In this document: one piece after another, positions 1-64,000 of the stretch
How positions within the stretch are numbered: position 1 is the first letter of the stretch
Layout: each line of letters opens with the position of its first letter
Assembly: GCA_022530585.1 (NCBI GenBank)
Contig: CP092821.1
Location: 6,222 to 70,221 of the forward strand
DNA length: 64,000 nt
Reading direction: 5' to 3'
DNA from: Candidatus Nealsonbacteria bacterium DGGOD1a
GTDB lineage: Bacteria > Patescibacteriota > Minisyncoccia > Minisyncoccales > UBA5738
Notes under the pieces: generated by a model
What the model was told of the DNA's origin: nothing
The model's database searches: none
Seen by the model: the letters and a program-made list of their open reading frames with translations, nothing else
Translations under genes and position numbers: made by a program

Positions 1-70
1 GCGATTACACGGAATCGCCCCGACAAATGCAATGCGAATTACAAATTTAAACTGCGAATAAAATATACGA

Positions 71-110
71 AAAAGCTGTTGAAATTTGATTTCAACAGCT
101 TTTTGTTTTG
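71..110. terminator. Bidirectional intrinsic terminator hairpin downstream of ruvC
   Basis: Perfect 15-bp stem aaaagctgttgaaat / atttcaacagctttt (71-85 / 89-103) with a 3-nt loop. An A-run lies to the left and a T-run (ttttgtttt) to the right. Confidence 0.7.
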
Positions 111-135
111 AGAAATTGAAAATCGCGGTTTGAAT

Positions 136-621
136 TTACAAATTTAAACTGCGGATAAGATATGTCGCCGCAATCGAGAGCGCGTCGGCCGCGTCGTCGG
201 GTTTGGGGATTTCTTCCAGCCGCAAAATTTTTCTGATCTCGCGCTGGACATCTTTTTTGTCGCTTTTTACGAATCCGGTGATGGTCATTTTAACTTCGAT
301 GGGGGTGTAGCGGTAAACCGGCAGGCCCTTTTTGGCCGCGGCGAGCAAAATAACTCCTTGGGCCTGGCAAACCGGCACAATGGTTTTGGCGTTCTTGAAA
401 AAGAAAACATTTTCCATCACCAAAGCCTTGGGTTGGTATTGCGTGATCACCCGGCCCAAATCATTGTGTATCTTTTTCAACCGCTCGGGCAAAATCATAT
501 CCGGCGCGGTATCAATCGTGCCGTATCCCACGCACTTGAGTTTGGACGCGTTGGTTTTAACCGGGCAAACCACCCCAAACCCGGTGGTGGCCAACCCGGG
601 ATCAATTCCTAAAATTATCAT
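136..621 (-). CDS. ruvC: Crossover junction endodeoxyribonuclease RuvC
   Basis: 161 aa. N-terminus MIILGIDPGLATTGFGVV and C-terminal DAADALSIA are classic RuvC catalytic-Asp motifs. Confidence 0.9.
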   Translation of the reverse strand: MIILGIDPGLATTGFGVVCPVKTNASKLKCVGYGTIDTAPDMILPERLKKIHNDLGRVITQYQPKALVMENVFFFKNAKTIVPVCQAQGVILLAAAKKGLPVYRYTPIEVKMTITGFVKSDKKDVQREIRKILRLEEIPKPDDAADALSIAATYLIRSLNL

Positions 622-636
622 AAATTATTGAATTTT

Positions 637-678
637 GGGGGTCGTTCCCCTGCGTAATCGCAGGGGTGCGACCCCTGC
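637..678. repeat. REP-like composite palindrome (GGGGTCGTTCCCCTGCG-taat-CGCAGGGGTGCGACCCC)
   Basis: Imperfect 17+17 nt inverted repeat. The same outer arms recur at 12270-12318 and related copies lie at 36046, 36850 and 40623. Confidence 0.8.
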
Positions 679-1012
679 AAGACCGCATTTGATTATGTTA
701 TCCATTATACGCCCGCGCCGCACGGATAGCCATCTTGACAAATCATTATTATGCTATTTTTGCCCTATGAGGCCTACAGACTCTTTCTCTTTACTTGACC
801 GCGACGAGGACGGGTGGGCTGGTCTATTGTAAGACATGAGATGTATAAGTGCGCCTTATTTTTTTATGCAAATCTTTGAATTTGGGGGATTTTGAGGATG
901 AGAAATCCTTGGGATGGGCAAATTTTGATAGTTTTGGGGGCGGTGGTTGACAAAAAGTATTACTAAATGGTAAGATTTTGATACAAATAGTGATACTTTT
1001 TAATAAAAAAAT

Positions 1013-2194
1013 ATGATTTACCCCAGAAAAATTTATCAAGAGTTGAAAGAACATCTTGCAAAAAAGGAAATCACTGTCTTGACGGGGATGCGGCGCACGG
1101 GAAAAACCACCTTGGTAAAACAGTTGTTAAAAGAAATTGATTCGGAAAATAAAATTTACTTTGACTTGCAGATTCTTGCCAATCAGGATGTTTTTTCGCC
1201 GCGAAACTTTGAGGCAATCGTGGAATCTTTAAAGCGGCGGGGGTTGGATTTTTCCCGCAAAACATATGTTTTTTTGGATGAAATTCAATTGGTGAAAGAA
1301 ATTCCCGGGATTTTAAAATATCTTTATGATAATTATGACATTAAATTCGTGGTTACCGGGTCAAGCTCTTATTATTTGAAAAATCTTTTTACCGAATCGC
1401 TGTCCGGGCGGAAAAAAATTTTTGAAATTTTTCCTTTGGATTTTGGCGAATTTTTGGTTTTCAAAAACATCAAAACCGCGCCGGGCGGCGATTGGCAAAA
1501 CAAAAAATTTGATTCGGCGGAATATAATTGGCTCAAGGCAAGCTATGAGGAATTTGTTGAATATGGCGGCTTTCCGCAAGCGGTTTTGGCGCAGTCAAGC
1601 GACGAAAAAAAAGATTTGCTGAATGAAATTTTAAGCTCTTATGCCAATATTGATGTGGCGGCATTGGCGGATTTTGCCGATCGAAGAAATGTTGCCAACC
1701 TAATCAAAATGCTGGCTGGGCGCGTTGGTACTCGGTTGGATTACGCGAAATTATCAAGATTGAGCGGTTTGGCGCGTCCCGTGATTAAAAATTATCTTGA
1801 TTTGTTTGAGGGCACTTATTTAATTTCAAGAATCCCTGTTTTTACCAACAACAAGGATCGTGAAATTGTTAAAGCGGAAAAACTCTATTTTTGCGACAGC
1901 GGGATGCTGGGGATTTTGGCGGATGTCGGCGGCGGAGCAAAGTTTGAAAACGCGGTTTTCGCGCAATTGCGCGCGCGGGGCGAAGTTAGATATTACGCGT
2001 TAAAAAATGGGCGGGAAATTGATTTTATTTTTGATGAAAAGTATGGGCTTGAGGTCAAAGAAACTCCGATAGAGTCGGATGAAAATAATTTGGCCGAAGT
2101 TGCCAAAACGGCCGGCGTCAAAAATTATCGGTTGATTGGCAAAAATTTGTCTCCCGCTTTTGATAATTATATTTGGGCGGGAACTATCCGCTAA
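1013..2194 (+). CDS. AAA+ ATPase, DUF4143-type (AAA_14 family)
   Basis: 393 aa with Walker A GMRRTGKTT and Walker B VFLDEIQ. Architecture matches the second copy at 28242-29495. Confidence 0.75.
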   Translation: MIYPRKIYQELKEHLAKKEITVLTGMRRTGKTTLVKQLLKEIDSENKIYFDLQILANQDVFSPRNFEAIVESLKRRGLDFSRKTYVFLDEIQLVKEIPGILKYLYDNYDIKFVVTGSSSYYLKNLFTESLSGRKKIFEIFPLDFGEFLVFKNIKTAPGGDWQNKKFDSAEYNWLKASYEEFVEYGGFPQAVLAQSSDEKKDLLNEILSSYANIDVAALADFADRRNVANLIKMLAGRVGTRLDYAKLSRLSGLARPVIKNYLDLFEGTYLISRIPVFTNNKDREIVKAEKLYFCDSGMLGILADVGGGAKFENAVFAQLRARGEVRYYALKNGREIDFIFDEKYGLEVKETPIESDENNLAEVAKTAGVKNYRLIGKNLSPAFDNYIWAGTIR

Positions 2195-2238
2195 CTAACA
2201 TAAAAGCTCCGCTGGCGCGGAGCTTTTATGTTAGTTAG
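2191..2238. terminator. Bidirectional terminator between convergent ATPase and yebC genes
   Basis: Perfect 22-bp hairpin ctaactaacataaaagctccgc-tggc-gcggagcttttatgttagttag. Confidence 0.8.
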
Positions 2239-2271
2239 CAAAGTTTAAGAGTTAAAGTTCAATGTTTATTT

Positions 2272-3006
2272 CTAATCTTTCAAGTTGGAATACACTTCCT
2301 GAACCGAGTCGTTGTCGTTTAACGCATCCATAAAGCGCCGGTTTTGTTCTTTGATTTTTTCGTCGCTTTCGATTTCTTCTTTGGCCAGCCATGCCAGCGA
2401 AAACGATTCAACTTTTATTCCTTTGGCTTCCAGAGCCTTTTTGACCGCTTCGGCGTCGGCCGGGGAAGTGTGGACTTCCAGAATGTTTTCAAACCAATAG
2501 ATATCGTCGGCGCCGGCTTCAATGGCGGCCATTTCCAGATTTTCTTTGTTTCGCAGTTCCGGAGTTTGTTTTTCCGTTTCCACGATCACCAGACCCTTGC
2601 GCTCGAACATCCAGCGGATGGCGCCTTCGCCCACAAGTTTGCCGCCGTTCTGGTTGACGATGGTTTTAACATCGTTGAACGCGCGGTTCTTGTTGTCGGT
2701 GATGCCTTCGATTAAAACCGCCGCATTGCCCGGGCCATAGGCTTCAAAAAGGAAATCGGTGAACACCTGGCCTTCGTCGGCGCCGCTGGCGCGAGCGATG
2801 GCGCGTTCAATATTGTCCTTGGGCATATTGATGCCCTTGGCCATATCCAGGGCCATGCGCAAGCGCGCGTTGGTTTCGGCATTGGGGCCGCCTTCTTTGA
2901 TGGCGACCGTGATCAGCCTCACCATTTTGGAAAACGCGGCGCCGCGTTTTTGGTCGGCGATATTTTTATCGTGGGCGATTGTTTTTGCGTGTGAATGTCC
3001 GGACAT
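2272..3006 (-). CDS. yebC: YebC/PmpR family DNA-binding transcriptional regulator
   Basis: MSGHSHAKTIAHDKNIADQKRGAAFSKMVR is the family N-terminus. I place the start at the internal ATG (3006) rather than the ORF-track start at 3045. Confidence 0.9.
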   Translation of the reverse strand: MSGHSHAKTIAHDKNIADQKRGAAFSKMVRLITVAIKEGGPNAETNARLRMALDMAKGINMPKDNIERAIARASGADEGQVFTDFLFEAYGPGNAAVLIEGITDNKNRAFNDVKTIVNQNGGKLVGEGAIRWMFERKGLVIVETEKQTPELRNKENLEMAAIEAGADDIYWFENILEVHTSPADAEAVKKALEAKGIKVESFSLAWLAKEEIESDEKIKEQNRRFMDALNDNDSVQEVYSNLKD

Positions 3007-3234
3007 CTTGATGAAATTTTCAATTTTCAATTTTTTGATTTTCAAACGAAAATCCGAAATTGGAAATTAAATAAAATAATTATTGTATTAGTTAATATGG
3101 GAGCGGCAATTTTCACAAAAAAATCATCACAAAATCATTATTTTGTGCTCATAAACACGATATTACATTAAGAAAGCGGATTAGTCAACCCGGGCAGTTT
3201 TCCGCGGCAATGGGACAGGCGCTTGGCGAGGGTA

Positions 3235-3263
3235 TTGACAAAAAAAACAGAATATACTATAAT
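3235..3263 (+). promoter_or_regulatory. Consensus sigma70-type promoter (TTGACA-17 nt-TATAAT)
   Basis: TTGACA at 3235-3240, a 17-nt spacer and TATAAT at 3258-3263. It points away from both flanking genes, which are on the minus strand. Confidence 0.65.
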
Positions 3264-3269
3264 ACGAAG

Positions 3270-3437
3270 GTAATACAAAATTTGCCGTCGCCAACGCTAT
3301 GGCAAGGCAAAGAATCCCGAAATTGGGAGTCTGGAGTTTTTTACGATGGGTAATCTGGCTGCGGCTGGGCTATACCTCGGGGAATTCCAAAAATTGGGCG
3401 CAGAACCAATTTGACTCCCGATTTCGGGATTTTTTTA
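3270..3437 (+). ncRNA. Candidate small RNA or micropeptide transcript (orphan promoter-to-terminator unit)
   Basis: A 19-bp long-range stem (3313-3331 pairs with 3413-3431, one G-U position) is followed by a T7 run. An inner hairpin aaattgg/ccaattt sits at 3391-3412. It encloses a 22-codon ORF (3346-3414, MGNLAAAGLYLGEFQKLGAEPI) with GGAG 9 nt upstream. Confidence 0.35.
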
Positions 3438-3600
3438 ATTAAAATTTAAAAATCAAAATTAAGGATATTGCTTTGAATTACGAAACAATTAAATTCAAAT
3501 GCAAAGCGTTTCGTAATTCAAAGGATATTGTATATCGTTAAAATTTAGCTTTGCCGAATTTTAACTCCAAAATTTTCCATTTTGATATTTTAATTTTGCA
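3437..3600. repeat. AT-rich inverted-repeat intergenic element (family B)
   Basis: Ends are aaaaatcaaaattaagga ... ccattttgatatttt. A perfect 16-bp palindrome ctttgaattacgaaac/gtttcgtaattcaaag lies at 3471-3486/3508-3523. The motif caaagcgtttcgtaattcaa recurs inverted at 40601-40625. Confidence 0.5.
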
Positions 3601-4929
3601 TTATTTTTCGGCAACCCTTTTCACTTCGTCCAAGGTGGTGGTTCCTTGCACCACTTTGATCAGGCCGTCCTGATACATGGTCAGCATGCCTTTTTTTGTC
3701 GCCATTTCTTTTAAGCCGGGGATTGTGGGCGTTCCCAAAATGTAGTTTTGGATTTCATCGTCGATGATAAACGCTTCGTAAATGCCCATTCGGCCGCGAT
3801 AGCCGGTATTGCCGCAATGGGCGCAACCTTTCGCGCGCGGGATTTTCAAATTTGCGTCGATTAAGGGCATGGCCACTCCTTTTCGCGCCAATGCCGGCGC
3901 GGCATTGGCCAGCAGTTCGTTCAGTTCGGCCAGTTCTTCGGCCGTGGGCGTTTCCATCACGCCGCATTTTTCGCAAACATGGCGCACGAGCCGCTGGGCA
4001 ATGGCCATATTCAGCGCCGGGCCGATATTGAACGGTTTGGCGCCCAAGCTGATCAAGCGCGGAATCGTGCCGGCCGCGTCGTTGGTGTGCAAAGTGGAAA
4101 ATACCAAATGGCCGGTGAGAGCGGCTTGCAAAGCGATGTCGGCGGTTTCCAAATCGCGGATTTCGCCCACGAGAATCGCGTCCGGATCCTGGCGCACGAT
4201 CGCCCGCAGTCCGGAAATAAAGTCATAGCCCTTGTCGGGTTCGACCTGCGTCTGGGAAATTCCTTCCAGATGGTATTCGATCGGATCTTCGATCGTGACG
4301 ATTTTTATTTCCGGGTTTTGGATTTTTTTCAGAAAACCGTAAAGCGTGGTGGTTTTGCCCGATCCGGTGGGGCCGGTGACAATGACCATGCCGTTGGGGC
4401 GGGCGATTTGCTGTAAAAAAGTGTCGTAAAGGTCTTTGCGCAGACCGGCTTGTTCCAAACTGATCAGGCTTTTGGGATTTAAAATTCTCATTACGATCGA
4501 ATCGCCGTATTCGGTGGGCAATATCGAGGCTCTGATTTCCACCGAGTCGGCGCCGGCGAGAATCGAAAAACGGCCGTCTTGCGGCTTGTGGCTGATATTG
4601 AGCTTCATTTCCGAAAGCAATTTGATGCGGGAAACCAGGTTGTTGTAGGTTTTTTTATCAAACGACATCACATCCTGCAATACGCCGTCAAGGCGCACGC
4701 GCAATTTGGCGTCGCTTTCCTGGCCCTCAATGTGGATATCGGACGCGTCCAGCACGATGCCGCCGGCCAGGATCAATTCAATAATTTGAGTTACGGTTCC
4801 GGCCGCGTCGGCGATCCGTTTTTCAATTTCGGCGCGGAAAGGCGCCAAGCCGGTGAGGTTTTGTTTCAACGAATCGGTAAGTTCCTGGGGTATGGCGATT
4901 TTCTGGGTGATTTTTTGGGATACTTGCAT
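3601..4929 (-). CDS. pilB: Type IV pilus / type II secretion assembly ATPase (GspE/PilB family)
   Basis: 442 aa with Walker A GPTGSGKTTT, the Asp box and VGEIRD, and a C-terminal CxxC...CxxC cluster (CEKCG...CAHCG). Confidence 0.9.
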   Translation of the reverse strand: MQVSQKITQKIAIPQELTDSLKQNLTGLAPFRAEIEKRIADAAGTVTQIIELILAGGIVLDASDIHIEGQESDAKLRVRLDGVLQDVMSFDKKTYNNLVSRIKLLSEMKLNISHKPQDGRFSILAGADSVEIRASILPTEYGDSIVMRILNPKSLISLEQAGLRKDLYDTFLQQIARPNGMVIVTGPTGSGKTTTLYGFLKKIQNPEIKIVTIEDPIEYHLEGISQTQVEPDKGYDFISGLRAIVRQDPDAILVGEIRDLETADIALQAALTGHLVFSTLHTNDAAGTIPRLISLGAKPFNIGPALNMAIAQRLVRHVCEKCGVMETPTAEELAELNELLANAAPALARKGVAMPLIDANLKIPRAKGCAHCGNTGYRGRMGIYEAFIIDDEIQNYILGTPTIPGLKEMATKKGMLTMYQDGLIKVVQGTTTLDEVKRVAEK

Positions 4930-5018
4930 AATCGTGCGAAAATATTAAATAGAATATGTAGAATACGGAAAGCGGATTTCTTTAAATTATCGCAGTATCA
5001 ACTAAAAGTCAATTTCAA

Positions 5019-5480
5019 ATGAAGAGTAAAAACATAAGCTGTATCACCGAATCGGTCGAGCGGACAAGAAGGCTGGGATCGTTGCTGGCAAAAGCGATAT
5101 TGGCAACCACCGCCGGCAAATCCGCGCGCGTTTTGGCGTTGAGCGGCGATTTGGGCGCGGGCAAAACGCATTTCGCGCAGGGGTTCGCCTCCGGGCTGGG
5201 AATCAAAGGAACGATCGGCAGTCCCACATTCGCGATCATGAAAAAATATCCGCTGGAAAACCAAGGCGATTTTAAAACTTTTTACCATATTGATTGTTAC
5301 CGGCTTGAATCGGGCGATGATTTGCGCCTGTTGGGGATTGAAAATATTTTGAGCGGCCCGGACAACATCGTTGCCGTTGAATGGCCCCGGATCGCGCAAG
5401 CCATTTTGCCCAAAGGCATTTTGAAAATAACTTTTGAAGTTGTTTCTGAAAATAAACGCCGGATTGAATTTGACGGCTAA
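5019..5480 (+). CDS. tsaE: tRNA t6A37 biosynthesis ATPase TsaE
   Basis: 153 aa with LSGDLGAGKTHFAQG, SPTFAIM and HIDCYRL motifs. Confidence 0.85.
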   Translation: MKSKNISCITESVERTRRLGSLLAKAILATTAGKSARVLALSGDLGAGKTHFAQGFASGLGIKGTIGSPTFAIMKKYPLENQGDFKTFYHIDCYRLESGDDLRLLGIENILSGPDNIVAVEWPRIAQAILPKGILKITFEVVSENKRRIEFDG

Positions 5481-5595
5481 CATTTTTCAGAAGGTTCCCT
5501 TGGGGGATGATATTTTCGCGGGAGGGCCGGCTGGCAAGGTTGCGGCGTCGGGGGTATAATTGAAGTGGAAAAGTTGGGGAATAATTGGGGGAAAT

Positions 5596-6537
5596 ATGTT
5601 GAAAAACAAAACATTTGTGGTTATTGACGGAAATTCCGTGGCGCATCGGGCGTTTCACGCGATGCCCGAACTCACCAATGGAAACGGCGATCCGGTGGCC
5701 GCGGTGCATGGATTTATGCTGGCGCTTTTCCGGGCCGCGGAAGATTTCCGCCCGGATTATTTGGCGGTATGTTTTGACACCAAAGGCGGGTCGTTTCGCA
5801 ACAAGGAATTTTCGGCCTACAAGGCGCAAAGACCGGCGACGGCGCCGGATTTGATCCCGCAATTAAAAACCATACAAAAACTTTTGCCGGAATTGGGATG
5901 CGCGGTTTTCGCGCTTGAGGGGTTTGAGGCCGATGATTTGATCGCGTCGGCGATCGCCGCCGCGCGCCGGGAATCGGCGGCCGCGCCGGTTGATTTTTTT
6001 GTTTTGACCGGCGATTACGACAGTCTGCAATTGGTCGGCGGGAGCGTCAAAGCGTTTATCATCAATCGCGGCATTAAAAACGCCGTGCTTTACGATGCCG
6101 CGAAGGTGAAAGAGGCGTTTGGCGTTATGCCTTGCCAAATCCCCGCGTTCAAGGCGCTGGCCGGCGACAGCTCCGATAACATTCCCGGCGCGCCCGGGAT
6201 CGGGCCGAAAGCGGCGGTTGAAATTTTGGAAAAATGCGGCAGTTTGGAGAATTTTTACGCGGCGGCTGAAAAAAACGATGCCGGTTTTTGTTTGGGGAAA
6301 GGATCGCGATTCGAGAAAATGAAAAACATTCTTTTGGAAAACAAAGAAAAAATAATTAATTTCCAAAGATTGACGACAATGCGCGCCGACGCGCCGCTGG
6401 GCGCGGTTTTGGCAAAATGCGAGTTCGGGAATTTTAGCGGCGAACGGTGCGCGGCGGCGCTGTTGGAATTGGGTCTGGCGGGTTTGGCCAAGCGCTTGCC
6501 CGGCGCGTTGACCAGCCGCAACGGAACATTGTTCTGA
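5596..6537 (+). CDS. Stand-alone 5'-3' exonuclease (PolI N-terminal / FEN-like)
   Basis: VIDGNSVAHRAFHA, YKAQR, EADDLIAS and LAGDSSDNIPGAPGIGPK (H3TH) motifs. Start moved to ATG 5596. Confidence 0.85.
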   Translation: MLKNKTFVVIDGNSVAHRAFHAMPELTNGNGDPVAAVHGFMLALFRAAEDFRPDYLAVCFDTKGGSFRNKEFSAYKAQRPATAPDLIPQLKTIQKLLPELGCAVFALEGFEADDLIASAIAAARRESAAAPVDFFVLTGDYDSLQLVGGSVKAFIINRGIKNAVLYDAAKVKEAFGVMPCQIPAFKALAGDSSDNIPGAPGIGPKAAVEILEKCGSLENFYAAAEKNDAGFCLGKGSRFEKMKNILLENKEKIINFQRLTTMRADAPLGAVLAKCEFGNFSGERCAAALLELGLAGLAKRLPGALTSRNGTLF

Positions 6538-6585
6538 AGCATCGAAAAAGTTTTTGTGTTATCATTAATGATAGGCAGGGATATG

Positions 6586-6778
6586 AATTTAAAATGTAAA
6601 AATCAAAATGAAAAATGATCCTTCGGCATTCTCAGGATCATCCTGAGTTCGGCGAATGGATGACAATGTAAAATTGCAAAATGTCGCAATACCAACATTC
6701 TAACATTTTTCCGCCAAAGGACGGATGCGCCTATGGTGCAGATTGTTATTTTGATCTTTGATTTTTACATTTTACATT
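6586..6778. repeat. MITE-like AT-rich element with terminal inverted repeats (family B)
   Basis: Left end aatttaaaatgtaaaaatcaaaatgaaaaatga; right end ttattttgatctttgatttttacattttacatt. Near-identical ends occur at 54788-54912. Confidence 0.55.
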
Positions 6779-6785
6779 ATTCAAG

Positions 6786-8018
6786 ATGGTTTTTTTCGGC
6801 ACAATCAATTATGCCGCGATGATCGCCAAATTGTTGCTTTTCTTGATCAACGCGGTGGGGGCGGAGTTGATGCTTTGGGCGTATGTTTCCAATCGCCATG
6901 CCCGGCCCGGCCGGTATTTTTTGCTGGGCGCGTTTTTTGTGCTTTTGTGGGTTGATTTGGATTCGGCCGGTATTTTGGCGCCGGTTTTTTTCTCTGAACG
7001 CCTGGCCGGTCCGGCCGCGGCGTGGGCGTTGAGAGGCGTTTACGCGCTATTGGCGGTTTTTTTCGCCGGGTTCTGCCTTTATTCCATGAATTTTCCGGAA
7101 AAGAACGCGCTGGATAAAAGCCGATGCGTTCGGGAAAATATCTTGATCGCGGTTTGGACATTTTTTTTCGTGATATCCTTCACTCCGCTTGTGGTTGCCG
7201 GCGTTGGATTCGATCCGTCTATGCCGCTGGCGGTTTGGGTCAAGGTCGGTCCGCTGTTCTGGGCGTATGCCATCGCCGCCGCCGCCGCGTTGGCGTTCTC
7301 GTTTTCCGAGCTTTCGCGCAACCGCCGTTTTGCCGATTCGCAAAACCGCCAAAAAGCGCGCTTGGCGGCGCTGGGCGCTGGCGGTTTCGGCATTTTTAAT
7401 TTGCTGTTCAATGTGATCGGGCCGTATTTTTCCGGCGGTTTCGAGTACGCGGGATTTTTTTCGCTTTTCGCGGATTACGCGGTCGTGATTCTTTTGGGGT
7501 ATCTCGCTTATCAAGCCGTACGCGAAAAATTGTTCGGGATAAAAGTTATTTTAGTGGAAATTTTTGTGGGTCTGATGGGCGTCAGTTTGGTGATAATGCC
7601 GTTTTTTGTGGGTCTTTTGTGGCAGCAGGCCTTGCTGGTGGTGCTTTCCATCTTGTTTTGCGTTTTTGGTTATTTGTCCGTGAAGAGTACGATCAAGGAA
7701 TACCGGGAAAAAGAGATTCTTGAACAAAAGGTATCCGAGAGGACGAAGGAGCTTGAGCTGGCCAAAATCGAACTTGAGGAAGCCAATTCGGTTTTGGAAG
7801 TGCGCGTCAAGGCGCGGACGATGGAATTGGAAAAACTGAACCGGACATTGGAAGAAAAAGTGGCCGGACGAACCAATGATTTGGAAGCCAAGATCAAAGC
7901 GCTTGAAGCGTTTCAGCGAATTACTGTCAGCCGCGAACTTAAGATGATAGAATTAAAAAAGGAAATCGAAAATTTGCGCCGGGCGGCGGAGGAAAATCAA
8001 GCCGCCGAACAAAAATGA
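6786..8018 (+). CDS. Polytopic membrane protein with C-terminal coiled coil (putative sensor module of the adjacent kinase)
   Basis: About 8 hydrophobic segments, then a coiled coil with LEEANSVLEVRVKARTMELEKL. The stop overlaps the next start (ATGA). Confidence 0.6.
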   Translation: MVFFGTINYAAMIAKLLLFLINAVGAELMLWAYVSNRHARPGRYFLLGAFFVLLWVDLDSAGILAPVFFSERLAGPAAAWALRGVYALLAVFFAGFCLYSMNFPEKNALDKSRCVRENILIAVWTFFFVISFTPLVVAGVGFDPSMPLAVWVKVGPLFWAYAIAAAAALAFSFSELSRNRRFADSQNRQKARLAALGAGGFGIFNLLFNVIGPYFSGGFEYAGFFSLFADYAVVILLGYLAYQAVREKLFGIKVILVEIFVGLMGVSLVIMPFFVGLLWQQALLVVLSILFCVFGYLSVKSTIKEYREKEILEQKVSERTKELELAKIELEEANSVLEVRVKARTMELEKLNRTLEEKVAGRTNDLEAKIKALEAFQRITVSRELKMIELKKEIENLRRAAEENQAAEQK

Positions 8019-9472
8019 CTCAATCGATCGACAATAAACAAGGGAATTCATCCGGGGCGGTTCCGGTGGAGCGCGCGCTGAAAGACAACCTTACGGCCGA
8101 GCTGGGAAGCTTGAGCGAAAAACTTTCTTCGCGCGACGACGACCTTGTCCGCCTTCAGGGAGAGCGGGATTTTGAAATCCGCGAATTAAACGAAGTCAAG
8201 GCGCAGTTGGAGGAGGCCAAAAGCATTTTGGAAATCAGAGTGGGCGCCAAAACCAGGGAATTGCGCGAACTTACCGAGAACCTTGAAAAGCAAATTAAAG
8301 AACGGACGCGCGAATTGCAGGAAAAAGTGGAAGAATCGGAGCACTCGCGGGTGGCGTTGATGAATATGCTTGAGGATATGGAAGATTTGCGGCGGCGCGC
8401 CGAGGAAGAAAAAGAAAAAACTTTGGCCATCATCACCAATTTCGTCGATGGATTGCTGTTCTTTGACGCCGCGGATCGTTTGGCGCTGGTCAATCCGCAA
8501 ATAGAGACCTACTTTGGCGTGGCCAAGGAAGACATCCGGCGGGCGATCGGCAAAAAAATTGCCGATTTGCAACTGATCGCCGGATTCAAGCCATTCACCG
8601 ATTTGGTGGGCCAGACGCTGAAAAAAATATCCCGGAAAGAGCTTCTTTTGAGTGAAAAAATGGTGCTTGAAATAAGCTGTTTGGAGGTGGGCCGCCAGTT
8701 TGGCAAGATCGGCACATTGGTGATTATCCACGACATCAGCCGCGAGAAAACCGTGGAAAGAATGAAAACCGAATTTGTTTCGATCGCCGCCCACCAGTTG
8801 CGCACTCCGATATCGGCGATCAAGTGGACATTAAGAATGATTTTGGACGGCGATCTCGGCCCGATCACCGAGGAGCAGCGGGATTTTCTGGACAAGACTT
8901 ACCAATCCAACGAAAGAATGATCAATTTGATCAATGACTTGCTTAATGTCACCCGGATCGAAGAGGGCCGGCATTTATATAATTTGACGCTGGTGAATTT
9001 CGAAGATATCGCCGCGACAATCGCCGCGACTTATACCGAACTGCTGCGGCAGAAAAATCTCAAACTGCAATTCTTGAAATCGGCGCAAAAATTGCCGCAG
9101 GTGAAAATTGATGTCGAGAAAATGAGGCTGGTGGTTTCCAATCTCATTGAAAATTCCATAAAATACACGCCGTCCGGCGGGTCGATTTTCTTGGAGACCG
9201 CGCGCGAAGGCGAAAGCGTTAAAGTTTTGGTGCGGGATACGGGTATGGGCATATTGAAAGACCAGCAGGAAAGGATATTCACCAAATATTTCCGCGGTTC
9301 AAACGCGATAAGAATGGAAACCGAAGGCACCGGCCTAGGGCTGTTTATCGCCAAAAATATCGTGGAAACGCACGGAGGCAAGATATGGTTTTCTTCCGAA
9401 GAAGGGAAGGGAACGACATTTTTTTTCACTTTGCCGATTGCCGGCAATCCGGCGGCGCCGTCCGGAGGATAG
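8015..9472 (+). CDS. Cytoplasmic histidine kinase (coiled coil-PAS-like-HisKA-HATPase_c)
   Basis: H-box FVSIAAHQLRTPISAI, N box SNLIENSIKYTP and G boxes RDTGMGI/GTGLGL. The N-terminal coiled coil repeats the motif LEEAKSILEIRVGAKTRELRELT. Confidence 0.85.
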   Translation: MTQSIDNKQGNSSGAVPVERALKDNLTAELGSLSEKLSSRDDDLVRLQGERDFEIRELNEVKAQLEEAKSILEIRVGAKTRELRELTENLEKQIKERTRELQEKVEESEHSRVALMNMLEDMEDLRRRAEEEKEKTLAIITNFVDGLLFFDAADRLALVNPQIETYFGVAKEDIRRAIGKKIADLQLIAGFKPFTDLVGQTLKKISRKELLLSEKMVLEISCLEVGRQFGKIGTLVIIHDISREKTVERMKTEFVSIAAHQLRTPISAIKWTLRMILDGDLGPITEEQRDFLDKTYQSNERMINLINDLLNVTRIEEGRHLYNLTLVNFEDIAATIAATYTELLRQKNLKLQFLKSAQKLPQVKIDVEKMRLVVSNLIENSIKYTPSGGSIFLETAREGESVKVLVRDTGMGILKDQQERIFTKYFRGSNAIRMETEGTGLGLFIAKNIVETHGGKIWFSSEEGKGTTFFFTLPIAGNPAAPSGG

Positions 9473-9541
9473 GCGAAGCCTTGTGCCTTTTTGACGAAGA
9501 GGTTACAATGGTATAAAGAAGCCAAAGAATTTAAAAGCGCG

Positions 9542-9910
9542 ATGAAAAAAATTTTATTAATCGAAGATGAAGAATTGATTATCCGGCTTTTGGGAAAGAA
9601 GCTCGCGGGGATCGGGTATGAAGTGATTTTGGCGATGGACGGGCAAGAAGGCCTTGAGAAAATGAAAAAAGACAAACCCGATTTGATATTGCTGGATATT
9701 GTTATGCCTCGGAAAGGCGGGTTTGATGTGATGGAGGAAATGCGAAAAGATCCCGATCTTGCCAAGATACCGGTGATCATCGTTTCCAATTCCGGCCAGC
9801 CGCTGGAATTGGATCGGGCTAAAAAACTGGGCGCCGTCGATTGGTTGGTCAAGACGGAATTCGATCCCAAGGAAGTGGTCGAGAAAATAAAAAAACACAT
9901 CAAGAAATAA
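9542..9910 (+). CDS. Single-domain response regulator (receiver only)
   Basis: KILLIEDEE, DLILLDIVMP and a conserved K near the C-terminus. No output domain. Confidence 0.85.
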   Translation: MKKILLIEDEELIIRLLGKKLAGIGYEVILAMDGQEGLEKMKKDKPDLILLDIVMPRKGGFDVMEEMRKDPDLAKIPVIIVSNSGQPLELDRAKKLGAVDWLVKTEFDPKEVVEKIKKHIKK

Positions 9911-9938
9911 GCCGATAAAGCTATTCTTTTACCATAAT

Positions 9939-10307
9939 ATGGCAAAAAAAATTCTAATTGTCGAAGACGATAAATTCTTGCGCGAATTGATCGTCAGAAA
10001 GTTGTCCAACGAAGGGTATGATGTGGTCGAGGCGGTCGACGGCGAGCAGGGAGTGTTGAAAATAAAAGAAACCAAACCGGATTTGGTTTTGCTTGATTTG
10101 ATCCTGCCCGGTATCGACGGATTTGAAGTTCTCGCGCAAAAAAAGGAAGATCCGTTCGCGGCGTCGATACCGGTGATCGTGCTTTCAAACCTTGGCCAAA
10201 AAGAAGATGTCGACAAGGGGTTGAGCTTGGGCGCGACCGATTATTTAATCAAGGCTCACTTCACTCCGGGAGAGATCATCGAAAAAGTGAGGAACATCAT
10301 CAAATAG
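9939..10307 (+). CDS. Single-domain response regulator (receiver only)
   Basis: KILIVEDDKFL, DLVLLDLILPGIDG and TDYLIKAHF motifs. Confidence 0.85.
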   Translation: MAKKILIVEDDKFLRELIVRKLSNEGYDVVEAVDGEQGVLKIKETKPDLVLLDLILPGIDGFEVLAQKKEDPFAASIPVIVLSNLGQKEDVDKGLSLGATDYLIKAHFTPGEIIEKVRNIIK

Positions 10308-10370
10308 ACGGATGGTCCTGCGTTTTGCATAGCCTTGCGACAAGCGAGGTTTTATGTGTAATTGTTTCGC

Positions 10371-10521
10371 TAATTTTCAATTTTCAATTTTTTGATTTTC
10401 AATAAATTATCAATTAAATAATTTTCAAACGGGTGCAAGCGCCAACGGCATGTTATTCGTTTGGTCATTGGAAAATTGAAGATTCATTGAAAATTGGTAA
10501 TTGAAAATTGGAGCTTGATGA
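10371..10521. repeat. AT-rich inverted-repeat element (family A, ttttcaattttcaa / ttgaaaattgaaaa)
   Basis: Left arm taattttcaattttcaattttttgattttcaa; right arm ttggaaaattgaagattcattgaaaattggtaattgaaaattgg. It ends 6 nt before the holA ATG. Confidence 0.55.
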
Positions 10522-11448
10522 ATGCTGATATTTTTATATGGTCCGGATACTTTCCGGATCAGCCGCAAATTGGGGCGGATTGTCGAGGAATATAAAAAAC
10601 GCGCCAAAGGGTTTGATTTCTCGGTTTTTGACGCGGCGTTGGGCCAAAGTTCGATATCGGGGGATTTCTTTTCCGGTTTGCGGCAAAATTCGCTTTTTCG
10701 GGAAAAGAAATTTTTTGTCGTTAAAAATCCGATCAGCGACAAGGATTTCAAAGAAGCTTTGATTGAGAGAATGGAGGAGATTTCCGGCTCGGGGCACAAC
10801 ATCGTTTTTTGCCAGGAGGGCAAGGTTTTAAAAACCGATCGTTTGCTTTCCGCGCTCAAGAAAACCGCCGAAGTCCAGGAATTCGCGCCGCTTGAGGGCG
10901 CGAAATTAAACGGTTGGATTGCCGGAGAATTCCAATCTTTGGGTTGTTCGGTGTCCGCTTCGGTCGCGGAAGTTGTCGCGCGCCGGGCGGGCGATGATCT
11001 TTGGGCCGTGGAAAATGAAATTCAAAAACTGGCCCATTTTACCGCCGGCCGGCCGATAACGGTTGGCGACGCGGAACAAAACATTCCGCTCGCGACCGAT
11101 TCCAATATCTTTAAAACCATCGACGCGGCGGCGGCCCGGGACAAAAAACAGGCGCTGAAGCTGATCAAAGAACATATCGACAAAGGGGATCATCCTCTTT
11201 ATTTGCTGGCAATGGTCGCGTCTCAATTCAAAAACCTTGTTTTGGTAAAGTCCGCCGGCACGGGCGCCGGCGCGGCAAGATTGGGTATCCATCCTTATGT
11301 TTTCGGCAAAACCGTTGCGCTCGCGCGGCGTTTCGGTTTGGATGAATTGAAAGATATTTATCGCAAAATTTGTCAGGCCGATTTTGACATAAAAACCGGC
11401 AAGATCAGTCCCGAAGCGGGTCTTGATTTGCTGATCGCGGACATTTGA
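10522..11448 (+). CDS. holA: DNA polymerase III delta subunit
   Basis: 308 aa. N-terminus MLIFLYGPDTF and overall length and profile typical of HolA. Confidence 0.75.
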   Translation: MLIFLYGPDTFRISRKLGRIVEEYKKRAKGFDFSVFDAALGQSSISGDFFSGLRQNSLFREKKFFVVKNPISDKDFKEALIERMEEISGSGHNIVFCQEGKVLKTDRLLSALKKTAEVQEFAPLEGAKLNGWIAGEFQSLGCSVSASVAEVVARRAGDDLWAVENEIQKLAHFTAGRPITVGDAEQNIPLATDSNIFKTIDAAAARDKKQALKLIKEHIDKGDHPLYLLAMVASQFKNLVLVKSAGTGAGAARLGIHPYVFGKTVALARRFGLDELKDIYRKICQADFDIKTGKISPEAGLDLLIADI

Positions 11449-11642
11449 ATTTGGGCGCTTGCGTGGCAACCTCCAGTTTCGATTATAATAGAAATGAGAT
11501 ATAAATTGCCCAAGAATAATCGAAATTGCTTTAAAAAAACAAAGAGCGCCAAAGAATTGGCGATAAGCGAGCATGGAATGGCGAAATTGGAAAAAAGGGT
11601 ATTGGCCCGGCTTGCCGCCTGATTATCGGTTTTTGCGAACAT

Positions 11643-11672
11643 AAAACCCCTCCATTTTTGAAGGGGTTTTGG
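11643..11672. terminator. Hairpin terminator next to rpsT 3' end
   Basis: aaaacccct...aggggtttt stem flanked by A/T runs. Confidence 0.55.
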
Positions 11673-11684
11673 GCTTATTATAAT

Positions 11685-11951
11685 TTACGCGCTTGTTTTC
11701 GCCAGCAGTTTGGCGATGCGGGATTTTTTTCTGGCCGCGGTGTTGGGTTTGATCGTGCCGGTTTTGGCGGCCTTGTCGAGAGCCTTAAAAATTGCCGGCA
11801 GATTTTTTTTGGCGTCTTCGATTTTTTTCGCGCCTGCCAAAACCCGCGTTTCTTTCAGTATGGTTTTTATTTTCTGTTTGCGAGCTTTGTTGGCGATCCG
11901 GCGTTTGGCGTTTTGCCGCAAAGCTTTTTTGGCGGATTTGATGATTGGCAT
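11685..11951 (-). CDS. rpsT: 30S ribosomal protein S20
   Basis: MPIIKSAKKALRQNAKRRIANKARK is the family N-terminus. Confidence 0.9.
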   Translation of the reverse strand: MPIIKSAKKALRQNAKRRIANKARKQKIKTILKETRVLAGAKKIEDAKKNLPAIFKALDKAAKTGTIKPNTAARKKSRIAKLLAKTSA

Positions 11952-12039
11952 AGGATTAAATCAAAATTAAAAAATGTCGTTGATTTTTAATGGCATCGGC
12001 GACAAATGAAATCATACCATAATTCCTGTTTTTTGCAAG

Positions 12040-12520
12040 CAGGCATGAGTATGACAACCCCTCACCGGGGAGCAAATTTGTTGAGGTTTGACCTCAAGAA
12101 TTTGTATTTTGAGGTCAATCCTCAACGAATTTGCGGTAAGGGTTGGCGCGAATTTAAAGGTCAAACCTCTCGCAAGCCGAGGATTGACCTCCAAATTCGC
12201 TATTTTTACTTCCCGGTGAGTGGTTACTGAGTATGGCAACCCCTTACTGGGGTAGCGCTTTTTGCATTTGGGGTCGTTCCCCTGCGAAGCTTTAGCGAAG
12301 CAGGGGTGCGACCCCTGCAACAGCATTCGAATTTAAATTCATAATGCTATTAAAGGGGTCTAACCCCTGCGGTTACACAGGGGTTAGACCCCAGATACAA
12401 ATACTCCAGTGAGTGATTACTGAGTATGGCAACCTCTCACCGGGATTTGTTTTTTATTGAAACTTGCGGAATGTTTTTAAAAAGGGTCCGACCCTTTTTA
12501 AAAGGGTCGGACCCTTTTGG
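12040..12520. repeat. Mosaic of at least 10 REP-like hairpins upstream of the giant gene
   Basis: ttgaGGTttgACCtcaa (12081), ttgaGGTcaatCCtcaa (12109), the composite at 12270-12318, GGGGTctaACCCC...GGGGTtagACCCC (12355-12392), and aaaaGGGTccgACCCtttttaaaaGGGTcggACCCtttt (12478-12517). Confidence 0.8.
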
Positions 12521-12683
12521 CCCTTTTGATTACAGGGGCCGCGGGAAGTTGTTTTGCCGGTAACGGCTCGGCGGTGAAAAGCGTTTGTTTTTCCGCTTCA
12601 AAATCGCCAGTTATCCACAGTGGCGCGCGCGGCGTATTTAGAGTATAATTTAAGATAAGGAAAGTTGTGCTTGGAAATGGGTT

Positions 12684-15600
12684 ATGGAGAGAAAGCCAAA
12701 TAATCAAAAACCGCAAATTTTCACGAAAATTGCGTTCGCATTTTTGGTATTTTTGTGTTGCGCGGGCGCGTATCAAATCGTTTGGGCCGCGGTTGAATTT
12801 TATCCGTCCGATTCCTTGCGGGACCGCGCTTTTGGTTTTGCCGATTTTTTCCGGGATGCCGCGCAAATGGCGCCGCGCCAGTTTGTCCAAGGAATTGCCG
12901 CGGTTGAAAACGAGGTGTTTCCCGCCGCGCTGGAGTTTGTTTCGGACGGCGGACGCGATTTTGGCTTCGCTCTGGCGGACGCGAAATCAGCCGCGGTTGA
13001 TTTTGCTCAAAATTTCGCGGTAAAAACAGAAAATAACGCGACCGCCGTTGCCGTTGCCGCGGGCGGCCTTGTTGAAAATTCGGCCAAACAAACCGCGGGG
13101 TTGGGCGAAACCGCGGCGCGGTCTTTGGCGCGCGGCGTTCATTCGACCGGGGATAAAGTTTCGGTAATCGCCGGCAATGTCGGCGCGATCGCGGGCAAGT
13201 CGCTACGCGCCGGCGCGATTGCCGCCGGTTCGATTCTGGCGGATTTGCCCGCGGGAGCCAATCGCGCCGCCGATGGTATTTTTGGCGGCGTATCCGCGGC
13301 CTTAACCGGCGCCAATCGCGCGGTTCGCGGCGCGATCGATGAAACGGCGCAAAATATGTTTATTGCCGCGGATTCGATTTTGCGCGCGGCGCGGCCGGGC
13401 ACGGAGTTGGCCGCAAAAAGATCATCCCAAACCGCGGCGGCCGCGGGCGGCCTTGTTGAAAATTCGGCCAAACAAACCGCGGGGTTGGGCGAAACCGCGG
13501 CGCGGTCTTTGGCGCAGGCATCGCAGGCGGGGCAAGCGTCGTTGTCCTCATTTTTCGACGGAATCAAAAACCATATTCGCGACACGGCGCGCCGCTGGCT
13601 GGGAATAGAAGATTCTCCGGGCAATGATCAATTGTCGATGAATGGCCAAATTTCCAACGATCAAGAATTTTTGGAAGATGATCAGAGGGTTAGACCCTCT
13701 GAAAATCAGCCGGCGCCAATCGTCCAAAACATTTATCCGGAAAAAGAAATACAGACTAAGGAAGTGCAAACCAAGGAGATTCAAACCATTCATACCAAAG
13801 AAATACAAACTCAAGTCAATACCGTTGTCGCCGATGAGGGCACCAAAGCGCGAGTTAATCAAATTCTGCGCCAGATGGATTCGGACCGGCCCAATTATTC
13901 GCTGGGACAGAGTTACAATCCGCCGGATAATTTGGGCGCCAACACTTTGGATATCGGCGGCGGCAGTTTCACGGTGAACCGCCATGGCGCGATCACCGGC
14001 GGTTCGCTGGATATCGGGAGCGGCAATTTCACGGTTAGCGCCGGCGGCGACGCGGTCGTGCGCGGCAATTTCACGGTGTCCGGCAGCCAGACCTATTCGG
14101 GCGCGGCGGCTTTTTCGGCGACCACCACGGCCGCGGCATTATCCGCGATCCAAGGCGGATCGGGGGTTGCTTTGCAAGCCGACAACATCGCCATCAAGTC
14201 TTCCACCATTTCCACCAACGATAGCGACACGAATTTGCTCATCAATCCCAACGGCACGGGCGCGGTGCAATTCCACACCGCTGCCAACTATATCGATTCA
14301 ACCGGCAACCTGGTGTTGGACGGCGACATCACTTTGACGAGCGGCGGCACATTCTACACCACCGACAACGGCAATCTGGTTTTCGCGCCCAATGGCACCG
14401 GCAATCTGGTGGTGGGCGATACGGACAACGCCGCCAGCATCGTTCCGTTTGTTGATTCAACATTGGGCTATGATTTGGGAAGCTCGGCGCGAAGATGGTA
14501 TGACATCTACGCCGCGGGCAAACTGGATGTGGCGTCCACCACTTTGGAAAGCGGCCAGCTGTCGTTTGTCGATGCCGGCCGGATTACCACGGGCGCGAGC
14601 AAAGATTTAATTTTGCAAGCCGGCGCGGGCGGAAAAACTCAAATTACCGACGGCACGACCACGGTGGATATCGCCGATGGGACGCAGGCGCTGTACGCGG
14701 TGAACGGCGCCACGGCGGCCAAGCTGGCCGATGGGACATACGCGGTTGACGCGACCGGCGACATCCGGTTGTCCGGCGACATCACGGTTTCCGGCGGCCG
14801 GCTGAATTTCGGCGCCGGCGCGGAATCAATCGACAATGAAACCGCCAATCTTTTGAAACTCACCACCGGCGGCAACACCCGGGTGGTTCTTGGCGATGAC
14901 GCCGGAACCTACCAATTCCAGATCGCGGATTCGGGCGGCAATGTGGCGGCGTCGATCGATTCGGACGGCAAGGCGGTACTGGCCGGAATATCATCTTCGG
15001 GAAATATTTCTCCGGCAACCGATTTGGGCGCGAGTTTGGGCGACGCCACGCACCGCTTCAACGATATCTATGTCGCCAACATCAACACTTCCGGAATGTC
15101 AACTTCGGGGCAGGCGGTGTTCACTTACCAGCCGCTGTCGACCGATTTTGCCCAATCCAGCGTTTTGATAAATCCTTCCAGCGCCATTGCCGGCGCGCCG
15201 CTCTTGGGCGTTGGCGTTGCCGGAGTTCAGAAGTTTTTCGTTGATCGCGACGGCGCTGGCTATTTCGCCGGCAATGTGGGGATTGGGACGAGCAGTCCGG
15301 CGGGCGCGCTGCATGTGTCCGGCGGGCAGTGCGTTACCGGCGACACGCGCCTGCGGGCGCGGCGGCGGCGCAAAAAGAAAAACGAGCGGGGCGAATGGAT
15401 CGAGGAAGAATATTTTGAAGATGTCCGCATTGATCAAATCAAGCCCGGCGACGAAATTTTGACGCTGGACGAAAACACCGGCCGGCTGGCGGTTTCGCGC
15501 GTGAACGCCCTGATGGATATGGGCGTCAAGGAAATCTACAAACTGACCACGGCCACGGGCAAAACCATCCGCACCACCGCCAACCATCCTTATCTGGCGG

Positions 15601-18600
15601 TTGACGGGTTTAGCGATGAGCGCGTGGCGGTGTTTATCGACTCGGCGAACTTTGAGATGAGTTGCCAAGAATGCCGTTTGAAATTTGATTATCGGGACAT
15701 CATCAAATCATTTTTTGGACAAAAAGATAAAATTATTTTCCGTTATTACAAAGTTGATTTTGGCAGTTCCACTCTCAAACGGTTTTTCGACTATCTCAAT
15801 ATTCTGGGAATAAAAATAGTGAGCAAGCCGTTGAAAGTTATCAAACAAAAAGACATGGCGGATGTTCACAAGGCCAATTTTGATGTGGAAATCTCTTTTG
15901 ACGCAGCAATGAAAAAAGAAGAATACGATACATTGATTCTTTTTTCCGGGGATTCGGATTTTGCGTATATGGCAAGCGGATTGCAAAAAATCGGCAAGAA
16001 AATTGTCGCAATTTCAAATTGGAGGAGTATGTCCAAAGAATTGAGAGATACCGCCGATGTTTATCTAAATTTGAGAAAAATGCCGTTTGTGCGCCAAACG
16101 GCGGACGAAACAAAAAAGCCCCGAAGGGCCCTTGAAACCCGGCTTTCGCCGGCACTTCCGATTCTATCGCAGGCGCATCCGTTTGTCAAGGGCGCGGGCA
16201 AGTGGAAAAAAGTAAGCGATTTGCGCGAAGGCCAGATGATCGCGGTTGTTGGCGATAACGACAAACCGCAATATGAACGGATCGCCAAGATCGAGAAACT
16301 GCCGCCCGAACAGGTCTATGACATTGAAGTGGAAGGCACCCACAATTTCGTGGGCAACGGCATTGTCGCCCACAACACCTATCTGCAAGGCGCGGACCAG
16401 TTGAATACTTCCTTTGCCCTGCGCGTGCAAGATTCAACCGCCGCCGACAAATTCGTGGTCACCAACGCCGGCAATGTTGGTATCGGCACGACGGTACCGG
16501 CCGGTACGCTTCATGTGGAAGGGCGGTGCGTTACCGGCGATTCGGAGCTTGCCATTGTTGATGAATTTGAGGAAAATCAAATACGAAAAATACAAATCAA
16601 AGACATCCGGCCGGAGATGGAGGTTTTGTCGTTAAATGAAGATACCGGGCGATTGGAACCGCATATCATTAATAAATTATTGGATATGGGGGTTAAGCCG
16701 GTGTTTAAATTAACCACTCAAAGCGGCAAGACCATCCGCACCACCGGCAACCATCCGTATCTTGTCAGAAAGCCGGAACATAAAATATCGGAATCGGAAA
16801 TTAATTCAAGCGTTAAAAGCGTCAACCCGGAATGTCTGACCGAAGAATATGAATTTGCCAATGCCAAGATTCTGTGGGAAGAAAACAAAAAACCCGCGTT
16901 GGCGGATTCTTTGGCGAATTCTGGCTTGACGCAAAATTTAGGATTGTCACCCAATTCAATTATAGGCGGCAATAAAAAATTTGTCAAGGGTCAAACAGGG
17001 AATAGCTCAAGAATCGTGGAGGTAGGGGGAATTGAACCCCCGAACTCTTGGGTGACAATCCAGAATTCGCGCCAAGCTACCCCCACGACAAGTGAATTTT
17101 ATCACAAAGAAAATGATGGCGCAAAATGGACTAAATTGATTTATTTGCATCCCGGAGATTATATCGCGGTTGCCTCTTTGGATTCCCGGCTTTCGGATTT
17201 TGGGCAAGTGTTATGGGATAAAATCAAGTTTATTGAATATGTTGGCGAGGAGCAAGTCTATGACATTGAGGTGGAAGGCACTCACAATTTCGTGGGCAAC
17301 GGCATTGTCGCCCACAACACCTATTTGATGGGCGATACCGGCATCGGGACGACCACGCCCGGGGCGAAGCTGGATGTGCGGGGAGGGATCGCGGCGGGAA
17401 CCAACGGCACGGAGTTTGCGGTATCTGGCGGCGGCAACATCACCGCCGGAACCTACAACGGACTGACTCTTGCTTCCCAGCTTACGGGTTTTACCATCAA
17501 CGGGGGAACCGCCGCCAAAACTTTGATCCTGAACGATAATCTTGACGCCGCCGGAGTTAACAATCATATTGCCGATACCGCCAACCCTCACAATGTCACT
17601 AAATCTCAAATTGGTTTGGGCGATGTGGAAAACACCGCGCTTTCCACTTGGCCGGGCACATTGAATATCACCACTTTGGGGACGATTGGCACGGGCACAT
17701 GGAACGGCAGTGTTATTTCGCCGGTCTATGGCGGCACGGGCGTTGCCAACAACGCCGCCAACACTCTCGCTTTCACCGGCAACTATTCTTTGGGATTGAC
17801 TTTGACAAGCAATACCTCGCTCACTCTGCCGGCAAGCGGCACTCTGGCAACTTTGGACGGCACCGAAACTTTAACCAACAAAACCTTAACTAGCCCCACG
17901 ATCACCACGCCTACGATTGCCGATCTTATCGGCGCCAAAATCCGCCCGGCAAGCGATTCAACCACCGCTCTGCAATTTACCAAAGCGGACGGCGCGACCA
18001 ATGTGATGAACATCGACACCACCAATGGGCGCGTCGGGATTGGGACGACTGCCCCGGGGGCGAAATTACAAATTGGTGACGGGACTGCGACATCGCAATA
18101 TATTTACGAAACTGGCTCTGTAAGCCAACTATACATTGGTCAGAATACCGGTACTGCTCATTTTGGCTTGACTGATGCGGCAAAAATTATACAGGCGACG
18201 GCATATCCTCTAGCTATTGGTGCGACTGGGGCACAGCCTTTAGTTTTTGGTACCAGTAATACGGAGCGTGTGCGTATCGATAGTGCCGGCAATGTCGGGA
18301 TTGGGACGACGAGTCCCTCGGCAAAGTTGCACGTGCTTGGCACCGACAGCTTGCCGACAACCACGGTTGCCAATTTTTCCGGTTCCACAGGAACGGGTTT
18401 GAAGGTTATGGGCGATGGCGAAATAGTAATTGGGGCGCCAAGTGCTTTAAGTGGTTTGTTGAATATCAAGCAAAAAGTTGATAGTAACGCCGGTGGTTTA
18501 TGGTTGGTAAATACAGGTGAAACCTATAGTCTTAGATGGTATATTGACGCTAACGGTGTTGGCAGGTTTGATAATAAACTGGATGGTAGTGGCAATATCT

Positions 18601-21600
18601 CGTTGAATGGAAGAGGGAGTGGCAACGTCGGGATCGGGACGACGAGTCCGGCGGAGCTGTTGGATGTGAATGGGCGGTTGCGGTTGGCGCAGACCACCGC
18701 GCCGGAGACGATTGCCGACAAGCTCTACAATGTTTCGGGCAATTTGGTTTGGAACGGCGTTAATCTCACCGCGGGCGGCGCCCTGCCTTCGGGCGCGGAA
18801 GGCCAACTGCTCTACAACAACGCCGGCGCGTGGACCGCGTTCTCCGGCTTGCATTGGGATGATACCAACTCGCGCCTGGGCATCGGCACGACCAGCCCGG
18901 ATTATTCTTTTACTGTTGAAGGTACTGGGCAGGCATTTGGAAGACATAACGATGCTATTACTGGGCCATTTATGATTTATCGCAAAGCAAGAGGCACGAC
19001 TTCGGCACCTGCCATTGTGCAAAGTGGCGATGAAATAGGAAAGATAATTTTTAGAGGCTACGATGGAATTGATTACTCTTCCACCGGAGCTACCATTATA
19101 TCCTATGTAGATGGTACCCCTGGAGGTGACGATATGCCCGGAAATCTTCAATTTATGACTACTCCCGATGGTTCAAACAGTGTTTTGTCAAGAATGACAA
19201 TTAAAAGTGACGGCAACATCGGCATCGGCACGACGAGTCCGGCGGAGTTGTTGGATGTGAACGGGCGGTTGCGCTTGGCGCAGACCACCGCGCCGGAAAC
19301 GATTGCCGACAAGCTCTACAATGTTTCGGGCAATTTGGTTTGGAACGGCGTCAATCTCACCGCGGGCGGCGCCCTGCCGTCGGGCGCGGAAGGCCAACTG
19401 CTCTACAACAACGCCGGCGCGTGGACCGCGTTTGACGGAATGTATTGGGATGACGCCAACAGCCGGCTGGGGATTGGGACGACGAGTCCAGATAGAAATT
19501 TGCAGGTTGTTGGTGGGATCAGAGCTAATTATATTTATACTGACACTGCAGCAACTGCAACAAATCCGTCAGTGAGATTGGCTAGTGGTTACGGATTTTT
19601 TTCGCCGGGGTTAAACTCTGTTGCAGTTTCTGCATCTTCCACTGAAGTGATGAGGATTGATGCTAGCGGCAATGTGGGGATTGGCACGACCAGTCCGGCG
19701 GGACGGTTAGATGTGCTTGGACTTTCTACGGCATATCCGTCTGCGACTGTTACGGCAGGGGATTTGGTTGTAGACACTACCAACAAGACTGTTTATGTTG
19801 GCAAACAAAGCAACGCGAGTGGTGATAATTCAATTTTTGCTGTCAGGGACAGAATAGGAATAAACAAGCTGTATGTTTCTTCGCAAGCGGATATTGCATC
19901 ATACTTTAGCTCGGGCAATGTGGGCATCGGGACGACGGCACCCCTATCAAAATTGAGTGTTGGTGACGCGGGGTCTGTTAATTATAATATGTCAGTGTCA
20001 TCCGGTGCCAATGGGGCAATCTATGCAAATTCTTCCAGTGGCTATGGTGTTTATGGCACAACCTTGTCCGGAGTTGGTATTTATGGGTATTCTGCTGGAA
20101 GTGGAACAGGGGGTTTATTCAGTTCAGCCAGTGGCTATGGATTGATAGTGAGTACCGGCAATGTCGGGATTGGAACAGCGACGCCGTTGTATTCATTGGA
20201 TGTCAGAACAACAAATAGTGTTACGAGTGGCCAGCATCCTATAGCTAACTTTTATAATTCTAGCGGCGGAGCGGGCGTTTTGGTTGGTTGGAACGCCGAT
20301 GGTTCAGCGGTTAACGCGGGTTTCATCCGTTCTGTTGGTAGCTTGCCTTTTTATTTAGGTACGACTAATTCTGCGCAGGCAGTAACTATTTTAGATAACG
20401 GCAATGTCGGCATCGGGACGACGAGTCCGGGGAGCAAATTGACAGTGAGAGGGGCGACTGCTTATACGAGTACCAGCGATGCGGCAACTTTATTGAAGTT
20501 GGAGTCGTCTTTGGACCAATACCCGACTTTTCCGGGAGCGACTGTTGGTTTACAGTTAAATCCAAGAGGAACCGTAGGGGAAAATATGGGCAACAGGATT
20601 GTGTCGGAATACAGTAGTGATAGTTACAGGGGGTATGATTTGCATTTCCAAGTTACGACTGCTCCAGGGGTGTGGGCAAACTTGATGAAGATTGATGGGA
20701 TAACAGGCAACGTCGGCATCGGGACGACGGCGCCAGAGACAGCTTTGGACGTTGTTGGTGCAGTGCGTTCCAACACTTATTTGCAAGGTAATGGCGCAAT
20801 TGTTTATGGGACGCTTGGGTTATATTATGGAGCAAGCGAGTTGGGCAGATATTCGTTTGGAGCTACTACGCCGTTAGGCGCAATGCCGTTATCTTTGGTT
20901 TCGGGGGATGGCGCGACTTACACTGATGGTTATATAAATTTTCAGACAGCGGGAAGTGAGCGGGTACGTATTGATAGTGCCGGCAATGTGGGCATCGGGA
21001 CGACGAGTCCGGAAGTGAAATTAGATGTTGTCGGGGTTGCAAGGGTAAGCGATTATCTTGCGGCGCCGGGAATTAGGGCATCAACGGCTGATTTTTATTT
21101 CGAGAATTACAATGGCGCTTCTTGGATCAAGAATATGTATATACAAGGAAATACGGGCAACGTCGGCATCGGCACGACGAGTCCGGCGGAGTTGCTGGAT
21201 GTGAACGGGCGGTTGCGGTTGGCGCAAACCACCGCGCCGGAAACGATTGCCGACAAGCTCTACAATGTTTCGGGCAATTTGGTTTGGAACGGCGTCAATC
21301 TCACCGCGGGCGGCGCCCTGCCTTTGGGCGCGGAAGGCCAACTGCTCTACAACAACGCCGGCGCGTGGACCGCGTTTTCCGGATTATACTGGGATGATAC
21401 CAGCAGCCGGCTAGGGATCGGCACGACGAGCCCGGGGCAGAAACTTGATGTAATTGGAAATGTCGCAGTGTCAGGGAGTGTGCTTACAACTTCTATTGGT
21501 TCGGGAAGTTCTTCTTCTTATACTTCGTTATATGGTGGCGCTACTTATACGGGGGGAGAAATTGATGTATATGGTGGAACACACGCTACGCTTCCCGGGA

Positions 21601-27861: not shown

Positions 27862-28122
27862 ATGATAATTATCTACTCGCCGCATTTTGAGCGACTTTAT
27901 AAAAAATTGTCTGACGATGTAAAGGATGACGCCGAGCTGGCTGAAGAAATATTCAGAAAAAATCCTCAAGATGCCCGTTTACATTTCCATAAACTTGGCG
28001 GCCGGCTATCCGATTATTGGGCTTTTTCGGTTAATTACGAATATCGAATTATTTTCTATTACGGCGACAGCAAGGATGATATTTTCTTTGATTCAATAGG
28101 CAATCATGATATTTATAGGTAA
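27862..28122 (+). CDS. RelE/ParE-superfamily toxin
   Basis: 86 aa with HKLGGRLSDYWAFSVNYEYRIIFYY...IGNHDIY matching the RelE/YafQ C-terminal pattern. Confidence 0.7.
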   Translation: MIIIYSPHFERLYKKLSDDVKDDAELAEEIFRKNPQDARLHFHKLGGRLSDYWAFSVNYEYRIIFYYGDSKDDIFFDSIGNHDIYR

Positions 28123-28241
28123 TTTTAATTCATATTGGCAATATAAACTATTGCGTGATGCGCTTGACAGGCGGTTCTAATTATTTATACTGCCAATATA
28201 GATAATATCAATTTATCTATATTGGTAATGTAGATAATACA

Positions 28242-29495
28242 ATGATTCCAATAACCATTTTAGAGGAAATAACCAGAGATCAAGAGGAAAAATTCCGGCA
28301 AAGAGACAGGGGGATTACGCGGGATATTGATTTTGAAAAATATTTAAAGACGGCGCAAATAGTTGTTATTTCGGGCACGCGGCGCTGCGGAAAGTCAACG
28401 CTTTTGCGGCAATTTTATGATAATTTCGGCAGTTGCCATTATCTTAATTTTGACGATGAACGGCTTTTGGATTTTGAAGTCGGCGATTTCCAAAATTTGA
28501 TGCTGGCGTTTGGCAAAATCAACGATTCAAAAACGATTTTGCTGGACGAAATTCAAAACATCGGCAGTTGGGAGAGGTTCGCGCGCCGAATTTATGACGA
28601 GGGGTATAAGATATTCATCACCGGATCAAACGCCAAATTATTGAGTTCGGAATTGGCAACCCATTTAACCGGACGCTATTTCGGGTTGGAGCTTTTCCCG
28701 TTTTCTTTCAATGAATTTTTGAATTTTAAAAAAATTGATTGGAAAATTTTGAATTCGCGAAAAAGAATTGAGATTTTATCGGCATTCGACGCTTATTCGC
28801 AAAACGGCGGATTTCCCGAATTTTTGAAAAGCCAAGACATGGAATATCTCAAAAAAATATATGAAGATATTTTATATAAAGATATTATCGCGCGGTTTGG
28901 GATTCGCGAGGTGAAATCGTTTCGCGAGCTTGCCAATTGCGTGTTTTCAAATTTTACTCAAGAAACAAGCTATAACGGATTAAAAAATACTTTGGGGTTC
29001 AAAAGCTTGGTGACGGTAAAAAATTATGTCCATTATTTGCAGGAAAGCTATTTGGCGTTTGAGGTTTTTAAATACGATTTTTCTTTGAAAAAACAATATA
29101 TCTCCAATAAAAAAATTTTTGTCATTGACAACGGCTTGCGCAATTCCGTGGCGTTTGGATTTTCCGAAGACCGCGGCCGTTTGCTGGAGAATTTGGCATT
29201 TTTGGAATTAAAGAGGCGCGGCAAGGAAATTTATTATTTCAAAGATAAAAAAGAATGTGATTTTTTGGTCAAGAAAAAAAATAAAATTATCGGCGCCATC
29301 CAGGTTGCGTGGCGTATGGACAAGAACAATCAGGCAAGGGAATTGGAGGGGCTCTGGGGCGCGATGGAAAAATTCGGCCTCAAAGAAGGGATAATTTTGA
29401 CTAAAGATCAGGAAGATGAAAATAATGAGCGGGGCAAGGTTAAAATTATTCCGGTTTGGAAATGGCTGTTAGCCGCGGAATGGAAAAATTTTTAA
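28242..29495 (+). CDS. AAA+ ATPase, DUF4143-type (second copy)
   Basis: 417 aa with Walker A GTRRCGKST and Walker B ILLDEIQ. Same architecture as 1013-2194. Confidence 0.75.
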   Translation: MIPITILEEITRDQEEKFRQRDRGITRDIDFEKYLKTAQIVVISGTRRCGKSTLLRQFYDNFGSCHYLNFDDERLLDFEVGDFQNLMLAFGKINDSKTILLDEIQNIGSWERFARRIYDEGYKIFITGSNAKLLSSELATHLTGRYFGLELFPFSFNEFLNFKKIDWKILNSRKRIEILSAFDAYSQNGGFPEFLKSQDMEYLKKIYEDILYKDIIARFGIREVKSFRELANCVFSNFTQETSYNGLKNTLGFKSLVTVKNYVHYLQESYLAFEVFKYDFSLKKQYISNKKIFVIDNGLRNSVAFGFSEDRGRLLENLAFLELKRRGKEIYYFKDKKECDFLVKKKNKIIGAIQVAWRMDKNNQARELEGLWGAMEKFGLKEGIILTKDQEDENNERGKVKIIPVWKWLLAAEWKNF

Positions 29496-29514
29496 AAGGG
29501 TCCGACCCTTTTAA
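29490..29514. terminator. REP-like hairpin acting as likely terminator
   Basis: ttaaaagggtccgacccttttaa overlaps the ATPase stop codon. Confidence 0.6.
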
Positions 29515-29565
29515 TCTTGGCGCGCTGTCTTGGCGCGCTTTCGGATAAACCCGGTTTTTGCTACA

Positions 29566-29751
29566 ATGGAGTATAAAATTATGGAATCGCTTGAAAACAA
29601 TTACGCGTTCATCGACAGCCAGAACCTGAACCTTGGAGTGCGCAGCCAAGAGTGGATTTTGGATTTTGCGCGGTTCAGAGTTTTTCTCAAAGACAAATAC
29701 AATATTAAAGAGAGATTGGAAATCAAAAACCGCCCCGGAAAAGGCGGTTGA
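29566..29751 (+). pseudogene. Truncated NYN-domain gene fragment (N-terminal ~45 aa only)
   Basis: MEYKIMESLENNYAFIDSQNLNLGVRSQEWILDFARFRVFLKDKYNIK matches the N-terminus of free-standing NYN proteins. The similarity then ends and a stop follows. Confidence 0.6.
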
Positions 29752-29835
29752 ATTTGCAAAAGAGGCATTTCCGCGGGACGAAACCCTTTGGTAGTCCTCT
29801 TATCGTGATAGTTTGATCATAGTCGGCAATAAAAT

Positions 29836-30786
29836 ATGTCGAGTGAAACAATCAAAAACAAAATAACGGGCTTTGTCAAATACCACAATAGCTTTGTCAT
29901 CGGACTGGTTTTGGCGCTTTTGGGCGGCGCCGCGATTTTTGCCGCCGATCCGGAGGCAAAGAAAGCGGTTTTGGGAGAAGAAATTATCACTCAAAGCGGC
30001 GTTGACAACATCGCTTTGCTGGCGGCCGATCTGGGCAGTTTTGATTTCGCGATGAAGATTGGCGATGTTTTTGAGGACGATAAAAAGTACTATGTGGATT
30101 ATTCTTTTGAAACTATCGGCATTCAAGATAACATCTGGCAAACCATAACGAGGCATTCGTCAATGGAAATCGATAAATTGTCGCTTGCCGGCGGCGATTT
30201 GGGGCTGTATGTCCAAGAACAGCTTACCCAAGTCGCGCAAAACGAACTGGCTTATTTGGAGCGCGTCCAGCTTGCCGAGAAAGAAAAAGGCCAAACCGAG
30301 ATTGCCAAAACCGTTGAATACACCGGCCTGATCGGGTTGGTTTTGGATGTCAGAAACGCGGTTTTGCCCGGCTATGATCCGGTGGTTAAGCCGGCGCCGG
30401 TTGAATTGGCGCAAGATGCCGAAACGCCGGAAGAAATCATGGATGAACCGGCGGAAAACGGCGGTGAAAATGATAATTCATCATTGATAACTGGATCCAA
30501 CAACCAACCATCCGGCACCGGCGGCAATCCGCCGGCGGCGGGAAGCGGTTCCGGTGCCGGCGGCTCCGCCGATAATCAGCCGCCATCCGGCAACGGCACC
30601 ACCACCACCGAAGAGGCGGTTGTCCCGCCGCCCGAGCCTTCGGAACCCCTCGAACCTTCTCAGACTTCCGAAACCTCTAACCCCTCCGAAACTTTGGAAC
30701 CTTCCCAGCCCTCTGAGCCCTCCGAACCGTCTGAATCTGAACCCGTTGTCCCCGAGCCTGACCTCGAACCTGATCCCGAGCAGTAG
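29836..30786 (+). CDS. Hypothetical membrane-anchored protein with Pro/Glu/Ser-rich tail
   Basis: N-terminal TM segment FVIGLVLALLGGAAIFA. The C-terminus has PSEP/LEPS-type low-complexity repeats. Confidence 0.5.
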   Translation: MSSETIKNKITGFVKYHNSFVIGLVLALLGGAAIFAADPEAKKAVLGEEIITQSGVDNIALLAADLGSFDFAMKIGDVFEDDKKYYVDYSFETIGIQDNIWQTITRHSSMEIDKLSLAGGDLGLYVQEQLTQVAQNELAYLERVQLAEKEKGQTEIAKTVEYTGLIGLVLDVRNAVLPGYDPVVKPAPVELAQDAETPEEIMDEPAENGGENDNSSLITGSNNQPSGTGGNPPAAGSGSGAGGSADNQPPSGNGTTTTEEAVVPPPEPSEPLEPSQTSETSNPSETLEPSQPSEPSEPSESEPVVPEPDLEPDPEQ

Positions 30787-30796
30787 CAGGAAAGTT

Positions 30797-30835
30797 GCGA
30801 AGGTCTAACCTTCGTTTCGAAGGTCTAACCTTCGC
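30797..30835. repeat. REP pair upstream of RAYT (gcgaAGGTctaACCTtcg x2)
   Basis: Two direct hairpins 18 nt before the RAYT start. Confidence 0.85.
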
Positions 30836-30853
30836 CTGTAAATAATATTTATT

Positions 30854-31612
30854 ATGAGTATTAGAGTTGAACCATTTGTGGTTGGGGATTTTATTCATGC
30901 TTACAACAGGGGCAATAAAAAAGGCGTAATCTATTTTGACAAATCGGACAAATGGCGTTTTTTAAGATCAATACGGTTTTTCAATGACCAGCGTGATATA
31001 ACCGAACTGGCCAAATGTTTAACCGATTTAATTGAGTTTCAAAGGGATTTTTTGCGAAGGTTAGACCTTAGCCAAGGAACCAACGAACACAACACATTTG
31101 AATGGCAGGAAGAATGGGGCGAACCTATGCCTTTGACTCAGATAATTTCATACCATCTGTCGCCGAATCATTTTCATTTGTTGATGAAAGAAATTTTTCC
31201 CGGCGGAGTGAGCAAGTTTATGAAAAAATTAGGCAATGGCTATACTGCTTATCGAAATATAAAGAGCGGCGAAGTGGGCAGGATTTTTCAAGGGCCATAT
31301 AAAGGAAAAAATATTAATGATGAGAGACATTTACAATATTTAGATGCCTATATTCAAGTTTTTAACGCTTTCGAATTATTTGAAGGCGGGATTCCCGCGG
31401 CAATGGAAAATTTTGATGAGGCGTTCCAGTTCGCGCTGGACTATCCGTTTTGCAGTTTGGGGGAATCTTTCGGATTGCGCAATTTGGGTATCGTCAACAG
31501 AGATTGCTTTAAAGATGTGTTTCCCAATTTGGAAATATATAAGAAGTTTTGCCAAGACGCTTTGCTGATTCGCGGCGCTCGCGAGTTTTTGGGAAAGTTA
31601 ACGATGGAGTAA
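30854..31612 (+). CDS. REP-associated tyrosine transposase (RAYT; IS200/IS605 Y1 HUH family, COG1943-like)
   Basis: IHAYNRGNKKGVIYFD, HUH motif SPNHFHLLMKE, FMKKLGNGYTAYRN, GRIFQGPYKGK and the Tyr region LQYLDAYIQ. Confidence 0.8.
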   Translation: MSIRVEPFVVGDFIHAYNRGNKKGVIYFDKSDKWRFLRSIRFFNDQRDITELAKCLTDLIEFQRDFLRRLDLSQGTNEHNTFEWQEEWGEPMPLTQIISYHLSPNHFHLLMKEIFPGGVSKFMKKLGNGYTAYRNIKSGEVGRIFQGPYKGKNINDERHLQYLDAYIQVFNAFELFEGGIPAAMENFDEAFQFALDYPFCSLGESFGLRNLGIVNRDCFKDVFPNLEIYKKFCQDALLIRGAREFLGKLTME

Positions 31613-31626
31613 TTTTGGTGCAGATT

Positions 31627-31698
31627 GCGAAGGTTAGACCTTCGGCGACGAAGTTAGCGAAGGTTAGCGAAGGTCTAACCTTCGGAACTAACCTTCGG
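31627..31698. repeat. REP cluster downstream of RAYT (inverted relative to the upstream pair)
   Basis: gcgaaggttagaccttcgg, gcgaaggttagcgaaggtctaaccttcgg. Confidence 0.85.
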
Positions 31699-31705
31699 GA
31701 AAATT

Positions 31706-34700
31706 ATGTTTAATTTCGATATAAAAAATAAATTTGGATTTTGGCGCGGATTTAGGTTGCGAAGGTTAGACCTTCGGCGATTTTTTTGGCGAAGGTCTAA
31801 CCTTCGCAACCTTCGCAAAAAGGGGTGGGGGGTGGCGGTGGTGGGGGTTTTGTGTTTGGTTGGGGTGGGCGGGACGCTGGCGTTGAACGGGTTTTTCGGG
31901 GGAGGGGCCGCGATTCCCGAGGACACGATGACGCGCGGGCTGGCGGGCTATTGGAGTTTTGACGAAGGCGGCGGCACAATCGCCAACGATGCCAGCGGCA
32001 ACAACAACCACGGCACGCTCGCCAACGGCCCAAAGTGGACGCAGGGCAAAAACGGCGGCGCCCTGCAATTTGACGGCAAGGATGATTATGTGAATTGCGG
32101 GGATAGTAGCAGTTTGGATATCACGGATGAGATTACAATTGAAACATGGATTAAGCCTGAAACTGATTCGGTCTCTTATGTTGCAGCAAAAGAAATTCTC
32201 GAAGGTGAAACTTGGTACGGTTACCGGCTAGATCAGTATACGGGTAATATTGTGAGGGCGGACATATGGACGGATGGAGATCAAGGAAGGTTGAGCGGAG
32301 CGATTTCTTTAAATTCTTGGAATCATATTGTTGTTGTTTACTCCAAAAATGAAGAAATTACCAGATTATATGTTAATGGAATATTGAAAGATGATGATTA
32401 CACAACGGGCGATATAAGGACAGCATCTTCCAGAAATTTATTTGTTGGTAATTCTAACTCTCTTCAATATCAGTTTAATGGGGCGATTGACGAGGTCAAG
32501 ATCTATAATCGGGCGTTGAGCGAGGCGGAGGTGAGGTACCATTACAACCACGGGGGGCCGGTGGCGCATTGGGATATGGATGAGGGGTCGGGAGCAAAGA
32601 TCAATGACAAATCGGGCAATGGCAACGATGGCACGCTGGTCAACGGCCCCACTTGGACGCAGGGCAAATACGGCTCGGCGTTGAGTTTTGACGGCGTGAA
32701 TGATTATGTGGATGCAGGGAACCAACAAAATTTGCAAATTACAGGGCCAATTACAATAACCGCTTGGGTAAAAACCAGTAATGTGACTAGTTACAATGGG
32801 ATAGTTACAAAATATTATGCGGAAAATGGTAAAAGAGGTTTCGCGCTTGAATTTAATCCTTTTAATCCAACCGGTGGCGGTTTACGTTTTATAATAAGTA
32901 GGGATGGCACAAGTACCTCTATTGTTAGTACGAACGAAGTATCTATAAATGAATGGGAACATATTGCCGCGACTTATGATGGTTCGACGATGAAATTATA
33001 TGTTGATGGGATTTTAAAAAGCAATGCTAATTATGATGCCGGTATATATAACACCAGTGAAAAACTATTCTTAGGGCGTAATGTCGGTTATAGCTCGCTT
33101 AATGGTTTATTGGACGACATAAAAATTTATGATTACGCGAGGACGGAGGAGGAGATTCGGTTGGATTACAATGCCGGGATGGCGGCGCATTTGGGGCCGA
33201 GCGGGAAAACTTGTTCCGAAGATCCGGCAAGCTGTATGGACTATGGCTTGGTCGGCAACTGGGATATGGATGAAGGGAGCGGATCAGTGTTGAATGATAA
33301 TTCGGGGAACAGCAACCACGGCACCCTCACCAACGGCCCGAAGTGGACCCAAGGCAAGAGCGGCGGCGCCCTGCAATTCGACGGCAAGGATGATTATGTG
33401 GATGTAGAGAATAATGATATTTTAAATTTTGGGACAAATAATTTCTCTATTGAGACTTGGTTTAAATCGTCAACAGGGCATGATGGAATAAATAGATTTT
33501 TGGTTGCTAAATATTGTAATGGCTATAGTCAGAATTATCTTCTTACTCAAACGAGTGGAAATAAATTACGATTTAGTATAGCGAATGGGACTATTTCGAT
33601 AGTTGCGGAGGCAAGCGATGATTATAATGATAATAAATGGCATCATGCGCTTGCTATCAGAAATAGTGATAGTATTTACTTGTATGTCGACGGAAAGTTA
33701 GTTGGCAGTAATACTGGGGTAAGTAGTTTTAATGTTGATAATATATATAATTTTTCTATTGGAAATAGATATTGCGCGCCACGGTATCCTTTTTTTGGTC
33801 AGATTGATAATGTGAAGATTTATAATCGGGCGTTGAGCGAGGAGGAGGTGCGGTATCACTATAACCATGGGGGGCCGGTGGCGCATTGGGATATGGATGA
33901 GGGGTCGGGATCAACAATCAACGACAAATCGGGCAATGGCAACGATGGCACGCTGGTCAACGGACCGACTTGGACGCAGGGCAAATACGGTTCGGCCTTG
34001 AGCTTTGACGGAGTGGATGATTATGTTTCAATTCCGAATAACAGTGATTTGGATATTACTGCCGATGAAAATTTTTCTTACGGTTTATGGCTAAAGACTA
34101 CTTCTACCGGCTGTTCTGCCTGCCATTTTCTTATAAAATATAATCCAGATGGTTATTCGTTGCACTTTACCGGTGATTATGTAAAAGCTCTTGTTAACGA
34201 TTCCGACGAACAAATACTTTCTCCAGGTTATCGGATAAACGATGGCAATTGGCATTATGTTGAAGTTGTATTTGATAGAAGTACGGACTATATGACTCTT
34301 TATGTTGATGGCGCGGCAAGAAGCCAGACCAATGTTGAAACAATTGGCAGCTTGTCAAATTCGCAGGCGCTGTCATTGATGCGTTTTAACGCTTTTTATA
34401 TTAACGGCCAGATTGACGATCTAAAATTTTATGACTATGCAAGGACGGAGGAGGAGATACGGTTGGATTATAATGCCGGGATGGCGGCGCATTTGGGGCC
34501 GAGCGGGAAAACCTGTTCCGAAGACCCGGCAAGCTGTATGGACTATGGCTTGGTGGGCAACTGGGATATGGATGAAGGCGGCGGATCAGTGTTGAATGAT
34601 AATTCGGGGAACAACAACCACGGGACGCTCGCCAACGGCCCGAAATGGACGCAGGGGAAAAATGGCGGCGCGTTGCAATTTGATGGCAAGGATGATTATG

Positions 34701-35797
34701 TGAATTGCGGGAATGGGGCAACACTGCAACCAACCAGTATGGCAACACTTGAGTATTGGATGTATCCAAAGCAATTCTCCGATGGGATGTATGAGAGAAG
34801 CGTAGTTGGATGGTATGCCATGACTGGTAAAGGTATTTATACTAATTTTTGGAATTCAAGATTATATGCACAGTTTTGGGATGGGAGTGTTTGGCAAACT
34901 GTGAGTTTTACTGTACCTTTGCTTAATCATTGGTATCATATAGTAGTTACCTACGATGCGAATGGTGGGGCTAATAATTATAGGATTTATTCTAACGGCG
35001 TTTTAAAGAATCAATTAACAGTAACGGGTAATATCGTTTATACCGGCGGTTATTTCAATATTGGGAGAGATACACTAATGCCTTTTAATGGTTTGTTGGA
35101 TGAAATTAAATTATACAATCGGGCGTTGAGCGAGGAAGAAGTGCGGTATCATTACAATCAGGGCGGGCCGGTGGCGCATTGGGATATGGACGAGGGCGAG
35201 GGAACGCGCGCGTTTGATTCTTCGGGGAACAACAACCACGGGACGGTTTCGGGCGCGACTTGGGTGGAAGGCAAATACGGCTCGGCCTTGAGCTTTGACG
35301 GCGCGGATGATTATGTAGATGCGGGGAATGATAGCAGTTTAAATGCTACTGATGCGATTACGGTTGGAGCATGGGTAAATCCTACGGACGATACGACTCA
35401 TCGAACAATTTTAGTTAAAGAACATTATGATAATAAATTGGGGTATTTGTTACATCAAAAAACTGGAAAAAACTGGATGTTTCGTTTGTATGACGGTACA
35501 TCACAATACGAAGTAACCAAAACAAATGCAGTTGATTTAAATGAATGGCAATATATTGTCGGAACTTATGATGGAACAACGATGAAATTATATAAAAATG
35601 GCGTGGAAATAGCATCGTCAGGAGTTGGCCCGAGCTTAATTGCGACCACTGGAGAGCCATTGTGGATTGGCGGCAGACCATTGCAAGGTCAATATTTCAA
35701 TGGTCAGATTGACGATGTGCGCGTCTATAACTACGCAAGGACGGCGGAGCAAATTCAGATGGACTACCAGCAGGGAGTGGCAACGCATTTGAAGTAA
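31706..35797 (+). CDS. Secreted or membrane-anchored protein with six LamG (laminin-G_3 / concanavalin-A-like lectin) domains
   Basis: The block (W)D(M/F)DEGxG...NDxSGNxNxGTLxNGPxWTQGKxGxAL.FDGxDDYV occurs six times. The N-terminal 40 codons are REP-derived, so the true start may be GTG 31832, just before the TM segment VAVVGVLCLVGVGG. Confidence 0.8.
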   Translation: MFNFDIKNKFGFWRGFRLRRLDLRRFFWRRSNLRNLRKKGWGVAVVGVLCLVGVGGTLALNGFFGGGAAIPEDTMTRGLAGYWSFDEGGGTIANDASGNNNHGTLANGPKWTQGKNGGALQFDGKDDYVNCGDSSSLDITDEITIETWIKPETDSVSYVAAKEILEGETWYGYRLDQYTGNIVRADIWTDGDQGRLSGAISLNSWNHIVVVYSKNEEITRLYVNGILKDDDYTTGDIRTASSRNLFVGNSNSLQYQFNGAIDEVKIYNRALSEAEVRYHYNHGGPVAHWDMDEGSGAKINDKSGNGNDGTLVNGPTWTQGKYGSALSFDGVNDYVDAGNQQNLQITGPITITAWVKTSNVTSYNGIVTKYYAENGKRGFALEFNPFNPTGGGLRFIISRDGTSTSIVSTNEVSINEWEHIAATYDGSTMKLYVDGILKSNANYDAGIYNTSEKLFLGRNVGYSSLNGLLDDIKIYDYARTEEEIRLDYNAGMAAHLGPSGKTCSEDPASCMDYGLVGNWDMDEGSGSVLNDNSGNSNHGTLTNGPKWTQGKSGGALQFDGKDDYVDVENNDILNFGTNNFSIETWFKSSTGHDGINRFLVAKYCNGYSQNYLLTQTSGNKLRFSIANGTISIVAEASDDYNDNKWHHALAIRNSDSIYLYVDGKLVGSNTGVSSFNVDNIYNFSIGNRYCAPRYPFFGQIDNVKIYNRALSEEEVRYHYNHGGPVAHWDMDEGSGSTINDKSGNGNDGTLVNGPTWTQGKYGSALSFDGVDDYVSIPNNSDLDITADENFSYGLWLKTTSTGCSACHFLIKYNPDGYSLHFTGDYVKALVNDSDEQILSPGYRINDGNWHYVEVVFDRSTDYMTLYVDGAARSQTNVETIGSLSNSQALSLMRFNAFYINGQIDDLKFYDYARTEEEIRLDYNAGMAAHLGPSGKTCSEDPASCMDYGLVGNWDMDEGGGSVLNDNSGNNNHGTLANGPKWTQGKNGGALQFDGKDDYVNCGNGATLQPTSMATLEYWMYPKQFSDGMYERSVVGWYAMTGKGIYTNFWNSRLYAQFWDGSVWQTVSFTVPLLNHWYHIVVTYDANGGANNYRIYSNGVLKNQLTVTGNIVYTGGYFNIGRDTLMPFNGLLDEIKLYNRALSEEEVRYHYNQGGPVAHWDMDEGEGTRAFDSSGNNNHGTVSGATWVEGKYGSALSFDGADDYVDAGNDSSLNATDAITVGAWVNPTDDTTHRTILVKEHYDNKLGYLLHQKTGKNWMFRLYDGTSQYEVTKTNAVDLNEWQYIVGTYDGTTMKLYKNGVEIASSGVGPSLIATTGEPLWIGGRPLQGQYFNGQIDDVRVYNYARTAEQIQMDYQQGVATHLK

Positions 35798-36003
35798 GGA
35801 TTTGATTGAGCGTTGAATAATTTTAAAGGGGTCTAACCCTTCCGATTACGAAAGGGATAGACCCCGGAACCAGCAGGGGGTGGCGACGCATTTGAAGTAA
35901 GGATTTGATTGAGCGTCGAATAATTTTAAAGGGGTCTAACCCTTCCGATTACGAAAGGGATAGACCCCGGACCAGCAGGGAGTGGCGACGCATTTGAAGT
36001 GAT
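35767..36003 (+). repeat. Tandem ~102-103-nt duplication (2.3 copies) of the LamG gene terminus plus a downstream REP
   Basis: ccagcaggg(a/g)gtggc(a/g)acgcatttgaagt(a/g)a... starts at 35767, 35870 and 35972. Confidence 0.9.
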
Positions 36004-36009
36004 GCTTTG

Positions 36010-36089
36010 AAGGGGTTGCACCCCGAAAACCCAAATACTTTAAAAGGGGTCGCACCCTTGCGATTACGCAAGGGAACGACCCCCTTGGG
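36010..36089. repeat. REP-like hairpins
   Basis: ggggttgcacccc and the composite ggggtcgcacccttgcgattacgcaagggaacgacccc. Confidence 0.8.
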
Positions 36090-36126
36090 AACGGCCCCGA
36101 GGGAACGACCATGGAGGAAGTTGCGG

Positions 36127-36345
36127 TCAGAGGTTTGTGAATTCCTGATTTGAGATTTTGATTTGCCGGACGATCTTTTTTATGATCGGCAATCCGATGT
36201 CTCCTCCGTGAGGATTGGGAATAAAAATTTTCTCGCGTTCTCGTTTCATATATTCGTGCCAGCCTCCCGTATGGGGGCCCGAAAAGCCGATTGCTTTCAG
36301 CTTTTTAATCAAAATCCGCCGCGGGACGGGGGAAAGATCAGGCAT
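36127..36345 (-). CDS. hicA: HicA-family mRNA interferase toxin
   Basis: 72 aa with KKLKAIGF...GGWHEYMKR...IPNPHGGDIGLPIIKKIVRQ pattern. Confidence 0.75.
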   Translation of the reverse strand: MPDLSPVPRRILIKKLKAIGFSGPHTGGWHEYMKREREKIFIPNPHGGDIGLPIIKKIVRQIKISNQEFTNL

Positions 36346-36607
36346 TGGTTTTTGCCGGCTCTCTGAATCCGGGCAAAAAGGTTTTTTCCTGCAAGCTGGT
36401 CAAAATGTAATCTTCAATCACTTCGGTTAATTGCTCCCGGGCTTCTTCCACGGAGCCCGCTTGCGCATAGGCGCCGGGCAAATCGTTCGCGCTGGCGCAC
36501 CAGCTTTTGGTTTCTTGGTCGTATTCATATTCAGCCTTGCGCAGAATATTCTCAATGTATTCGGCGATATACAGTTTCATAGCGCTATTTTTATAATTTG
36601 CTTTCAT
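36338..36607 (-). CDS. hicB: HicB-family antitoxin (UPF0150-type N-domain)
   Basis: YIAEY...WCASANDLPGAYAQAGSVEEAREQLTEVIEDYI. Overlaps hicA by 8 nt. The start may be the internal ATG at 36580. Confidence 0.7.
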   Translation of the reverse strand: MKANYKNSAMKLYIAEYIENILRKAEYEYDQETKSWCASANDLPGAYAQAGSVEEAREQLTEVIEDYILTSLQEKTFLPGFREPAKTNA

Positions 36608-36675
36608 TATAAATTTAAAATGAAATGTGTCAATTCAATCAATGATTTGTAACCCCTCGCCGGTTTTTTGCATTT

Positions 36676-36909
36676 TAAGGGTCTATCCCTTCTGTAATCG
36701 GAAGGGTTAGACCCTTTTATGAAGGGTCCGACCCTTTCAATGGTTATGATCCAAATGCTTTTGAAGGGGTCGCACCTTTCCGAGTATCCCTCGCAAAAGC
36801 CTTGGGACAAGCGGAAGTGATGGACCCAAAAATTCCGAATGCTATTAAAGGGGTCGCACCCTTGCGAGTACGCAAGGGAACGACCCCTTGGGAACGACCC
36901 CTTCGGGGG
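36676..36909. repeat. REP-like hairpin cluster
   Basis: gggtctatcccttctgtaatcggaagggttagaccc, gaagggtccgaccctttc, gaaggggtcgcacctttc, ggggtcgcacccttgcgagtacgcaagggaacgacccc. Confidence 0.8.
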
Positions 36910-36952
36910 TTCTGAACTTGTAATCTTTTTGGAGAGATATTATAGTCAAAGC

Positions 36953-37150
36953 ATGGAAAATATTACCATTGGAAAAAAAGAATTAAAGGAGGCGGTGCGG
37001 GAAAGCGTGAAAGAGGTTTTTGAACAAGAATTTGCGAGGCTTCGCGCTTCGTTTTTGCCGTTTGTGTCGCGGGAGGAACAAGATGATATTGAAAAATGTT
37101 ATGGAAATCCTGCCCGTAAAAGCGTCAAAGATATTGAAGTTGAAATATGA
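36953..37150 (+). CDS. Putative antitoxin (partner of the downstream RelE-like gene)
   Basis: 65 aa and acidic. The stop overlaps the next ATG (ATGA). No family recognised. Start moved past REP-derived codons. Confidence 0.45.
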   Translation: MENITIGKKELKEAVRESVKEVFEQEFARLRASFLPFVSREEQDDIEKCYGNPARKSVKDIEVEI

Positions 37151-37419
37151 AGTGGCATATCGGCTTTTCCGCGGGTTCCTTGAAGTTCATCAAGAAAAAT
37201 AATTTGGATGAGGACTTTGCGGTTGAAAAAATACTGCTTGCCTTGCGAAAATTCAAAGGAGAGGACATAAATATTGATATAAAAAGGCTTGGCGGCGAGT
37301 GGCAAGGTTTTTACAGAATTCGTTCGGGGCGATTGAGAATTATTGCTGAGTTTTGGTTTGAAAAATGCCGGGCGTATATTGAAAATATTGATTGGCGGGG
37401 CAATGTGTATGGCAATTGA
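37147..37419 (+). CDS. RelE/StbE-family toxin
   Basis: LGGEWQGFYRIRSGRLRIIAEF...IENIDWRGNVY matches the RelE C-terminal signature. Confidence 0.7.
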   Translation: MKWHIGFSAGSLKFIKKNNLDEDFAVEKILLALRKFKGEDINIDIKRLGGEWQGFYRIRSGRLRIIAEFWFEKCRAYIENIDWRGNVYGN

Positions 37420-37506
37420 TTTGCTTTTTTTGAATTGTAAAATCGGCGGATAGGCGCTCGTTAGCCGCTCGCCGGGCCAAAGCAAGCCGCGCGAGATATT
37501 TTTGTA

Positions 37507-37524
37507 AAGGGTCCGACCCTTTCA
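37507..37524. repeat. REP-like hairpin
   Basis: aaagggtccgaccctttc. Confidence 0.7.
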
Positions 37525-37587
37525 ACCCTTTCAATGGTTATAATCCAAATGCTTTTAAAGGGATAATTTTTTGAATGATATCGGAAT

Positions 37588-38919
37588 ATGGCGATTATAA
37601 ACAAAATCAAGAGAACGGCCCGGGGGTTGCTGCCGGGATTCGCGTTGGGCGGGTATCATTTTTTGCTGGCGCTTGCCGCGGCGGCGCGCTACGGTTTTCC
37701 ATCGCGCAAATTGAAAGTCATCGGCGTGACCGGCACCAACGGCAAATCGACCACGATTGAGTTTATTTCCGCGATCTTAAAAGAAGCGGGCTATAAGGTC
37801 GCGGTTTTGTCATCAATCAAGTTCGAGGTCGGGGAAGACCTGCGGATCAACAAAACCGGCAATACCATGCCGGGACGGTTTGCCGTGCAAAGCATACTGG
37901 CGCGGGCGGCCAAAGCCAAATGCGATTACGCGATCTTGGAAGTGACTTCGGAGGGCATCAAACAGCATCGCCACCGCTTTATTGATTTTACCGGCGCGGT
38001 ATTCACCAATTTAACCCCCGAACACATCGAAAGCCATGGCGGGTTTGATAATTACCGCAAGGCCAAACTTAAACTATTCAAGGCGGCCAAGGGTTTTCAC
38101 GCGGTCAACTGCGACGACGAAAACGCAAATTATTTTCTCGGGTTTAAAGCAAAACGCAAGTTTGGTTATGGTTTTTGCGGCAGTCAAGGCATCGGCCGCA
38201 ATGGTGCCGATTACGCGGTGATCTGCGCTCAAGATATTAAAACCGGTTTAAACGGCGCGCGATTTAGCGTTGGGAACGATAAGTTCGAGATAAATCTGGC
38301 CGGTGAGTTTAATATCCACAACGCGCTGGCCGCGATCTGTTGCGCGGTTTCCCAGGGAGTGGGGATGGACGCGTGCCAAAGGGCGATTTCCGGAATCAAG
38401 ATCGTGCCCGGGCGGATGGAAAAAGCCGGCGACTCGCCGCGGGTGTTTGTTGATTTCGCGTTCACTCCAAACGCGCTGGAAAAAGTTTATTCGGCCCTTG
38501 AGCGCGATTGCCGGGGGAAAAACGGGAAGCTTGTTTGTTTGCTGGGCGCGTGCGGCGGCGGCCGCGACAAGTGGAAACGGCCGATTTTGGGGCAAATCGC
38601 GGCCAAACATTGCGGTGAGATCATTTTGACCAACGAAGACCCTTATGACGAAGATCCGCGAAAAATTATCGATATGGTCAAAGACGGAGCGGTTGGGGCC
38701 GGTTTTAAGGGCGATATTCACGAAATTATGGATCGCCGGGAAGCGATCAGAAAAGCGCTTGAATTGACCGGGGCCGACGATGTGGCGATACTCACCGGCA
38801 AGGGAAGCATGCCGTGGACTTTTCTCGCCAATGGCGAAAAAATCCCGTGGAACGAAAAAGAAATCGTGGCCGAGGAGCTGGCAAAATTGCGCGAATATCT
38901 TGAGTCGCGAAACCATTGA
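37588..38919 (+). CDS. murE: Mur ligase family protein, MurE-like
   Basis: VIGVTGTNGKSTT (P-loop), TNLTPEHIESHG and LTNEDPYDEDP (in place of the DNPR motif). Confidence 0.7.
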   Translation: MAIINKIKRTARGLLPGFALGGYHFLLALAAAARYGFPSRKLKVIGVTGTNGKSTTIEFISAILKEAGYKVAVLSSIKFEVGEDLRINKTGNTMPGRFAVQSILARAAKAKCDYAILEVTSEGIKQHRHRFIDFTGAVFTNLTPEHIESHGGFDNYRKAKLKLFKAAKGFHAVNCDDENANYFLGFKAKRKFGYGFCGSQGIGRNGADYAVICAQDIKTGLNGARFSVGNDKFEINLAGEFNIHNALAAICCAVSQGVGMDACQRAISGIKIVPGRMEKAGDSPRVFVDFAFTPNALEKVYSALERDCRGKNGKLVCLLGACGGGRDKWKRPILGQIAAKHCGEIILTNEDPYDEDPRKIIDMVKDGAVGAGFKGDIHEIMDRREAIRKALELTGADDVAILTGKGSMPWTFLANGEKIPWNEKEIVAEELAKLREYLESRNH

Positions 38920-38980
38920 ATTCAAATACTCTGGAGACTAAGACCCCAAATACAAAGCGTTTCGCAACGCAAGACAATTT

Positions 38981-39025
38981 AAAAAGGGTCGGACACCTCA
39001 AATTTGGAGGGTCCGACCCTTTTTT
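38981..39025. terminator. Long REP-derived hairpin, likely terminator of the murE-like gene
   Basis: aaaaagggtcggacacctc...gagggtccgaccctttttt. Confidence 0.6.
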
Positions 39026-39113
39026 AAAATACGAATCGCGAAAAGCGTTTTTTTGTTGGAATTTCCGTTGAAAAAACTTGCAAGAATTCCAATAATTTAA
39101 CCTTGGTTTACCC

Positions 39114-39142
39114 TTGACAAATTCGCAGGATTGGAATACAAT
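39114..39142 (+). promoter_or_regulatory. Sigma70-type promoter (TTGACA-17-TACAAT)
   Basis: TTGACA at 39114-39119 and TACAAT at 39137-39142, about 130 nt upstream of the 3D-domain gene. Confidence 0.5.
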
Positions 39143-39271
39143 AGGTGGGTCACGATGAATTTGCGGGTTTTGCGCTTATGGGTCAATTTAAAGGGTAATT
39201 TAACAGTTTTCTGCGAAGCGCAAATACCCTAACCGCGGCATAGAAAGGCATCTGTGCGCCAGATTTAATTT

Positions 39272-39841
39272 ATGTGTATTTGCTTGAAGTGTCCCGCGTG
39301 GAGCAAAAGTTTGCTCATTTTCACTCTTGGTTTTTCCAGTTTATGGCTGGCCCTCCGGTTCAACGGCGCGTTAGCCATGGAAACAGCCGCGGTTTTGGAA
39401 CAATCGAACAAAGCCATGGTTTCCGGCAAAGCTCTCGAATTGATTTTTTCCGGAGTAATGATTTCGCAAGCCAATCCGTTGGAACTTAGGAACAACTCGG
39501 ATGTTTGCTCCAAAGAAAACGGTTTGAGCTTTTCAAAAACCGCGATTCGCAAGATTAGAGTGGTTTTGACGGCTTATTCCAGCACCGAGGCGCAAACCGA
39601 CAGCACGCCGTTTATCACGGCCAACGGCACCTATGTCCACGATGGAGTGGTTGCCAACAACGGCCTTCCGTTCGGCACCAAGATCCGAATTCCGGAATTG
39701 TACGGCAACAAAGAATTTTCGGTGGAGGATCGGATGCATTGGCGCATGGGGGATTACCGGTTTGATATCTGGTTCCCGTCCTATGAACAAGCCAAAAACT
39801 TCGGCGTGAGGTACGCCTATGTGGAAGTTCTGGAAAAATAA
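39272..39841 (+). CDS. 3D-domain (MltA/RlpA-like double-psi beta-barrel) cell-wall protein
   Basis: LTAYSSTEAQTDSTPFITANGT...GTKIRIPELYG...FSVEDRM...DIWF. Confidence 0.75.
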   Translation: MCICLKCPAWSKSLLIFTLGFSSLWLALRFNGALAMETAAVLEQSNKAMVSGKALELIFSGVMISQANPLELRNNSDVCSKENGLSFSKTAIRKIRVVLTAYSSTEAQTDSTPFITANGTYVHDGVVANNGLPFGTKIRIPELYGNKEFSVEDRMHWRMGDYRFDIWFPSYEQAKNFGVRYAYVEVLEK

Positions 39842-39851
39842 TTTTATCAAT

Positions 39852-39895
39852 AAAAAACCGTCCCGAGTTTATCAAAGGGCGGTTTTTTTGTTTTT
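39852..39895 (+). terminator. Intrinsic terminator
   Basis: aaaaaaccgtccc ... gggcggttttttt followed by a T-run. Confidence 0.65.
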
Positions 39896-39896
39896 G

Positions 39897-39978
39897 TGCC
39901 CGGGGTGGGACTTGAACCCACATGAGTTACCTCGCAACATTTTAAGTGTTGTGCGTGTGCCAATTTCGCCACCCGGGC
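39897..39978 (-). tRNA. tRNA-Leu(UAA), class II
   Basis: Hand-folded cloverleaf: acceptor gcccggg/cccgggc, anticodon arm caaca-cttaaaa-tgttg, 13-nt variable arm, T-arm gtggg-ttcaagt-cccac. Confidence 0.85.
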
Positions 39979-39989
39979 GATTAAGAATG

Positions 39990-40061
39990 AGGCCGGTATG
40001 AGAATCGCACTCATGTATAACAGTTTTGCAGACTGTCGCCTTACTACTTGGCTAACCGGCC
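39990..40061 (-). tRNA. tRNA-Cys(GCA), atypical T- and D-loops
   Basis: Acceptor ggccggt/accggcc, anticodon arm acagt-ctgcaaa-actgt, 3-bp D-stem with a 13:22 mismatch. The T-loop is tgcgatt (G at position 55) and the D-loop has no GG. Confidence 0.6.
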
Positions 40062-40298
40062 GTATTTCGTTTTTAGAAGTTCTTTTTGTTGGTGTGTTTT
40101 TAAAAACATCTCTTGGTTCATTGCTTCGCTTCGCGAATTGAATTCGCGATATTCCAACAATTCCCACGGTTTATATGCTTTTGTTGATTTTACTTTTCCC
40201 TGATTGTGCAAGCTTATTCTATTTTGTAAGTTGGCCGTACTTCCGATATAAATGTCATTATTTTTTAAACTTAGCAAAATATAGGTGTAATATTTCAT
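40044..40298 (-). CDS. Small stand-alone GIY-YIG nuclease
   Basis: 84 aa with YYTYILLS...DIYIGSTANLQNRISLHN...E motifs. The last 6 codons plus the stop lie inside the 5' end of tRNA-Cys. Confidence 0.8.
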   Translation of the reverse strand: MKYYTYILLSLKNNDIYIGSTANLQNRISLHNQGKVKSTKAYKPWELLEYREFNSRSEAMNQEMFLKTHQQKELLKTKYGRLAK

Positions 40299-40333
40299 AG
40301 CTTTTTGTATGGCTATGTACTGGTTGTGTTGTT

Positions 40334-40580
40334 GAGAATCGCACTCATGTATAACAGTTTTGTCTGGCTACGCCAGATCTCGCGGAGCGATGACAGACTG
40401 TCGCCTTACTACTTGGCTAACCGGCCGTATTTCGTTTTTAGAAGTTCTTTTTGTTGGTGTGTTTTTAAAAACATCTCTTGGTTCATTGCTTCGCTTCGCG
40501 AATTGAATTCGCGATATTCCAACAATTCCCACGGTTTATATGCTTTTGTTGCTGTCGCCTTACTACTTGGCTAACCGGCC
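40334..40580 (-). pseudogene. Partial duplicates of tRNA-Cys and of the GIY-YIG 3' end
   Basis: 40334-40362 = 40000-40028; 40394-40551 = 40029-40186 (158 nt); 40552-40580 = 40033-40061. A 31-nt insert (40363-40393) splits the anticodon of the partial copy. Confidence 0.85.
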
Positions 40581-40622
40581 ATAATAATTATAATATCTTG
40601 AATTACGAAACGCTTTGTATCC

Positions 40623-40660
40623 GGGGTCTATCCCTTGCGTAATCGCAAGGGTTAGACCCC
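40623..40660. repeat. REP-like composite palindrome
   Basis: ggggtctatcccttgcgtaatcgcaagggttagacccc. Confidence 0.8.
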
Positions 40661-40779
40661 TTCAATGGTATTTGAATTTAATTGTTTCGCAATCCAAAGT
40701 ATAATAGTAAAATTTAATACAAATTCGGCGAAATTTCAATGGTTATCCTCGCGGCCGCTTAAAATTCCAAAACGCGCGG

Positions 40780-41124
40780 TTATTTATCTTTGGTTTTCAG
40801 CCCCTCCAGAATGGTTTCAACTTGCTGGGCTTGCGCCGGGTTGGCGTCGGGCATGAAGATGATTTTCGGCACCGGGCGCATACGCAATTTTTTATTCAGC
40901 GCGCTTTGGAAAAACCGGGCGTTTCTTTCCATGCTGGCGACAATCTTCGTCCTTTCGCGGTCGGGGAGCACGCTGACATAAACCTTGGCTTCCTGCAAAT
41001 TGCCGCTAGCTTTGACTTTGGTTATGGTGATCAGCGTTTCCCGGCTTACGGAAAAATCCCGGGCGATCATTTCGGCCAGAATATCTTGGATCAAGGCTTC
41101 AATTTTTTCAATCCGGTGGTCCAC
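40780..41124 (-). CDS. rbfA: Ribosome-binding factor A
   Basis: RIEKIEALIQDILAEMI...ITITKVKASGNLQEAKVYVS. GTG start. Confidence 0.85.
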   Translation of the reverse strand: MDHRIEKIEALIQDILAEMIARDFSVSRETLITITKVKASGNLQEAKVYVSVLPDRERTKIVASMERNARFFQSALNKKLRMRPVPKIIFMPDANPAQAQQVETILEGLKTKDK

Positions 41125-41218
41125 TTCAATAAATTTTCAATTTTCAATTTCCGATTTTCATTGAATTTTCAATGAAAATTCTTTGATTAGAAATTTAATA
41201 GAAATTATAAATTAGAAA

Positions 41219-42718
41219 TTAGAAATTCTTTTCTTGGGTGTAGAAGACCAAATAGTCGCCTTCCTGAATTTTTTCCTGGCCTTCGTAGAGAATACCCACT
41301 TCTTCGCCCTTGCGGGCTTCGGCGATATCTTTTTTATTTTTTTGCAGATTGATCAACCGGCCCTGTCCGACCGAAGATTCGCCCCGGAAAACCTCGATCT
41401 TGACGCTTTTTTTCACTTCGCCTTCGACAATTTTACCGCCCACGATCTGGCGGCTTTTTTCCGCCCAGAAGCTCAACAAAACCTTCAATTTGCCGATGTC
41501 CTTGCGTTCAATTTGCGGCACCTTCATTCTTTCCATATACGCGCGCAGCCATTCGATCATCTCGTAGATTATTTCAAAGTTCATCACCCTGATTTTCTCC
41601 CGCTCGGCCATTATTTTGGCGTCATTGCCGGTTTTCACTTTGAAGCCGATGATAACCGCGCCGCTTGAACGCGCCATTTTTACATCATTGAGATTTATCT
41701 CGCCCGCGCCGGTGCTTAATATGTCAAAAGCGGTTTCGGTTTGGGGGATTTGGCCGATGGTTTCTTTCAACACCTCCAGCGATCCCAGAACATCGGCCTT
41801 GAGCACGATGTTGATGATTTTTTGCCCTTCTTTTTTTGCGGCCGGAATTTTATCCGCCGCGGCCTTCGCGATCCGGCCAAGCTCGGTTTTAACGAAGTTT
41901 TGCGCCGCTTCCATATCGGCCATCGCCTGAAAGGATTCGCCGATCACGGGTACGGTTTCAAACCCGATCGCCATTGCCGGCTGAGAGGGGAAGAGGGTGT
42001 CAATTTTTTTGCCGCGCGAATCCTCAAGGCTTTTTATTTTTCCAAAAGCGGTCGCGGTGGCGATAACCGTTCCCGGTTTTAAAACGCCGTCCTGAAGCAG
42101 GATGCTGGCGCTGGGGCCGCGGCGATGATCAAGCGAAGATTCGATAATTATGCCGCGGGCGGGTGAGTCCGGATCGGCCTGCAGGTTTTCCATCTCGGCG
42201 ACCAAGATTACCATTTCCAACAGTTCATCGATGCCTTTGCCCGATTTGGCCGAAACTCCGATCGCGGGAACGCCGCCGCCCCAGTCTTCGACCGTGATGT
42301 CTTCTTTTTGCAATTCGCGCTTGACTTTTTCCGGGTTGGCTCCGGGGAGGTCGATTTTATTCATCGCCACGATCATCGGAATAGAGGCTTTTTTGATGGC
42401 GGCGATCGCTTCTTTGGTTTGGGGTTTCAGCCCTTCTTCGGCCGCGACCACGAGAATCGCGATATCCGCGATTCTCGATCCGCGCAAGCGCATTTGTGAA
42501 AACGCCTCGTGGCCGGGGGTGTCGATGAAGGTGATTTTTTTTCCTTTGAAATCCGCCACCGACGCGCCGATGTGCTGGGTGATGCCGCCGGATTCTTTGT
42601 CGGCCACGCGAGTCTCGCGGATGTAATCCAAAATCGAGGTCTTGCCGTGATCGACATGGCCCATAACCACTACCACGGGCGGGCGAGTTATCAAGTTGGT
42701 TTTAGTTTTGGGAGTCAT
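41219..42718 (-). CDS. infB: Translation initiation factor IF-2 (short form lacking the N-terminal region)
   Basis: RPPVVVVMGHVDHGKTSILD, DTPGHEAF and NKID G-domain motifs. Start moved to ATG 42718. Confidence 0.9.
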   Translation of the reverse strand: MTPKTKTNLITRPPVVVVMGHVDHGKTSILDYIRETRVADKESGGITQHIGASVADFKGKKITFIDTPGHEAFSQMRLRGSRIADIAILVVAAEEGLKPQTKEAIAAIKKASIPMIVAMNKIDLPGANPEKVKRELQKEDITVEDWGGGVPAIGVSAKSGKGIDELLEMVILVAEMENLQADPDSPARGIIIESSLDHRRGPSASILLQDGVLKPGTVIATATAFGKIKSLEDSRGKKIDTLFPSQPAMAIGFETVPVIGESFQAMADMEAAQNFVKTELGRIAKAAADKIPAAKKEGQKIINIVLKADVLGSLEVLKETIGQIPQTETAFDILSTGAGEINLNDVKMARSSGAVIIGFKVKTGNDAKIMAEREKIRVMNFEIIYEMIEWLRAYMERMKVPQIERKDIGKLKVLLSFWAEKSRQIVGGKIVEGEVKKSVKIEVFRGESSVGQGRLINLQKNKKDIAEARKGEEVGILYEGQEKIQEGDYLVFYTQEKNF

Positions 42719-42864
42719 TAAAATAATTTTCAATTGCCAATTTTCAATTTCCAATAAATGTTTCAAATTCCAATGTTTCAAATAAAATACAAACAAGTAT
42801 CCCGTTTGGCTCATTGATGGTTTGAAAATTCAATGAAAATTAGAAATTGAAAATTGAAAATTTG
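42719..42864. repeat. AT-rich inverted-repeat element (family A)
   Basis: Left arm aattttcaattgccaattttcaatttcc; right arm agaaattgaaaattgaaaattt. The core shares cgtttgg(c/t)cattg with the element at 10371-10521. Confidence 0.55.
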
Positions 42865-43230
42865 TTATTTTTGTTTCTGTGCGATTTCGATGGCTTGTTT
42901 TTCCTCTTCGGTGAGTTTGAATTCGGAAGTTCCCTGTTTGATCGGTTTGCCGTAGACGCGGTTGGCTTCGCGCGAGAACAGGCTGGTGACGACCGCGCCA
43001 TTGTCGTTGCCGTCGAGTATGGCCAGCGAAAAGCTTTGATTGCCCCCAAAGCCTTCGAAAGGGTTGAATCTTACCATCCCGATTTTGTTCACATTGGCCA
43101 CGCTGTCTTTCTTCAAGGTTTCCATTTCCATCTTGACCTGTTTATATTCTTCTTTCAGGCTTTTGAATTGCGCCAAAATTTCATCAATATTTTGCGGCTC
43201 TTGAGTTTGTTTTTTGGAGAAAAGTGACAT
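42865..43230 (-). CDS. DUF4446 family protein
   Basis: VRFNPFEGFGGNQSFSLAILDGNDNGAVVTSLFSREANRVYGKPI is the family core. Confidence 0.65.
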   Translation of the reverse strand: MSLFSKKQTQEPQNIDEILAQFKSLKEEYKQVKMEMETLKKDSVANVNKIGMVRFNPFEGFGGNQSFSLAILDGNDNGAVVTSLFSREANRVYGKPIKQGTSEFKLTEEEKQAIEIAQKQK

Positions 43231-43323
43231 GGTAATTCGTAATGCAATGCGCGCTTAGCGCGCTGTTTTAATCCTTCAAAGAGGCGGGACGCTTAGCGTC
43301 CCAATTGCAACCGCTTGGCGTTG

Positions 43324-43410
43324 CGGTGGGAGGAGGAGTCGAACCTCCGATACCCTTGCGGGCATAACGGTTTTCGAAACCGTCCCATTCGGCCACTCTG
43401 GCATCCCACC
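43324..43410 (-). tRNA. tRNA-Ser(CGA), class II
   Basis: Acceptor ggtggga/tcccacc, anticodon arm acggt-ttcgaaa-accgt, long variable arm, T-arm ggagg-ttcgact-cctcc. Confidence 0.85.
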
Positions 43411-43680
43411 AACCCGCCAGAGGCGGGGAAGTTCTAAGCACAAATATCGAAATCCGAAACAAAATACAAAAATCAAAATAAAAAAACAACCGATTGCGAA
43501 ATGGGCAACAGGTTATTCATAGCATTTTTAAAGCCGGAAAGCAATTCCAACGGTTGCGATCGCTCGCCGGGATGCGTGGAGAGCCTGTCTCTCGCGTTAA
43601 CGGAAATCCTGTTTTCGGCGAAACGCCATCGGCCGCCGCGCAACAAAAAATCGGGGTTGTCCCGAAAATTGTTTTACCGG

Positions 43681-43753
43681 TGGGCGATAAGGGACTCGAA
43701 CCCCTGGCCTACTCAGTGTAAATGAGTCGCTCTACCAGCTGAGCTAATCGCCC
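43681..43753 (-). tRNA. tRNA-Val(UAC)
   Basis: gggcgat-ta-gctcagctggtagagc, anticodon arm actca-tttacac-tgagt, T-loop ttcgagt. Confidence 0.85.
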
Positions 43754-43815
43754 GAAAATGCGGTAATTTGCGCGTGCAATTTGTAGTTTGAGAAAATTTT
43801 CCGGTGAAAATTTTG

Positions 43816-43899
43816 TGCCCGGGGCGAGACTTGAACTCGCACGGGGTTGAGCCCACTAGCACCTCAAGCTAGCTCGTATACCAATTTCGACACCCGGGC
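43816..43899 (-). tRNA. tRNA-Leu(GAG), class II
   Basis: Acceptor gcccggg/cccgggc, anticodon arm ctagc-ttgaggt-gctag, long variable arm, T-arm gcgag-ttcaagt-ctcgc. Confidence 0.85.
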
Positions 43900-43975
43900 A
43901 AATCCCGTTTTAGCGGGATGGCTGATAGTTCGCGGTCACTGCTTCGCGCAAAACCGATTTAAAGCAAGAAGCTTT

Positions 43976-44356
43976 TTAGGCTTCTTGCTTTGATTCCTTG
44001 GCGGGTTTGGTTTCCGCGCGCTTTATGCGGGATCTTTTGCCTTTGGCGGTGCGCATATAATAAATTTTGGCGCGGCGGACTTTGCCGATCTTGATCACCT
44101 CAATCTTGTCGATGATCGGCGAGTGGAGCGGGAATATCTTTTCCACGCCCACGCCCGAAGCGATTTTGCGCACCGTGATGGCCGCGCCGGTTTCGTTTCC
44201 GTGTTTGCGGCACATTACCAGGCCTTCGAACATTTGGATTTTATCCTTATCCTTGTCTTTATATTTTTGGTAGACGCGCACCGTGTCTCCCGCTTTTATC
44301 ACCGGCAAATTTTGCGATTTGCCGAGTTGTGCGAATTCTGCGATTTGCTTTTCCAT
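43976..44356 (-). CDS. rplS: 50S ribosomal protein L19
   Basis: KAGDTVRVYQKY...FEGLVMCRKHG...ITVRKIASGVGVEKIFPLHSP. Confidence 0.9.
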   Translation of the reverse strand: MEKQIAEFAQLGKSQNLPVIKAGDTVRVYQKYKDKDKDKIQMFEGLVMCRKHGNETGAAITVRKIASGVGVEKIFPLHSPIIDKIEVIKIGKVRRAKIYYMRTAKGKRSRIKRAETKPAKESKQEA

Positions 44357-44433
44357 AATGTTGTTTGTTCTAAAATTGGATTTTGGTCTGACAAGTGATT
44401 ACTTTAAACTAAAATTGCTTAAAAGTCAAAGGG

Positions 44434-44505
44434 TGGGCAGTACAGGATTTGAACCTGTGACCCCTACTATGTCAAAGTAGTGCGCTACCCCTGCGCCAAC
44501 TGCCC
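44434..44505 (-). tRNA. tRNA-Val(GAC)
   Basis: Acceptor gggcagt/actgccc, anticodon arm ctact-ttgacat-agtag, T-arm acagg-ttcaaat-cctgt. Confidence 0.85.
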
Positions 44506-44521
44506 GTATTGATTTTATCTG

Positions 44522-44595
44522 TGCGCGTGGATGGATTCGAACCATCTACCTATGACTTATAAGGTCATTGCTCTAACCGAGTGAGCTACACGCGC
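44522..44595 (-). tRNA. tRNA-Ile(UAU)
   Basis: Acceptor gcgcgtg/cacgcgc, D-arm gctc-actcggtta-gagc, anticodon arm atgac-cttataa-gtcat, T-arm gatgg-ttcgaat-ccatc. Confidence 0.8.
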
Positions 44596-44618
44596 GTAGC
44601 AACCGGTGGGGCGATTGC

Positions 44619-46448
<1,830 letters not shown>

Positions 46449-46469
46449 TGGAAATTCGATATTCGGATT

Positions 46470-47300
46470 TTATTTTTCTCCGTTTTCTTCTTTCAAGGAG
46501 AGGAACACTTTGCCGTTGCTGATTTCGATGATCTTGGCTTTGGTTTTGCCGCCGATCTTGAAGTTTTCCGAGAGATTCTGGGCGAGTTTTTCCGGAATTT
46601 GCGCCACCGGAATCAGGCCTTCGATGTTTTCCGCGCCGAAACGCACAAAGATGCCGAATTCCATCACGCCGGTGACATCGCCTTCGATTTCCTGGCCGAT
46701 TTGGTATTTCTTCAGTCGTTCTTCGCGCATTTCGATCTCGGCCATTTTTTCCGACAGGATAATCTCGCCGGTTTTGGGTTTGAGGTTTAAAATCCGCACC
46801 GAAAGGTCGGTACCCACGAATTTTTGAAGTTCTTTCAATATCTTGTCCGGATCGCCGCCCATAACTTTGGGGTAATGCGCGCTGGCCAGCTGGGATACGG
46901 GCAAAAACGCCGGCAGTCCGGCAACTTTGGCGATCAAACCGCCTTTGTTGGCGCCCATGATCTTGATTGTGACCGGAGTGCGGTTTTCCAAGCTGTCTTT
47001 CAATTCGTCCCAAACCAATTTGCGCGTGGCGCCGCTGACCGATAATTCAATGTATCCGTCTTCGTTTTCCAGGCTGGAAATCTTTGCCGAAATGGAATCG
47101 CCTTCGTTGATATCCTTCAGGCGGTCTTTGATTTCGTAAAATTCCTTGCCGTAAACGATGCCGGTGCCGATCGCGCCCAAGTCCACGAAAAGGGACGAAC
47201 GCTCCTGGACGATAACCGTTCCTTTAACAATTTCTCCGACCTTCGGAGGATTAATTGAAGCAACAGGAGCGATGCTGCTTTTAGGTGTTTCTTTTGTCAT
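46470..47300 (-). CDS. S1 RNA-binding domain protein (three S1 repeats; ribosomal protein S1-like)
   Basis: A G(E/D)IV(K/E)GTV...FV(D/R)(L/F)G pattern repeats. Start moved to ATG 47300. Confidence 0.75.
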   Translation of the reverse strand: MTKETPKSSIAPVASINPPKVGEIVKGTVIVQERSSLFVDLGAIGTGIVYGKEFYEIKDRLKDINEGDSISAKISSLENEDGYIELSVSGATRKLVWDELKDSLENRTPVTIKIMGANKGGLIAKVAGLPAFLPVSQLASAHYPKVMGGDPDKILKELQKFVGTDLSVRILNLKPKTGEIILSEKMAEIEMREERLKKYQIGQEIEGDVTGVMEFGIFVRFGAENIEGLIPVAQIPEKLAQNLSENFKIGGKTKAKIIEISNGKVFLSLKEENGEK

Positions 47301-47526
47301 AATTGAAACTCTACAACAAATCCCTTTATTTTTCAAGAGGCTGTATTGTAGGGTTTGTTGCCGAATTGGCTTCAACCGCAATTTCCATTTTTCGGCGGCA
47401 AAGAATTCATCATTCGTTGCCGGATTTAGCTTAAATATGCCTCCTCATTCTTCATTCTTTTCGCTCGAAAACTGAAAATTTCGTTCTGAAGCTAATTCGG
47501 CAACAGACCCTTGTAAAGCGCCTTGT

Positions 47527-47555
47527 TTGGCAATCGTCTAAAAATCGTATATAAT
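47527..47555 (+). promoter_or_regulatory. Sigma70-type promoter (TTGGCA-17-TATAAT) upstream of fic
   Basis: TTGGCA at 47527-47532 and TATAAT at 47550-47555, 26 nt before the ATG. Confidence 0.5.
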
Positions 47556-47581
47556 GAGTATATATTTAATTATGATATTTC

Positions 47582-48610
47582 ATGTTTAACCCAAAATATA
47601 ATATTTCGCCCAAGCTTTTGGAGGATATCAAGCGGATTTCCGTTCTTGTGGCGCAACTTAACGGCCGCCATTTTTCGCAAGCGGTGCGGGCAAAGTTTGA
47701 GCAAATTGCCCGGGAAGTGTCGGCGCACGCGTCAACCAGCATTGAAGGCAATCCGTTGCCGTTAACCGAAGTGAAAAGAATTTTGAAATCCCGGCCGGAG
47801 CATATCCGCGACACCGAAAAGGAAGTGCTTAATTATAATGAAGCTCTTGGCTATATCAACGGAATGTTTTTATCGGGCGGCGCGAGATTTGATTTGAATT
47901 TGATTTTAAAGATACAAAAAATCGTTACTAACGGCCTTGCGGTGGATTTTCATTCGGGAAAATTGCGGCAAGGGGCGGTTTTCGTTAATGATCCGATCGC
48001 GCGAAAGATGATATATTTGCCGCCCGACCATCAAGATGTTGCCGGTTTGATGGATGATTTGTTGGCGTTTATCAATGGCAACGCGAAAAAAATCGATCCG
48101 CTGATTTTGGCCGGCATTTTTCATAAAGCATTCGTTATTATTCATCCATTTATCGATGGCAATGGCCGCACCGCGCGGTTGGCGACAAAAATTTTGCTGG
48201 CAAATTTGGGATTGGACACTTTCAATCTTTTCAGTTTCGAAAATTATTACAACGGCAATGTTTCAAGATATTTTCAATTTGTCGGCGAAAAAGGCAATTA
48301 TTACGACATTAAAGACGCGATTGATTACACTTTGTGGCTGGAATATTTTTGCGATGGGATCATCGATGAATTGATAAGAGTGGGCGATGAATTGCAAACT
48401 TCGGCGATTACGCCCGAAAGCATATTGAAGCCGCATCATCAAATTATTTTGAATTACATCAAGCAAAACGGGCACATAACGGATGCGATTTATTCCGGTT
48501 TGACGGCCCGGTCAAAACCGTCGCGCATCAACGATTTCAACAAGCTGATCAAGCTCGGCAGGATCGAGCGCGTCGGCAAAAGCCGGTCCACTATTTACAA
48601 GTTAAATTAG
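47582..48610 (+). CDS. fic: Fic family protein (AMPylase-type) with C-terminal wHTH
   Basis: Fic motif HPFIDGNGRTARL. Confidence 0.85.
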   Translation: MFNPKYNISPKLLEDIKRISVLVAQLNGRHFSQAVRAKFEQIAREVSAHASTSIEGNPLPLTEVKRILKSRPEHIRDTEKEVLNYNEALGYINGMFLSGGARFDLNLILKIQKIVTNGLAVDFHSGKLRQGAVFVNDPIARKMIYLPPDHQDVAGLMDDLLAFINGNAKKIDPLILAGIFHKAFVIIHPFIDGNGRTARLATKILLANLGLDTFNLFSFENYYNGNVSRYFQFVGEKGNYYDIKDAIDYTLWLEYFCDGIIDELIRVGDELQTSAITPESILKPHHQIILNYIKQNGHITDAIYSGLTARSKPSRINDFNKLIKLGRIERVGKSRSTIYKLN

Positions 48611-48736
48611 TCGAAGTATGTTTGGATTCGGAGGCGAAAAGACAATCGCGCTCTTTTTTATAACCAATCCGTATCGCGCGGCAAAGGGTTTTAAATATTG
48701 GGGGAATTTGCTACATTTAGATTGTAGCAAAATCAT

Positions 48737-51700
48737 ATGGAACAAAATTTTAATCGGCGGGAGGAAAGAATCGTTAAATTTTGGCGGGAGTTTAAAATTT
48801 TTGAAAAATCCGTGGCGCGCGCACCCAAGAAACGCCGGGATTTTGTGTTTTACGAAGGGCCGCCCACGGCCAACGCGCGGCCGGGGATACATCATTTGGA
48901 AACGCGCGTATTCAAGGATATGGTCTGCCGCTACAAGACCATGGCGGGGTTTCGGGTTGAGCGCCGCGCCGGATGGGACACGCACGGGTTGCCGGTGGAA
49001 TTGCAGATCGAGAAGAAATTAAATCTTCACAACAAAAAAGAGATTGAACAATACGGCATCAAGGAATTCAACAAACAATGCCGCGATTCGGTTTTTGAGC
49101 AGATCAAGGAATGGCGCGCGCTGACCGAGCGCGTCGGTTATTGGCTGGATATGGATAACGCCTATATCACTTACGATTCCAAATATATGGAGTCGGTGTG
49201 GTTTATTTTGAAAACCGCTTGGGAAAAGAAATTGATGTTCCAGGATTACAAAGTGGTGCCGTATTGCCCGCGTTGCGGCACGGCGCTTTCCAGCCACGAA
49301 GTGGCGCAAGGTTATAAAAAAGTCAAAGAACTTTCCATATTCGTGAAATTCCGGGTGGTCAATCCCGAAATCAAAGACACTTCGCTTTTGGTTTGGACCA
49401 CCACGCCCTGGACATTGCCGGCCAATGTGGCCGCGGCGGTCAATCCCAAAATGGATTATGTGAAAGCCAAGCCGAAGGATGCCGCCGCCGGATTTTTGAT
49501 TTTGGCGAAAAGCCGGTTTGGAGTTTTGGGCGAAAATTATGAAATCGTCGAGGAAATGAAGGGCGATAAATTGGCGGGCTTGCGCTATCAGGCGGTTTAT
49601 CCGGTGCCCGACGAATCGAAAAAAACGATTTACAAAGTGATCGCCGCGAATTTCGTTTCTTTGGAGGACGGTTCGGGAATCGTGCACATCGCGCCGGCGT
49701 TCGGCGCCGAGGATATGGAAGCGATCCGTTCGCAGAACAAAAAATTGCGCGCCGAAAATTTGCCGGAGTTTCCGGTGGTGATGAATGTGGGCGAAGACGG
49801 CGCGTTTACTTTTGACAGCGCCAAGTGGGCGGGGATGTTTGTCAAAGACGCCGATTCGCCGATCATCAAAGATTTGGAAGAACGCGGATTGCTGTTTAAA
49901 TCCGAACTTTACGAGCATGATTATCCGTTTTGCTGGCGCTGTAAAACGCCGTTGTTGTATTACGCCAAAAAGAGCTGGTTTATCGAAATGACCAGGCTGC
50001 GGGACGATTTGATCAAAAACAACCAAACGATTAACTGGGTGCCGGGCTATCTGAAGGACGGGCGTTTCGGAGAATGGCTGCGCGAAGTCAAGGATTGGGC
50101 GATTTCCCGCGACCGTTATTGGGGCACGCCTCTGCCGGCATGGAAGTGCGAATGCGGCCATACTCAAATAATGGGTTCGATTCGCGATCTGCTGGACTGC
50201 CGTTATTCAAACAATCGATATATTATTTTTCGGCACGGCCATTCGGCGCGGCAGGTAAAAAAGATTTCCAGTTCGTGGCCCGAGCCCGAACCGCTGCCGC
50301 TCACCGAACAGGGGAAAAAGAAAGTCGGCGCCAACGCCAAGAAATTGGCCAAGGGGAAAATCGATCTGATCATTTCTTCGGATTTGCTGCGGGCGAAAGA
50401 AACCGCTCAAATAATTTCCCAAGCCACGGGCGCCAAAATCGTTTATGACAAGCGGTTGCGCGAACTCAATGTGGGCGCGTTGAACGGCCAGGACCCGAAA
50501 CTGTTTTGGGATTTCATCAATGCCGAGCCCGATTGTTTGAATGCCAAACCGCGAAGAGGAGAAAGTTTGATCGCGCTGCGCCGCCGGGTTTATGAATTTA
50601 TTTCCGATATCGACAAGAAATATGAAAACAAAACCATTGTTTTCGTGTCGCACGAAATGCCCCTGACAATTTTGGAATGGACGCTGGAAGGGATGGAACT
50701 GGGAACAATTGTCAACGGCCGCCATTCCGGAAAAATTAAAAAAATCGACACCGGCGCTTTTCGGCCGATCGATTATAAAGAATTGCCCTTTAACGATCGG
50801 ATGGAACTTGATTTGCATCGGCCTTATATCGATCAAGTGACGCCGATCTGTCCGGAATGCAACGCCAAAATGCGGCGCACGCCCGAAGTGCTTGACTGCT
50901 GGCTTGATTCGGGTTCAATGCCTTTCGCGCAGATAGGCTGGCCGCGGGGCAAAAATCAATCAAAAAATAAACCGCCAAAATTATTCCCCGCGGATTTTAT
51001 TTCCGAAGCGATTGATCAGACGCGCGGCTGGTTTTACACTTTGCTCTCGGTATCCGCGGTTTTGGGATTCGGCGCGTCCTATAAAAATGTGGTTTCGCTG
51101 GGGCATGTTTTGGATGAAAAGGGCGAAAAGATGTCCAAATCCAAAGGCAATGTGATCGATCCGCGGGAAATGATCGAGAAATATTGCGCCGACGCGGTGC
51201 GCTGGTATTTCTACACGGTTAACGATCCGGGCGATCCAAAACTTTACAACGAAAAAGATTTGGATCAGGCGGTTAAAAAGTTTTTGCTGACATTCTGGAA
51301 TTGCCATATTTTCCTCCAGACTTACGCGCCCGGGATCAAAGCGCCCAAAACCGTCGCCCCGGCGCATGTGCTGGACCGGTGGATTGTTTCACGGCTGAAT
51401 GAAACAATAATGCTTGTCGGCGGCCTTCTTGAGAAATACGATATCGCTCCCGCGGCGCGGGCGCTTGAATCGTTTGCGATCAATGATCTGTCGTTGTGGT
51501 ATGTGAGGCGGTCGCGCCGGCGTTTGCAGCAGCCGGTAAATCCGGCCGAGTTGAAACAGGCGGCCAAGATATTCGCCCATGTGCTGGCGAATTTGGCCAA
51601 AATCACCGCGCCGTTTACGCCATTTTTGAGCGAGGAAATCCATCAGAAATTAAGCGGCAATGATTTTGCCAAACCCAAATCGGTGCATTTGGAAGAATGG

Positions 51701-52225
51701 CCCCAAGTTTCGGAAAAATTAATCGACAAAAACCTTGGCGTACAAATGGCGCGGGTGCGCGAGTTGGTGGCCGCGGCTTTGGCCGAGCGCGCCAAGCGGG
51801 GCGTCAAGGTGCGCCAGCCGCTGGCAAAAATGATCGTTGCCGGAAAACCGCTGGATGAAGAATTGATCGGTTTGCTGGCGGGCGAAGTGAATGTGAAAGC
51901 AATCGAATTCAATCCGGAATCAAAGACGCCGATGGAATTCGACTGGACGATCACCCCCGCGCTGGAAGAGGAGGGCAATGTGCGGGAAACAATGCGCCAG
52001 ATACAGGAATTGCGTAAAACCGCCAAGTTTACGCCCGGCGACAAGATCGTCATTTATGTCCAAGCGGAGGGAGAATTGAAGCTCGCGATCGAGAAAAATC
52101 AATCAATGATGGCCAAGGAAACCAAAGCCGTCGGGATCGAATTCGGAAAGCCGGCCAAGCCGGCCGCGCAAATCGAAGCCAAGGTCGGCGGCCGGCCGCT
52201 ATGGATCGGCATTAAAAAATGTTAA
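48737..52225 (+). CDS. ileS: Isoleucine--tRNA ligase with an inserted histidine-phosphatase domain
   Basis: PPTANARPGIHH (HIGH region), WAISRDRYWGTPLP and KMSKSKGN. A phosphoglycerate-mutase-like insert spans roughly 50195-50803. Confidence 0.9.
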   Translation: MEQNFNRREERIVKFWREFKIFEKSVARAPKKRRDFVFYEGPPTANARPGIHHLETRVFKDMVCRYKTMAGFRVERRAGWDTHGLPVELQIEKKLNLHNKKEIEQYGIKEFNKQCRDSVFEQIKEWRALTERVGYWLDMDNAYITYDSKYMESVWFILKTAWEKKLMFQDYKVVPYCPRCGTALSSHEVAQGYKKVKELSIFVKFRVVNPEIKDTSLLVWTTTPWTLPANVAAAVNPKMDYVKAKPKDAAAGFLILAKSRFGVLGENYEIVEEMKGDKLAGLRYQAVYPVPDESKKTIYKVIAANFVSLEDGSGIVHIAPAFGAEDMEAIRSQNKKLRAENLPEFPVVMNVGEDGAFTFDSAKWAGMFVKDADSPIIKDLEERGLLFKSELYEHDYPFCWRCKTPLLYYAKKSWFIEMTRLRDDLIKNNQTINWVPGYLKDGRFGEWLREVKDWAISRDRYWGTPLPAWKCECGHTQIMGSIRDLLDCRYSNNRYIIFRHGHSARQVKKISSSWPEPEPLPLTEQGKKKVGANAKKLAKGKIDLIISSDLLRAKETAQIISQATGAKIVYDKRLRELNVGALNGQDPKLFWDFINAEPDCLNAKPRRGESLIALRRRVYEFISDIDKKYENKTIVFVSHEMPLTILEWTLEGMELGTIVNGRHSGKIKKIDTGAFRPIDYKELPFNDRMELDLHRPYIDQVTPICPECNAKMRRTPEVLDCWLDSGSMPFAQIGWPRGKNQSKNKPPKLFPADFISEAIDQTRGWFYTLLSVSAVLGFGASYKNVVSLGHVLDEKGEKMSKSKGNVIDPREMIEKYCADAVRWYFYTVNDPGDPKLYNEKDLDQAVKKFLLTFWNCHIFLQTYAPGIKAPKTVAPAHVLDRWIVSRLNETIMLVGGLLEKYDIAPAARALESFAINDLSLWYVRRSRRRLQQPVNPAELKQAAKIFAHVLANLAKITAPFTPFLSEEIHQKLSGNDFAKPKSVHLEEWPQVSEKLIDKNLGVQMARVRELVAAALAERAKRGVKVRQPLAKMIVAGKPLDEELIGLLAGEVNVKAIEFNPESKTPMEFDWTITPALEEEGNVRETMRQIQELRKTAKFTPGDKIVIYVQAEGELKLAIEKNQSMMAKETKAVGIEFGKPAKPAAQIEAKVGGRPLWIGIKKC
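50195..50803 (+). other. Histidine phosphatase (PGAM-like) domain embedded in IleRS
   Basis: IIFRHGHS (RHG catalytic motif), LTEQG, IISSDLLRAKETAQII, RGESL and VFVSHEMPL (second His). Confidence 0.75.
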
Positions 52226-52393
52226 ACTAAAATAAAGAAATCCAAATATCGAATATCGAATATCGAAATTCAAAACAATATCGAAATTTGAATTTTCAAA
52301 TATCAGAAACGAAGTTTCGTTTTTGTTTTGAACATTCTAATTTTGAAAATTAGAATTTGTTTCGGATTTCGTGCTTCGTGCTTCGAATTTTGA

Positions 52394-53413
52394 ATGTTTG
52401 AACTTTTAATTTGGTCGGTTATATTTATTGTCGCGGCGGCCGCCTTGATTAAAGCGGCGGATTGGCTCGCGGCCGGCGCGCAAAGGCTCGCGGCCGGCGG
52501 CAGGGAGCCGGATCTCGCGGCGGCTTCGATTGCTTTGGCGTTGCCCGAATTGGCGCTGGCGCTGGCGGCGGTGACTTTGGGATTGCCCGAATTGGTGGTT
52601 CCGCTGGCGGTTGGCTCGACAATCGCCAATATTTTGCTGGTGGCGGGCGCGAGCGTTATGGCGGCCAAGGGTTTGCCGGTCAAGAAGGAATATATTGATT
52701 TGGACGCGCCGTTGCTGGCCGCGGCCGCGGCGATCTTTTTTACGGTTGCTTGCGACGGCGAAGTGAATCGGTTCGAGGGATTGTTGATGGCGGTGATATT
52801 TTTTGTTTATACGATTTATATTTTTTCCCGGAGCAACCGGACCGGTTTGACCCCGCGCGACATCATTACTCCCGCGGCGATAGCTTCAAGCGGCCAAAAA
52901 TTGGTTGAGGCGGTGGGCGCGCGCTTTGACCGGGGATTTGAAATGATTAAAAACGCGTCCCGGCAAAATTTTTTCAAAGCTCTGTTTTTATCGCTGGCCG
53001 GCGCGGGATTGCTGGTCTTCGCGGCGAATGTCGCGATTAAGTCGCTGATAAGCGTTGCCGCGATCATTCAGATTTTTCCGGCAATGCTGGCGATGACGGT
53101 TTTGGCCGCGGCGACATCCTTGCCCGAACTTTTTTCAAGTTTGGCGACAATCCGGCGCAAGCGCTACGAAATGTCGCTGGGCAATGTTTTTGCCAGCAAT
53201 ACCGTGAATTTGCTTTTGGTGTGCGGTGTCGCGGCGATGTTTTTGCCCTTGCCTTTCGAGGGCGCGGCGTTAACGGTCGGTTTGCCGTTTTTGGCAATTT
53301 CGGTCGGTTTGCTGATAATCTCCTCGTTTTCGCGCAAAATCAACTTTGGCGAAGGCATAATGTTTTTGTTCCTGTATTTCCTGTTTATCGTGAAAATTTT
53401 TAATTTATTTTAA
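52394..53413 (+). CDS. Ca2+/cation antiporter (CaCA family, YrbG-like)
   Basis: Two alpha-repeat motifs: LALPELALA...GSTIANILLV and SLPELFSSL...GNVFASNTVNLLLV. Confidence 0.75.
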   Translation: MFELLIWSVIFIVAAAALIKAADWLAAGAQRLAAGGREPDLAAASIALALPELALALAAVTLGLPELVVPLAVGSTIANILLVAGASVMAAKGLPVKKEYIDLDAPLLAAAAAIFFTVACDGEVNRFEGLLMAVIFFVYTIYIFSRSNRTGLTPRDIITPAAIASSGQKLVEAVGARFDRGFEMIKNASRQNFFKALFLSLAGAGLLVFAANVAIKSLISVAAIIQIFPAMLAMTVLAAATSLPELFSSLATIRRKRYEMSLGNVFASNTVNLLLVCGVAAMFLPLPFEGAALTVGLPFLAISVGLLIISSFSRKINFGEGIMFLFLYFLFIVKIFNLF

Positions 53414-53417
53414 AAAG

Positions 53418-54131
53418 ATGAATGAATCATATTCAAGCAAATTAAATTTCGGTTTAAGCGGCCAGTCAAAATCGGATAAAGTTTTAGGCAAGGGCGCGAT
53501 TGACGAAGCCAATCCCCTTCGGAGCGAAGAGATAAAAGAAAAAGTTCGGCCGGGTTCTTCTTTATCCAACAATTCAATATTCAATCGCCGCGGTTCCATG
53601 GCGGCGGGTGACGCGGCCGCGACGGGCGGAAATGGTTTGGGAATCGGGCGACAGAGCGATCTTGACCGCGTTATATCCCGCGCGCGGGAAAACGCGGCGT
53701 TAAAGGCCGCAAAAATGGAAGCGGCCAAAAAAGCCGAAAAGGCGGAATCTTTAAAAGATAATTTAAAGAAATCGGGTGTTTTTACTGGAGGGGATTTCAA
53801 CTCTACGGGAATAAAAAAAATAGGATCGGCGGTGGGCGAGAATTGGAAGAATGCCCTTCCTAATTCTTCCGTGGGTACAGGAGAAAAAACCAAAAAAACA
53901 TTTGGAAGGATGTTTGGTGTCTCCAGTTCGGATGCGCGGGTGAAAAAAGATTTGTTGATAAAAATGGGTAAAGCGATAGAAGCGGGAAGGCGCGACGATC
54001 CGTCTTTGAAAGGATGGAGCGAAGAAGAAAAAAAATATGTTTTTAACAGTTCTGAAAGAAGGCGCGGCATATTGGGAGGCATTGGCGGCGCGCTGGGAGG
54101 AGAACACGCGAAGAGATGGAAAAATAATTAA
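53418..54131 (+). CDS. Hypothetical Lys/Gly/Ser-rich protein
   Basis: Long ORF in an operon-like position. Low complexity with no recognised motifs. Confidence 0.4.
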   Translation: MNESYSSKLNFGLSGQSKSDKVLGKGAIDEANPLRSEEIKEKVRPGSSLSNNSIFNRRGSMAAGDAAATGGNGLGIGRQSDLDRVISRARENAALKAAKMEAAKKAEKAESLKDNLKKSGVFTGGDFNSTGIKKIGSAVGENWKNALPNSSVGTGEKTKKTFGRMFGVSSSDARVKKDLLIKMGKAIEAGRRDDPSLKGWSEEEKKYVFNSSERRRGILGGIGGALGGEHAKRWKNN

Positions 54132-54139
54132 TTTATGGA

Positions 54140-54787
54140 ATGTTCACGCATTATCGGACGCAGGGAGTGATTATTAAAAAAATCGATCGGGGTGAGGCGG
54201 ATCAGCTTCTGGTTGTTTACACCAAAGATTTTGGCCGGGTCGAGGTGACGGCGCGGGGGATTCGCAAGATCACTTCCAAATTGCGTCCGGCGGTCGAATT
54301 CGCTTCCGTTGCCGAGATTGAATTTATCCAGGGGAAAACTTGCAAAACATTGACTGATGCGTTAATTATGAATTTATTGGCGGATTCGCGGAAAGATTTG
54401 CGAAAATCAGCCGCTTTGCGCCGGATATGCGGTTTTGCGGAAGAAACAATCAAGGATCGGCAAGAAGATTCGCGGATATGGGGATTGTTGCGTTCGGCGC
54501 TGTTTTTCGTTGAATCCGCCGATGCCGGATGCGCCGCGGCGATTTGCCACTATTTCGTTTGGCATTTGTTGGATGTGGCCGGTTGGCGGCCCGATTTTGG
54601 AGGCGAAGCTCGCTTTGACGGGCGGCCGGAGCCAAACGAGCGAAGCATCGGGGTTCAAACCTTGGCGCTGGCGAAATTTTTTTGCGATGCCAATATCGAG
54701 CGCGGCAGTTTGATGCGGCTGACCGACCGGCAAAACGATTTGTTGCTGGCGGCGGCGCGCAACCATTTGGCGGCGGTTACCAAATAA
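54140..54787 (+). CDS. recO: DNA repair protein RecO
   Basis: TQGVIIKKIDRGEADQLLVVYTKDFGRVEVTARGIRKITSKLRP is the OB-fold N-terminus typical of RecO. Confidence 0.8.
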   Translation: MFTHYRTQGVIIKKIDRGEADQLLVVYTKDFGRVEVTARGIRKITSKLRPAVEFASVAEIEFIQGKTCKTLTDALIMNLLADSRKDLRKSAALRRICGFAEETIKDRQEDSRIWGLLRSALFFVESADAGCAAAICHYFVWHLLDVAGWRPDFGGEARFDGRPEPNERSIGVQTLALAKFFCDANIERGSLMRLTDRQNDLLLAAARNHLAAVTK

Positions 54788-54912
54788 AAATAATTAAAAA
54801 TTAAAAAATCAAAGATCAAAATGACAGTGCAAAATGTTAAAATGTCTGTATTTATAATTTTGTAATTTTACATTGTCATTTTTCATTTTGATATTTACAT
54901 TTTAAATTAAAT
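54788..54912. repeat. MITE-like AT-rich element (family B)
   Basis: aaaaatcaaagatcaaaatgacagtgcaaaatg ... cattgtcatttttcattttgatatttacattttaaatt. The ends match 6586-6778. Confidence 0.55.
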
Positions 54913-54915
54913 TCG

Positions 54916-56592
54916 ATGAGTAAATTTTTAAAAATATTAATCGTTTTTACTTTGGTTCTGGCGGCCGTGGGCTATGGTTTTTGGCGCAAAAACATTTACT
55001 CCAAAGAGGAGTTGAAACTGGAAATGATGGGGCCCAAAGAAGCCCAGTTGGGGCAGGAAGTCGAATATGTGGTTAAATACAAAAACAACGGCCAGTTTCG
55101 GCTGGAAAATCCCACGCTGATGTTTGTCGCGCCGGATTTTTCGATAAAAGACAACAAAATATACACCCAGGAAGTGATCGATTCGAACAAACTCGGCGGC
55201 GCGATTTATCCGGGAGAGGAAAGAAGTTTCTCTTTCAAGGTGAGGCTCGTCGGCAAAGCGGGCGATGCCAAAGTGGCCAAAGCCACGCTTTCGTACCAGC
55301 CCAAAAATTTGACCGCGCGCTACGAATCAACCACCACTTCGACCACGGTGATGCAGGAGGTGCCGTTAAATCTGGATATGGATCTTTCGTCAACGGTGGA
55401 GGCCAACAAAGATTTTCATTTCAAAATCAATTATTTTTCAAATGTTGACTGGCTGTTGACCGATTTGCGGGTCAATATCGATTATCCGTCGGGATACGCT
55501 TTCTCGCAATCGACTCCCAAGTCGCTGGACAAGAATGAATGGAGCGTGCCGGTGCTCAACAAGAACCAATCCGGAACCATTGATGTGACCGGCCAGCTTT
55601 CGGGAAATTTGGGCGAAGGCAAAGTTTTCCGGGCGCGGATCGGGATGTGGAAAGACGGCCAGTATGTGCCGTTAAAAGAAATTGAGAGAGGCGCCAAGAT
55701 CGTTAAACCCACGGTCGGTTTGAGGCAAACTATCAACGGCGAGGCCGATTACACGGCCAAGCCCGGCGAATGGCTTCATTACGAAGTTTATTACCGCAAT
55801 ATAAGCGACAGCGAACTTTACAACTTGGTGATGGTGGACAAGCTGGACGGCGATTTGTATGATTTTTCCACCATCAAATCCGATACCGGAAATTTTCAGT
55901 CGGGAGACAATTCCATCGTTTTTGATTGGAAGCAGAACAATCAACTGGCCTATTTGGCGGTTATGGACGAAGGTAAGGTCGAGTTTTGGATAAAATTGAA
56001 AGACGATTTGAGCCATTTGAGCCAGCCGGAACTGGATAACAAAGTGATGATCGGGCCGGCGCGGGAGGATTTTATCACCAAGATCAGTTCCAAATTGGAG
56101 CTGGCGCAGAGAGTTTTTTTCGGCGACGAGATATTCGGGAATTCAGGACCGTTCCCTCCGCAAGTCGGGTTGCCGACGACCTATACGGTTACTTGGCAGG
56201 CGAAAAATTATTATTCCGATGTGAGGAATGTTATTGTCAAAGCGGTTTTGCCTCCGGAAACGCAATTCAACGGCGGCAAAGTGTTCCCGGAGAACCAAGT
56301 GGGCAAGCTTGTTTATAATGAAGGCGCTCGGGAGTTGGCGTGGAATATCGGCGATATGACCGCGGGACAGGGATTGATTTCCAATCCGCTGAATATCTCA
56401 TTTCAGGTTACGGTGACACCGATGAGCTCGCAGGCTTTGGGCAAGGCGGGGATCATCGGCGAAGCGATGATCATCGGCGACGACAGCTGGACCGACACCA
56501 CATTGGAATCGAAAGTTCCGGCGGTGGATACCGCCTCGATTTCCGACCCGGGGATGTCCGAAGACAGAGGGACGGTGCAACCCAAGAACTAA
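54916..56592 (+). CDS. Hypothetical membrane-anchored extracellular protein (beta-rich, DUF11-like)
   Basis: N-terminal TM segment ILIVFTLVLAAVGYGFW and a long beta-strand-like sequence. No firm family assignment. Confidence 0.5.
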   Translation: MSKFLKILIVFTLVLAAVGYGFWRKNIYSKEELKLEMMGPKEAQLGQEVEYVVKYKNNGQFRLENPTLMFVAPDFSIKDNKIYTQEVIDSNKLGGAIYPGEERSFSFKVRLVGKAGDAKVAKATLSYQPKNLTARYESTTTSTTVMQEVPLNLDMDLSSTVEANKDFHFKINYFSNVDWLLTDLRVNIDYPSGYAFSQSTPKSLDKNEWSVPVLNKNQSGTIDVTGQLSGNLGEGKVFRARIGMWKDGQYVPLKEIERGAKIVKPTVGLRQTINGEADYTAKPGEWLHYEVYYRNISDSELYNLVMVDKLDGDLYDFSTIKSDTGNFQSGDNSIVFDWKQNNQLAYLAVMDEGKVEFWIKLKDDLSHLSQPELDNKVMIGPAREDFITKISSKLELAQRVFFGDEIFGNSGPFPPQVGLPTTYTVTWQAKNYYSDVRNVIVKAVLPPETQFNGGKVFPENQVGKLVYNEGARELAWNIGDMTAGQGLISNPLNISFQVTVTPMSSQALGKAGIIGEAMIIGDDSWTDTTLESKVPAVDTASISDPGMSEDRGTVQPKN

Positions 56593-56702
56593 TTTAAAGT
56601 TGAAAAATCAAAGATCAAAATTAAGGAATGGTATATTGTTGAATTTCAAAAAACTCAACTCCGAAATTTTTTATTTTGATATTTAAATTTTTCATTTGGA
56701 TT

Positions 56703-58094
56703 ATGGATTACTTGCAAAATATAATTTCATTGGCCAAGCGGCGCGGATTTGTGTTTCCGTCCTCGGAAATATACGGGGGTTTTGCCGCGGTTTATGACTA
56801 CGGCCATTATGGCACGCTTTTGAAAAACAACATTCGCGACGCGTGGTGGCGGCATATGGTGCAGTTGCGCGACGATGTCGTGGGTTTGGACAGCGCGATT
56901 TTTATGCATCCGACGACATGGCTCGCGTCCGGGCATGTGGACAGTTTCGACGATCCGCAAGTCGATTGCAAAAAATGCAAAGCCCGCTGGCGCGCCGATC
57001 ATATTTTAGAGCAATTCGGCGTGTCGGCCGACAAACAGCCGCTGGAATTTCTCAATGCCGAATTGGACAAACTGCGGAGCGAAAAAAAACTCAAATGCGC
57101 CAATTGCGGGTCGACGGATTTAACCGCGGCAAAAAGATTTTCATTGATGGTCAAGTCGAATCTGGGATCTCCCACCGACGCGTTGAGCGAAGAAAATGTG
57201 GTTTATTTGCGGCCGGAAACCTGCGGCGGCATTTATTTGGAATATAAAAACACTGTTGACACGGCGCGGGTGAAGCTGCCGTTTGGCATCGCGCAAATCG
57301 GCAAGGCGTTCCGCAACGAGATCGTGGCGCGGCAGTTTATTTTCCGCACGCGCGAGTTTGAACAGATGGAGATGCAGTATTTTTTGCATCCGTCGATGAT
57401 GAAAGAAAAATATGACGATTGGAAACAAACTCGTTGGAGCTGGTATTTAAATTATGGGATGGATGAAGGCGATATCCGCTGGTACAAGCACGAAAAATTG
57501 GCGCATTATGCCAGCGAGGCATACGACATTGAATATAATTTTAAAGCGCTGGGCGGATACAAGGAAGTGGAGGGTATCCACGCGCGCGGCGATTGGGATT
57601 TGAGCCAGCATTCCAAATTTTCCGGCGCTGATTTGAGTTATGCCGATCCTCAAAGCGGCGAAAAATTCATTCCCCACATTATGGAAACTTCCGTGGGTTT
57701 GAACCGGCTGTTTTTTATGTTTTTGGACAAAGCCTATACCGAAGAGGAAGTTAACGGAGAAACGCGCGTAGTTCTTAAATTCGACAAACGGCTCGCGCCG
57801 ATTAAAGTTGCCGTGTTTCCGTTGTTGAAGAACAAACCCGAGCTTGTCGCCAAAGCGCGTGAAATTTATGAAGCGTTGCGCGAGGAATTTATGTGCGAGT
57901 TTGACGACTCCGGCAATATCGGCAAACGCTATCGCCGCCAGGACGAGATTGGCACGCCCTATTGTGTAACCGTGGATTTTGATTCGCTTGCCGGCGACGA
58001 TGCCACGGTGCGCGATCGCGACACCATGGCGCAGGCGCGCGTTAAGACGAATTTGCTTGCCGATTATATCAAGCGCGGGTTATATTCGGAATAA
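56703..58094 (+). CDS. glyQS: Glycine--tRNA ligase (class II, dimeric type)
   Basis: IISLAKRRGFVFPSSEIYGG, FRNEI..R, FRTREFEQME and EPSVG-like ETSVGLNRL. Confidence 0.9.
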   Translation: MDYLQNIISLAKRRGFVFPSSEIYGGFAAVYDYGHYGTLLKNNIRDAWWRHMVQLRDDVVGLDSAIFMHPTTWLASGHVDSFDDPQVDCKKCKARWRADHILEQFGVSADKQPLEFLNAELDKLRSEKKLKCANCGSTDLTAAKRFSLMVKSNLGSPTDALSEENVVYLRPETCGGIYLEYKNTVDTARVKLPFGIAQIGKAFRNEIVARQFIFRTREFEQMEMQYFLHPSMMKEKYDDWKQTRWSWYLNYGMDEGDIRWYKHEKLAHYASEAYDIEYNFKALGGYKEVEGIHARGDWDLSQHSKFSGADLSYADPQSGEKFIPHIMETSVGLNRLFFMFLDKAYTEEEVNGETRVVLKFDKRLAPIKVAVFPLLKNKPELVAKAREIYEALREEFMCEFDDSGNIGKRYRRQDEIGTPYCVTVDFDSLAGDDATVRDRDTMAQARVKTNLLADYIKRGLYSE

Positions 58095-58168
58095 AGAAAG
58101 GTTAATTTGTGCCGCGGGAAACCGGATTCGGCGAAGTCGGGTTTTGCGTGACCGCGGGGCGAGGGCGG

Positions 58169-58717
58169 ATGTTCGAGCTTTTTGCCAAGTTAAAACCATG
58201 CAAGGACGGTTTTACCCTGATCGAACTTCTGGTGGTGATTTCCATCATCGGCACGCTGTCGGGGATGGTGCTGGTGGCGATGGGAGGTGTTCGGGCGCAG
58301 GCGCGGGACGCGCGGCGGGTGAGTGATATCACCCAAATCCGCAAGGCGCTGGAATTATATTATGCCGATAATAACCAATATCCGTCTTCGGGCGGAACCG
58401 GTGCGGTACAACCCAATACCGGATGGTCAAACAGCCGGGATGAAGTTTGGCATTCGCTTTCTTTGACGAATTCATTGGCCTATCAATTAAAACCTTATCT
58501 TTCTTTACCTCAGGATCCTTTAAATAGCGGGTCGAATTGGCAAACATATTATTATTCTTATTATTCAAGAAGTTATGGATGCGACCGCCAATGGTATATG
58601 CTTGTGTATAAGCTTGAAAAAATGCCGATGCAAAGCCCGGGAATAACCGCGTGCAATGGCACAACATTCAATTATTCAGGCACAATCACAGTCGGAATGC
58701 GCCAGAATAATTTTTAA
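58169..58717 (+). CDS. Type IV pilin-like protein (prepilin N-terminal methylation motif)
   Basis: KDGFTLIELLVVISIIGTLSGMVLVAM. Confidence 0.85.
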   Translation: MFELFAKLKPCKDGFTLIELLVVISIIGTLSGMVLVAMGGVRAQARDARRVSDITQIRKALELYYADNNQYPSSGGTGAVQPNTGWSNSRDEVWHSLSLTNSLAYQLKPYLSLPQDPLNSGSNWQTYYYSYYSRSYGCDRQWYMLVYKLEKMPMQSPGITACNGTTFNYSGTITVGMRQNNF

Positions 58718-58721
58718 AAAT

Positions 58722-58958
58722 ATGAACTCAAATCAAAATAAAGGCATTGATTTCAGTGATTATACCGCCAAGCCGCAAGTCGGGATTGCCGCTCCGCCGG
58801 ATTTGGACCGGGGCGCGAAAAAGAAAAAAATTCAAATCGTTATTATTGTCGTGTGCCTGATTTTGACCGCTGTATTTTGGGGGTATTATTTTTACCGGCA
58901 GAATGCCAAAAATCAAACCGTTAATTACGATGTTTCCGGGGGGATGATTCCTGAATAA
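58722..58958 (+). CDS. Small single-pass membrane protein
   Basis: 78 aa with TM segment IQIVIIVVCLILTAVFWGYYFY, located between the two pilin genes. Confidence 0.45.
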   Translation: MNSNQNKGIDFSDYTAKPQVGIAAPPDLDRGAKKKKIQIVIIVVCLILTAVFWGYYFYRQNAKNQTVNYDVSGGMIPE

Positions 58959-58964
58959 AGTATA

Positions 58965-59516
58965 ATGCCGGATTTTTTTGCCAAGTTAAAAACAAACAAG
59001 AATGGTTTTACTTTAATCGAACTTTTGGTGGTAATTTCCATCATCGGTGTGTTATCGGGGATGGTGTTGGTGGCGATGGGAGGTACCCGGGCGCAAGCGC
59101 GCGACGCGCGGCGGATGAGCGATATGCGGCAGATTGTGCTGGCGCTTCAGATGTATCACGCCAAATATGAAAGATTTCCCGCGATTTCCGGCGACGCGTG
59201 TTGCGATGGCTGGGACCAGGGGCCGTGCAACGACGGCAATAACAATTCGTTCATCGGCGCGCTGGAAACCGAAGGATTGCTGGCGACTCCGGTTGATCCG
59301 GCGGGCGGCTCCGGAACCGGTTGCTACGGCTATCGTTATTATGTATATCCTGCGGGATATACGGGTTGCGACTTGGCGCGCGGGAATTTCTTTGTCTTGG
59401 GAATTACCGATATGGAAACCAGCGTTGGGCGGCATCCGGCAAGCCCGGGGTGGAATTGCCCGAGCCGGAACTGGCAGAATGAATTTGAGTGGGTTGCCGG
59501 CGCGTTTGAAAAATAA
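58965..59516 (+). CDS. Type IV pilin-like protein (second copy)
   Basis: KNGFTLIELLVVISIIGVLSGMVLVAM. The Cys-rich C-terminal domain differs from the first copy. Confidence 0.85.
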   Translation: MPDFFAKLKTNKNGFTLIELLVVISIIGVLSGMVLVAMGGTRAQARDARRMSDMRQIVLALQMYHAKYERFPAISGDACCDGWDQGPCNDGNNNSFIGALETEGLLATPVDPAGGSGTGCYGYRYYVYPAGYTGCDLARGNFFVLGITDMETSVGRHPASPGWNCPSRNWQNEFEWVAGAFEK

Positions 59517-59567
59517 GCGTAAAAATTTTAAAGTAATACATTTGTTAATTATTCGGCGGTAAATTAT

Positions 59568-60839
59568 ATGTATAAAAAAACAACATTGCCCAACGGGTTG
59601 AGGCTGATCACGGTAAATTCCGCGAACACCGATACGGTAACGGTTTTGACGCTGGTGGGTACGGGTTCCAAATACGAAACCAAAGAGATCAGCGGTATCT
59701 CCCATTTTCTGGAGCATTTGCAATTCAAGGGCACCAAAAAGCGCTTGACGGAAATGGCTGTTTTTTCGGAAATTGACGGGCTGGGCGGCGTTGCCAACGC
59801 GTTTACTTCGCAGGAGATGACCGGTTATTACGCCAAGGTGCAAAGCAAAAAATTTGAAGCGGCGTTTGATTTGGTGGCCGATATTTTTCTCAATTCCACT
59901 CTGCCCGCGCCCGAGATCGAAAAAGAACGGGGCACGATTATCGAAGAGTTGAATATGTTCTACGACCATCCGATGCGCTATATTTGGACGGTTTGGAATG
60001 GCGCGCTTTACGGCGATCAGCCGGCCGGATGGGATATCGGCGGCACGATTGAAACGGTAAATCAAATCAGCCGCGATCAGCTTTTGGATTATCGCGACAA
60101 AAACTACGCGGCGAAAAACACGATTATTTGCGTTTCCGGCAACTTTGACGCCGTTGGCGCCGAAATCCTGGCAAAAAAATATTTCGGAGATTTTTCCGCC
60201 AAAGATCCGGCAAAAAAAATGCCGGTTCGCGAGAGCCAAAGCTCGCCCAATGTTTTGATCTATAAAAAAGATACCAACCAAACGCAGATCGCGCTGGGCG
60301 CGCGGGCGTTTGATTATTCCTATCCCAAGCGCTACGCGCTGGAATTGTTGGAAACGATTTTGGGAGGAATGTTTTCCTCGCGGTTGGCCGAAGAGGTGAG
60401 GTTTAAGCGGGGGCTGGTTTATGATGTGCACACCGAGCTGGCGATGGACTCCGATTCCGGATCATTGGCGGCAACGGCCAATTTGGACAGCGCGCGCCTT
60501 GACGAAGGAATCAAAGTGATTTCAAGCGAGTTTAAAAAAATCAGGGAGGTGAAAGTGTCCGCCGATGAATTGCGCAAAGCCAAAGACCACTATATCGGCA
60601 AAAGCTCGATTGTTTTGGAATCGTCCCATGCCAAGGGATTGTTCTATGGCGAGCAAGAATTGCTGGAAGGCCGGATATTGGAGCCCGAAGAAATCTATGA
60701 GAAAATAAAGCAAGTGACCGTTGATGATATTCAAGAGGCGGCGCGCGATATTTTCAAACCCGAAAAGTTAAATCTGGCGGTGATCGGACCCTACGACGGC
60801 AAATCAAGGTTTCAAAAATTGCTCGATAACGCTTTATAA
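59568..60839 (+). CDS. M16 family zinc peptidase (insulinase/pitrilysin-like)
   Basis: HFLEHLQFKGT inverted zinc motif (HxxEH) with a downstream Glu. Confidence 0.85.
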   Translation: MYKKTTLPNGLRLITVNSANTDTVTVLTLVGTGSKYETKEISGISHFLEHLQFKGTKKRLTEMAVFSEIDGLGGVANAFTSQEMTGYYAKVQSKKFEAAFDLVADIFLNSTLPAPEIEKERGTIIEELNMFYDHPMRYIWTVWNGALYGDQPAGWDIGGTIETVNQISRDQLLDYRDKNYAAKNTIICVSGNFDAVGAEILAKKYFGDFSAKDPAKKMPVRESQSSPNVLIYKKDTNQTQIALGARAFDYSYPKRYALELLETILGGMFSSRLAEEVRFKRGLVYDVHTELAMDSDSGSLAATANLDSARLDEGIKVISSEFKKIREVKVSADELRKAKDHYIGKSSIVLESSHAKGLFYGEQELLEGRILEPEEIYEKIKQVTVDDIQEAARDIFKPEKLNLAVIGPYDGKSRFQKLLDNAL

Positions 60840-60844
60840 AAATT

Positions 60845-61876
60845 ATGTTTGGCATTGGCGAAAATAACCGGGCAGTCGATATTTCCTGGAGCGCGATCTT
60901 TAAGGCGGCTTTGGCTTTGGCCGTCGGTTACGCGATATATCTGGCGCGGGAAGTCTTGCTCTTGGCGCTTTTCGGGTTGATTATTTCCGTGCTTTTCAAC
61001 CCCGCGATAGATTTTTTGTTGCGGCTGAAAATTCCAAGGACCGCGGCGACTTTGTCGGTTTATTTTTTGGTTCTGGGAGTGTTGGGGACGATGATATATC
61101 TCGCCGCGCCGTTTTTTATGATTGAAACCCAGCAGTTGGGCCAGTTGTTCCCGGTCTATTTCCAAAAAATCGCGCCGTTTTTGTCGGGATTGGGGTTCGT
61201 GATTTTTCAGAGCATGGACGCGTTCGTCGCCGCCGTCAGGGATTGGTTTGTCGGCGCGTCGTCAAGCATCGTCGGTTCGCTGGCGTCGGTGTTTGGCGGC
61301 ATATTGGTGACTTTCACGGTTTTTACCATCGCGATTTTCTTCTCGCTGGAGGGAAAAGGAATTGAAAAATTCATAATGCTGGCGGTACCTAAAAAACACG
61401 AAAAAACCGCTTTGAGCTGGTGGGAAAAAGCGCAGGTGAAAATTTCGGGATGGTTCGCGGTGCGTTTGGCGGGAATGATATTCGTCGGTTCGTTCACCGC
61501 GCTTGCTTGTTGGGCGCTCGGAGTTCGCTATCCGATATTTATGGGTTTTATCGCGGGAGCGGCCGATATTATTCCTTTCGTCGGGCCGCTGGTCGCCGCC
61601 GCGGTGATCGCGCTGGCGGCGCTGATCGATTCATGGCAGAAAGCGGCGCTGGCCGTGGGAATTTTCGCGCTTATCCAGCAACTTGAAAACAATTTGATGA
61701 TTCCGCTGTTGACCAAGAAATTTATGGAATTTCCCGCGATTCTGGTTTTGATTTCGATTTTGGTGGGCGACGCGCTTTGGGGTTTGGCGGGCGCGATTCT
61801 TGCGATTCCGCTGTTCGGGCTTTTATATGATTTTACCCGCGATTACCTGATGAGAAACAAAAAATTAAGCGAATAA
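60845..61876 (+). CDS. AI-2E family transporter (PerM/UPF0118)
   Basis: About 8 TM segments and a conserved C-terminal region IIPFVGP...IQQLENNLMIPLL...AIPL. Confidence 0.75.
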   Translation: MFGIGENNRAVDISWSAIFKAALALAVGYAIYLAREVLLLALFGLIISVLFNPAIDFLLRLKIPRTAATLSVYFLVLGVLGTMIYLAAPFFMIETQQLGQLFPVYFQKIAPFLSGLGFVIFQSMDAFVAAVRDWFVGASSSIVGSLASVFGGILVTFTVFTIAIFFSLEGKGIEKFIMLAVPKKHEKTALSWWEKAQVKISGWFAVRLAGMIFVGSFTALACWALGVRYPIFMGFIAGAADIIPFVGPLVAAAVIALAALIDSWQKAALAVGIFALIQQLENNLMIPLLTKKFMEFPAILVLISILVGDALWGLAGAILAIPLFGLLYDFTRDYLMRNKKLSE

Positions 61877-61910
61877 TTTCGGCCGCCGTATTTAAGTTAA
61901 GTTGCGTTTA

Positions 61911-62606
61911 ATGAAAATTATGACGGGAATTTTATACATCGCGGCGACGCCGATCGGCAATTTGGGCGATATAACGGTTCGGGCGGTTGAAGCGCTGAAA
62001 AGCGCGGATTTGATATTGTGCGAAGACACGCGCGTGACCAAAGTTTTGCTTGATAATTATGAAATCGCAAAGCCGATGTTGAGTTACCACCAGCATTCGG
62101 ACGCGGAAAAGACCGGCGAAATTTTAAAATTGCTCAAGGATGGAAAAAACTTGGCGTTGGTCTCCGACGCCGGTACGCCCGGTATCAGCGACCCGGGCAA
62201 CCGGCTGGTGGAAGCGGCGGTGGAAGAATTCGGCGATAGCGTTAAAATCATTCCCGTTCCGGGCGCGAATGCCGCGATCGCGGCGTTGAGCGTTTCCGGT
62301 TTCGCCACGGACAAATTTATGTTTGCCGGTTTCCCGCCGGCGAAAAACAAACGCAAAAAATACTTTGAAGACCTGCTGGCAAACGAATTCACCGCGGTGT
62401 TCTACGAATCCAATTTCCGAATTTTAAAAACCCTGTCCGAAATCGACGAATTGAATCCCGACAAAACCCGTCGCATTGTTGTTTGCCGCGAACTGACCAA
62501 AACCTTTGAAACCATCTATCGCGGCACGATCGCCGAAGTGATCGCCAAAATCAAAAAAGACCCTTTGAAGGGCGAATTTGTCGCGGTACTTGAAGGGAGG
62601 CGTTAA
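61911..62606 (+). CDS. rsmI: 16S rRNA (cytidine1402-2'-O)-methyltransferase RsmI
   Basis: [46 protein letters not shown]. Start taken at the first ATG. Confidence 0.85.
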
Positions 62607-62628
62607 TTTTGATAAGGTTTTATTTATT

Positions 62629-64000
62629 ATGGCTTCAAGATATTATATCACCACCACTTTGCCCTATGTGAACGCCAAACCGCACATTGGTTTCGCGCTG
62701 GAGATCATTCAGGCGGATGTTTTGGCGCGATGGCATCGCTCGCAAGGAGCAGAGGTGTTTTTCAATACCGGTACCGACGAGCATGGCGCTAAAATTTATC
62801 AACGCGCCGCCGAGCTTGGAAAAACCCCGCAGGCGTATTGCGATGATTCCGCGCGGCCGTTTTTGGCGTTAAAAGAAAAACTTGATTTGTCGTTTGATAA
62901 TTTCATCCGTACCACCGACGCGCATCATATCGCGGCGGCGCGGGAGTTTTGGAAGCGATGCGACAAGAACGGCGATATTTACAAAAAAACCTATCGCGCC
63001 AAATATTGCGTGGGTTGCGAATTGGAAATTACCGATTCGCAACTGGTCAACGGCCGGTGTCCGATCCATCCCAATAAAGAAATTGAAATTATTGAAGAAG
63101 AAAATTATTTTTTCCGGTTTTCAAAATATGAAAAACCGCTTTTGGATTTTTATGAAAAAAATCCGGATTTTGTTTTGCCGGCGGGCCGTTTTAACGAGAT
63201 CAAGAATTTTGTCGCCGGTGGATTGCGGGATTTTTCCATTTCGCGCGTCAAAGAAAAAATGCCTTGGGGAATCGCGGTTCCGGGCGATGAAAACCAGGTG
63301 ATGTATGTGTGGTTTGACGCGCTGGCGAATTATATTTCTTGTTTGGGCTGGCCCGAAAATGAAAAGAAGTTCGCGGATTTTTGGGGGACAAAAGAAAATC
63401 GCAATGCCATCCAAGTGGCCGGCAAGGATAATTTGCGCCAGCAAGCCGCGATGTGGCAGGCGATGCTGATGTCAGCCGGGTTGCCTAATTCCAAACAGGT
63501 GTTCATCCACGGGTTTATCACCGCCAACGGCCAGAAAATGTCAAAATCATTGGGCAATGTGATCGATCCGGCGGAACTGGTGGATAAATACGGAACCGAC
63601 GCGACGCGCTACTTTATGTTGCGCGAATTACCGCCCGACGAAGATGGCGATTTTTCCTATGAAAAATTTGAAGAACGCTATAACGCGGATTTGGCCAAAG
63701 GCATTGGCAATCTGGCCGCGCGCGTGACGGTAATCGCTCAAAAAATCGGCGCGCCAATGTCTGTGGAAACCGCGCTCAATCCGGAAGTGAAGGCCGAAAT
63801 TGATATCGCGAAAAACGCGGTTGCCGCCGCGCTGGCGGAATATAAATTCAACGAAGCTTTGGCCGCGGTCTGGAAAGCGATCAATTTTGGCGACAAATAC
63901 ATAGAAAAAACCCAGCCGTGGAAAACCAAAGACACCGCGGCCGTGGGTGATTTGCTGTTCGCGCTTTCGCAAATCGAAAAAATGCTTGCGCCGTTCATCC
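62629..64000 (+). CDS. metG: Methionine--tRNA ligase (3' end beyond the window)
   Basis: Not in the ORF track because it has no stop. My translation gives [22 protein letters not shown]..., a CVGCE...CPIHP zinc knuckle and KMSKSLGN near 63536. Confidence 0.85.

Follow-up and report, generated by a model that had tools for sequence, protein, structure and literature searches.

Apparent class-1 inteins with NYN and antisense cargo in a DGR-diversified surface protein of Candidatus Nealsonbacteria

Two inteins in the host gene and their likeness to DnaB inteins

The window analysed is a 64,000-nucleotide stretch of contig CP092821.1 from Candidatus Nealsonbacteria bacterium DGGOD1a. It contains a giant gene (12684..25310, + strand) encoding a protein of 4208 aa, with a hydrophobic anchor or signal segment at the N-terminus and 15 GNVGIGT-type repeat motifs. 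The C-terminal domain, of the FGE-sulfatase/CLec type, is the DGR variable region (VR, 25193..25320, +) at the 3' end of the gene. Downstream on the same strand are the accessory gene bAvd (25456..25806), the template region (TR, 25922..26049) and a reverse transcriptase ORF (RVT_1, 26670..27389). Each of the 16 positions at which VR and TR differ is an adenine in TR, and this pattern, together with the C-terminal domain, bAvd and the reverse transcriptase, bears out the initial annotation of the gene as DGR-diversified.

Intein 1 (15330..16376, +; 349 aa, host aa 883-1231) follows an N-extein repeat unit at 15270..15329 (+; GNVGIGTSSPAGALHVSGGQ, with Gln at -1). It starts with CVTGDT, has the block B motif TTANHPYL, carries a basic beta-hairpin, RLRARRRRKKK, and ends with VYDIEVEGTHNFVGNGIVAHN (...GIVAHN) followed by Thr+1 (16377-16379). 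An extein of 50 aa (16377..16526, +; TYLQGADQLNTSFALRVQDSTAADKFVVTNAGNVGIGTTVPAGTLHVEGR) separates it from intein 2 (16527..17318, +; 264 aa, host aa 1282-1545), which starts with CVTGDS, has TTGNHPYL as block B and has the same C-terminus (...GIVAHN), again with Thr+1 (17319-17321). Both are of class 1, with complete splicing residues (Cys1, TxxH, penultimate His, terminal Asn and Thr+1). The extein contexts belong to the same repeat unit, GNVGIGTSSPAGALHVSGGQ preceding intein 1 and TYLQG following it, and GNVGIGTTVPAGTLHVEGR preceding intein 2 and TYLMG following it. An uninterrupted paralogous unit (20706..20801, +; aa 2675; GNVGIGTTAPETALDVVGAVRSNTYLQG), in which GNVGIGTTAPETALDVVGAVRSN runs directly into TYLQG, is the only empty-like unit within the gene and is a candidate for an empty site or an old scar. 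The Cys start, block B, the end followed by Thr, the common repeat context and the uninterrupted unit, now placed from nt 20706, had all been pointed out initially, and each was recovered.

Both inteins pass, at levels well outside those due to chance, the profile cut-offs for Pfam Intein_splicing (E 7e-21 and 1e-22; scores 75 and 81, GA 35.8 bits), TIGR01443 (38-39 bits, cut-off 15.6) and TIGR01445 (26-33 bits, cut-off 24.5). The best full-length NCBIfam match is an intein-containing DnaB model, and among solved structures the nearest are DnaB mini-inteins that are able to splice. For intein 1, the AF2 model (pLDDT 88) matches NpuDnaB and SspDnaB with TMt 0.86. In intein 2, the predicted HINT core has pLDDT ~95 and the insert at aa ~85-198 is without fold (pLDDT 38-53). 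From sequence and predicted HINT folds, both insertions are apparently genuine class-1 inteins. The DnaB class-1 mini-inteins (Npu DnaB 4o1r, Ssp DnaB 1mi8; phmmer E ~1e-10, Foldseek TMt 0.86) likewise have blocks A, B, F and G, the chemistry of Cys1...HN plus nucleophile, and the HINT fold. However, their host is a replisome enzyme rather than a repetitive DGR-diversified surface protein, and the window inteins differ from them in having Thr at +1, an Arg/Lys-rich hairpin after block A, and linker cargo.

Intein family, insertion site and predicted splicing

Protein matches numbered 178 and 97, nearly all in GNVGIGT proteins of Patescibacteria or DPANN. At least 483 stretches encode relatives among the 500 matches listed (GTDB species representatives; mostly CPR/Patescibacteria), and the window inteins appear by sequence to belong to this large, mostly CPR/Patescibacteria family. 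Eighty-one complete inteins were delimited, and genes with several inteins are common. Many of the homologues are on short, fragmented contigs, and there is at least one clear case of a decayed relative, P0062 (L004). The standard site of the family is LHVxG(Q/R) followed by TY(I/L)xG, beside GNVGIGTT repeats of tail-fibre-like surface proteins. This motif is uninterrupted in homologues from which the intein is absent, namely P0244 (KLHVSGN-TYISGNVGIGT), P0216 (EVAGGQ-TYLHS) and a Bacteroidota-like homologue (QKLHVEGT-TFLNGNVGIGT). Along with the profiles, catalytic residues and predicted folds, these intein-free homologues uphold the original reading, in which a pair of canonical class-1 inteins occupies paralogous sites in the host's own repeat. 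The published intein landscape is biased towards replisome proteins (PMC4760082). Measured against that landscape, the host is unusual, as first claimed, but it is not unique: a large, mostly CPR intein family has this kind of protein as its usual host.

Variable secreted proteins of bacteria are known to contain HINT domains (BIL, pretoxin-HINT), and the window domains resemble these as HINT-fold autoprocessing domains in a hypervariable or surface protein. The window domains could thus be non-splicing modules that cut up the surface protein, or link it to something else, without ligating the exteins. PT-HINT (PF07591) is indeed marginally over its cut-off for isolated intein 1 (29.4 vs 27.7 bits), and BIL2 structures are among the fold matches at ranks 23-32. 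Intein_splicing, at 75-81 bits, nevertheless scores far above PT-HINT or Hint, TIGR01443 and TIGR01445 both pass, and the best structural matches are splicing DnaB and RecA inteins with TMt 0.82-0.86, compared with 0.65-0.70 for BIL2. Thr+1, which is unnecessary for cleavage alone, is present, along with Cys1 and HN, at 93/94 C-junctions and at 81/81 junctions. In addition, the extein halves are contiguous in intein-free homologues, as would be expected were ligation to restore a native motif. Non-splicing modules are therefore a very improbable reading.

Even less probable is that no maturation takes place, with both inteins defunct remnants or the giant ORF a non-functional, pseudogene-like frame. 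The nuclease-less intein 2 with its long unstructured insert would fit such decay, as would the fragmented contigs of many homologues and the state of P0062. Against this, the 4208-codon frame is open across both inteins and across AT-rich antisense promoters, neither intein has lost a catalytic residue, the DGR aimed at the gene has a clean adenine-specific pattern, and the frames of all 81 delimited relatives are stop-free from Cys1 to HN.

As splicing inteins, the two would excise themselves after translation by an N-S acyl shift at Cys1, transesterification to Thr+1 and Asn cyclisation. Two such events would rejoin ...GGQ-TYLQG... and ...EGR-TYLMG..., with predicted splice-junction peptides HVSGGQTYLQGADQLN and LHVEGRTYLMGDTG, and yield a predicted mature protein of 3595 aa. 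Judging by its N-terminal hydrophobic segment, the host protein is apparently exported, and two folded inteins would thus need to be spliced out before or during export. The gene resembles known DGR systems in its C-terminal CLec/FGE variable region, Avd, TR, RT and adenine-specific changes, but differs in that the target would require protein splicing to mature. No report of DGR targets dependent on protein splicing for maturation was found in the literature searched, and no description of the overall architecture was found in the literature searchable.

NYN domain and antisense cargo

The usual occupant of the insert position of an intein is a homing endonuclease. In intein 1, this position holds a NYN (LabA-like, PIN-fold) nuclease domain (15621..16070, +; intein aa 98-247), with 81 bits to PF01936 (GA 24.2) and a match to 2qip (E 3.6e-11; TMt 0.77 for the predicted structure). 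Its acidic motifs FID(104), FDVE(185) and SGDSDF(206-211) are intact. The basic hairpin is found in 15/15 NYN inteins vs 20/66 other inteins, and NYN domain and Arg/Lys-rich hairpin together may form an initiating nuclease, with intein 2 as a nuclease-less passenger. However, RNase activity is what NYN/PIN-like domains are chiefly known for, so a role in DNA homing is a guess. Bifunctional LAGLIDADG/HNH inteins (PI-PfuI 1dq3, VMA inteins) likewise have a nuclease domain between blocks B and F, carried or absent sporadically among close relatives, but that domain is LAGLIDADG or HNH, whereas here it is NYN/LabA (PIN fold, PF01936) with putative DNA cleavage. No papers pairing "intein" with "NYN domain" were found in the literature searchable. 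This domain and the antisense cargo described below had been missed in the initial annotation.

From the DNA sequence, both inteins are inferred to carry near-consensus antisense promoters with terminated small RNAs. The sigma-70-type promoter of intein 1 (16161..16189, -; TTGACA-17-TAGAAT, 11/12; sense reading ..ILSQAHPFVK) precedes a predicted short antisense RNA (16104..16155, -), made up of a GNRA hairpin, CCGGC-GAAA-GCCGG, then a UUCG hairpin and U-run terminator (stem 16133->16114). This RNA coincides with the sole disordered stretch of the intein 1 model (aa 260-284). A second intrinsic-terminator-like hairpin (16072..16102, -; GCCGTTTG..CAAACGGC plus T-run) lies directly 3' of the NYN-coding part. 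In intein 2, a promoter matching 12/12 (16959..16987, -; TTGACA-17-TATAAT; sense reading IIGGNKKFVK) precedes a predicted sRNA of ~70 nt (16880..16952, -) with terminator CCGC-CAAC-GCGG and U-run. The same intein has an antisense tRNA-like RNA gene of 68 nt (17017..17084, -), with an extended -10 box (17096..17104, -; TGATAAAAT) 11 nt upstream, a spacing that is fixed in the other copies. The predicted antisense RNA starts are near 17088, 16952 and 16155 (-), ~7 nt after the -10 boxes.

The tRNA-like RNA has an acceptor stem GGGGGUA/UACCUCC with G3:U70 and A73, a 9-bp central stem with a bulged A, and a T arm GGGGG-UUCAAUU-CCCCC; it is without a D arm, CCA is not encoded, and the sense translation over it is VEVGGIEPPNSWVTIQNSRQATP. 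The window copy folds with z = -4.4. A covariance model gave 36 matches at ~30 loci among those searched; every one lies antisense to its intein, true tRNAs gave no match, and neither did 221 kb of phage loci with other inteins. In an alignment fitted to this model, 96% of cells are paired, with double changes in 18/21 pairs (184 in all), and the covariation picture was no different when five copies were aligned by hand. The covariation score of 0.70 exceeds those of shuffles (0.20) and slid controls (0.09-0.17), and the strand-specific G3:U70 is kept in 32/35 copies. ARAGORN did not call the window copy; with the Rfam tmRNA model, both ends align at 32 bits (E 1.4e-10), under the GA of 47. 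G1:C72, G2:C71, G3:U70, A73, a canonical T arm and the lack of a D stem are common to this element and the tRNA-like domain of tmRNA or the tRNA-Ala acceptor minihelix. It differs from them in having no mRNA-like domain or pseudoknots, and in its 9-bp central stem with variable loop, the lack of encoded CCA, and its nesting antisense in an intein with a complementary sRNA gene beside it. The central arm has its reverse complement at two places in that sRNA, the 5' GGGUGACAAUCC and the internal CCAGAAUUCGC. Across copies, the median complementary run of an sRNA with its own tRNA-like RNA is 16 nt, compared with 10 nt for cross pairs, so that complementarity covaries by locus. RNAalifold found no sRNA consensus. 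The tRNA-like RNA (with tRNA-Ala/tmRNA-type acceptor identity) and the sRNA are probably a regulatory or maintenance RNA pair.

It is unlikely that the promoters, terminators and tRNA-like fold arise as side effects of coding constraint or composition and are not expressed genes. Consensus scans are by themselves no evidence of function, and the class-B RNAs of NYN inteins are short, hardly extending beyond promoter and terminator. However, an antisense promoter is present in 68/81 inteins, compared with 14/81, and weaker, on the sense strand, and peptides over the elements are predicted to be disordered, with conservation limited to positions imposed by the DNA motif. The double changes that keep the tRNA-like helices paired, the retained G:U and the fixed -10 spacing also argue against side effects. 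Furthermore, in related inteins the same promoters precede complete nested genes, for DUF433 (E 1e-21 to 4e-26) or small membrane proteins. The sense frame over these genes is stop-free, in phases 0 or 2 only, and the sense translation of DUF433-bearing inteins matches only Intein_splicing. The linker may be a carrier of oppositely oriented cargo genes, their sense-strand "shadow" peptide being discarded through protein splicing. Group I/II mobile introns with nested ORFs (homing endonuclease, maturase, other) are likewise self-removing elements that act as gene vehicles. In the inteins, however, the cargo is on the opposite strand with a stop-free sense frame, and since it is the protein that is spliced, translation has to continue across the cargo. 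Overall, it is highly probable from sequence and models that the inteins are genuine and belong to a large, mostly CPR family at a conserved surface-protein motif, with NYN/antisense cargo.

Mosaicism and spread

The last 63 nt of the two inteins match at 61/63 positions, as noted initially, and both differences are synonymous. Block A and block B are also near-identical in DNA, and both inteins have the same repeat context, as would be expected if one intein were a recent intragenic duplicate of the other whose central part was later lost or gained. However, the DNA between conserved blocks is only ~50-60% identical or unalignable, and the NYN and tRNA-like cargo are unrelated. Moreover, intein 1 is 100% identical to L084, from another assembly, at the 3' end, 78-90% in the N-terminal part and 30-57% in the NYN middle; therefore, its segments have different histories. 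Same-gene intein pairs in other genomes are also 87-100% identical at the ends but not in the cores, which points to repeated homogenisation by gene conversion. Recent duplication is thus rather doubtful, and the sequences are better explained by recombination or gene conversion among distinct inteins. The recent intragenic spread first suggested is too simple, near-identity being confined to the ends.

The family may spread between repeat units and genes by such recombination or gene conversion, with GNVGIGTT-coding flanks as homology. No occupied/empty polymorphism was observed, and the host gene has a single empty-like unit, so present-day mobility of the family is putative. The first ~105 nt of the inter-intein extein are 87-90% identical to the C-extein of the L046 intein, which is in a different host gene, and the tract common to L046 and the window stops at the next GNVGIGTT.

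Two class-1 inteins in a conserved repeat motif

Two inteins lie in the giant surface-protein ORF of the window. Intein 1 comprises residues 883-1231 (nt 15330-16376), with Cys1 in CVTGDT and block B reading TTANHPYL (TxxH motif TTANH, intein aa 82-86), and intein 2 comprises residues 1282-1545 (nt 16527-17318), with Cys1 in CVTGDS and block B reading TTGNHPYL (TTGNH, aa 72-76). They have a common C-terminus, VYDIEVEGTHNFVGNGIVAHN, which ends in GIVAHN and is followed by Thr. Intein 1 is flanked by GNVGIGTSSPAGALHVSGGQ and TYLQG, and intein 2 by GNVGIGTTVPAGTLHVEGR and TYLMG. The two-intein anatomy proposed in the initial annotation agrees exactly with this in coordinates, Cys1, block B, shared C-terminus, Thr and flanks, and the uninterrupted paralogous unit that it reported, ...ALDVVGAVRSNTYLQG, is present in the host gene from nt 20706 onward.

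Both regions score as inteins in the profile comparison (Hint/Intein_splicing) that had been suggested as a check. Pfam Intein_splicing gives 75 bits for intein 1 and 81 bits for intein 2 (GA 35.8), NCBIfam intein_Nterm and intein_Cterm are passed by both, and both are over the cut-off for TIGR01445 and score 38-39 bits with TIGR01443 (cut-off 15.6 bits). No catalytic residue is missing, the set of Cys1, block-B Thr/His, penultimate His, terminal Asn and +1 Thr being complete. In sequence, the solved proteins closest to them are two splicing-competent mini-inteins, those of Npu DnaB and Ssp DnaB. For intein 1, the AF2 model (pLDDT 88) superposes in both halves on the NpuDnaB/SspDnaB inteins (TMt 0.86), and the HINT core of intein 2 is modelled at pLDDT ~95 (the structure comparison was run on intein 1). 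A non-splicing BIL/pretoxin-HINT domain was considered as an alternative, and PT-HINT does match intein 1. However, this match has 29.4 bits versus 75 bits for Intein_splicing, PT-HINT is not found in intein 2, and the PT-HINT and Hint profiles score well under Intein_splicing. As PT-HINT is not the best profile and Thr+1 is universal, this alternative is very unlikely. On profile scores, nearest structures, models and the full residue set, both are filed as class-1 inteins, with splicing itself predicted from sequence and models. Very probably, both would be excised by protein splicing and the repeat motif rejoined, and the mature 3595-aa protein would thus depend on two splicing events. Maturation of a major surface protein of these symbionts would then hinge on protein splicing.

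Protein searches returned 178 clusters with one intein as query and 97 with the other. Almost every cluster bears a Patescibacteria or DPANN label, and the majority are pieces of 'tail fibre domain' proteins with GNVGIGT repeats. In a GTDB scan (one genome per species), at least 483 stretches were confirmed among the 500 matches listed. From 79 kept loci, 81 stop-free inteins were delimited; it is common in this set for a gene to carry two or three. Cys1, HN and Thr+1 are found in 81/81 of them, block B TxxH in 78/81, and Gln at the -1 position in 49/81. The context of 91 N-junctions and 94 C-junctions is ...GNVGIGTTxPxQKLHVEGQ before the intein (C...HN) and TY(I/L)SGNVGIGTT... after it, with Thr+1 in 93/94 homologue C-junctions.

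With the spliced extein as query, intein-free proteins with a contiguous site were also found, so the survey of empty versus occupied sites called for initially yielded both kinds. The contiguous site reads KLHVSGN-TYISGNVGIGT in P0244, EVAGGQ-TYLHS (twice) in P0216, KLHVTGR-TYLNAG in P0302, and QKLHVEG(T/L)-T(F/Y)LNGNVGIGT in Bacteroidota-like proteins. The insertions are therefore in-frame and split a conserved motif (...LHVxGx-TY/F(L/I)xG...) that homologues without an intein have in one piece. Thus, of all motifs in the host, the inteins occupy the best-conserved one, as classical inteins likewise do, and the +1 Thr is native there. A flanking doublet (LHVEGQ..TYISGNVGIGTT) travelling with the intein was first favoured, as 0/320 motifs in the fetched loci are a clean empty doublet; this idea is ruled out by the intein-free homologues bearing the contiguous doublet.

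The usual picture of inteins is one of parasites that live in conserved enzymes of replication, repair or nucleotide metabolism, with LAGLIDADG/HNH endonucleases on the sense strand. The initial claim of an unusual host holds relative to the published intein landscape, in itself skewed towards replisome proteins (PMC4760082), but this host is not a one-off, as a large family shares the host type. This is a large, mostly CPR/Patescibacteria family in repetitive surface proteins diversified by diversity-generating retroelements (DGRs). Neither a paper on the family nor a description of this host type for inteins was found in the literature searched. The homologous proteins are mostly 'partial' and on contigs of 1-3 kb, which is consistent with giant repeat genes fragmenting in metagenome assemblies because of multi-copy inteins with homogenised ends.

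The NYN domain and the mosaic of the two copies

In intein 1, the homing-endonuclease position (aa 98-247) is taken by an NYN domain (PF01936, a LabA-like PIN-fold nuclease domain; 81.4 bits vs GA 24.2). The acidic motifs FID, FDVE and SGDSDF are all preserved, and the D in FID, the D in FDVE and SGDSDF align with 2qip, to which the fold also matches in Foldseek (TMt 0.77), along with the MARF1 NYN. Pfam detects no LAGLIDADG/HNH endonuclease in the linker of either intein, and the intein 2 insert (aa ~85-198), in which no domain was found at all, is modelled as disordered. NYN is carried by 15/81 delimited inteins. An Arg/Lys-rich beta-hairpin after block A is found in 15/15 of these versus 20/66 of the others, suggesting that the two together may form a nucleic-acid-binding unit. 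A mosaic distribution, a shared flanking tract and the hairpin in 15/15 point indirectly to a possible role as a site-specific homing nuclease, but the domain may cut either DNA, as in homing, or RNA. Should mobility depend on NYN, the domain would represent a homing enzyme of a new class. In the searched literature, no paper combining an intein with an NYN domain was found, and no description of a PIN-fold nuclease in the intein endonuclease slot.

A second sense-coded insert of ~200 aa recurs at the endonuclease position of other family members (FE(I/V)DQSxRIE .. IDxEYxGYE .. IGKxSPAH; P0020, P0026, P0028, P0031, P0034, P0035 and P0086). It has no Pfam match and may be another uncharacterised intein-borne enzyme. 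For the insert of another homologue, P0011, a DUF3800-like assignment was considered and is unsupported by Pfam.

The last 63 nt of inteins 1 and 2 differ at two positions, as initially reported, and both are synonymous (96.8% identity). Near-identical DNA is confined to block A, block B and the last ~78 nt, the rest being ~50-60% identical or unalignable. Over the same 63 nt, median identity is 82.5% for inteins with the same C-terminal peptide in different genomes, and identity is 87-100% for pairs inside one gene. Against inteins of other assemblies (L084, L046), intein 1 has 80-100% identity at its ends and 30-57% in the NYN middle. With the L046 intein, which resides in a different 789-aa host protein, the identity continues into the C-extein (87-90% over ~105 nt) and falls to the random level precisely at the following GNVGIGTT. 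Judged from these alignments, the window inteins are mosaic, with homogenised ends and exchangeable flanks, a pattern read as recombination or gene conversion with repeated flanks as homology. The recent intragenic spread suggested by the initial annotation is too simple an account, and a plain recent duplication fits less well, near-identity being limited to the conserved blocks and the ends.

The repeated GNVGIGTT-coding flanks would provide the homology by which the family moves between repeat units and genes. The chances are roughly even that spread occurs by such homology-driven gene conversion, possibly started by the NYN nuclease, in which case intein 2 would be a non-autonomous copy.

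Antisense genes nested in intein DNA

A consensus scan located a predicted minus-strand promoter in each intein. That of intein 2 (16987 to 16959) is TTGACA-17-TATAAT, matching the consensus at 12/12 positions, and is followed by an intrinsic terminator; that of intein 1 (16189 to 16161) is TTGACA-17-TAGAAT (11/12), followed by two terminators. The -35 box, read as its reverse complement on the sense strand, accounts for the conserved peptide 'FVKG'. Across the family, such promoters are predicted on the antisense strand of 68/81 inteins versus the sense strand of 14/81, where they are mostly weaker. In the intein 1 model, the sole disordered stretch (aa 260-284, nt 16107-16181) coincides exactly with the antisense unit. 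In L004b, L019, L026, L029, L031, L055, L065, L081 and others, the antisense -35 box is preceded, at a distance of 7-20 nt, by the 9-mer TTATCCACA (DnaA-box consensus) or a one-off variant, with the sense peptide '..VDN..'. The window versions are degenerate; intein 1 has TTTTCCACT.

In relatives, complete antisense ORFs follow these promoters. They encode DUF433 proteins (PF04255, E 1e-21 to 4e-26), DUF2683-like proteins and two-helix membrane proteins of 63-76 aa. All 21/21 lie wholly within the intein, in phase 0 or 2 relative to the sense frame and never in phase 1, and the sense translation of these relatives matches only a split Intein_splicing profile. The intein linker thus appears to be the stop-free 'shadow' of opposite-strand genes. 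This shadow would be translated as a disordered linker and then spliced out. It is fairly likely that the linker serves as a carrier of antisense cargo, with the shadow peptide removed by protein splicing.

Intein 2 carries a further antisense element, a tRNA-like RNA of 68 nt (17084 to 17017, minus strand). The acceptor stem has 7 bp and includes G3:U70, the central stem has 9 bp and a bulged A, the T arm is canonical and the discriminator is A; a D arm is lacking, and CCA is not encoded. The folding z of the window copy is -4.4. Rfam reports no family in this region of the window at the gathering score. The tmRNA and mascRNA models give sub-threshold matches at 17084 to 17017 (tmRNA, RF00023, 32 bits vs GA 47), and ARAGORN makes no call. 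Lacking both a D stem and a tag reading frame, the element falls outside the tRNA and tmRNA classes. The tRNA GA (RF00005) is reached by the L002 copy only (30 vs 29), which ARAGORN calls tRNA-Asp. A decoding tRNA-Asp is unlikely, as the D arm is missing, the central stem has 9 bp, and the 'anticodon' is variable and covaries with the sRNA described below.

The same element occurs with compensatory changes in four other inteins sharing the peptide ..VGGIEPP..ATP... A covariance model, R1, was built from the five copies and searched against the window and 83 loci. It finds 36 full-length matches, every one antisense to an intein, and none at any true tRNA in this set. In the 36 copies, 96% of cells are paired, and double changes occur in 18/21 pairs (184 cells). 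The covariation score reaches 0.70; shuffles give 0.20 and slid controls 0.09-0.17. No copy deviates from G1:C72, and G3:U70 is found in 32/35 distinct copies. Most copies have an extended -10 box (TGnTAnnnT) exactly 11 nt upstream, and 22/23 tRNA-like elements share one phase relative to the sense frame. R1 has no match in 221 kb of phage loci with other inteins. Phage contigs hold few relatives of the family and no tRNA-like copies, so a phage vector is not indicated.

Downstream of the tRNA-like RNA come a spacer (in many copies with TTATCCACA), a strong promoter and a ~70-nt antisense RNA (sRNA), whose 5' start is the reverse complement of the tRNA-like central arm. This complementarity covaries by locus, with a median run of 16 nt to an sRNA's own partner versus 10 nt cross-locus. 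RNAalifold of 20 sRNAs gives no consensus structure. The inverted repeat formed by the pair could also represent MITE ends or an invertible promoter switch. Both were rejected, given that the acceptor stem crosses the repeat boundary, that G3:U70 is specific to one strand, and that the helices show covariation at the RNA level. It is concluded from these comparisons that the tRNA-like element is a real structured RNA gene with a predicted tRNA-Ala/tmRNA-type acceptor identity, apparently paired with a cognate sRNA. The two might work as a regulatory or attenuator pair, as a maintenance module or as an AlaRS/RNase P mimic.

The module is also seen in other settings. In a decayed copy in L004 (10001-11503, P0062) and L005, it precedes a partial intein without Cys1 and terminal HN, which is fused in-frame to a bAvd-like (23S rRNA IVP) domain; a second tRNA-like match lies at 11897-11964. 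Some genes hold many copies: L007, a 686-kb contig of Blackburnbacteria, has four in 8.4 kb (326-393, 4121-4188, 4587-4655 and 7419-7486), two of them within one intein. A Yanofskybacteria contig (L001, JACPNK010000005.1) encodes a classical GyrA intein with a LAGLIDADG_3 endonuclease (16085-19948), and the same genome has a family intein with the tRNA-like module, so both intein types coexist.

Taken singly, the components are known already: inteins, NYN domains, tRNA-like RNAs and DGR targets. The intein family would, with somewhat better than even probability, constitute a new kind of composite mobile element, in which the intein is the vehicle for opposite-strand cargo genes, each with a strong promoter of its own, NYN replaces the endonuclease in some members, and spread is through GNVGIGTT flanks. 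The cargo would range over the tRNA-like RNA with its complementary sRNA, DUF433 proteins and small membrane proteins, and would be tolerated inside a coding gene because its shadow is stop-free and removed. No description of promoter-driven antisense genes, including a tRNA-like RNA, in an open-frame intein was found in the searched literature, and searches on CPR, tRNA-like RNA, antisense promoters and DGR returned nothing relevant. There is a substantial chance that the cargo architecture merits its own category. Antisense genes nested in intein DNA would be a new gene-within-gene mode in streamlined genomes, and the family also offers small Thr+1 inteins and a compact tRNA-Ala-like RNA.

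Host gene, retroelement and neighbouring genes

The host ORF (12684-25310, plus strand; 12.6 kb, 4208 codons) ends in an FGE-sulfatase/CLec domain, with bAvd and reverse transcriptase (RT) genes downstream. No record matched the encoded protein in an exact-sequence look-up. The variable region (25193-25320) and the template region (25922-26049) differ solely at template adenines (16/16 mismatches). The components of a DGR, RT, accessory Avd and an adenine-specific pair of regions, are thus all present, bearing out the initial view of the host gene as DGR-diversified. The RT ORF (26670-27389) has 239 aa only and matches RVT_1 from profile position 61 on; a start further upstream, a truncation or a frameshift could each account for this. 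Right after the variable region (25370-25421) and after the template region (26236-26287) lie the two copies of a perfect direct repeat of 52 nt, itself a palindromic hairpin (..CAGAGGGTCTAACCCTCTGATCAGAGGGTTAGACCCTCTG..), which may be a DGR hairpin or cruciform element, duplicated here.

Within the host protein, a ~120-aa unit (GNVGIGTTSPAELLDVNGRLRLAQTTAPETIADKLYNVSGNLVWNGVNLTAGGALP..LLYNNAGAWTAF) is found in three near-identical copies (~18621-18990, ~19212-19580 and ~21156-21520; giant protein aa 1980, 2177 and 2825), which suggests that the gene has recently undergone internal duplication or conversion unrelated to the inteins.

Cellular neighbours in the window are holA, a histidine kinase, IF-2, FtsH, IleRS, ProRS and seven tRNAs, and tRNA-Val/tRNA-Ile/FtsH synteny is seen between the window and a Yanofskybacteria contig. 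Two paralogues of an AAA_14/DUF4143 ATPase are encoded at 1013-2194 and 28242-29495, one of them directly 3' of the DGR cassette. The IleRS-like class-I aminoacyl-tRNA synthetase (48737-52225, 1162 aa) has a histidine-phosphatase domain (His_Phos_1, aa 496-658) between two tRNA-synt_1 stretches, an unusual domain insertion.

Follow-up and report, generated by a model that had tools for sequence, protein, structure and literature searches.

A GIY-YIG gene, a conserved double hairpin and tRNA-Cys fragments in a putative homing-like cassette of Candidatus Nealsonbacteria

The tRNA-Cys locus of the window

The window, by which we mean the whole 64-kb stretch of DNA analysed here, contains at 40580-39990 a locus in which parts of a tRNA-Cys gene and of a GIY-YIG reading frame are repeated. 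With the exception of one 31-nt module, to which we assign no strand, all features lie on the minus strand. The sole complete tRNA-Cys(GCA) is located at 39990-40061 (or from 39989) and was called by ARAGORN and by Rfam (RF00005). It is followed by a tRNA-Leu(TAA) at 39896-39978 (ARAGORN, Rfam), its conserved downstream partner in this phylum, and preceded by an intact ORF of 84 amino acids (40044-40298; PF01541, SLX1/UPF0213-like), whose final six codons and stop are tRNA nt 1-18, an overlap of 18 nt. A 34-nt spacer (40299-40332) separates the ORF start from an interrupted tRNA-Cys copy. This copy consists of the 5' half ('copy A', nt 1-33 at 40394-40426, 33/33 identical, stopping at anticodon base G34), of the 31-nt module, termed M (40363-40393), which sits exactly between G34 and C35 and which our covariance model R1 assigns to a hairpin family, and of tRNA nt 34-63 (40333-40362, 30/30 identical), without a 3' acceptor strand. 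Further upstream are a partial copy of the ORF (ORF nt 113-237 at 40427-40551; aa 34-84 by tblastn) and a third copy of the tRNA 5' end, nt 1-29 (40552-40580, in the repeat comparison 40552-40583), identical to the intact tRNA at 29/29 positions. An earlier note on this DNA had described a five-part order of such pieces, and all five parts are present where it had placed them.

Two direct repeats, both of 100% identity, connect these pieces. The longer one of 158 nt (40029-40186 = 40394-40551), which includes the partial ORF copy, had been noticed before and is indeed exact; the shorter one comprises 30 nt (39999-40028 = 40333-40362). An origin of the repeats by chance is excluded. It had been suggested that a GIY-YIG cassette was inserted repeatedly, but this is unneeded, as one 365-nt tandem duplication and one 211-nt deletion reproduce the pattern exactly. 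The repeat unit of the tandem, U (365 nt, 40062-40426), is composed of tRNA-Cys nt 1-33, the 31-nt M, tRNA nt 34-63, the 34-nt spacer and ORF nt 1-237. In our reconstruction, the 591-nt stretch matches base for base two tandem copies of U plus the intact tRNA-Cys, minus the single deletion. In this deletion, the bases lost extend from tRNA nt 30 in the first unit as far as ORF nt 112; its ends show no microhomology, and it begins 4 nt ahead of M. Hence tRNA nt 1-29 are what remains of the 5' half in the first, upstream unit, still at the native tRNA position and forming the left edge of the deletion, and the partial ORF copy is what was left of that unit after the deletion. This tandem is known from one metagenome assembly, and the exact arrangement occurs in that assembly only.

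A TATAAT hexamer is found 8 nt upstream of the fragment with tRNA nt 1-29; we do not put it forward as a promoter. A promoter and terminator scan of 39850-40800 gave counts that were not above those of shuffled sequences.

The complete tRNA-Cys has the properties of a functional gene, with a cloverleaf and GCA anticodon in ARAGORN, 63.2 bits against RF00005 (threshold 29) and the expected tertiary pairs. It is the only tRNA-Cys(GCA) called at the locus by ARAGORN and Rfam, in agreement with the earlier note, and the interrupted and partial copies remained uncalled. Rfam at gathering thresholds returned no family besides tRNA in the window. The T-loop and D-loop had been regarded as odd. However, they are normal for part of the phylum: among 99 distinct tRNA-Cys sequences, 59 combine a T-loop TTC with a D-loop GG and 24 combine TGC with AG, while mixed combinations (TTC/AG or TGC/GG) were absent from the parsed sequences. 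The A18/G55 covariation of the window tRNA is common to these 24 sequences, and the pairing of TGC with AG is thus a lineage-typical tertiary covariation.

Module M and the GIY-YIG protein

Previously, the 31-nt insert was described as one hairpin and treated as incidental. While its exact position at G34/C35 was correctly recognized, M is built from two adjoining 15-nt hairpins that follow the pattern TCTSSS-NNN-SSSAGA twice, and among the non-coding features of the system it turned out to be the one that is conserved best. In the window, the hairpins read tc(a)tcgc-tcc-gcgaga and then tctggc-gta-gccaga. A first hairpin scan that allowed G-T pairs gave hundreds of chance matches and was replaced by a strict scan and the covariance model R1, which scores the window M with 34.0 bits on the minus and 32.4 bits on the plus strand (E about 1e-6) and finds no other strong match in the 64 kb. 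In the family of 56 distinct M sequences, 98.4% of the cells are paired, compared with 80% in shuffles, and double-sided changes number 103 versus 32, with 0 of 500 shuffles performing equally well. A compensatory change in an M hairpin is also seen in L002, the genome closest to the window (RbfA 92%). Moreover, M has a dyad symmetry at the level of its pattern, as loop 1 is TNC and loop 2 is GNA whichever strand is read and R1 scores both strands alike. This strand-symmetric loop pattern points to an action at the level of DNA.

Using the strict scan, we found M inserted into tRNA sequence at 34/35, in the D-arm and in the T-loop, precisely and without target duplication; in the D-arm the insertion lies inside the stem and not in the loop. 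M is linked to the ORF. In 58 of 80 genome loci it precedes the ORF start by no more than about 120 nt, and a search with M only, in which no ORF information was used, yielded 55 metagenome loci, 43 of which had a GIY match, mostly adjoining M. Solo copies of M and stacked fragments without an ORF also occur. Three structural readings were tried and rejected. A kissing-loop pairing of the two M loops would require a complementarity that is seen in some variants only. An archaeal bulge-helix-bulge intron would need a 4-bp exon helix that is present in some hp2 variants only, and does not fit the D-arm insertion in a stem. Furthermore, a special RNA structure of the whole interrupted tRNA copy was not supported, its fold energy being equal to the shuffle mean (z = 0.00).

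The product of the 84-aa ORF is a GIY-YIG domain (PF01541, E 1.7e-17), and its homologues are mostly 80-85 aa in length. The catalytic Tyr/Tyr, Arg, His and Glu residues of the superfamily are present: all 42 homologues share Y6, Y17, G19, R27 and E63, and conservation of H31 reaches at least 90%. In the profile comparison with the PDB, the best matches were 1zg2 (1.6e-9), 1ywl (1.2e-7) and SLX1 (2.5e-5), whereas I-TevI matched in the first 33 residues only (9e-4). The 84-aa protein has no C-terminal DNA-binding domain of the I-TevI/Seg-type architecture, and TIGR01453 reached 22 bits versus a cut-off of 56. The protein is therefore a minimal domain without accessory modules of the Slx1/UPF0213 lineage, and not a homing endonuclease of I-TevI/Seg type. 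The locus contains no integrase. The PADLOC defence models gave an E-value of about 0.007 to PDC-S14 only, with no stretch passing alone, and a known anti-phage defence system was rejected for lack of a meaningful match. The ORF is under purifying selection (dN 0.042, dS 0.707, dN/dS about 0.06). Its dS, based on about 55 synonymous sites, is about twofold higher than that of the flanking genes (0.24-0.35). Judged from its sequence, the protein would act as a nuclease.

Distribution, empty sites and proposed explanation

The cassette occupies tRNA genes in many ultra-small Patescibacteria. Its common architecture comprises a tRNA 5' half, M and a few tRNA nucleotides, then the 84-aa GIY-YIG ORF and then an intact tRNA. 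In 64 of the 80 genome loci the ORF adjoins a downstream tRNA, with its stop at -22 to +16 nt from tRNA +1, and the C-termini of the homologues read as translated tRNA 5' ends. The adjoining gene is a tRNA-Cys in 59 of these loci, a tRNA-Ser in four and a tRNA-Leu in one, and M lies just upstream of the ORF in 57 of the 64. Most loci have a second tRNA 5' half upstream of the ORF that ends exactly at the first anticodon base, and for paralogues at other tRNAs this half belongs to the matching tRNA. These data support the earlier supposition that a 5' segment of the tRNA is part of the GIY-YIG cassette and that an intact tRNA is restored, and the recurrence of the layout at tRNA-Cys, tRNA-Ser and tRNA-Leu in many genomes bears out that it is directed at tRNA genes. 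In a neighbour-joining tree, which on about 78 residues is weakly resolved, the Ser-linked ORFs fall within the Cys-linked clade. Bacteria of the FCB group have a mirror form in which the 3' half is duplicated, whereas the Patescibacteria form duplicates the 5' half. Partial copies, stacks and deletions comparable to those of the window occur in dozens of independent assemblies, and the window, L110 and L086 each have an independent deletion, one end of which lies at M, at the anticodon or close to one of them. Viral contigs gave one weak match to the family, which is essentially absent there; a phage vector is thus unsupported.

The comparison of empty and occupied sites that the note had called for was possible in relatives of the window. 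Clean empty tRNA-Cys sites are present in L138 and L140/L141, while the site is occupied in the window and in L002, all with the same synteny from IF2-RbfA to tRNA-Leu. The window tRNA-Cys is identical to the empty-site tRNA-Cys of L138 at 71 of 72 positions. In L002 the upstream 5' half is lineage-typical and the ORF-linked tRNA differs by about 8 nt, including three compensated pairs. Several loci contain two or three different tRNA-Cys alleles. In L006, L021, L056 and L063 the outer tRNA halves pair with one another, not with the inner tRNA, and in eight loci a downstream fragment is unlike both the upstream copy and the inner tRNA. A model in which the resident gene was simply split in two fits the four former loci; it was rejected as a general one, since many other downstream fragments are third alleles.

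On balance, we consider it probable that the locus is a selfish, homing-like cassette that resides in tRNA genes and is rearranged via tRNA-derived repeats. Its core is the dyad-symmetric M, followed within about 10-65 nt by the 84-aa GIY-YIG gene of SLX1/UPF0213 type, the end of which adjoins nucleotide +1 of an intact tRNA. Compared with an empty site, an occupied one reads tRNA 1-34, M, tRNA 35 to 4x or 63, the ORF and tRNA 1-72. The resident tRNA 5' half would stay upstream, capped by M, and the complete tRNA beside the ORF, whether retained or imported, would mean that the host loses nothing. The ORF is probably driven by the tRNA promoter. The flanking tRNA-derived direct repeats would permit clean loss, Campbell-type gain and unequal crossing-over; in the window, one unequal crossover may have given the two tandem 365-nt units, the middle of which would then have been lost in the 211-nt deletion. 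The nuclease, probably as a dimer, may act on extruded M or on anticodon DNA, causing nicks or breaks that start recombination. We infer that spread between genomes would use the conserved tRNA-Cys/tRNA-Leu homology after DNA uptake. Several points speak against this reading, among them that the protein is a catalytic domain devoid of a DNA-binding module. If anticodon DNA were the target, the regenerated intact tRNA would still be cleavable, and a near-universal tRNA-Cys/tRNA-Leu site in one phylum equally fits long vertical inheritance with occasional loss.

It seems rather unlikely that the cassette is an old inert insertion, with M merely a stable palindrome, the nuclease uninvolved and the rearrangements due to host recombination or replication slippage at the tRNA-derived repeats. 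Such repeats and one illegitimate deletion would suffice for the arrangement of the window, but all catalytic residues are kept under a low dN/dS, and the M hairpins covary over their 56 variants and remain beside the ORF. Moreover, the foreign tRNA alleles and the switching of targets point to movement that is still going on, and each of the three independent deletions has an end at M or the anticodon or close by. The strong purifying selection would also suit a host nuclease with a tRNA-related housekeeping role, for example in tRNA or DNA quality control, that is co-transcribed with tRNA-Cys, the fragment and M being a structured leader or regulator and the duplications incidental. The order of ORF, tRNA-Cys and tRNA-Leu is kept across many classes of Patescibacteria, M lies just upstream of the ORF start codon, and in other contexts standalone prokaryotic Slx1-like domains occur in fusion or linkage with tRNA methyltransferases (PMC1564403). 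Nevertheless, we regard a housekeeping role as unlikely. The gene is missing in close relatives at a clean tRNA-Cys site, paralogues at other tRNAs each have the 5' half of that tRNA upstream, ORF-less stacks and solo M copies exist, and one locus may contain two or three differing tRNA-Cys alleles. An RNA leader would not be expected to show the dyad symmetry that M has on both strands, and as RNA the interrupted tRNA is no more stably folded than shuffled sequences. The adjacency of GIY-YIG gene and tRNA-Cys, which had been named as a possible refutation, is very widespread, but it is polymorphic and mosaic and not that of a housekeeping neighbour.

An action of M at the RNA level, as an intron-like or processing element in tRNA precursors that is processed by the GIY-YIG protein, is very unlikely. 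Its precise insertions without target duplication at three sites of the tRNA sequence and the abundance of tRNA introns in Patescibacteria (PMC13011429) would agree with it. However, all observed M-bearing tRNA copies are truncated, which makes an acceptor stem impossible, and in no locus is a complete M-interrupted copy the sole tRNA-Cys; M contains no ribozyme and has no Rfam match, the D-arm insertion disrupts a stem rather than a loop, and the loop pattern points to DNA. That the scrambled order of the window is an artefact of a metagenome-assembled genome, as its restriction to one assembly and 158-nt repeats close to short-read length could suggest, appears most improbable. Assembly programs are prone to collapsing tandem repeats and not to making new ones, the junction of tRNA nt 29 with ORF nt 113 is unique sequence, and similar partial copies, stacks and deletions recur in dozens of independent assemblies.

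Beyond the homing-like cassette at this locus, a wider proposal seems possible to us, although somewhat doubtful. The family may represent a previously unrecognised class of bacterial mobile elements, in which a minimal SLX1-like nuclease, probably a dimer, would act on M extruded within a tRNA anticodon arm, so that a cassette of ~330 nt would be inserted, replaced and amplified. The element would bring or regenerate the tRNA and leave M-capped older halves behind; M and its ORF-less derivatives with tRNA halves would be miniature non-autonomous forms of this system, and the FCB loci a mirror form. If correct, this would give the large family of standalone bacterial Slx1-like GIY-YIG proteins its first concrete biological context, namely M as a DNA substrate together with a behaviour in the genome. 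With about 330 nt, the cassette would rank among the smallest apparently autonomous elements, and it would evade counter-selection by rebuilding the essential gene that it invades. It would also explain the recurrent tRNA-Cys fragments and the turnover of tRNA genes in the minimal genomes of Patescibacteria, and a foreign allele that replaces a single-copy tRNA would be a direct route to horizontal change of the translation apparatus. In practice, M-interrupted fragments are a source of tRNA mis-annotation, and the pair of M and nuclease is a candidate structure-directed DNA-cutting tool.

Comparison with known systems

A published description of this tRNA-resident GIY-YIG/M cassette was not found in the literature searched. 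SLX1 is a structure-specific nuclease on branched DNA, an activity that would suit an extruded double hairpin. The cassette protein shares with the Slx1-like/UPF0213 (YhbQ-type) proteins its best structural-sequence matches and the minimal domain without extra modules. Standalone prokaryotic domains of this kind have been linked to tRNA methyltransferases, as mentioned above; an adjacency to tRNA genes, an M-like module or mobility is undescribed for the family in the papers searched.

The gene of the GIY-YIG endonuclease SegB lies within a tRNA cluster of phages T4 and T6, where the enzyme drives the amplification of segments (PMC2330249, PMC13096335). The cassette resembles it in having a GIY-YIG gene among tRNA genes, in its presence/absence polymorphism, and in non-reciprocal transfer and tandem amplification of a tRNA-containing segment (PMC2330249, PMC13096335). 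In contrast to SegB, it belongs to the chromosome of Patescibacteria and is hardly ever found on viral contigs, and it has M, the precise abutment of ORF and tRNA +1 and the duplicated tRNA 5' half. SegB is of the I-TevI/Seg lineage and has a DNA-binding domain, whereas the cassette protein, of the Slx1/UPF0213 lineage, consists of a catalytic domain of 84 aa.

Genomic islands and prophages that target tRNA genes encode an integrase and duplicate the 3' part of the tRNA. Like them, the cassette brings along part of the tRNA, by which an intact gene is restored, and a partial copy remains as a direct repeat at its far end. Unlike them, it has no recombinase gene, the GIY-YIG gene being the only ORF of a unit of about 330-365 nt, and it duplicates the 5' half (the 3' half in the FCB mirror form) with the breakpoint at anticodon 34/35.

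IS200/IS605 elements with their PATE derivatives and the REP/RAYT system depend on HUH (Y1) transposases. Common to these and the cassette are short palindromic hairpins as the conserved non-coding part, precise insertion without target duplication, and ORF-less miniatures that accumulate near one protein gene. However, the only protein of the cassette is a GIY-YIG nuclease by sequence, with no TnpA in the unit; the M hairpins adjoin each other and do not flank a cargo, and the copies are nearly confined to tRNA-derived sequence.

Finally, group I introns in tRNA anticodon loops, with their homing endonucleases, share the anticodon-loop insertion site, and bacterial tRNA introns are frequent in Patescibacteria (PMC13011429). 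In the window, however, Rfam detected no ribozyme, and the interrupted copy is a truncated pseudogene, so that a second, intact tRNA and not splicing keeps the function.

Structure of the tRNA-Cys locus

All five parts that the earlier note had described at the tRNA-Cys locus (40580-39990, minus strand) were found on reading the sequence. A repeat finder recovered the claimed 158-nt exact repeat (40029-40186 = 40394-40551), a second exact repeat of 30 nt (39999-40028 = 40333-40362), and showed that the tRNA 5' end is present three times. ARAGORN, the check proposed earlier, and Rfam placed a single tRNA-Cys(GCA) at 39989/39990-40061 (63.2 bits), followed after 10 nt by a tRNA-Leu(TAA). The 84-aa GIY-YIG ORF lies at 40044-40298 on the minus strand (PF01541, E 1.7e-17), and its final 18 nt are tRNA nt 1-18.

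The arrangement had been read as nested duplications arising from repeated insertion of a GIY-YIG cassette. We found instead one tandem duplication and one deletion, since two copies of a 365-nt unit (40426-40062, minus strand; tRNA nt 1-33, a 31-nt insert, tRNA nt 34-63, a 34-nt spacer and ORF nt 1-237) followed by the tRNA, less 211 nt, match the observed sequence at every base. What stood of the earlier reading is that a cassette carries a 5' segment of the tRNA and restores the gene. The 211-nt deletion begins at nt 30 of the 5' half of the first unit and ends at ORF nt 112; it has a single possible position and is without microhomology. Both events are recent, because the repeats contain no substitution. 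The window also has a cluster of five tRNA genes on the same strand (43323-44595; Ser-CGA, Val-TAC, Leu-GAG, Val-GAC, Ile-TAT), where neither the GIY-YIG ORF nor the insert was found.

A nuclease gene, a tRNA half and a double hairpin

A pattern scan of the genome collection returned at least 561 relatives, of which the best 80 loci were analysed. The ORF stop falls between -22 and +16 nt from tRNA +1 in 64 of these 80, next to tRNA-Cys(GCA) in 59, tRNA-Ser in 4 and tRNA-Leu(GAG) in 1. tRNA-Leu(TAA) usually comes next after the ORF-linked tRNA-Cys(GCA), and several loci carry an additional, diverged ORF copy at another tRNA. The closest relative within this set, L002, is labelled Minisyncoccales. 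In Ignavibacteria, Chlorobi, Bacteroidetes and relatives the ORF begins just past a tRNA (Ser, Cys, Asn). A mirror-image layout was observed in this FCB group (L065:1640-2900; also L058, L069, L073, L074, L077, L080), where an intact tRNA-Ser, -Cys or -Asn is followed right after its 3' end by the ORF and then by interrupted tRNA fragments. These are broken close to the anticodon (for tRNA-Ser(TGA), at 36/37 in ARAGORN numbering) by a different palindromic sequence of ~35 nt, e.g. ctcacagagtcctttggattcgcagaatcctttgg; in L065 the interrupted tRNA-Ser occurs three times in tandem with a period of 249 nt.

In most loci the tRNA 5' half recurs ~40-90 nt upstream of the ORF start, where it ends exactly at the first anticodon base. 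When each locus was compared with its own tRNA, this copy was found for Ser-linked and Cys-linked genes alike, and the resulting direct repeats are often 100% identical within a locus, while the tRNAs vary between loci. Between 5' half and ORF stand two tandem 15-nt hairpins (TCTSSS-NNN-SSSAGA twice), then the tRNA continuation (CAAAAC...) and the start codon. The hairpin noted earlier within the 31-nt insert is present, but the insert is one member of this conserved double-hairpin family, here called module M, with a single bulged A. L002 shows a compensatory change (tcccgc/gcggga vs tctggc/gccaga in the window).

A strict scan gave ~60 modules in the 80 loci and practically none in shuffles. 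Nearly all lie in tRNA-derived sequence, at anticodon 34/35, in the D-arm (GTAGC, M, CAAGTGG) or in the T-loop. Over 56 distinct modules, stems pair in 98.4% of cells vs 80% in shuffles, and double-sided changes number 103 vs 32, with 0 of 500 shuffles equalling the modules; slid controls pair at 12-49%. The pattern used for selection did not constrain the inner four pairs of each stem. The first loop is TNC in 39 and the second GNA in 40 of the 56, and minority forms (GNA/TNC, AGA/TCT) retain the same complementarity of type, so that either strand reads the same pattern around the central AGA-TCT. Consequently, R1, our covariance model of M, scores both strands almost alike. Such symmetry is to be expected where a symmetric protein recognises duplex or cruciform DNA, but not in an RNA element. 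GNA triloops with a C:G closing pair form very stable DNA mini-hairpins.

Module and ORF are closely linked. By R1, 58 of the 80 loci have M no more than ~120 nt ahead of the ORF start, and 57 of these belong to the 64 in which the ORF abuts a downstream tRNA; with filters off, the sole strong match of the model in the window was 40363-40393. A reverse search that used no protein data (pattern GGTCTG-TCT-N9-AGATCT-N9-AGA-CAAAAC) returned 55 metagenome loci, 43 with a GIY match. Among the other 12, four run off contig ends, six have an intact tRNA-Cys and an M-capped fragment with no intact ORF (L086 keeps only a C-terminal remnant), and two are solo anticodon-arm copies with M elsewhere in the genome, one of which (L120) shares a contig with the occupied L118. 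In the loci compared, every M-bearing tRNA copy is incomplete and none is the sole tRNA-Cys of its locus; M is thus no intron of a functional gene. Solo copies away from tRNA genes (L088:3990-4050; L120:4280-4340; L021:1044-1073 and 3419-3448; L017:1599-1628) sometimes keep a few nt of the anticodon arm. Two have a short repeat on either side (aaaattg, M, aaaattgg), either a chance match or a target duplication.

Two further palindromes were observed. A second double-hairpin type (TCCGCC-AAG-GGCGGA TCCGCC-TCT-GGCGGA) is intergenic and outside tRNA context (L006:3093-3122; L013:2046-2075; L026:243-272; L073:2080-2109; weakly at window 6710-6740, R1 E 0.027). The dispersed intergenic family AAGGGTCnGACCCTT has 9 window sites (12353-12517, 27417-27433, 29495-29511, 35825-35945, 37506-37522, 40646-40662), with 17 strand matches vs 0.02 expected; it is often coupled to a second hairpin, ccttgcgattacgcaagg, and one copy lies directly upstream of the scrambled locus.

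The tRNA at 39990-40061 has the odd features that had been remarked, but they typify one of two kinds of tRNA-Cys. Among patescibacterial tRNA-Cys (window and L002-L141), 59 distinct sequences combine T-loop TTC with D-loop GG and 24 combine TGC with AG, with no mixed cases among those that parsed, which means that G18:U55 is replaced by A18:G55; the window tRNA is of the latter kind.

The ORF homologues are Patescibacteria proteins of 80-85 aa with invariant Y6, Y17, G19, R27 and E63 and a nearly invariant H31. Purifying selection is strong (dN/dS 0.042/0.707, window vs L002). Its nearest matches of solved structure are BH0048 and EF2693, both UPF0213 proteins, followed by SLX1 nuclease domains, and a match to I-TevI is confined to the first 33 residues; the protein is thus a domain-only nuclease of Slx1/UPF0213 type. 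The earlier note had spoken of homing-endonuclease or integrative-element behaviour, but this is no homing endonuclease of the I-TevI/Seg type. Most homologues end in KY-G-x-V/L-A-K-(W/R/stop), the tRNA 5' end in translation. In the window the stop codon lies within the tRNA (nt 16-18; overlap 40044-40061), and overlaps of 7-22 nt occur in ~40 loci. The cassette is probably transcribed from the tRNA promoter. As the stop lies inside the tRNA, an RNase P cut at +1 would strip it and yield a non-stop mRNA; the overlap might in this way keep nuclease expression in check.

Empty sites, mosaic alleles and a putative mechanism

RbfA homologues of 69-80% identity led to contigs with the DUF4446-IF2-RbfA synteny of the window, which allowed the proposed comparison of empty and occupied sites. 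In L138 and L140/L141 an intact tRNA-Cys directly follows rbfA, with neither ORF nor M. The L138 tRNA and that of the window differ at a single position of 72, and the upstream flank of the L138 tRNA matches that of the 5'-half copy in L002. In the same synteny, L137 has no tRNA-Cys there and that of L139 is decayed. In L002, the closest genome (RbfA 92%), the upstream 5' half is still the one typical of the lineage, and the ORF-linked tRNA-Cys has ~8 position differences, three compensated base pairs among them. Between window and L002, dS is 0.71 for the ORF vs 0.35 for rbfA, 0.30 for infB and 0.24 for a 189-aa gene. The outer halves of L021 form a perfect acceptor stem (GGTGCAG/CTGCACC) round a cassette whose own tRNA has GGCGCGA/TCGCGCC; L006, L056 and L063 show the same pairing of outer halves. 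At eight further loci the downstream fragment is unlike both the upstream copy and the inner tRNA. Downstream fragments made up of spacer and GGTCTG, M and tRNA 35-72 form tandem stacks of two or three with differing 3' halves. In a neighbour-joining tree of weak resolution, Ser(GCT)-linked ORFs fall inside the Cys-linked clade, and ORFs linked to Cys, Ser and Leu are intermingled in the basal clades. Taken together, empty sites, mosaic alleles and tree demonstrate gain, loss, replacement and target switching; the arrangement is not a fixed, housekeeping one.

In several relatives, empty-site ones included, the gene of a free-standing HNH endonuclease (PHROG HNH E 9e-43; PF01844) separates tRNA-Cys from tRNA-Leu(TAA) (L138:2536-3066; L139:2536-3009; also L013 and L035), which makes this pair of tRNA genes a hot spot of endonuclease-type insertion. 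The empty-site relative L140 carries, right after tRNA-Leu(TAA) on the opposite strand (2571-4172), a 533-aa large serine recombinase (Resolvase/Recombinase/Zn_ribbon_recom), which suggests a different integrative element on the same tRNA cluster. L110 (1440-2010), a relative of L006, has lost the stretch between GIY codon ~54 and tRNA nt ~36 and so has no intact tRNA-Cys at the locus; either a second tRNA-Cys lies elsewhere or the population contains a defective variant.

The 5'-half direct repeats border the unit, and clean empty sites, tandems and deletions all occur. Most likely, recombination between these repeats accounts for clean loss, for Campbell-type gain of a copy that is circular or brought in by transformation, and for unequal crossing-over, which gave rise to the window tandem. 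The nuclease would make the initiating nick or break. This is suggested indirectly by the dyad-symmetric, cruciform-prone M beside a gene of the SLX1-type fold family, by three independent deletions (window, L110, L086), each with one end in or close to M or the anticodon, and, by analogy, by the GIY-YIG endonuclease SegB, which is encoded within a tRNA cluster of T4/T6 and drives preferential inheritance and segmental amplification (PMC2330249; PMC13096335).

Relation to known systems

We found no description of this architecture in the literature, although coverage was incomplete and absence is not proof. A phylogenomic survey of GIY-YIG proteins assigned no role to the family of standalone prokaryotic Slx1-like members, some of them fused or linked to COG4123 methyltransferases and a TrmH-like tRNA methyltransferase, and reports neither tRNA-gene adjacency nor an M-like module (PMC1564403). 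A 2025 study lists GIY-YIG genes among horizontal donations by Patescibacteria (PMC12455944). Defence-system models gave no match to the cassette, and its family is nearly absent from the viral contigs searched. The system is widespread and structured and apparently undescribed, and there is a real chance that the cassette is a new class of element.

A group I intron was ruled out, Rfam having found no ribozyme family at the locus. The cassette behaves like a homing-type element but has no DNA-binding homing endonuclease. As in tRNA-integrating islands, the tRNA is regenerated by a carried segment; however, the cassette has no integrase, duplicates the 5' half and measures only ~330-365 nt. 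With the IS200/IS605 PATEs and REP/RAYT systems it shares a palindromic module and miniature derivatives, whereas it lacks their HUH enzyme.

Follow-up and report, generated by a model that had tools for sequence, protein, structure and literature searches.

A predicted intact histidine phosphatase inserted in the CP3 zinc-knuckle loop of a patescibacterial isoleucyl-tRNA synthetase

Introduction

Why should an isoleucyl-tRNA synthetase (IleRS) carry a phosphatase in the middle of its catalytic body? The known built-in second activity of aminoacyl-tRNA synthetases (aaRSs) is editing. The ileS gene studied here lies in a window of 64,000 nt, which is the whole stretch of DNA that was analysed (Candidatus Nealsonbacteria bacterium DGGOD1a, contig CP092821.1 positions 6,222-70,221, GCA_022530585.1). 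A preliminary description had reported a complete histidine-phosphatase domain within this synthetase, and had offered either an added hydrolytic activity or a tolerated selfish insertion as its meaning. Our searches for IleRS or aaRS together with histidine phosphatase or PGAM and CPR or Patescibacteria found no publication describing such a fusion. Here we define the insert and its relatives, and weigh the explanations for its presence.

Results

The synthetase body

The features of the locus are listed in Table 1. The ileS ORF scored 857 bits with the IleRS model TIGR00392 (cut-off 621), and its product contains the Pfam domains tRNA-synt_1, His_Phos_1, Anticodon_1 and DUF5915. The tRNA-synt_1 domain is split in two by the insert, covering aa 12-487 and starting again from about aa 700. 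The top solved relatives were 1ILE (IleRS of T. thermophilus) and 8C8W (IleRS2 of Priestia). The non-canonical class I signature is conserved as PG[IL]HH in the family and aligns with GVHH of 8C8W and HVGH of 1ILE. All synthetase and editing motifs of the fusion protein appear intact. Every feature looked for was found, and the sequence places the enzyme among the type-2 IleRSs.

Table 1. Positions of the ileS fusion gene, its motifs and the downstream genes in the window
Feature	Position	Strand	Remark
ileS::hisphos gene	48737..52225	+	Single unbroken ORF, 1162 aa, internal histidine-phosphatase domain
Class I signature, G-I-H-H, aa 50-53	48884..48895	+	Non-canonical; H-x-G-H in other enzymes
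CP1 editing-domain threonine-rich motif, TTTPWTL	49397..49417	+	Read directly; invariant in alignment A3
CP3 zinc knuckle, first half, C471-x-C473	50147..50155	+	Both Cys invariant in 120/120 homologues
Inserted segment, aa 487-689	50195..50803	+	From alignment with solved structures and insert-less IleRS
Histidine-phosphatase domain proper, aa 490-682	50204..50782	+	Equals full length of free-standing relatives, end-to-end match
R499-H500-G501	50231..50239	+	R and H invariant (121/121), G 119/121; H500 is the predicted phospho-accepting nucleophile
R552, SSDLLRA motif	50390..50392	+	Second phosphate-binding arginine; invariant (121/121)
E609, GES motif	50561..50563	+	Predicted general acid; 119/121 sequences
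H639, VSHEMPL	50651..50653	+	Second catalytic histidine; invariant (121/121)
CP3 zinc knuckle, second half, C705-P-E-C708	50849..50860	+	Both Cys invariant in 120/120 homologues
KMSKS loop, aa 798-802	51128..51142	+	Read directly; family form EKMSKSKGN
Conserved block recO, DUF7619/DUF11, class II aaRS	54140..58094	+	Downstream of ileS
recO	54140-54787	+	Pfam
DUF7619/DUF11 protein	54916-56592	+	Pfam
Class II aaRS	56676-58094	+	Pfam

The insert and its catalytic residues

In the alignment with 1ILE and 8C8W, the step between aa 485 and aa 691 of the window IleRS corresponds to just 11 residues in the solved chains, so that the net insertion is about 195 aa. The corresponding loop in insert-less IleRSs of Paceibacteria (loci L083, L085, L087 and L089) is 11-14 aa long. 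The borders proposed in the preliminary description agree to the nucleotide with aa 487-689. All the histidine-phosphatase motifs it quoted are present in the insert (FRHGHS, LTEQG, SSDLLRAKETA, RGES and VSHEMPL), and they are not spurious matches. PF00300 (His_Phos_1) matched aa 496-658 with an E value of 1.4e-30 and 107-112 bits (cut-off 21.7). In 121 inserts, R499, H500, R552 and H639 never vary (100%), and E609 is 98% conserved. The residue after H639 (E640) is Glu in 108 of the 121, and Gly in the free-standing and ValRS versions described below.

The AF2 model of aa 466-724 had a pLDDT of 92.6. When it was searched against the PDB using Foldseek, the best 50 of 305 matches (E≤1e-3) were all members of the histidine phosphatase superfamily, with CobC (6E4B), PspA (4IJ5), GpgP (4QIH) and PhoE (1H2E) at the top. 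In the full-length AF2 model (pTM 0.62), confidence is highest in the insert, with pLDDT of 88-96, and the Rossmann segments flanking it fall below 50. The modelled N and C ends of the phosphatase fold probably lie close together, which would ease insertion. The PF00300 profile, the RHG/Arg/Glu/His set and the modelled phosphoglycerate-mutase-like alpha/beta fold assign the insert to branch 1 of the superfamily. It is a complete domain of the short PhoE/CobC/PspA-like type, predicted to be catalytically intact. The insert sits as an autonomous lobe in the CP3 zinc-knuckle loop of the type-2 IleRS, and the four zinc-ligand cysteines are kept, clamping its base. A zinc-binding motif is present in CP3 of T. 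thermophilus IleRS, and the topology of CP3 varies between IleRS structures (PMC7191050).

The insert was judged in the preliminary description to be a domain insertion and not an intein, and our results agree. Hint and intein families gave no match. The N-junction is variable (S/K/N/G at aa 487, Q/K/R at aa 488), the C-junction lacks His-Asn, and neither junction has a conserved nucleophile. The GC content of the insert (0.45-0.55) is the same as that of its flanks.

Distribution and genomic context

The fusion is widely found in other genomes: all 120 best homologues, from Patescibacteria/Paceibacteria and with 52-96% identity, carry the insert, at a length of 200-216 aa. The mean pairwise identity is 0.545 for the insert and 0.52 for the C-terminal domains. 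A scan of species genomes gave at least six full fusions, and a ValRS fusion and free-standing phosphatase genes also surfaced there. Inheritance of the insert is vertical throughout a large clade. NCBI names these proteins just "class I tRNA ligase family protein".

The conserved neighbourhood reads SmpB-argS-...-ileS-recO-DUF7619-class II aaRS. The gene order downstream of ileS is common to the insert-type loci (L091-L093) and to loci in which a separate phosphatase gene precedes ileS (operon-type, L083-L090), and by this gene order marks the window gene as the orthologous, putatively housekeeping ileS locus. There is no free phosphatase gene upstream of ileS in the insert-type loci (that of the window and L091-L093). 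In the window, a Fic-family gene (47582-48610) lies directly 5′ of the fusion gene. It was considered as a functional partner and rejected, being absent at the three other insert-type loci examined.

Comparison with known phosphatases and composite synthetases

The insert was compared with the named families of the superfamily. Phosphoglycerate mutases are about 230-250 aa long with a C-terminal tail, and the insert domain is a short form of about 195 aa. It scored 84 bits with dPGM_arch (NF038349, cut-off 225) and 24 bits with pgm_1 (TIGR01258, cut-off 81.7). Scores with the alpha-ribazole phosphatase CobC (TIGR03162, 71-76 bits, cut-off 162.9) and the phosphohistidine phosphatase SixA (TIGR00249, 24-28 bits, cut-off 74.5) were also too low. 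Because the insert reaches no NCBIfam equivalog cut-off, its substrate specificity is not readable from homology. CobC of E. coli, PspA of Hydrogenobacter, GpgP (Rv2419c) of M. tuberculosis and PhoE/YhfR of Geobacillus share with it the fold, the size of about 200 aa and the catalytic Arg-His...Arg...Glu...His set (Foldseek E values of 1e-11 to 1e-13, TM about 0.75 on the target), but only 20-27% identity. The insert has the signature RHGxSxxQ...(S/C)WPE and H-E after the second histidine, whereas these four are of the RHGETxWN...QGxxD type with H-G. Unlike them, the insert belongs to a kind that is embedded in, or operon-coupled to, an aaRS.

The CP1 editing domain works in cis with the synthetic site. 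It resembles the insert in being a hydrolytic domain placed in the Rossmann fold of IleRS, ValRS and LeuRS (for a domain map of IleRS with CP1, see PMC7191050). CP1 is a universal and ancient aminoacyl-ester hydrolase, whereas the phosphatase module is lineage-restricted, located in CP3 and assigned to phosphoryl transfer by a predicted phospho-histidine mechanism. An IleRS with an extra enzyme domain has a precedent in the NCBI exception model NF040702 (ileS_w_GNAT), but there the extra domain is an N-acetyltransferase, a different family. The window protein scored 297 bits with that model (cut-off 1999), and NCBIfam holds no equivalent model for a phosphatase-bearing IleRS. The bifunctional RNase H/acid phosphatase of the Rv2228c type (PRK07238) resembles the window protein in that a nucleic-acid enzyme carries a CobC-like histidine phosphatase. 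PRK07238 was the second-best NCBIfam match of the insert, at 79 bits and far under the cut-off of 326, and is an end-to-end fusion with RNase H, not an internal insertion.

Free-standing relatives of the insert

A profile of the insert was searched against 1.84 billion representatives and gave 226 matches at E≤1e-30. The best 150 of these comprised IleRS fusions and some 66 free-standing proteins with a length of roughly 190-200 aa. Four free-standing members were looked up on long contigs, and in all four cases the gene sits just 5′ of an ileS without the insert (product 949-956 aa), the two genes overlapping by 4 bp or lying 1 bp apart. These four (5001-5594 in L087, and those of L083, L085 and L089) have 40-54% identity to the insert and are alike in end-to-end length and in the WPE loop. 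They are separate polypeptides, whereas the insert is within the IleRS chain, at the same genomic locus. In the NJ tree, the inserts formed a clade with a bootstrap of 80, the free-standing proteins one with 100, and the two were joined at 98. The closest relatives of the insert, by this tree, are the phosphatases encoded upstream of ileS.

The 4-bp overlap is kept across divergent lineages, and since the genes overlap in this way, the upstream phosphatase and ileS are probably translationally coupled. There is good support, from gene order and phylogeny, for derivation of the insert from a free-standing gene 5′ of ileS that was relocated in frame into ileS. As the source would be an upstream, translationally coupled gene of the kind seen in sister Paceibacteria, the phosphatase and IleRS would have been partners before they were fused. 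The inserted and the operon-coupled architectures are a Rosetta-stone pair.

Other fusions of the phosphatase

Histidine phosphatases of lineages other than that of the IleRS CP3 insert were captured separately, in ValRS, at further IleRS loops and in other fusions. ValRS has one in its own CP3 knuckle, at the homologous site, as seen in 118 of 120 relatives. No phosphatase gene adjoins the one insert-less ValRS locus that was examined as a possible operon precursor. In IleRSs from other lineages, the domain occurs twice per protein, three loops besides that of CP3 being used, and one ValRS has at least four tandem copies. Nearly all copies, tandem ones included, retain intact catalytic residues. 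ArgRS carries the phosphatase as a C-terminal fusion. Since argS and a phosphatase gene lie side by side in L008 and are joined into one in L082, this case can, judging by gene order, be explained by simple adjacency. Fusions were also found with TsaC (TIGR00057, 147 bits, cut-off 123) and with a QueC-like PP-loop enzyme, each in one or two sequence clusters on short contigs. TsaC and QueC are small-molecule enzymes with no tRNA binding of their own. Every fusion partner (IleRS, ValRS, ArgRS, TsaC and the QueC-like enzyme) forms an adenylate from ATP and releases pyrophosphate.

Discussion

We propose that the insert works as a phosphatase and that its activity is coupled to that of the synthetase, a reading that we consider more likely than not. 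Of the two meanings first offered for the insert, we favour an added hydrolytic activity. The fusion would fix phosphatase and synthetase at 1:1 stoichiometry and in close proximity, and the phosphatase might perhaps act in cis, its target being some phosphate-bearing species that takes part in adenylation. Our favoured candidate is pyrophosphate or else another terminal phosphoanhydride product, because all fusion partners release pyrophosphate and TsaC and QueC do not bind tRNA. Attack by H500 on the pyrophosphate or phosphoanhydride, with E609 donating a proton to the leaving phosphate, would make adenylate formation locally irreversible. That the substrate is specifically pyrophosphate is a possibility that we put forward with low confidence. 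Members of the superfamily can hydrolyse pyrophosphate or phosphoanhydrides (PMC7926622; see also PMC13573052). These precedents belong to branch 2, and the insert to branch 1. A literature check on the pyrophosphatase content of these bacteria gave no result. The use of four different IleRS loops argues against a need for exact placement with respect to the active site. This variety fits a diffusible substrate, but also a complete lack of mechanistic coupling.

The absence of coupling is the core of one alternative, in which an unrelated housekeeping phosphatase, such as a general phosphomonoesterase or a salvage enzyme, was copied into a permissive loop with no link to aminoacylation and became irreplaceable once the free copy was lost. 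The structural plasticity of CP3, the tolerance of several different loops for the domain and the closeness of the ends of the modelled fold all suit such a ratchet; operon adjacency gave the opportunity, and the ArgRS fusion looks driven by it. However, read-through of neighbouring genes does not yield an in-frame internal insertion. ValRS took up the same kind of domain independently, at the homologous site and, as far as the one insert-less relative examined indicates, without adjacency. Together with the further capture at three IleRS loops, the tandem multiplication, the membership of all partners in one mechanistic class and the conservation of the 4-bp overlap with ileS across divergent lineages, this makes neutral capture an unlikely account. 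A selfish or mobile element, intein-like or other, or a decayed pseudo-enzyme kept as a structural spacer would explain why the domain occurs at multiple sites, in tandem and in different proteins. Such a nature is scarcely credible for an insert with neither a Hint domain nor junction nucleophiles, with conserved synteny, with no repeats or endonuclease associated with it, and with a catalytic tetrad that stays invariant across 121 inserts and nearly all of the tandem copies. The vertical inheritance, the native composition and the origin from a coupled upstream phosphatase gene likewise leave the selfish option of the preliminary description without support.

Two other alternatives accept an active enzyme and give it another target. 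In one, the phosphatase clears the CCA end of tRNA-Ile, just before charging, of a blocking 2′/3′-phosphate or pyrophosphate such as nuclease damage or toxin-mediated pyrophosphorylation might leave, the CP3 mount being beside the path of the acceptor end. Three of the partners (IleRS, ValRS and ArgRS) do bind tRNA, and the CP3 site lies in sequence between the active-site elements WGTPLP and DxWFDSG. The inserts are also basic (median charge +16, pI 9.8, against a charge of -3 in the first free-standing set), but we rejected this as evidence of tRNA binding: other free-standing members have +27 and +13, the range among them is -10 to +27, and charge is not specific to insertion and tracks that of the lineage's IleRS. 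Moreover, the substrates of the TsaC- and QueC-type partners are small molecules and not tRNA, repair limited to one or two tRNAs would not rescue translation, and other IleRSs have the domain beside the anticodon-binding domain, where it is expected to be far from the CCA end. We know of no histidine phosphatase acting on tRNA, and we regard repair of the tRNA end as quite improbable. In the other, a protein phosphatase of the SixA/PGAM5/Sts-1 type would protect the synthetase by removing inhibitory phosphorylation by kinases or Fic/Doc-type toxins. Branch 1 does include protein phosphatases, the SixA model gave weak matches, and a Fic-family gene lies directly upstream in the window. But these matches are far under the cut-off, the Fic neighbour is missing from three other insert-type loci, and the structural neighbours of the insert are small-molecule phosphatases, so that self-protection seems very improbable.

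Functional coupling of an active phosphatase to the synthetase could extend to a general rule, which we consider doubtful on present evidence: in ultra-small bacteria, metal-independent histidine phosphatases would be dedicated partners of adenylate-forming tRNA enzymes and break down pyrophosphate where it is released. Phosphoryl transfer is also conceivable, as the phospho-histidine might pass the pyrophosphate-derived phosphoryl group to AMP (AMP + PPi → ADP + Pi) and so salvage energy. If the rule is true, coupling has been selected and has led to repeated independent wiring into IleRS (at four loops), ValRS, ArgRS, TsaC and a QueC-like enzyme, and the phosphatase is a new accessory activity of aaRSs and a non-orthologous solution to pyrophosphate removal.

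The window gene gives an essential IleRS a third, chemically unrelated catalytic centre, a predicted phospho-histidine phosphatase, and genes of this kind now carry only the name "class I tRNA ligase family protein". The Rosetta-stone pair, the convergence of ValRS and the IleRS loops, and the ArgRS, TsaC and QueC-like fusions suggest that the linkage of a phosphatase to enzymes that form adenylates is favoured by selection. Nature supplies both split and fused forms, and these, together with the single point mutation H500A, offer a directly testable system. The finding points to an undescribed working partnership between a phosphatase and IleRS, and to an undescribed need of tRNA charging in organisms whose metabolism is minimal. 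It may also be relevant to how Patescibacteria manage energy and phosphate.

A histidine phosphatase inserted in a type-2 IleRS

As listed in the table, ileS of the window is one uninterrupted ORF. It occupies the conserved ileS locus, and its product scored 857 bits against the NCBIfam ileS model TIGR00392 (cut-off 621). Pfam divided the class I synthetase catalytic family into two parts, aa 12-487 and again from about aa 700, with His_Phos_1 (PF00300) at aa 496-658 between them (107 bits, cut-off 21.7; E 1.4e-30) and Anticodon_1 and DUF5915 on the C-terminal side. The preliminary description had placed a PGAM-like domain in the catalytic body of the enzyme, in a segment that is exactly aa 487-689; every histidine-phosphatase signature it quoted was present there, and the insertion it proposed agrees with the Pfam split and with phmmer alignment to solved IleRSs. 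In these alignments query residues 485 and 691 bracket a stretch that runs between 476 and 488 in T. thermophilus 1ILE, and between 474 and 486 in Priestia IleRS2 8C8W. A loop of about 11 residues has therefore gained about 195. The insert has the same base composition as its flanks. The insertion is confirmed, far beyond chance.

Coordinates of the features described (window positions, except where a relative's locus is named)
Feature	Position	Strand	Description
ileS::phosphatase ORF	48737-52225	+	1162 aa
Phosphatase segment of ileS	50195-50803		aa 487-689
IleRS signature motif	48884-48895	+	G-I-H-H, not H-x-G-H; same in all 120 relatives
tRNA-Ile gene	44521-44595	-	anticodon TAT (UAU)
Fic/DOC-family gene	47582-48610	+	HPFIDGNGRTAR motif; PF02661
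Giant ORF	12684-25310	+	4208 aa
Reverse transcriptase ORF	26670-27389	+	239 aa; RVT_1 match
AAA_14/DUF4143 ATPase gene	1013-2194
AAA_14/DUF4143 ATPase gene	28242-29495
Laminin_G_3 protein	31706-35797	+	1363 aa
Liptonbacteria ValRS	L009 4612-7527		histidine phosphatase between the two CP3 Cys pairs
Two-copy IleRS	L094 8001-12260		other lineage
ArgRS-phosphatase fusion	L082 6001-8070		followed by recO

The synthetase part looks fully functional, with KMSKS and the CP1 editing motif TTTPWTL retained. Its G-I-H-H aligns with GVHH of 8C8W, and the window synthetase is a type-2 IleRS. An altered signature motif of the GIHH type is linked to mupirocin hyper-resistance.

The insert is bounded by C471-x-C473 and C705-x-x-C708, and all four Cys were invariant in 120/120 relatives. 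These residues belong to the peripheral subdomain named CP3, where T. thermophilus IleRS has a motif that binds zinc (PMC7191050). CP3 topology varies among Candida, Thermus and Staphylococcus IleRS, so the subdomain is structurally plastic (PMC7191050).

No Hint or intein family matched the window IleRS protein in Pfam, and across 120 homologues the junction residues were variable, with no conserved nucleophile and no His-Asn. An intein was rejected on these grounds, as the preliminary description had held. AlphaFold, run from an alignment on aa 466-724, gave a very confident model (pLDDT 92.6, pTM 0.89) that predicts autonomous folding of the insert, as a separate lobe. Its Foldseek neighbours were short histidine phosphatases, namely CobC 6E4B, PspA 4IJ5/4IJ6, GpgP 4QIH and PhoE 1H2E, at 20-27% identity. 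In the full-length model the insert was the best-predicted region (pLDDT 88-96); its orientation relative to the synthetase is not reliable because the neighbouring Rossmann segments were poor and pTM was only 0.62. By profile, residues and fold the insert is a PF00300 member. Membership of the dPGM, CobC, SixA and PspA equivalogs was rejected, the scores lying under the NCBIfam cut-offs.

Other features of the window

The tRNA-Ile gene shares a cluster with those for tRNA-Val, tRNA-Leu and tRNA-Ser, a short distance upstream of the ileS region. AUA is read in most bacteria by a lysidine-modified CAU tRNA, and UAU tRNA-Ile is uncommon; its presence implies matching recognition by the window IleRS. 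The Fic/DOC gene lies directly upstream of ileS and was absent from that position in three other insert-type loci, so its adjacency is probably incidental. The giant ORF encodes an NYN ribonuclease-like domain and a C-terminal FGE-sulfatase-like domain, with intein splicing-domain matches in two stretches around aa 1296-1545. The RVT_1 ORF, near which the two ATPase genes were found, may be a retroelement remnant. In the 1363-aa protein, six Laminin_G_3/concanavalin-like repeats occur together with a clostridial neurotoxin receptor-binding N-domain match; it may serve an episymbiont as a surface adhesin.

Conservation of the insert among IleRS relatives

A search of 5.8 billion proteins found PF00133 and PF00300 together in 120/120 best matches (52-96% identity, 1145-1244 aa), so that the fusion recurs in relatives. 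By source name they belong to Patescibacteria/Paceibacteria: Minisyncoccales (the 96% match), Nealsonbacteria, Paceibacterota and Parcubacteria. Within this set R499, H500, R552, R575, R617 and H639 were 100% invariant and G501 and E609 98% invariant, with an insert length of 200-216 aa. Mean pairwise identity was 0.545 for the insert, on a par with the C-terminal domains (0.52), against 0.72 for the catalytic core and 0.63 for the editing domain. This pattern points to a working enzyme, not a tolerated passenger.

Probable origin from an operon partner

An insert-only profile searched against 1.84 billion representative proteins returned 226 proteins at E<=1e-30. Among the best 150 were 82 IleRS, of which many were fragments at contig ends; about 66 others were free-standing proteins of about 190-200 aa, some of which outscored the IleRS inserts. 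In 4/4 members checked on long contigs the free-standing gene lay directly 5' of an insert-less ileS (949-956 aa; CP3 loop of 11-14 residues), with a 4-bp overlap in 3/4 loci and a 1-bp gap in 1/4. One of the four, L087, encodes both the insert-less IleRS closest to the window enzyme (52.5% identity) and the free-standing phosphatase nearest the inserts (up to 54%).

The gene order of these operon-type loci is SmpB-argS-(x)-[phosphatase]-[ileS]-recO-DUF7619-class II aaRS, and that of insert-type loci SmpB-argS-(x)-[ileS::phosphatase]-(Na/Ca exchanger)-recO-DUF7619-class II aaRS-(M16 peptidase-AI-2E transporter-methylase). The neighbourhood is the same, and no free phosphatase gene was present upstream of ileS in the insert-type loci examined. 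The alignment of the free-standing protein with the insert covers both over their whole length and takes in the N-x-Y-F start as well as the terminal K-x-G-E-x-R strand. Neighbour-joining, the only tree method used (50 bootstraps), supported the insert clade at 80, the free-standing clade at 100 and their union at 98. The parsimonious reading of these comparisons is that a translationally coupled partner gene moved from upstream of ileS into its CP3 loop, complete and in frame. The fused and operon-coupled forms are a Rosetta-stone pair.

Recurrence in other enzymes

The Liptonbacteria ValRS in the table has 120 best relatives (P0121-P0240; Liptonbacteria, Wolfebacteria, Colwellbacteria, Paceibacterota), and 118 of them carried a histidine phosphatase at the homologous CP3 zinc knuckle, with the catalytic tetrad intact in 115-118 of the 118. 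These inserts have a canonical RHGETxWN...QGxxD sequence. Their identity to the IleRS inserts was 0.32, no closer than ordinary Firmicutes phosphatases, and they branched outside the IleRS/free-standing clade by neighbour-joining. The ValRS insertion is a separate capture from a different phosphatase lineage. No adjacent phosphatase gene was found at the one insert-less ValRS locus examined. P0242, a contig-end fragment of 1161 aa, has the ValRS N-terminal part and, after it, a tandem array of at least four histidine-phosphatase domains; catalytic residues were kept in the three scored copies, the truncated fourth being left out.

IleRSs of other lineages (1087-1468 aa; P0275, P0283, P0329, P0331, P0374 and that of L094) carried two phosphatase copies each, at three further sites: after the second CP3 Cys pair, in the loop after DSGSMP and in the loop that immediately precedes the anticodon-binding domain. 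The 1.06-Mb contig of one such lineage encodes DAHP synthase, adenylosuccinate synthase and an SLH protein, a gene content unlike that of typical Paceibacteria. The tetrad was intact in all tandem copies except one. An ArgRS bears at its C-terminus a phosphatase in or next to the IleRS-linked clade, and argS adjoins a phosphatase gene at another locus, L008. Fusions to TsaC (threonylcarbamoyl-AMP synthase; P0322, 387 aa; TIGR00057 147 bits, cut-off 123) and to a QueC-like PP-loop enzyme that also matched QatC weakly (P0385, 579 aa), known from one and two sequences on short contigs, have phosphatases that are members or nearest neighbours of that clade.

Possible function

The phosphatase domain is intact and autonomously folded, fixed to IleRS by the retained zinc clamp, conserved, and probably derived from an operon partner. 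We consider it probable (about 0.65) that the phosphatase is active and functionally coupled to IleRS. A selfish insertion, one option of the preliminary description, or a decayed element is opposed by the invariant catalytic residues and constrained length, and is very improbable. That a housekeeping phosphatase of unrelated function was captured neutrally we regard as rather unlikely.

The substrate is not readable from homology because every NCBIfam equivalog scored under its cut-off, and the list of fusion partners is the most informative clue. What IleRS, ValRS, ArgRS, TsaC and QueC-type enzymes have in common is that each turns ATP into an adenylate, with release of pyrophosphate; the substrates of TsaC and QueC are small molecules, not tRNA. 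This favours a diffusible adenylation product over tRNA as the target, and a role in clearing blocking phosphates from the acceptor end of tRNA, which would fit the three synthetases, seems improbable. Dephosphorylation of proteins is more doubtful still. The varied attachment points suggest that proximity and stoichiometry weigh more than exact geometry. With coupling to adenylation as the preferred reading, the substrate we favour is pyrophosphate or a terminal phosphoanhydride related to it; pyrophosphate specifically is a tentative choice, of low probability. In its hydrolysis the phosphoryl group would pass to H500, with E609 acting as the acid, and pyrophosphate removal would make adenylation locally irreversible. 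Pyrophosphatase activity has a precedent in the superfamily, but in branch 2 (PMC7926622).

Our literature searches turned up no account of a histidine phosphatase within or coupled to an aaRS; sequences of such synthetases are already public under generic names, most of the 120 best matches being 'class I tRNA ligase family protein' at NCBI. The three nearest concepts are the editing domain CP1, which is likewise inserted and hydrolytic and acts in cis; the NCBI 'ileS_w_GNAT' exception, made for IleRS bearing a different enzyme domain, under which the window protein does not fall; and the Rv2228c-type RNase H/acid phosphatase fusion. The insert is a case of aaRS domain accretion, one for which the comparative evidence of selected accretion is unusually strong.
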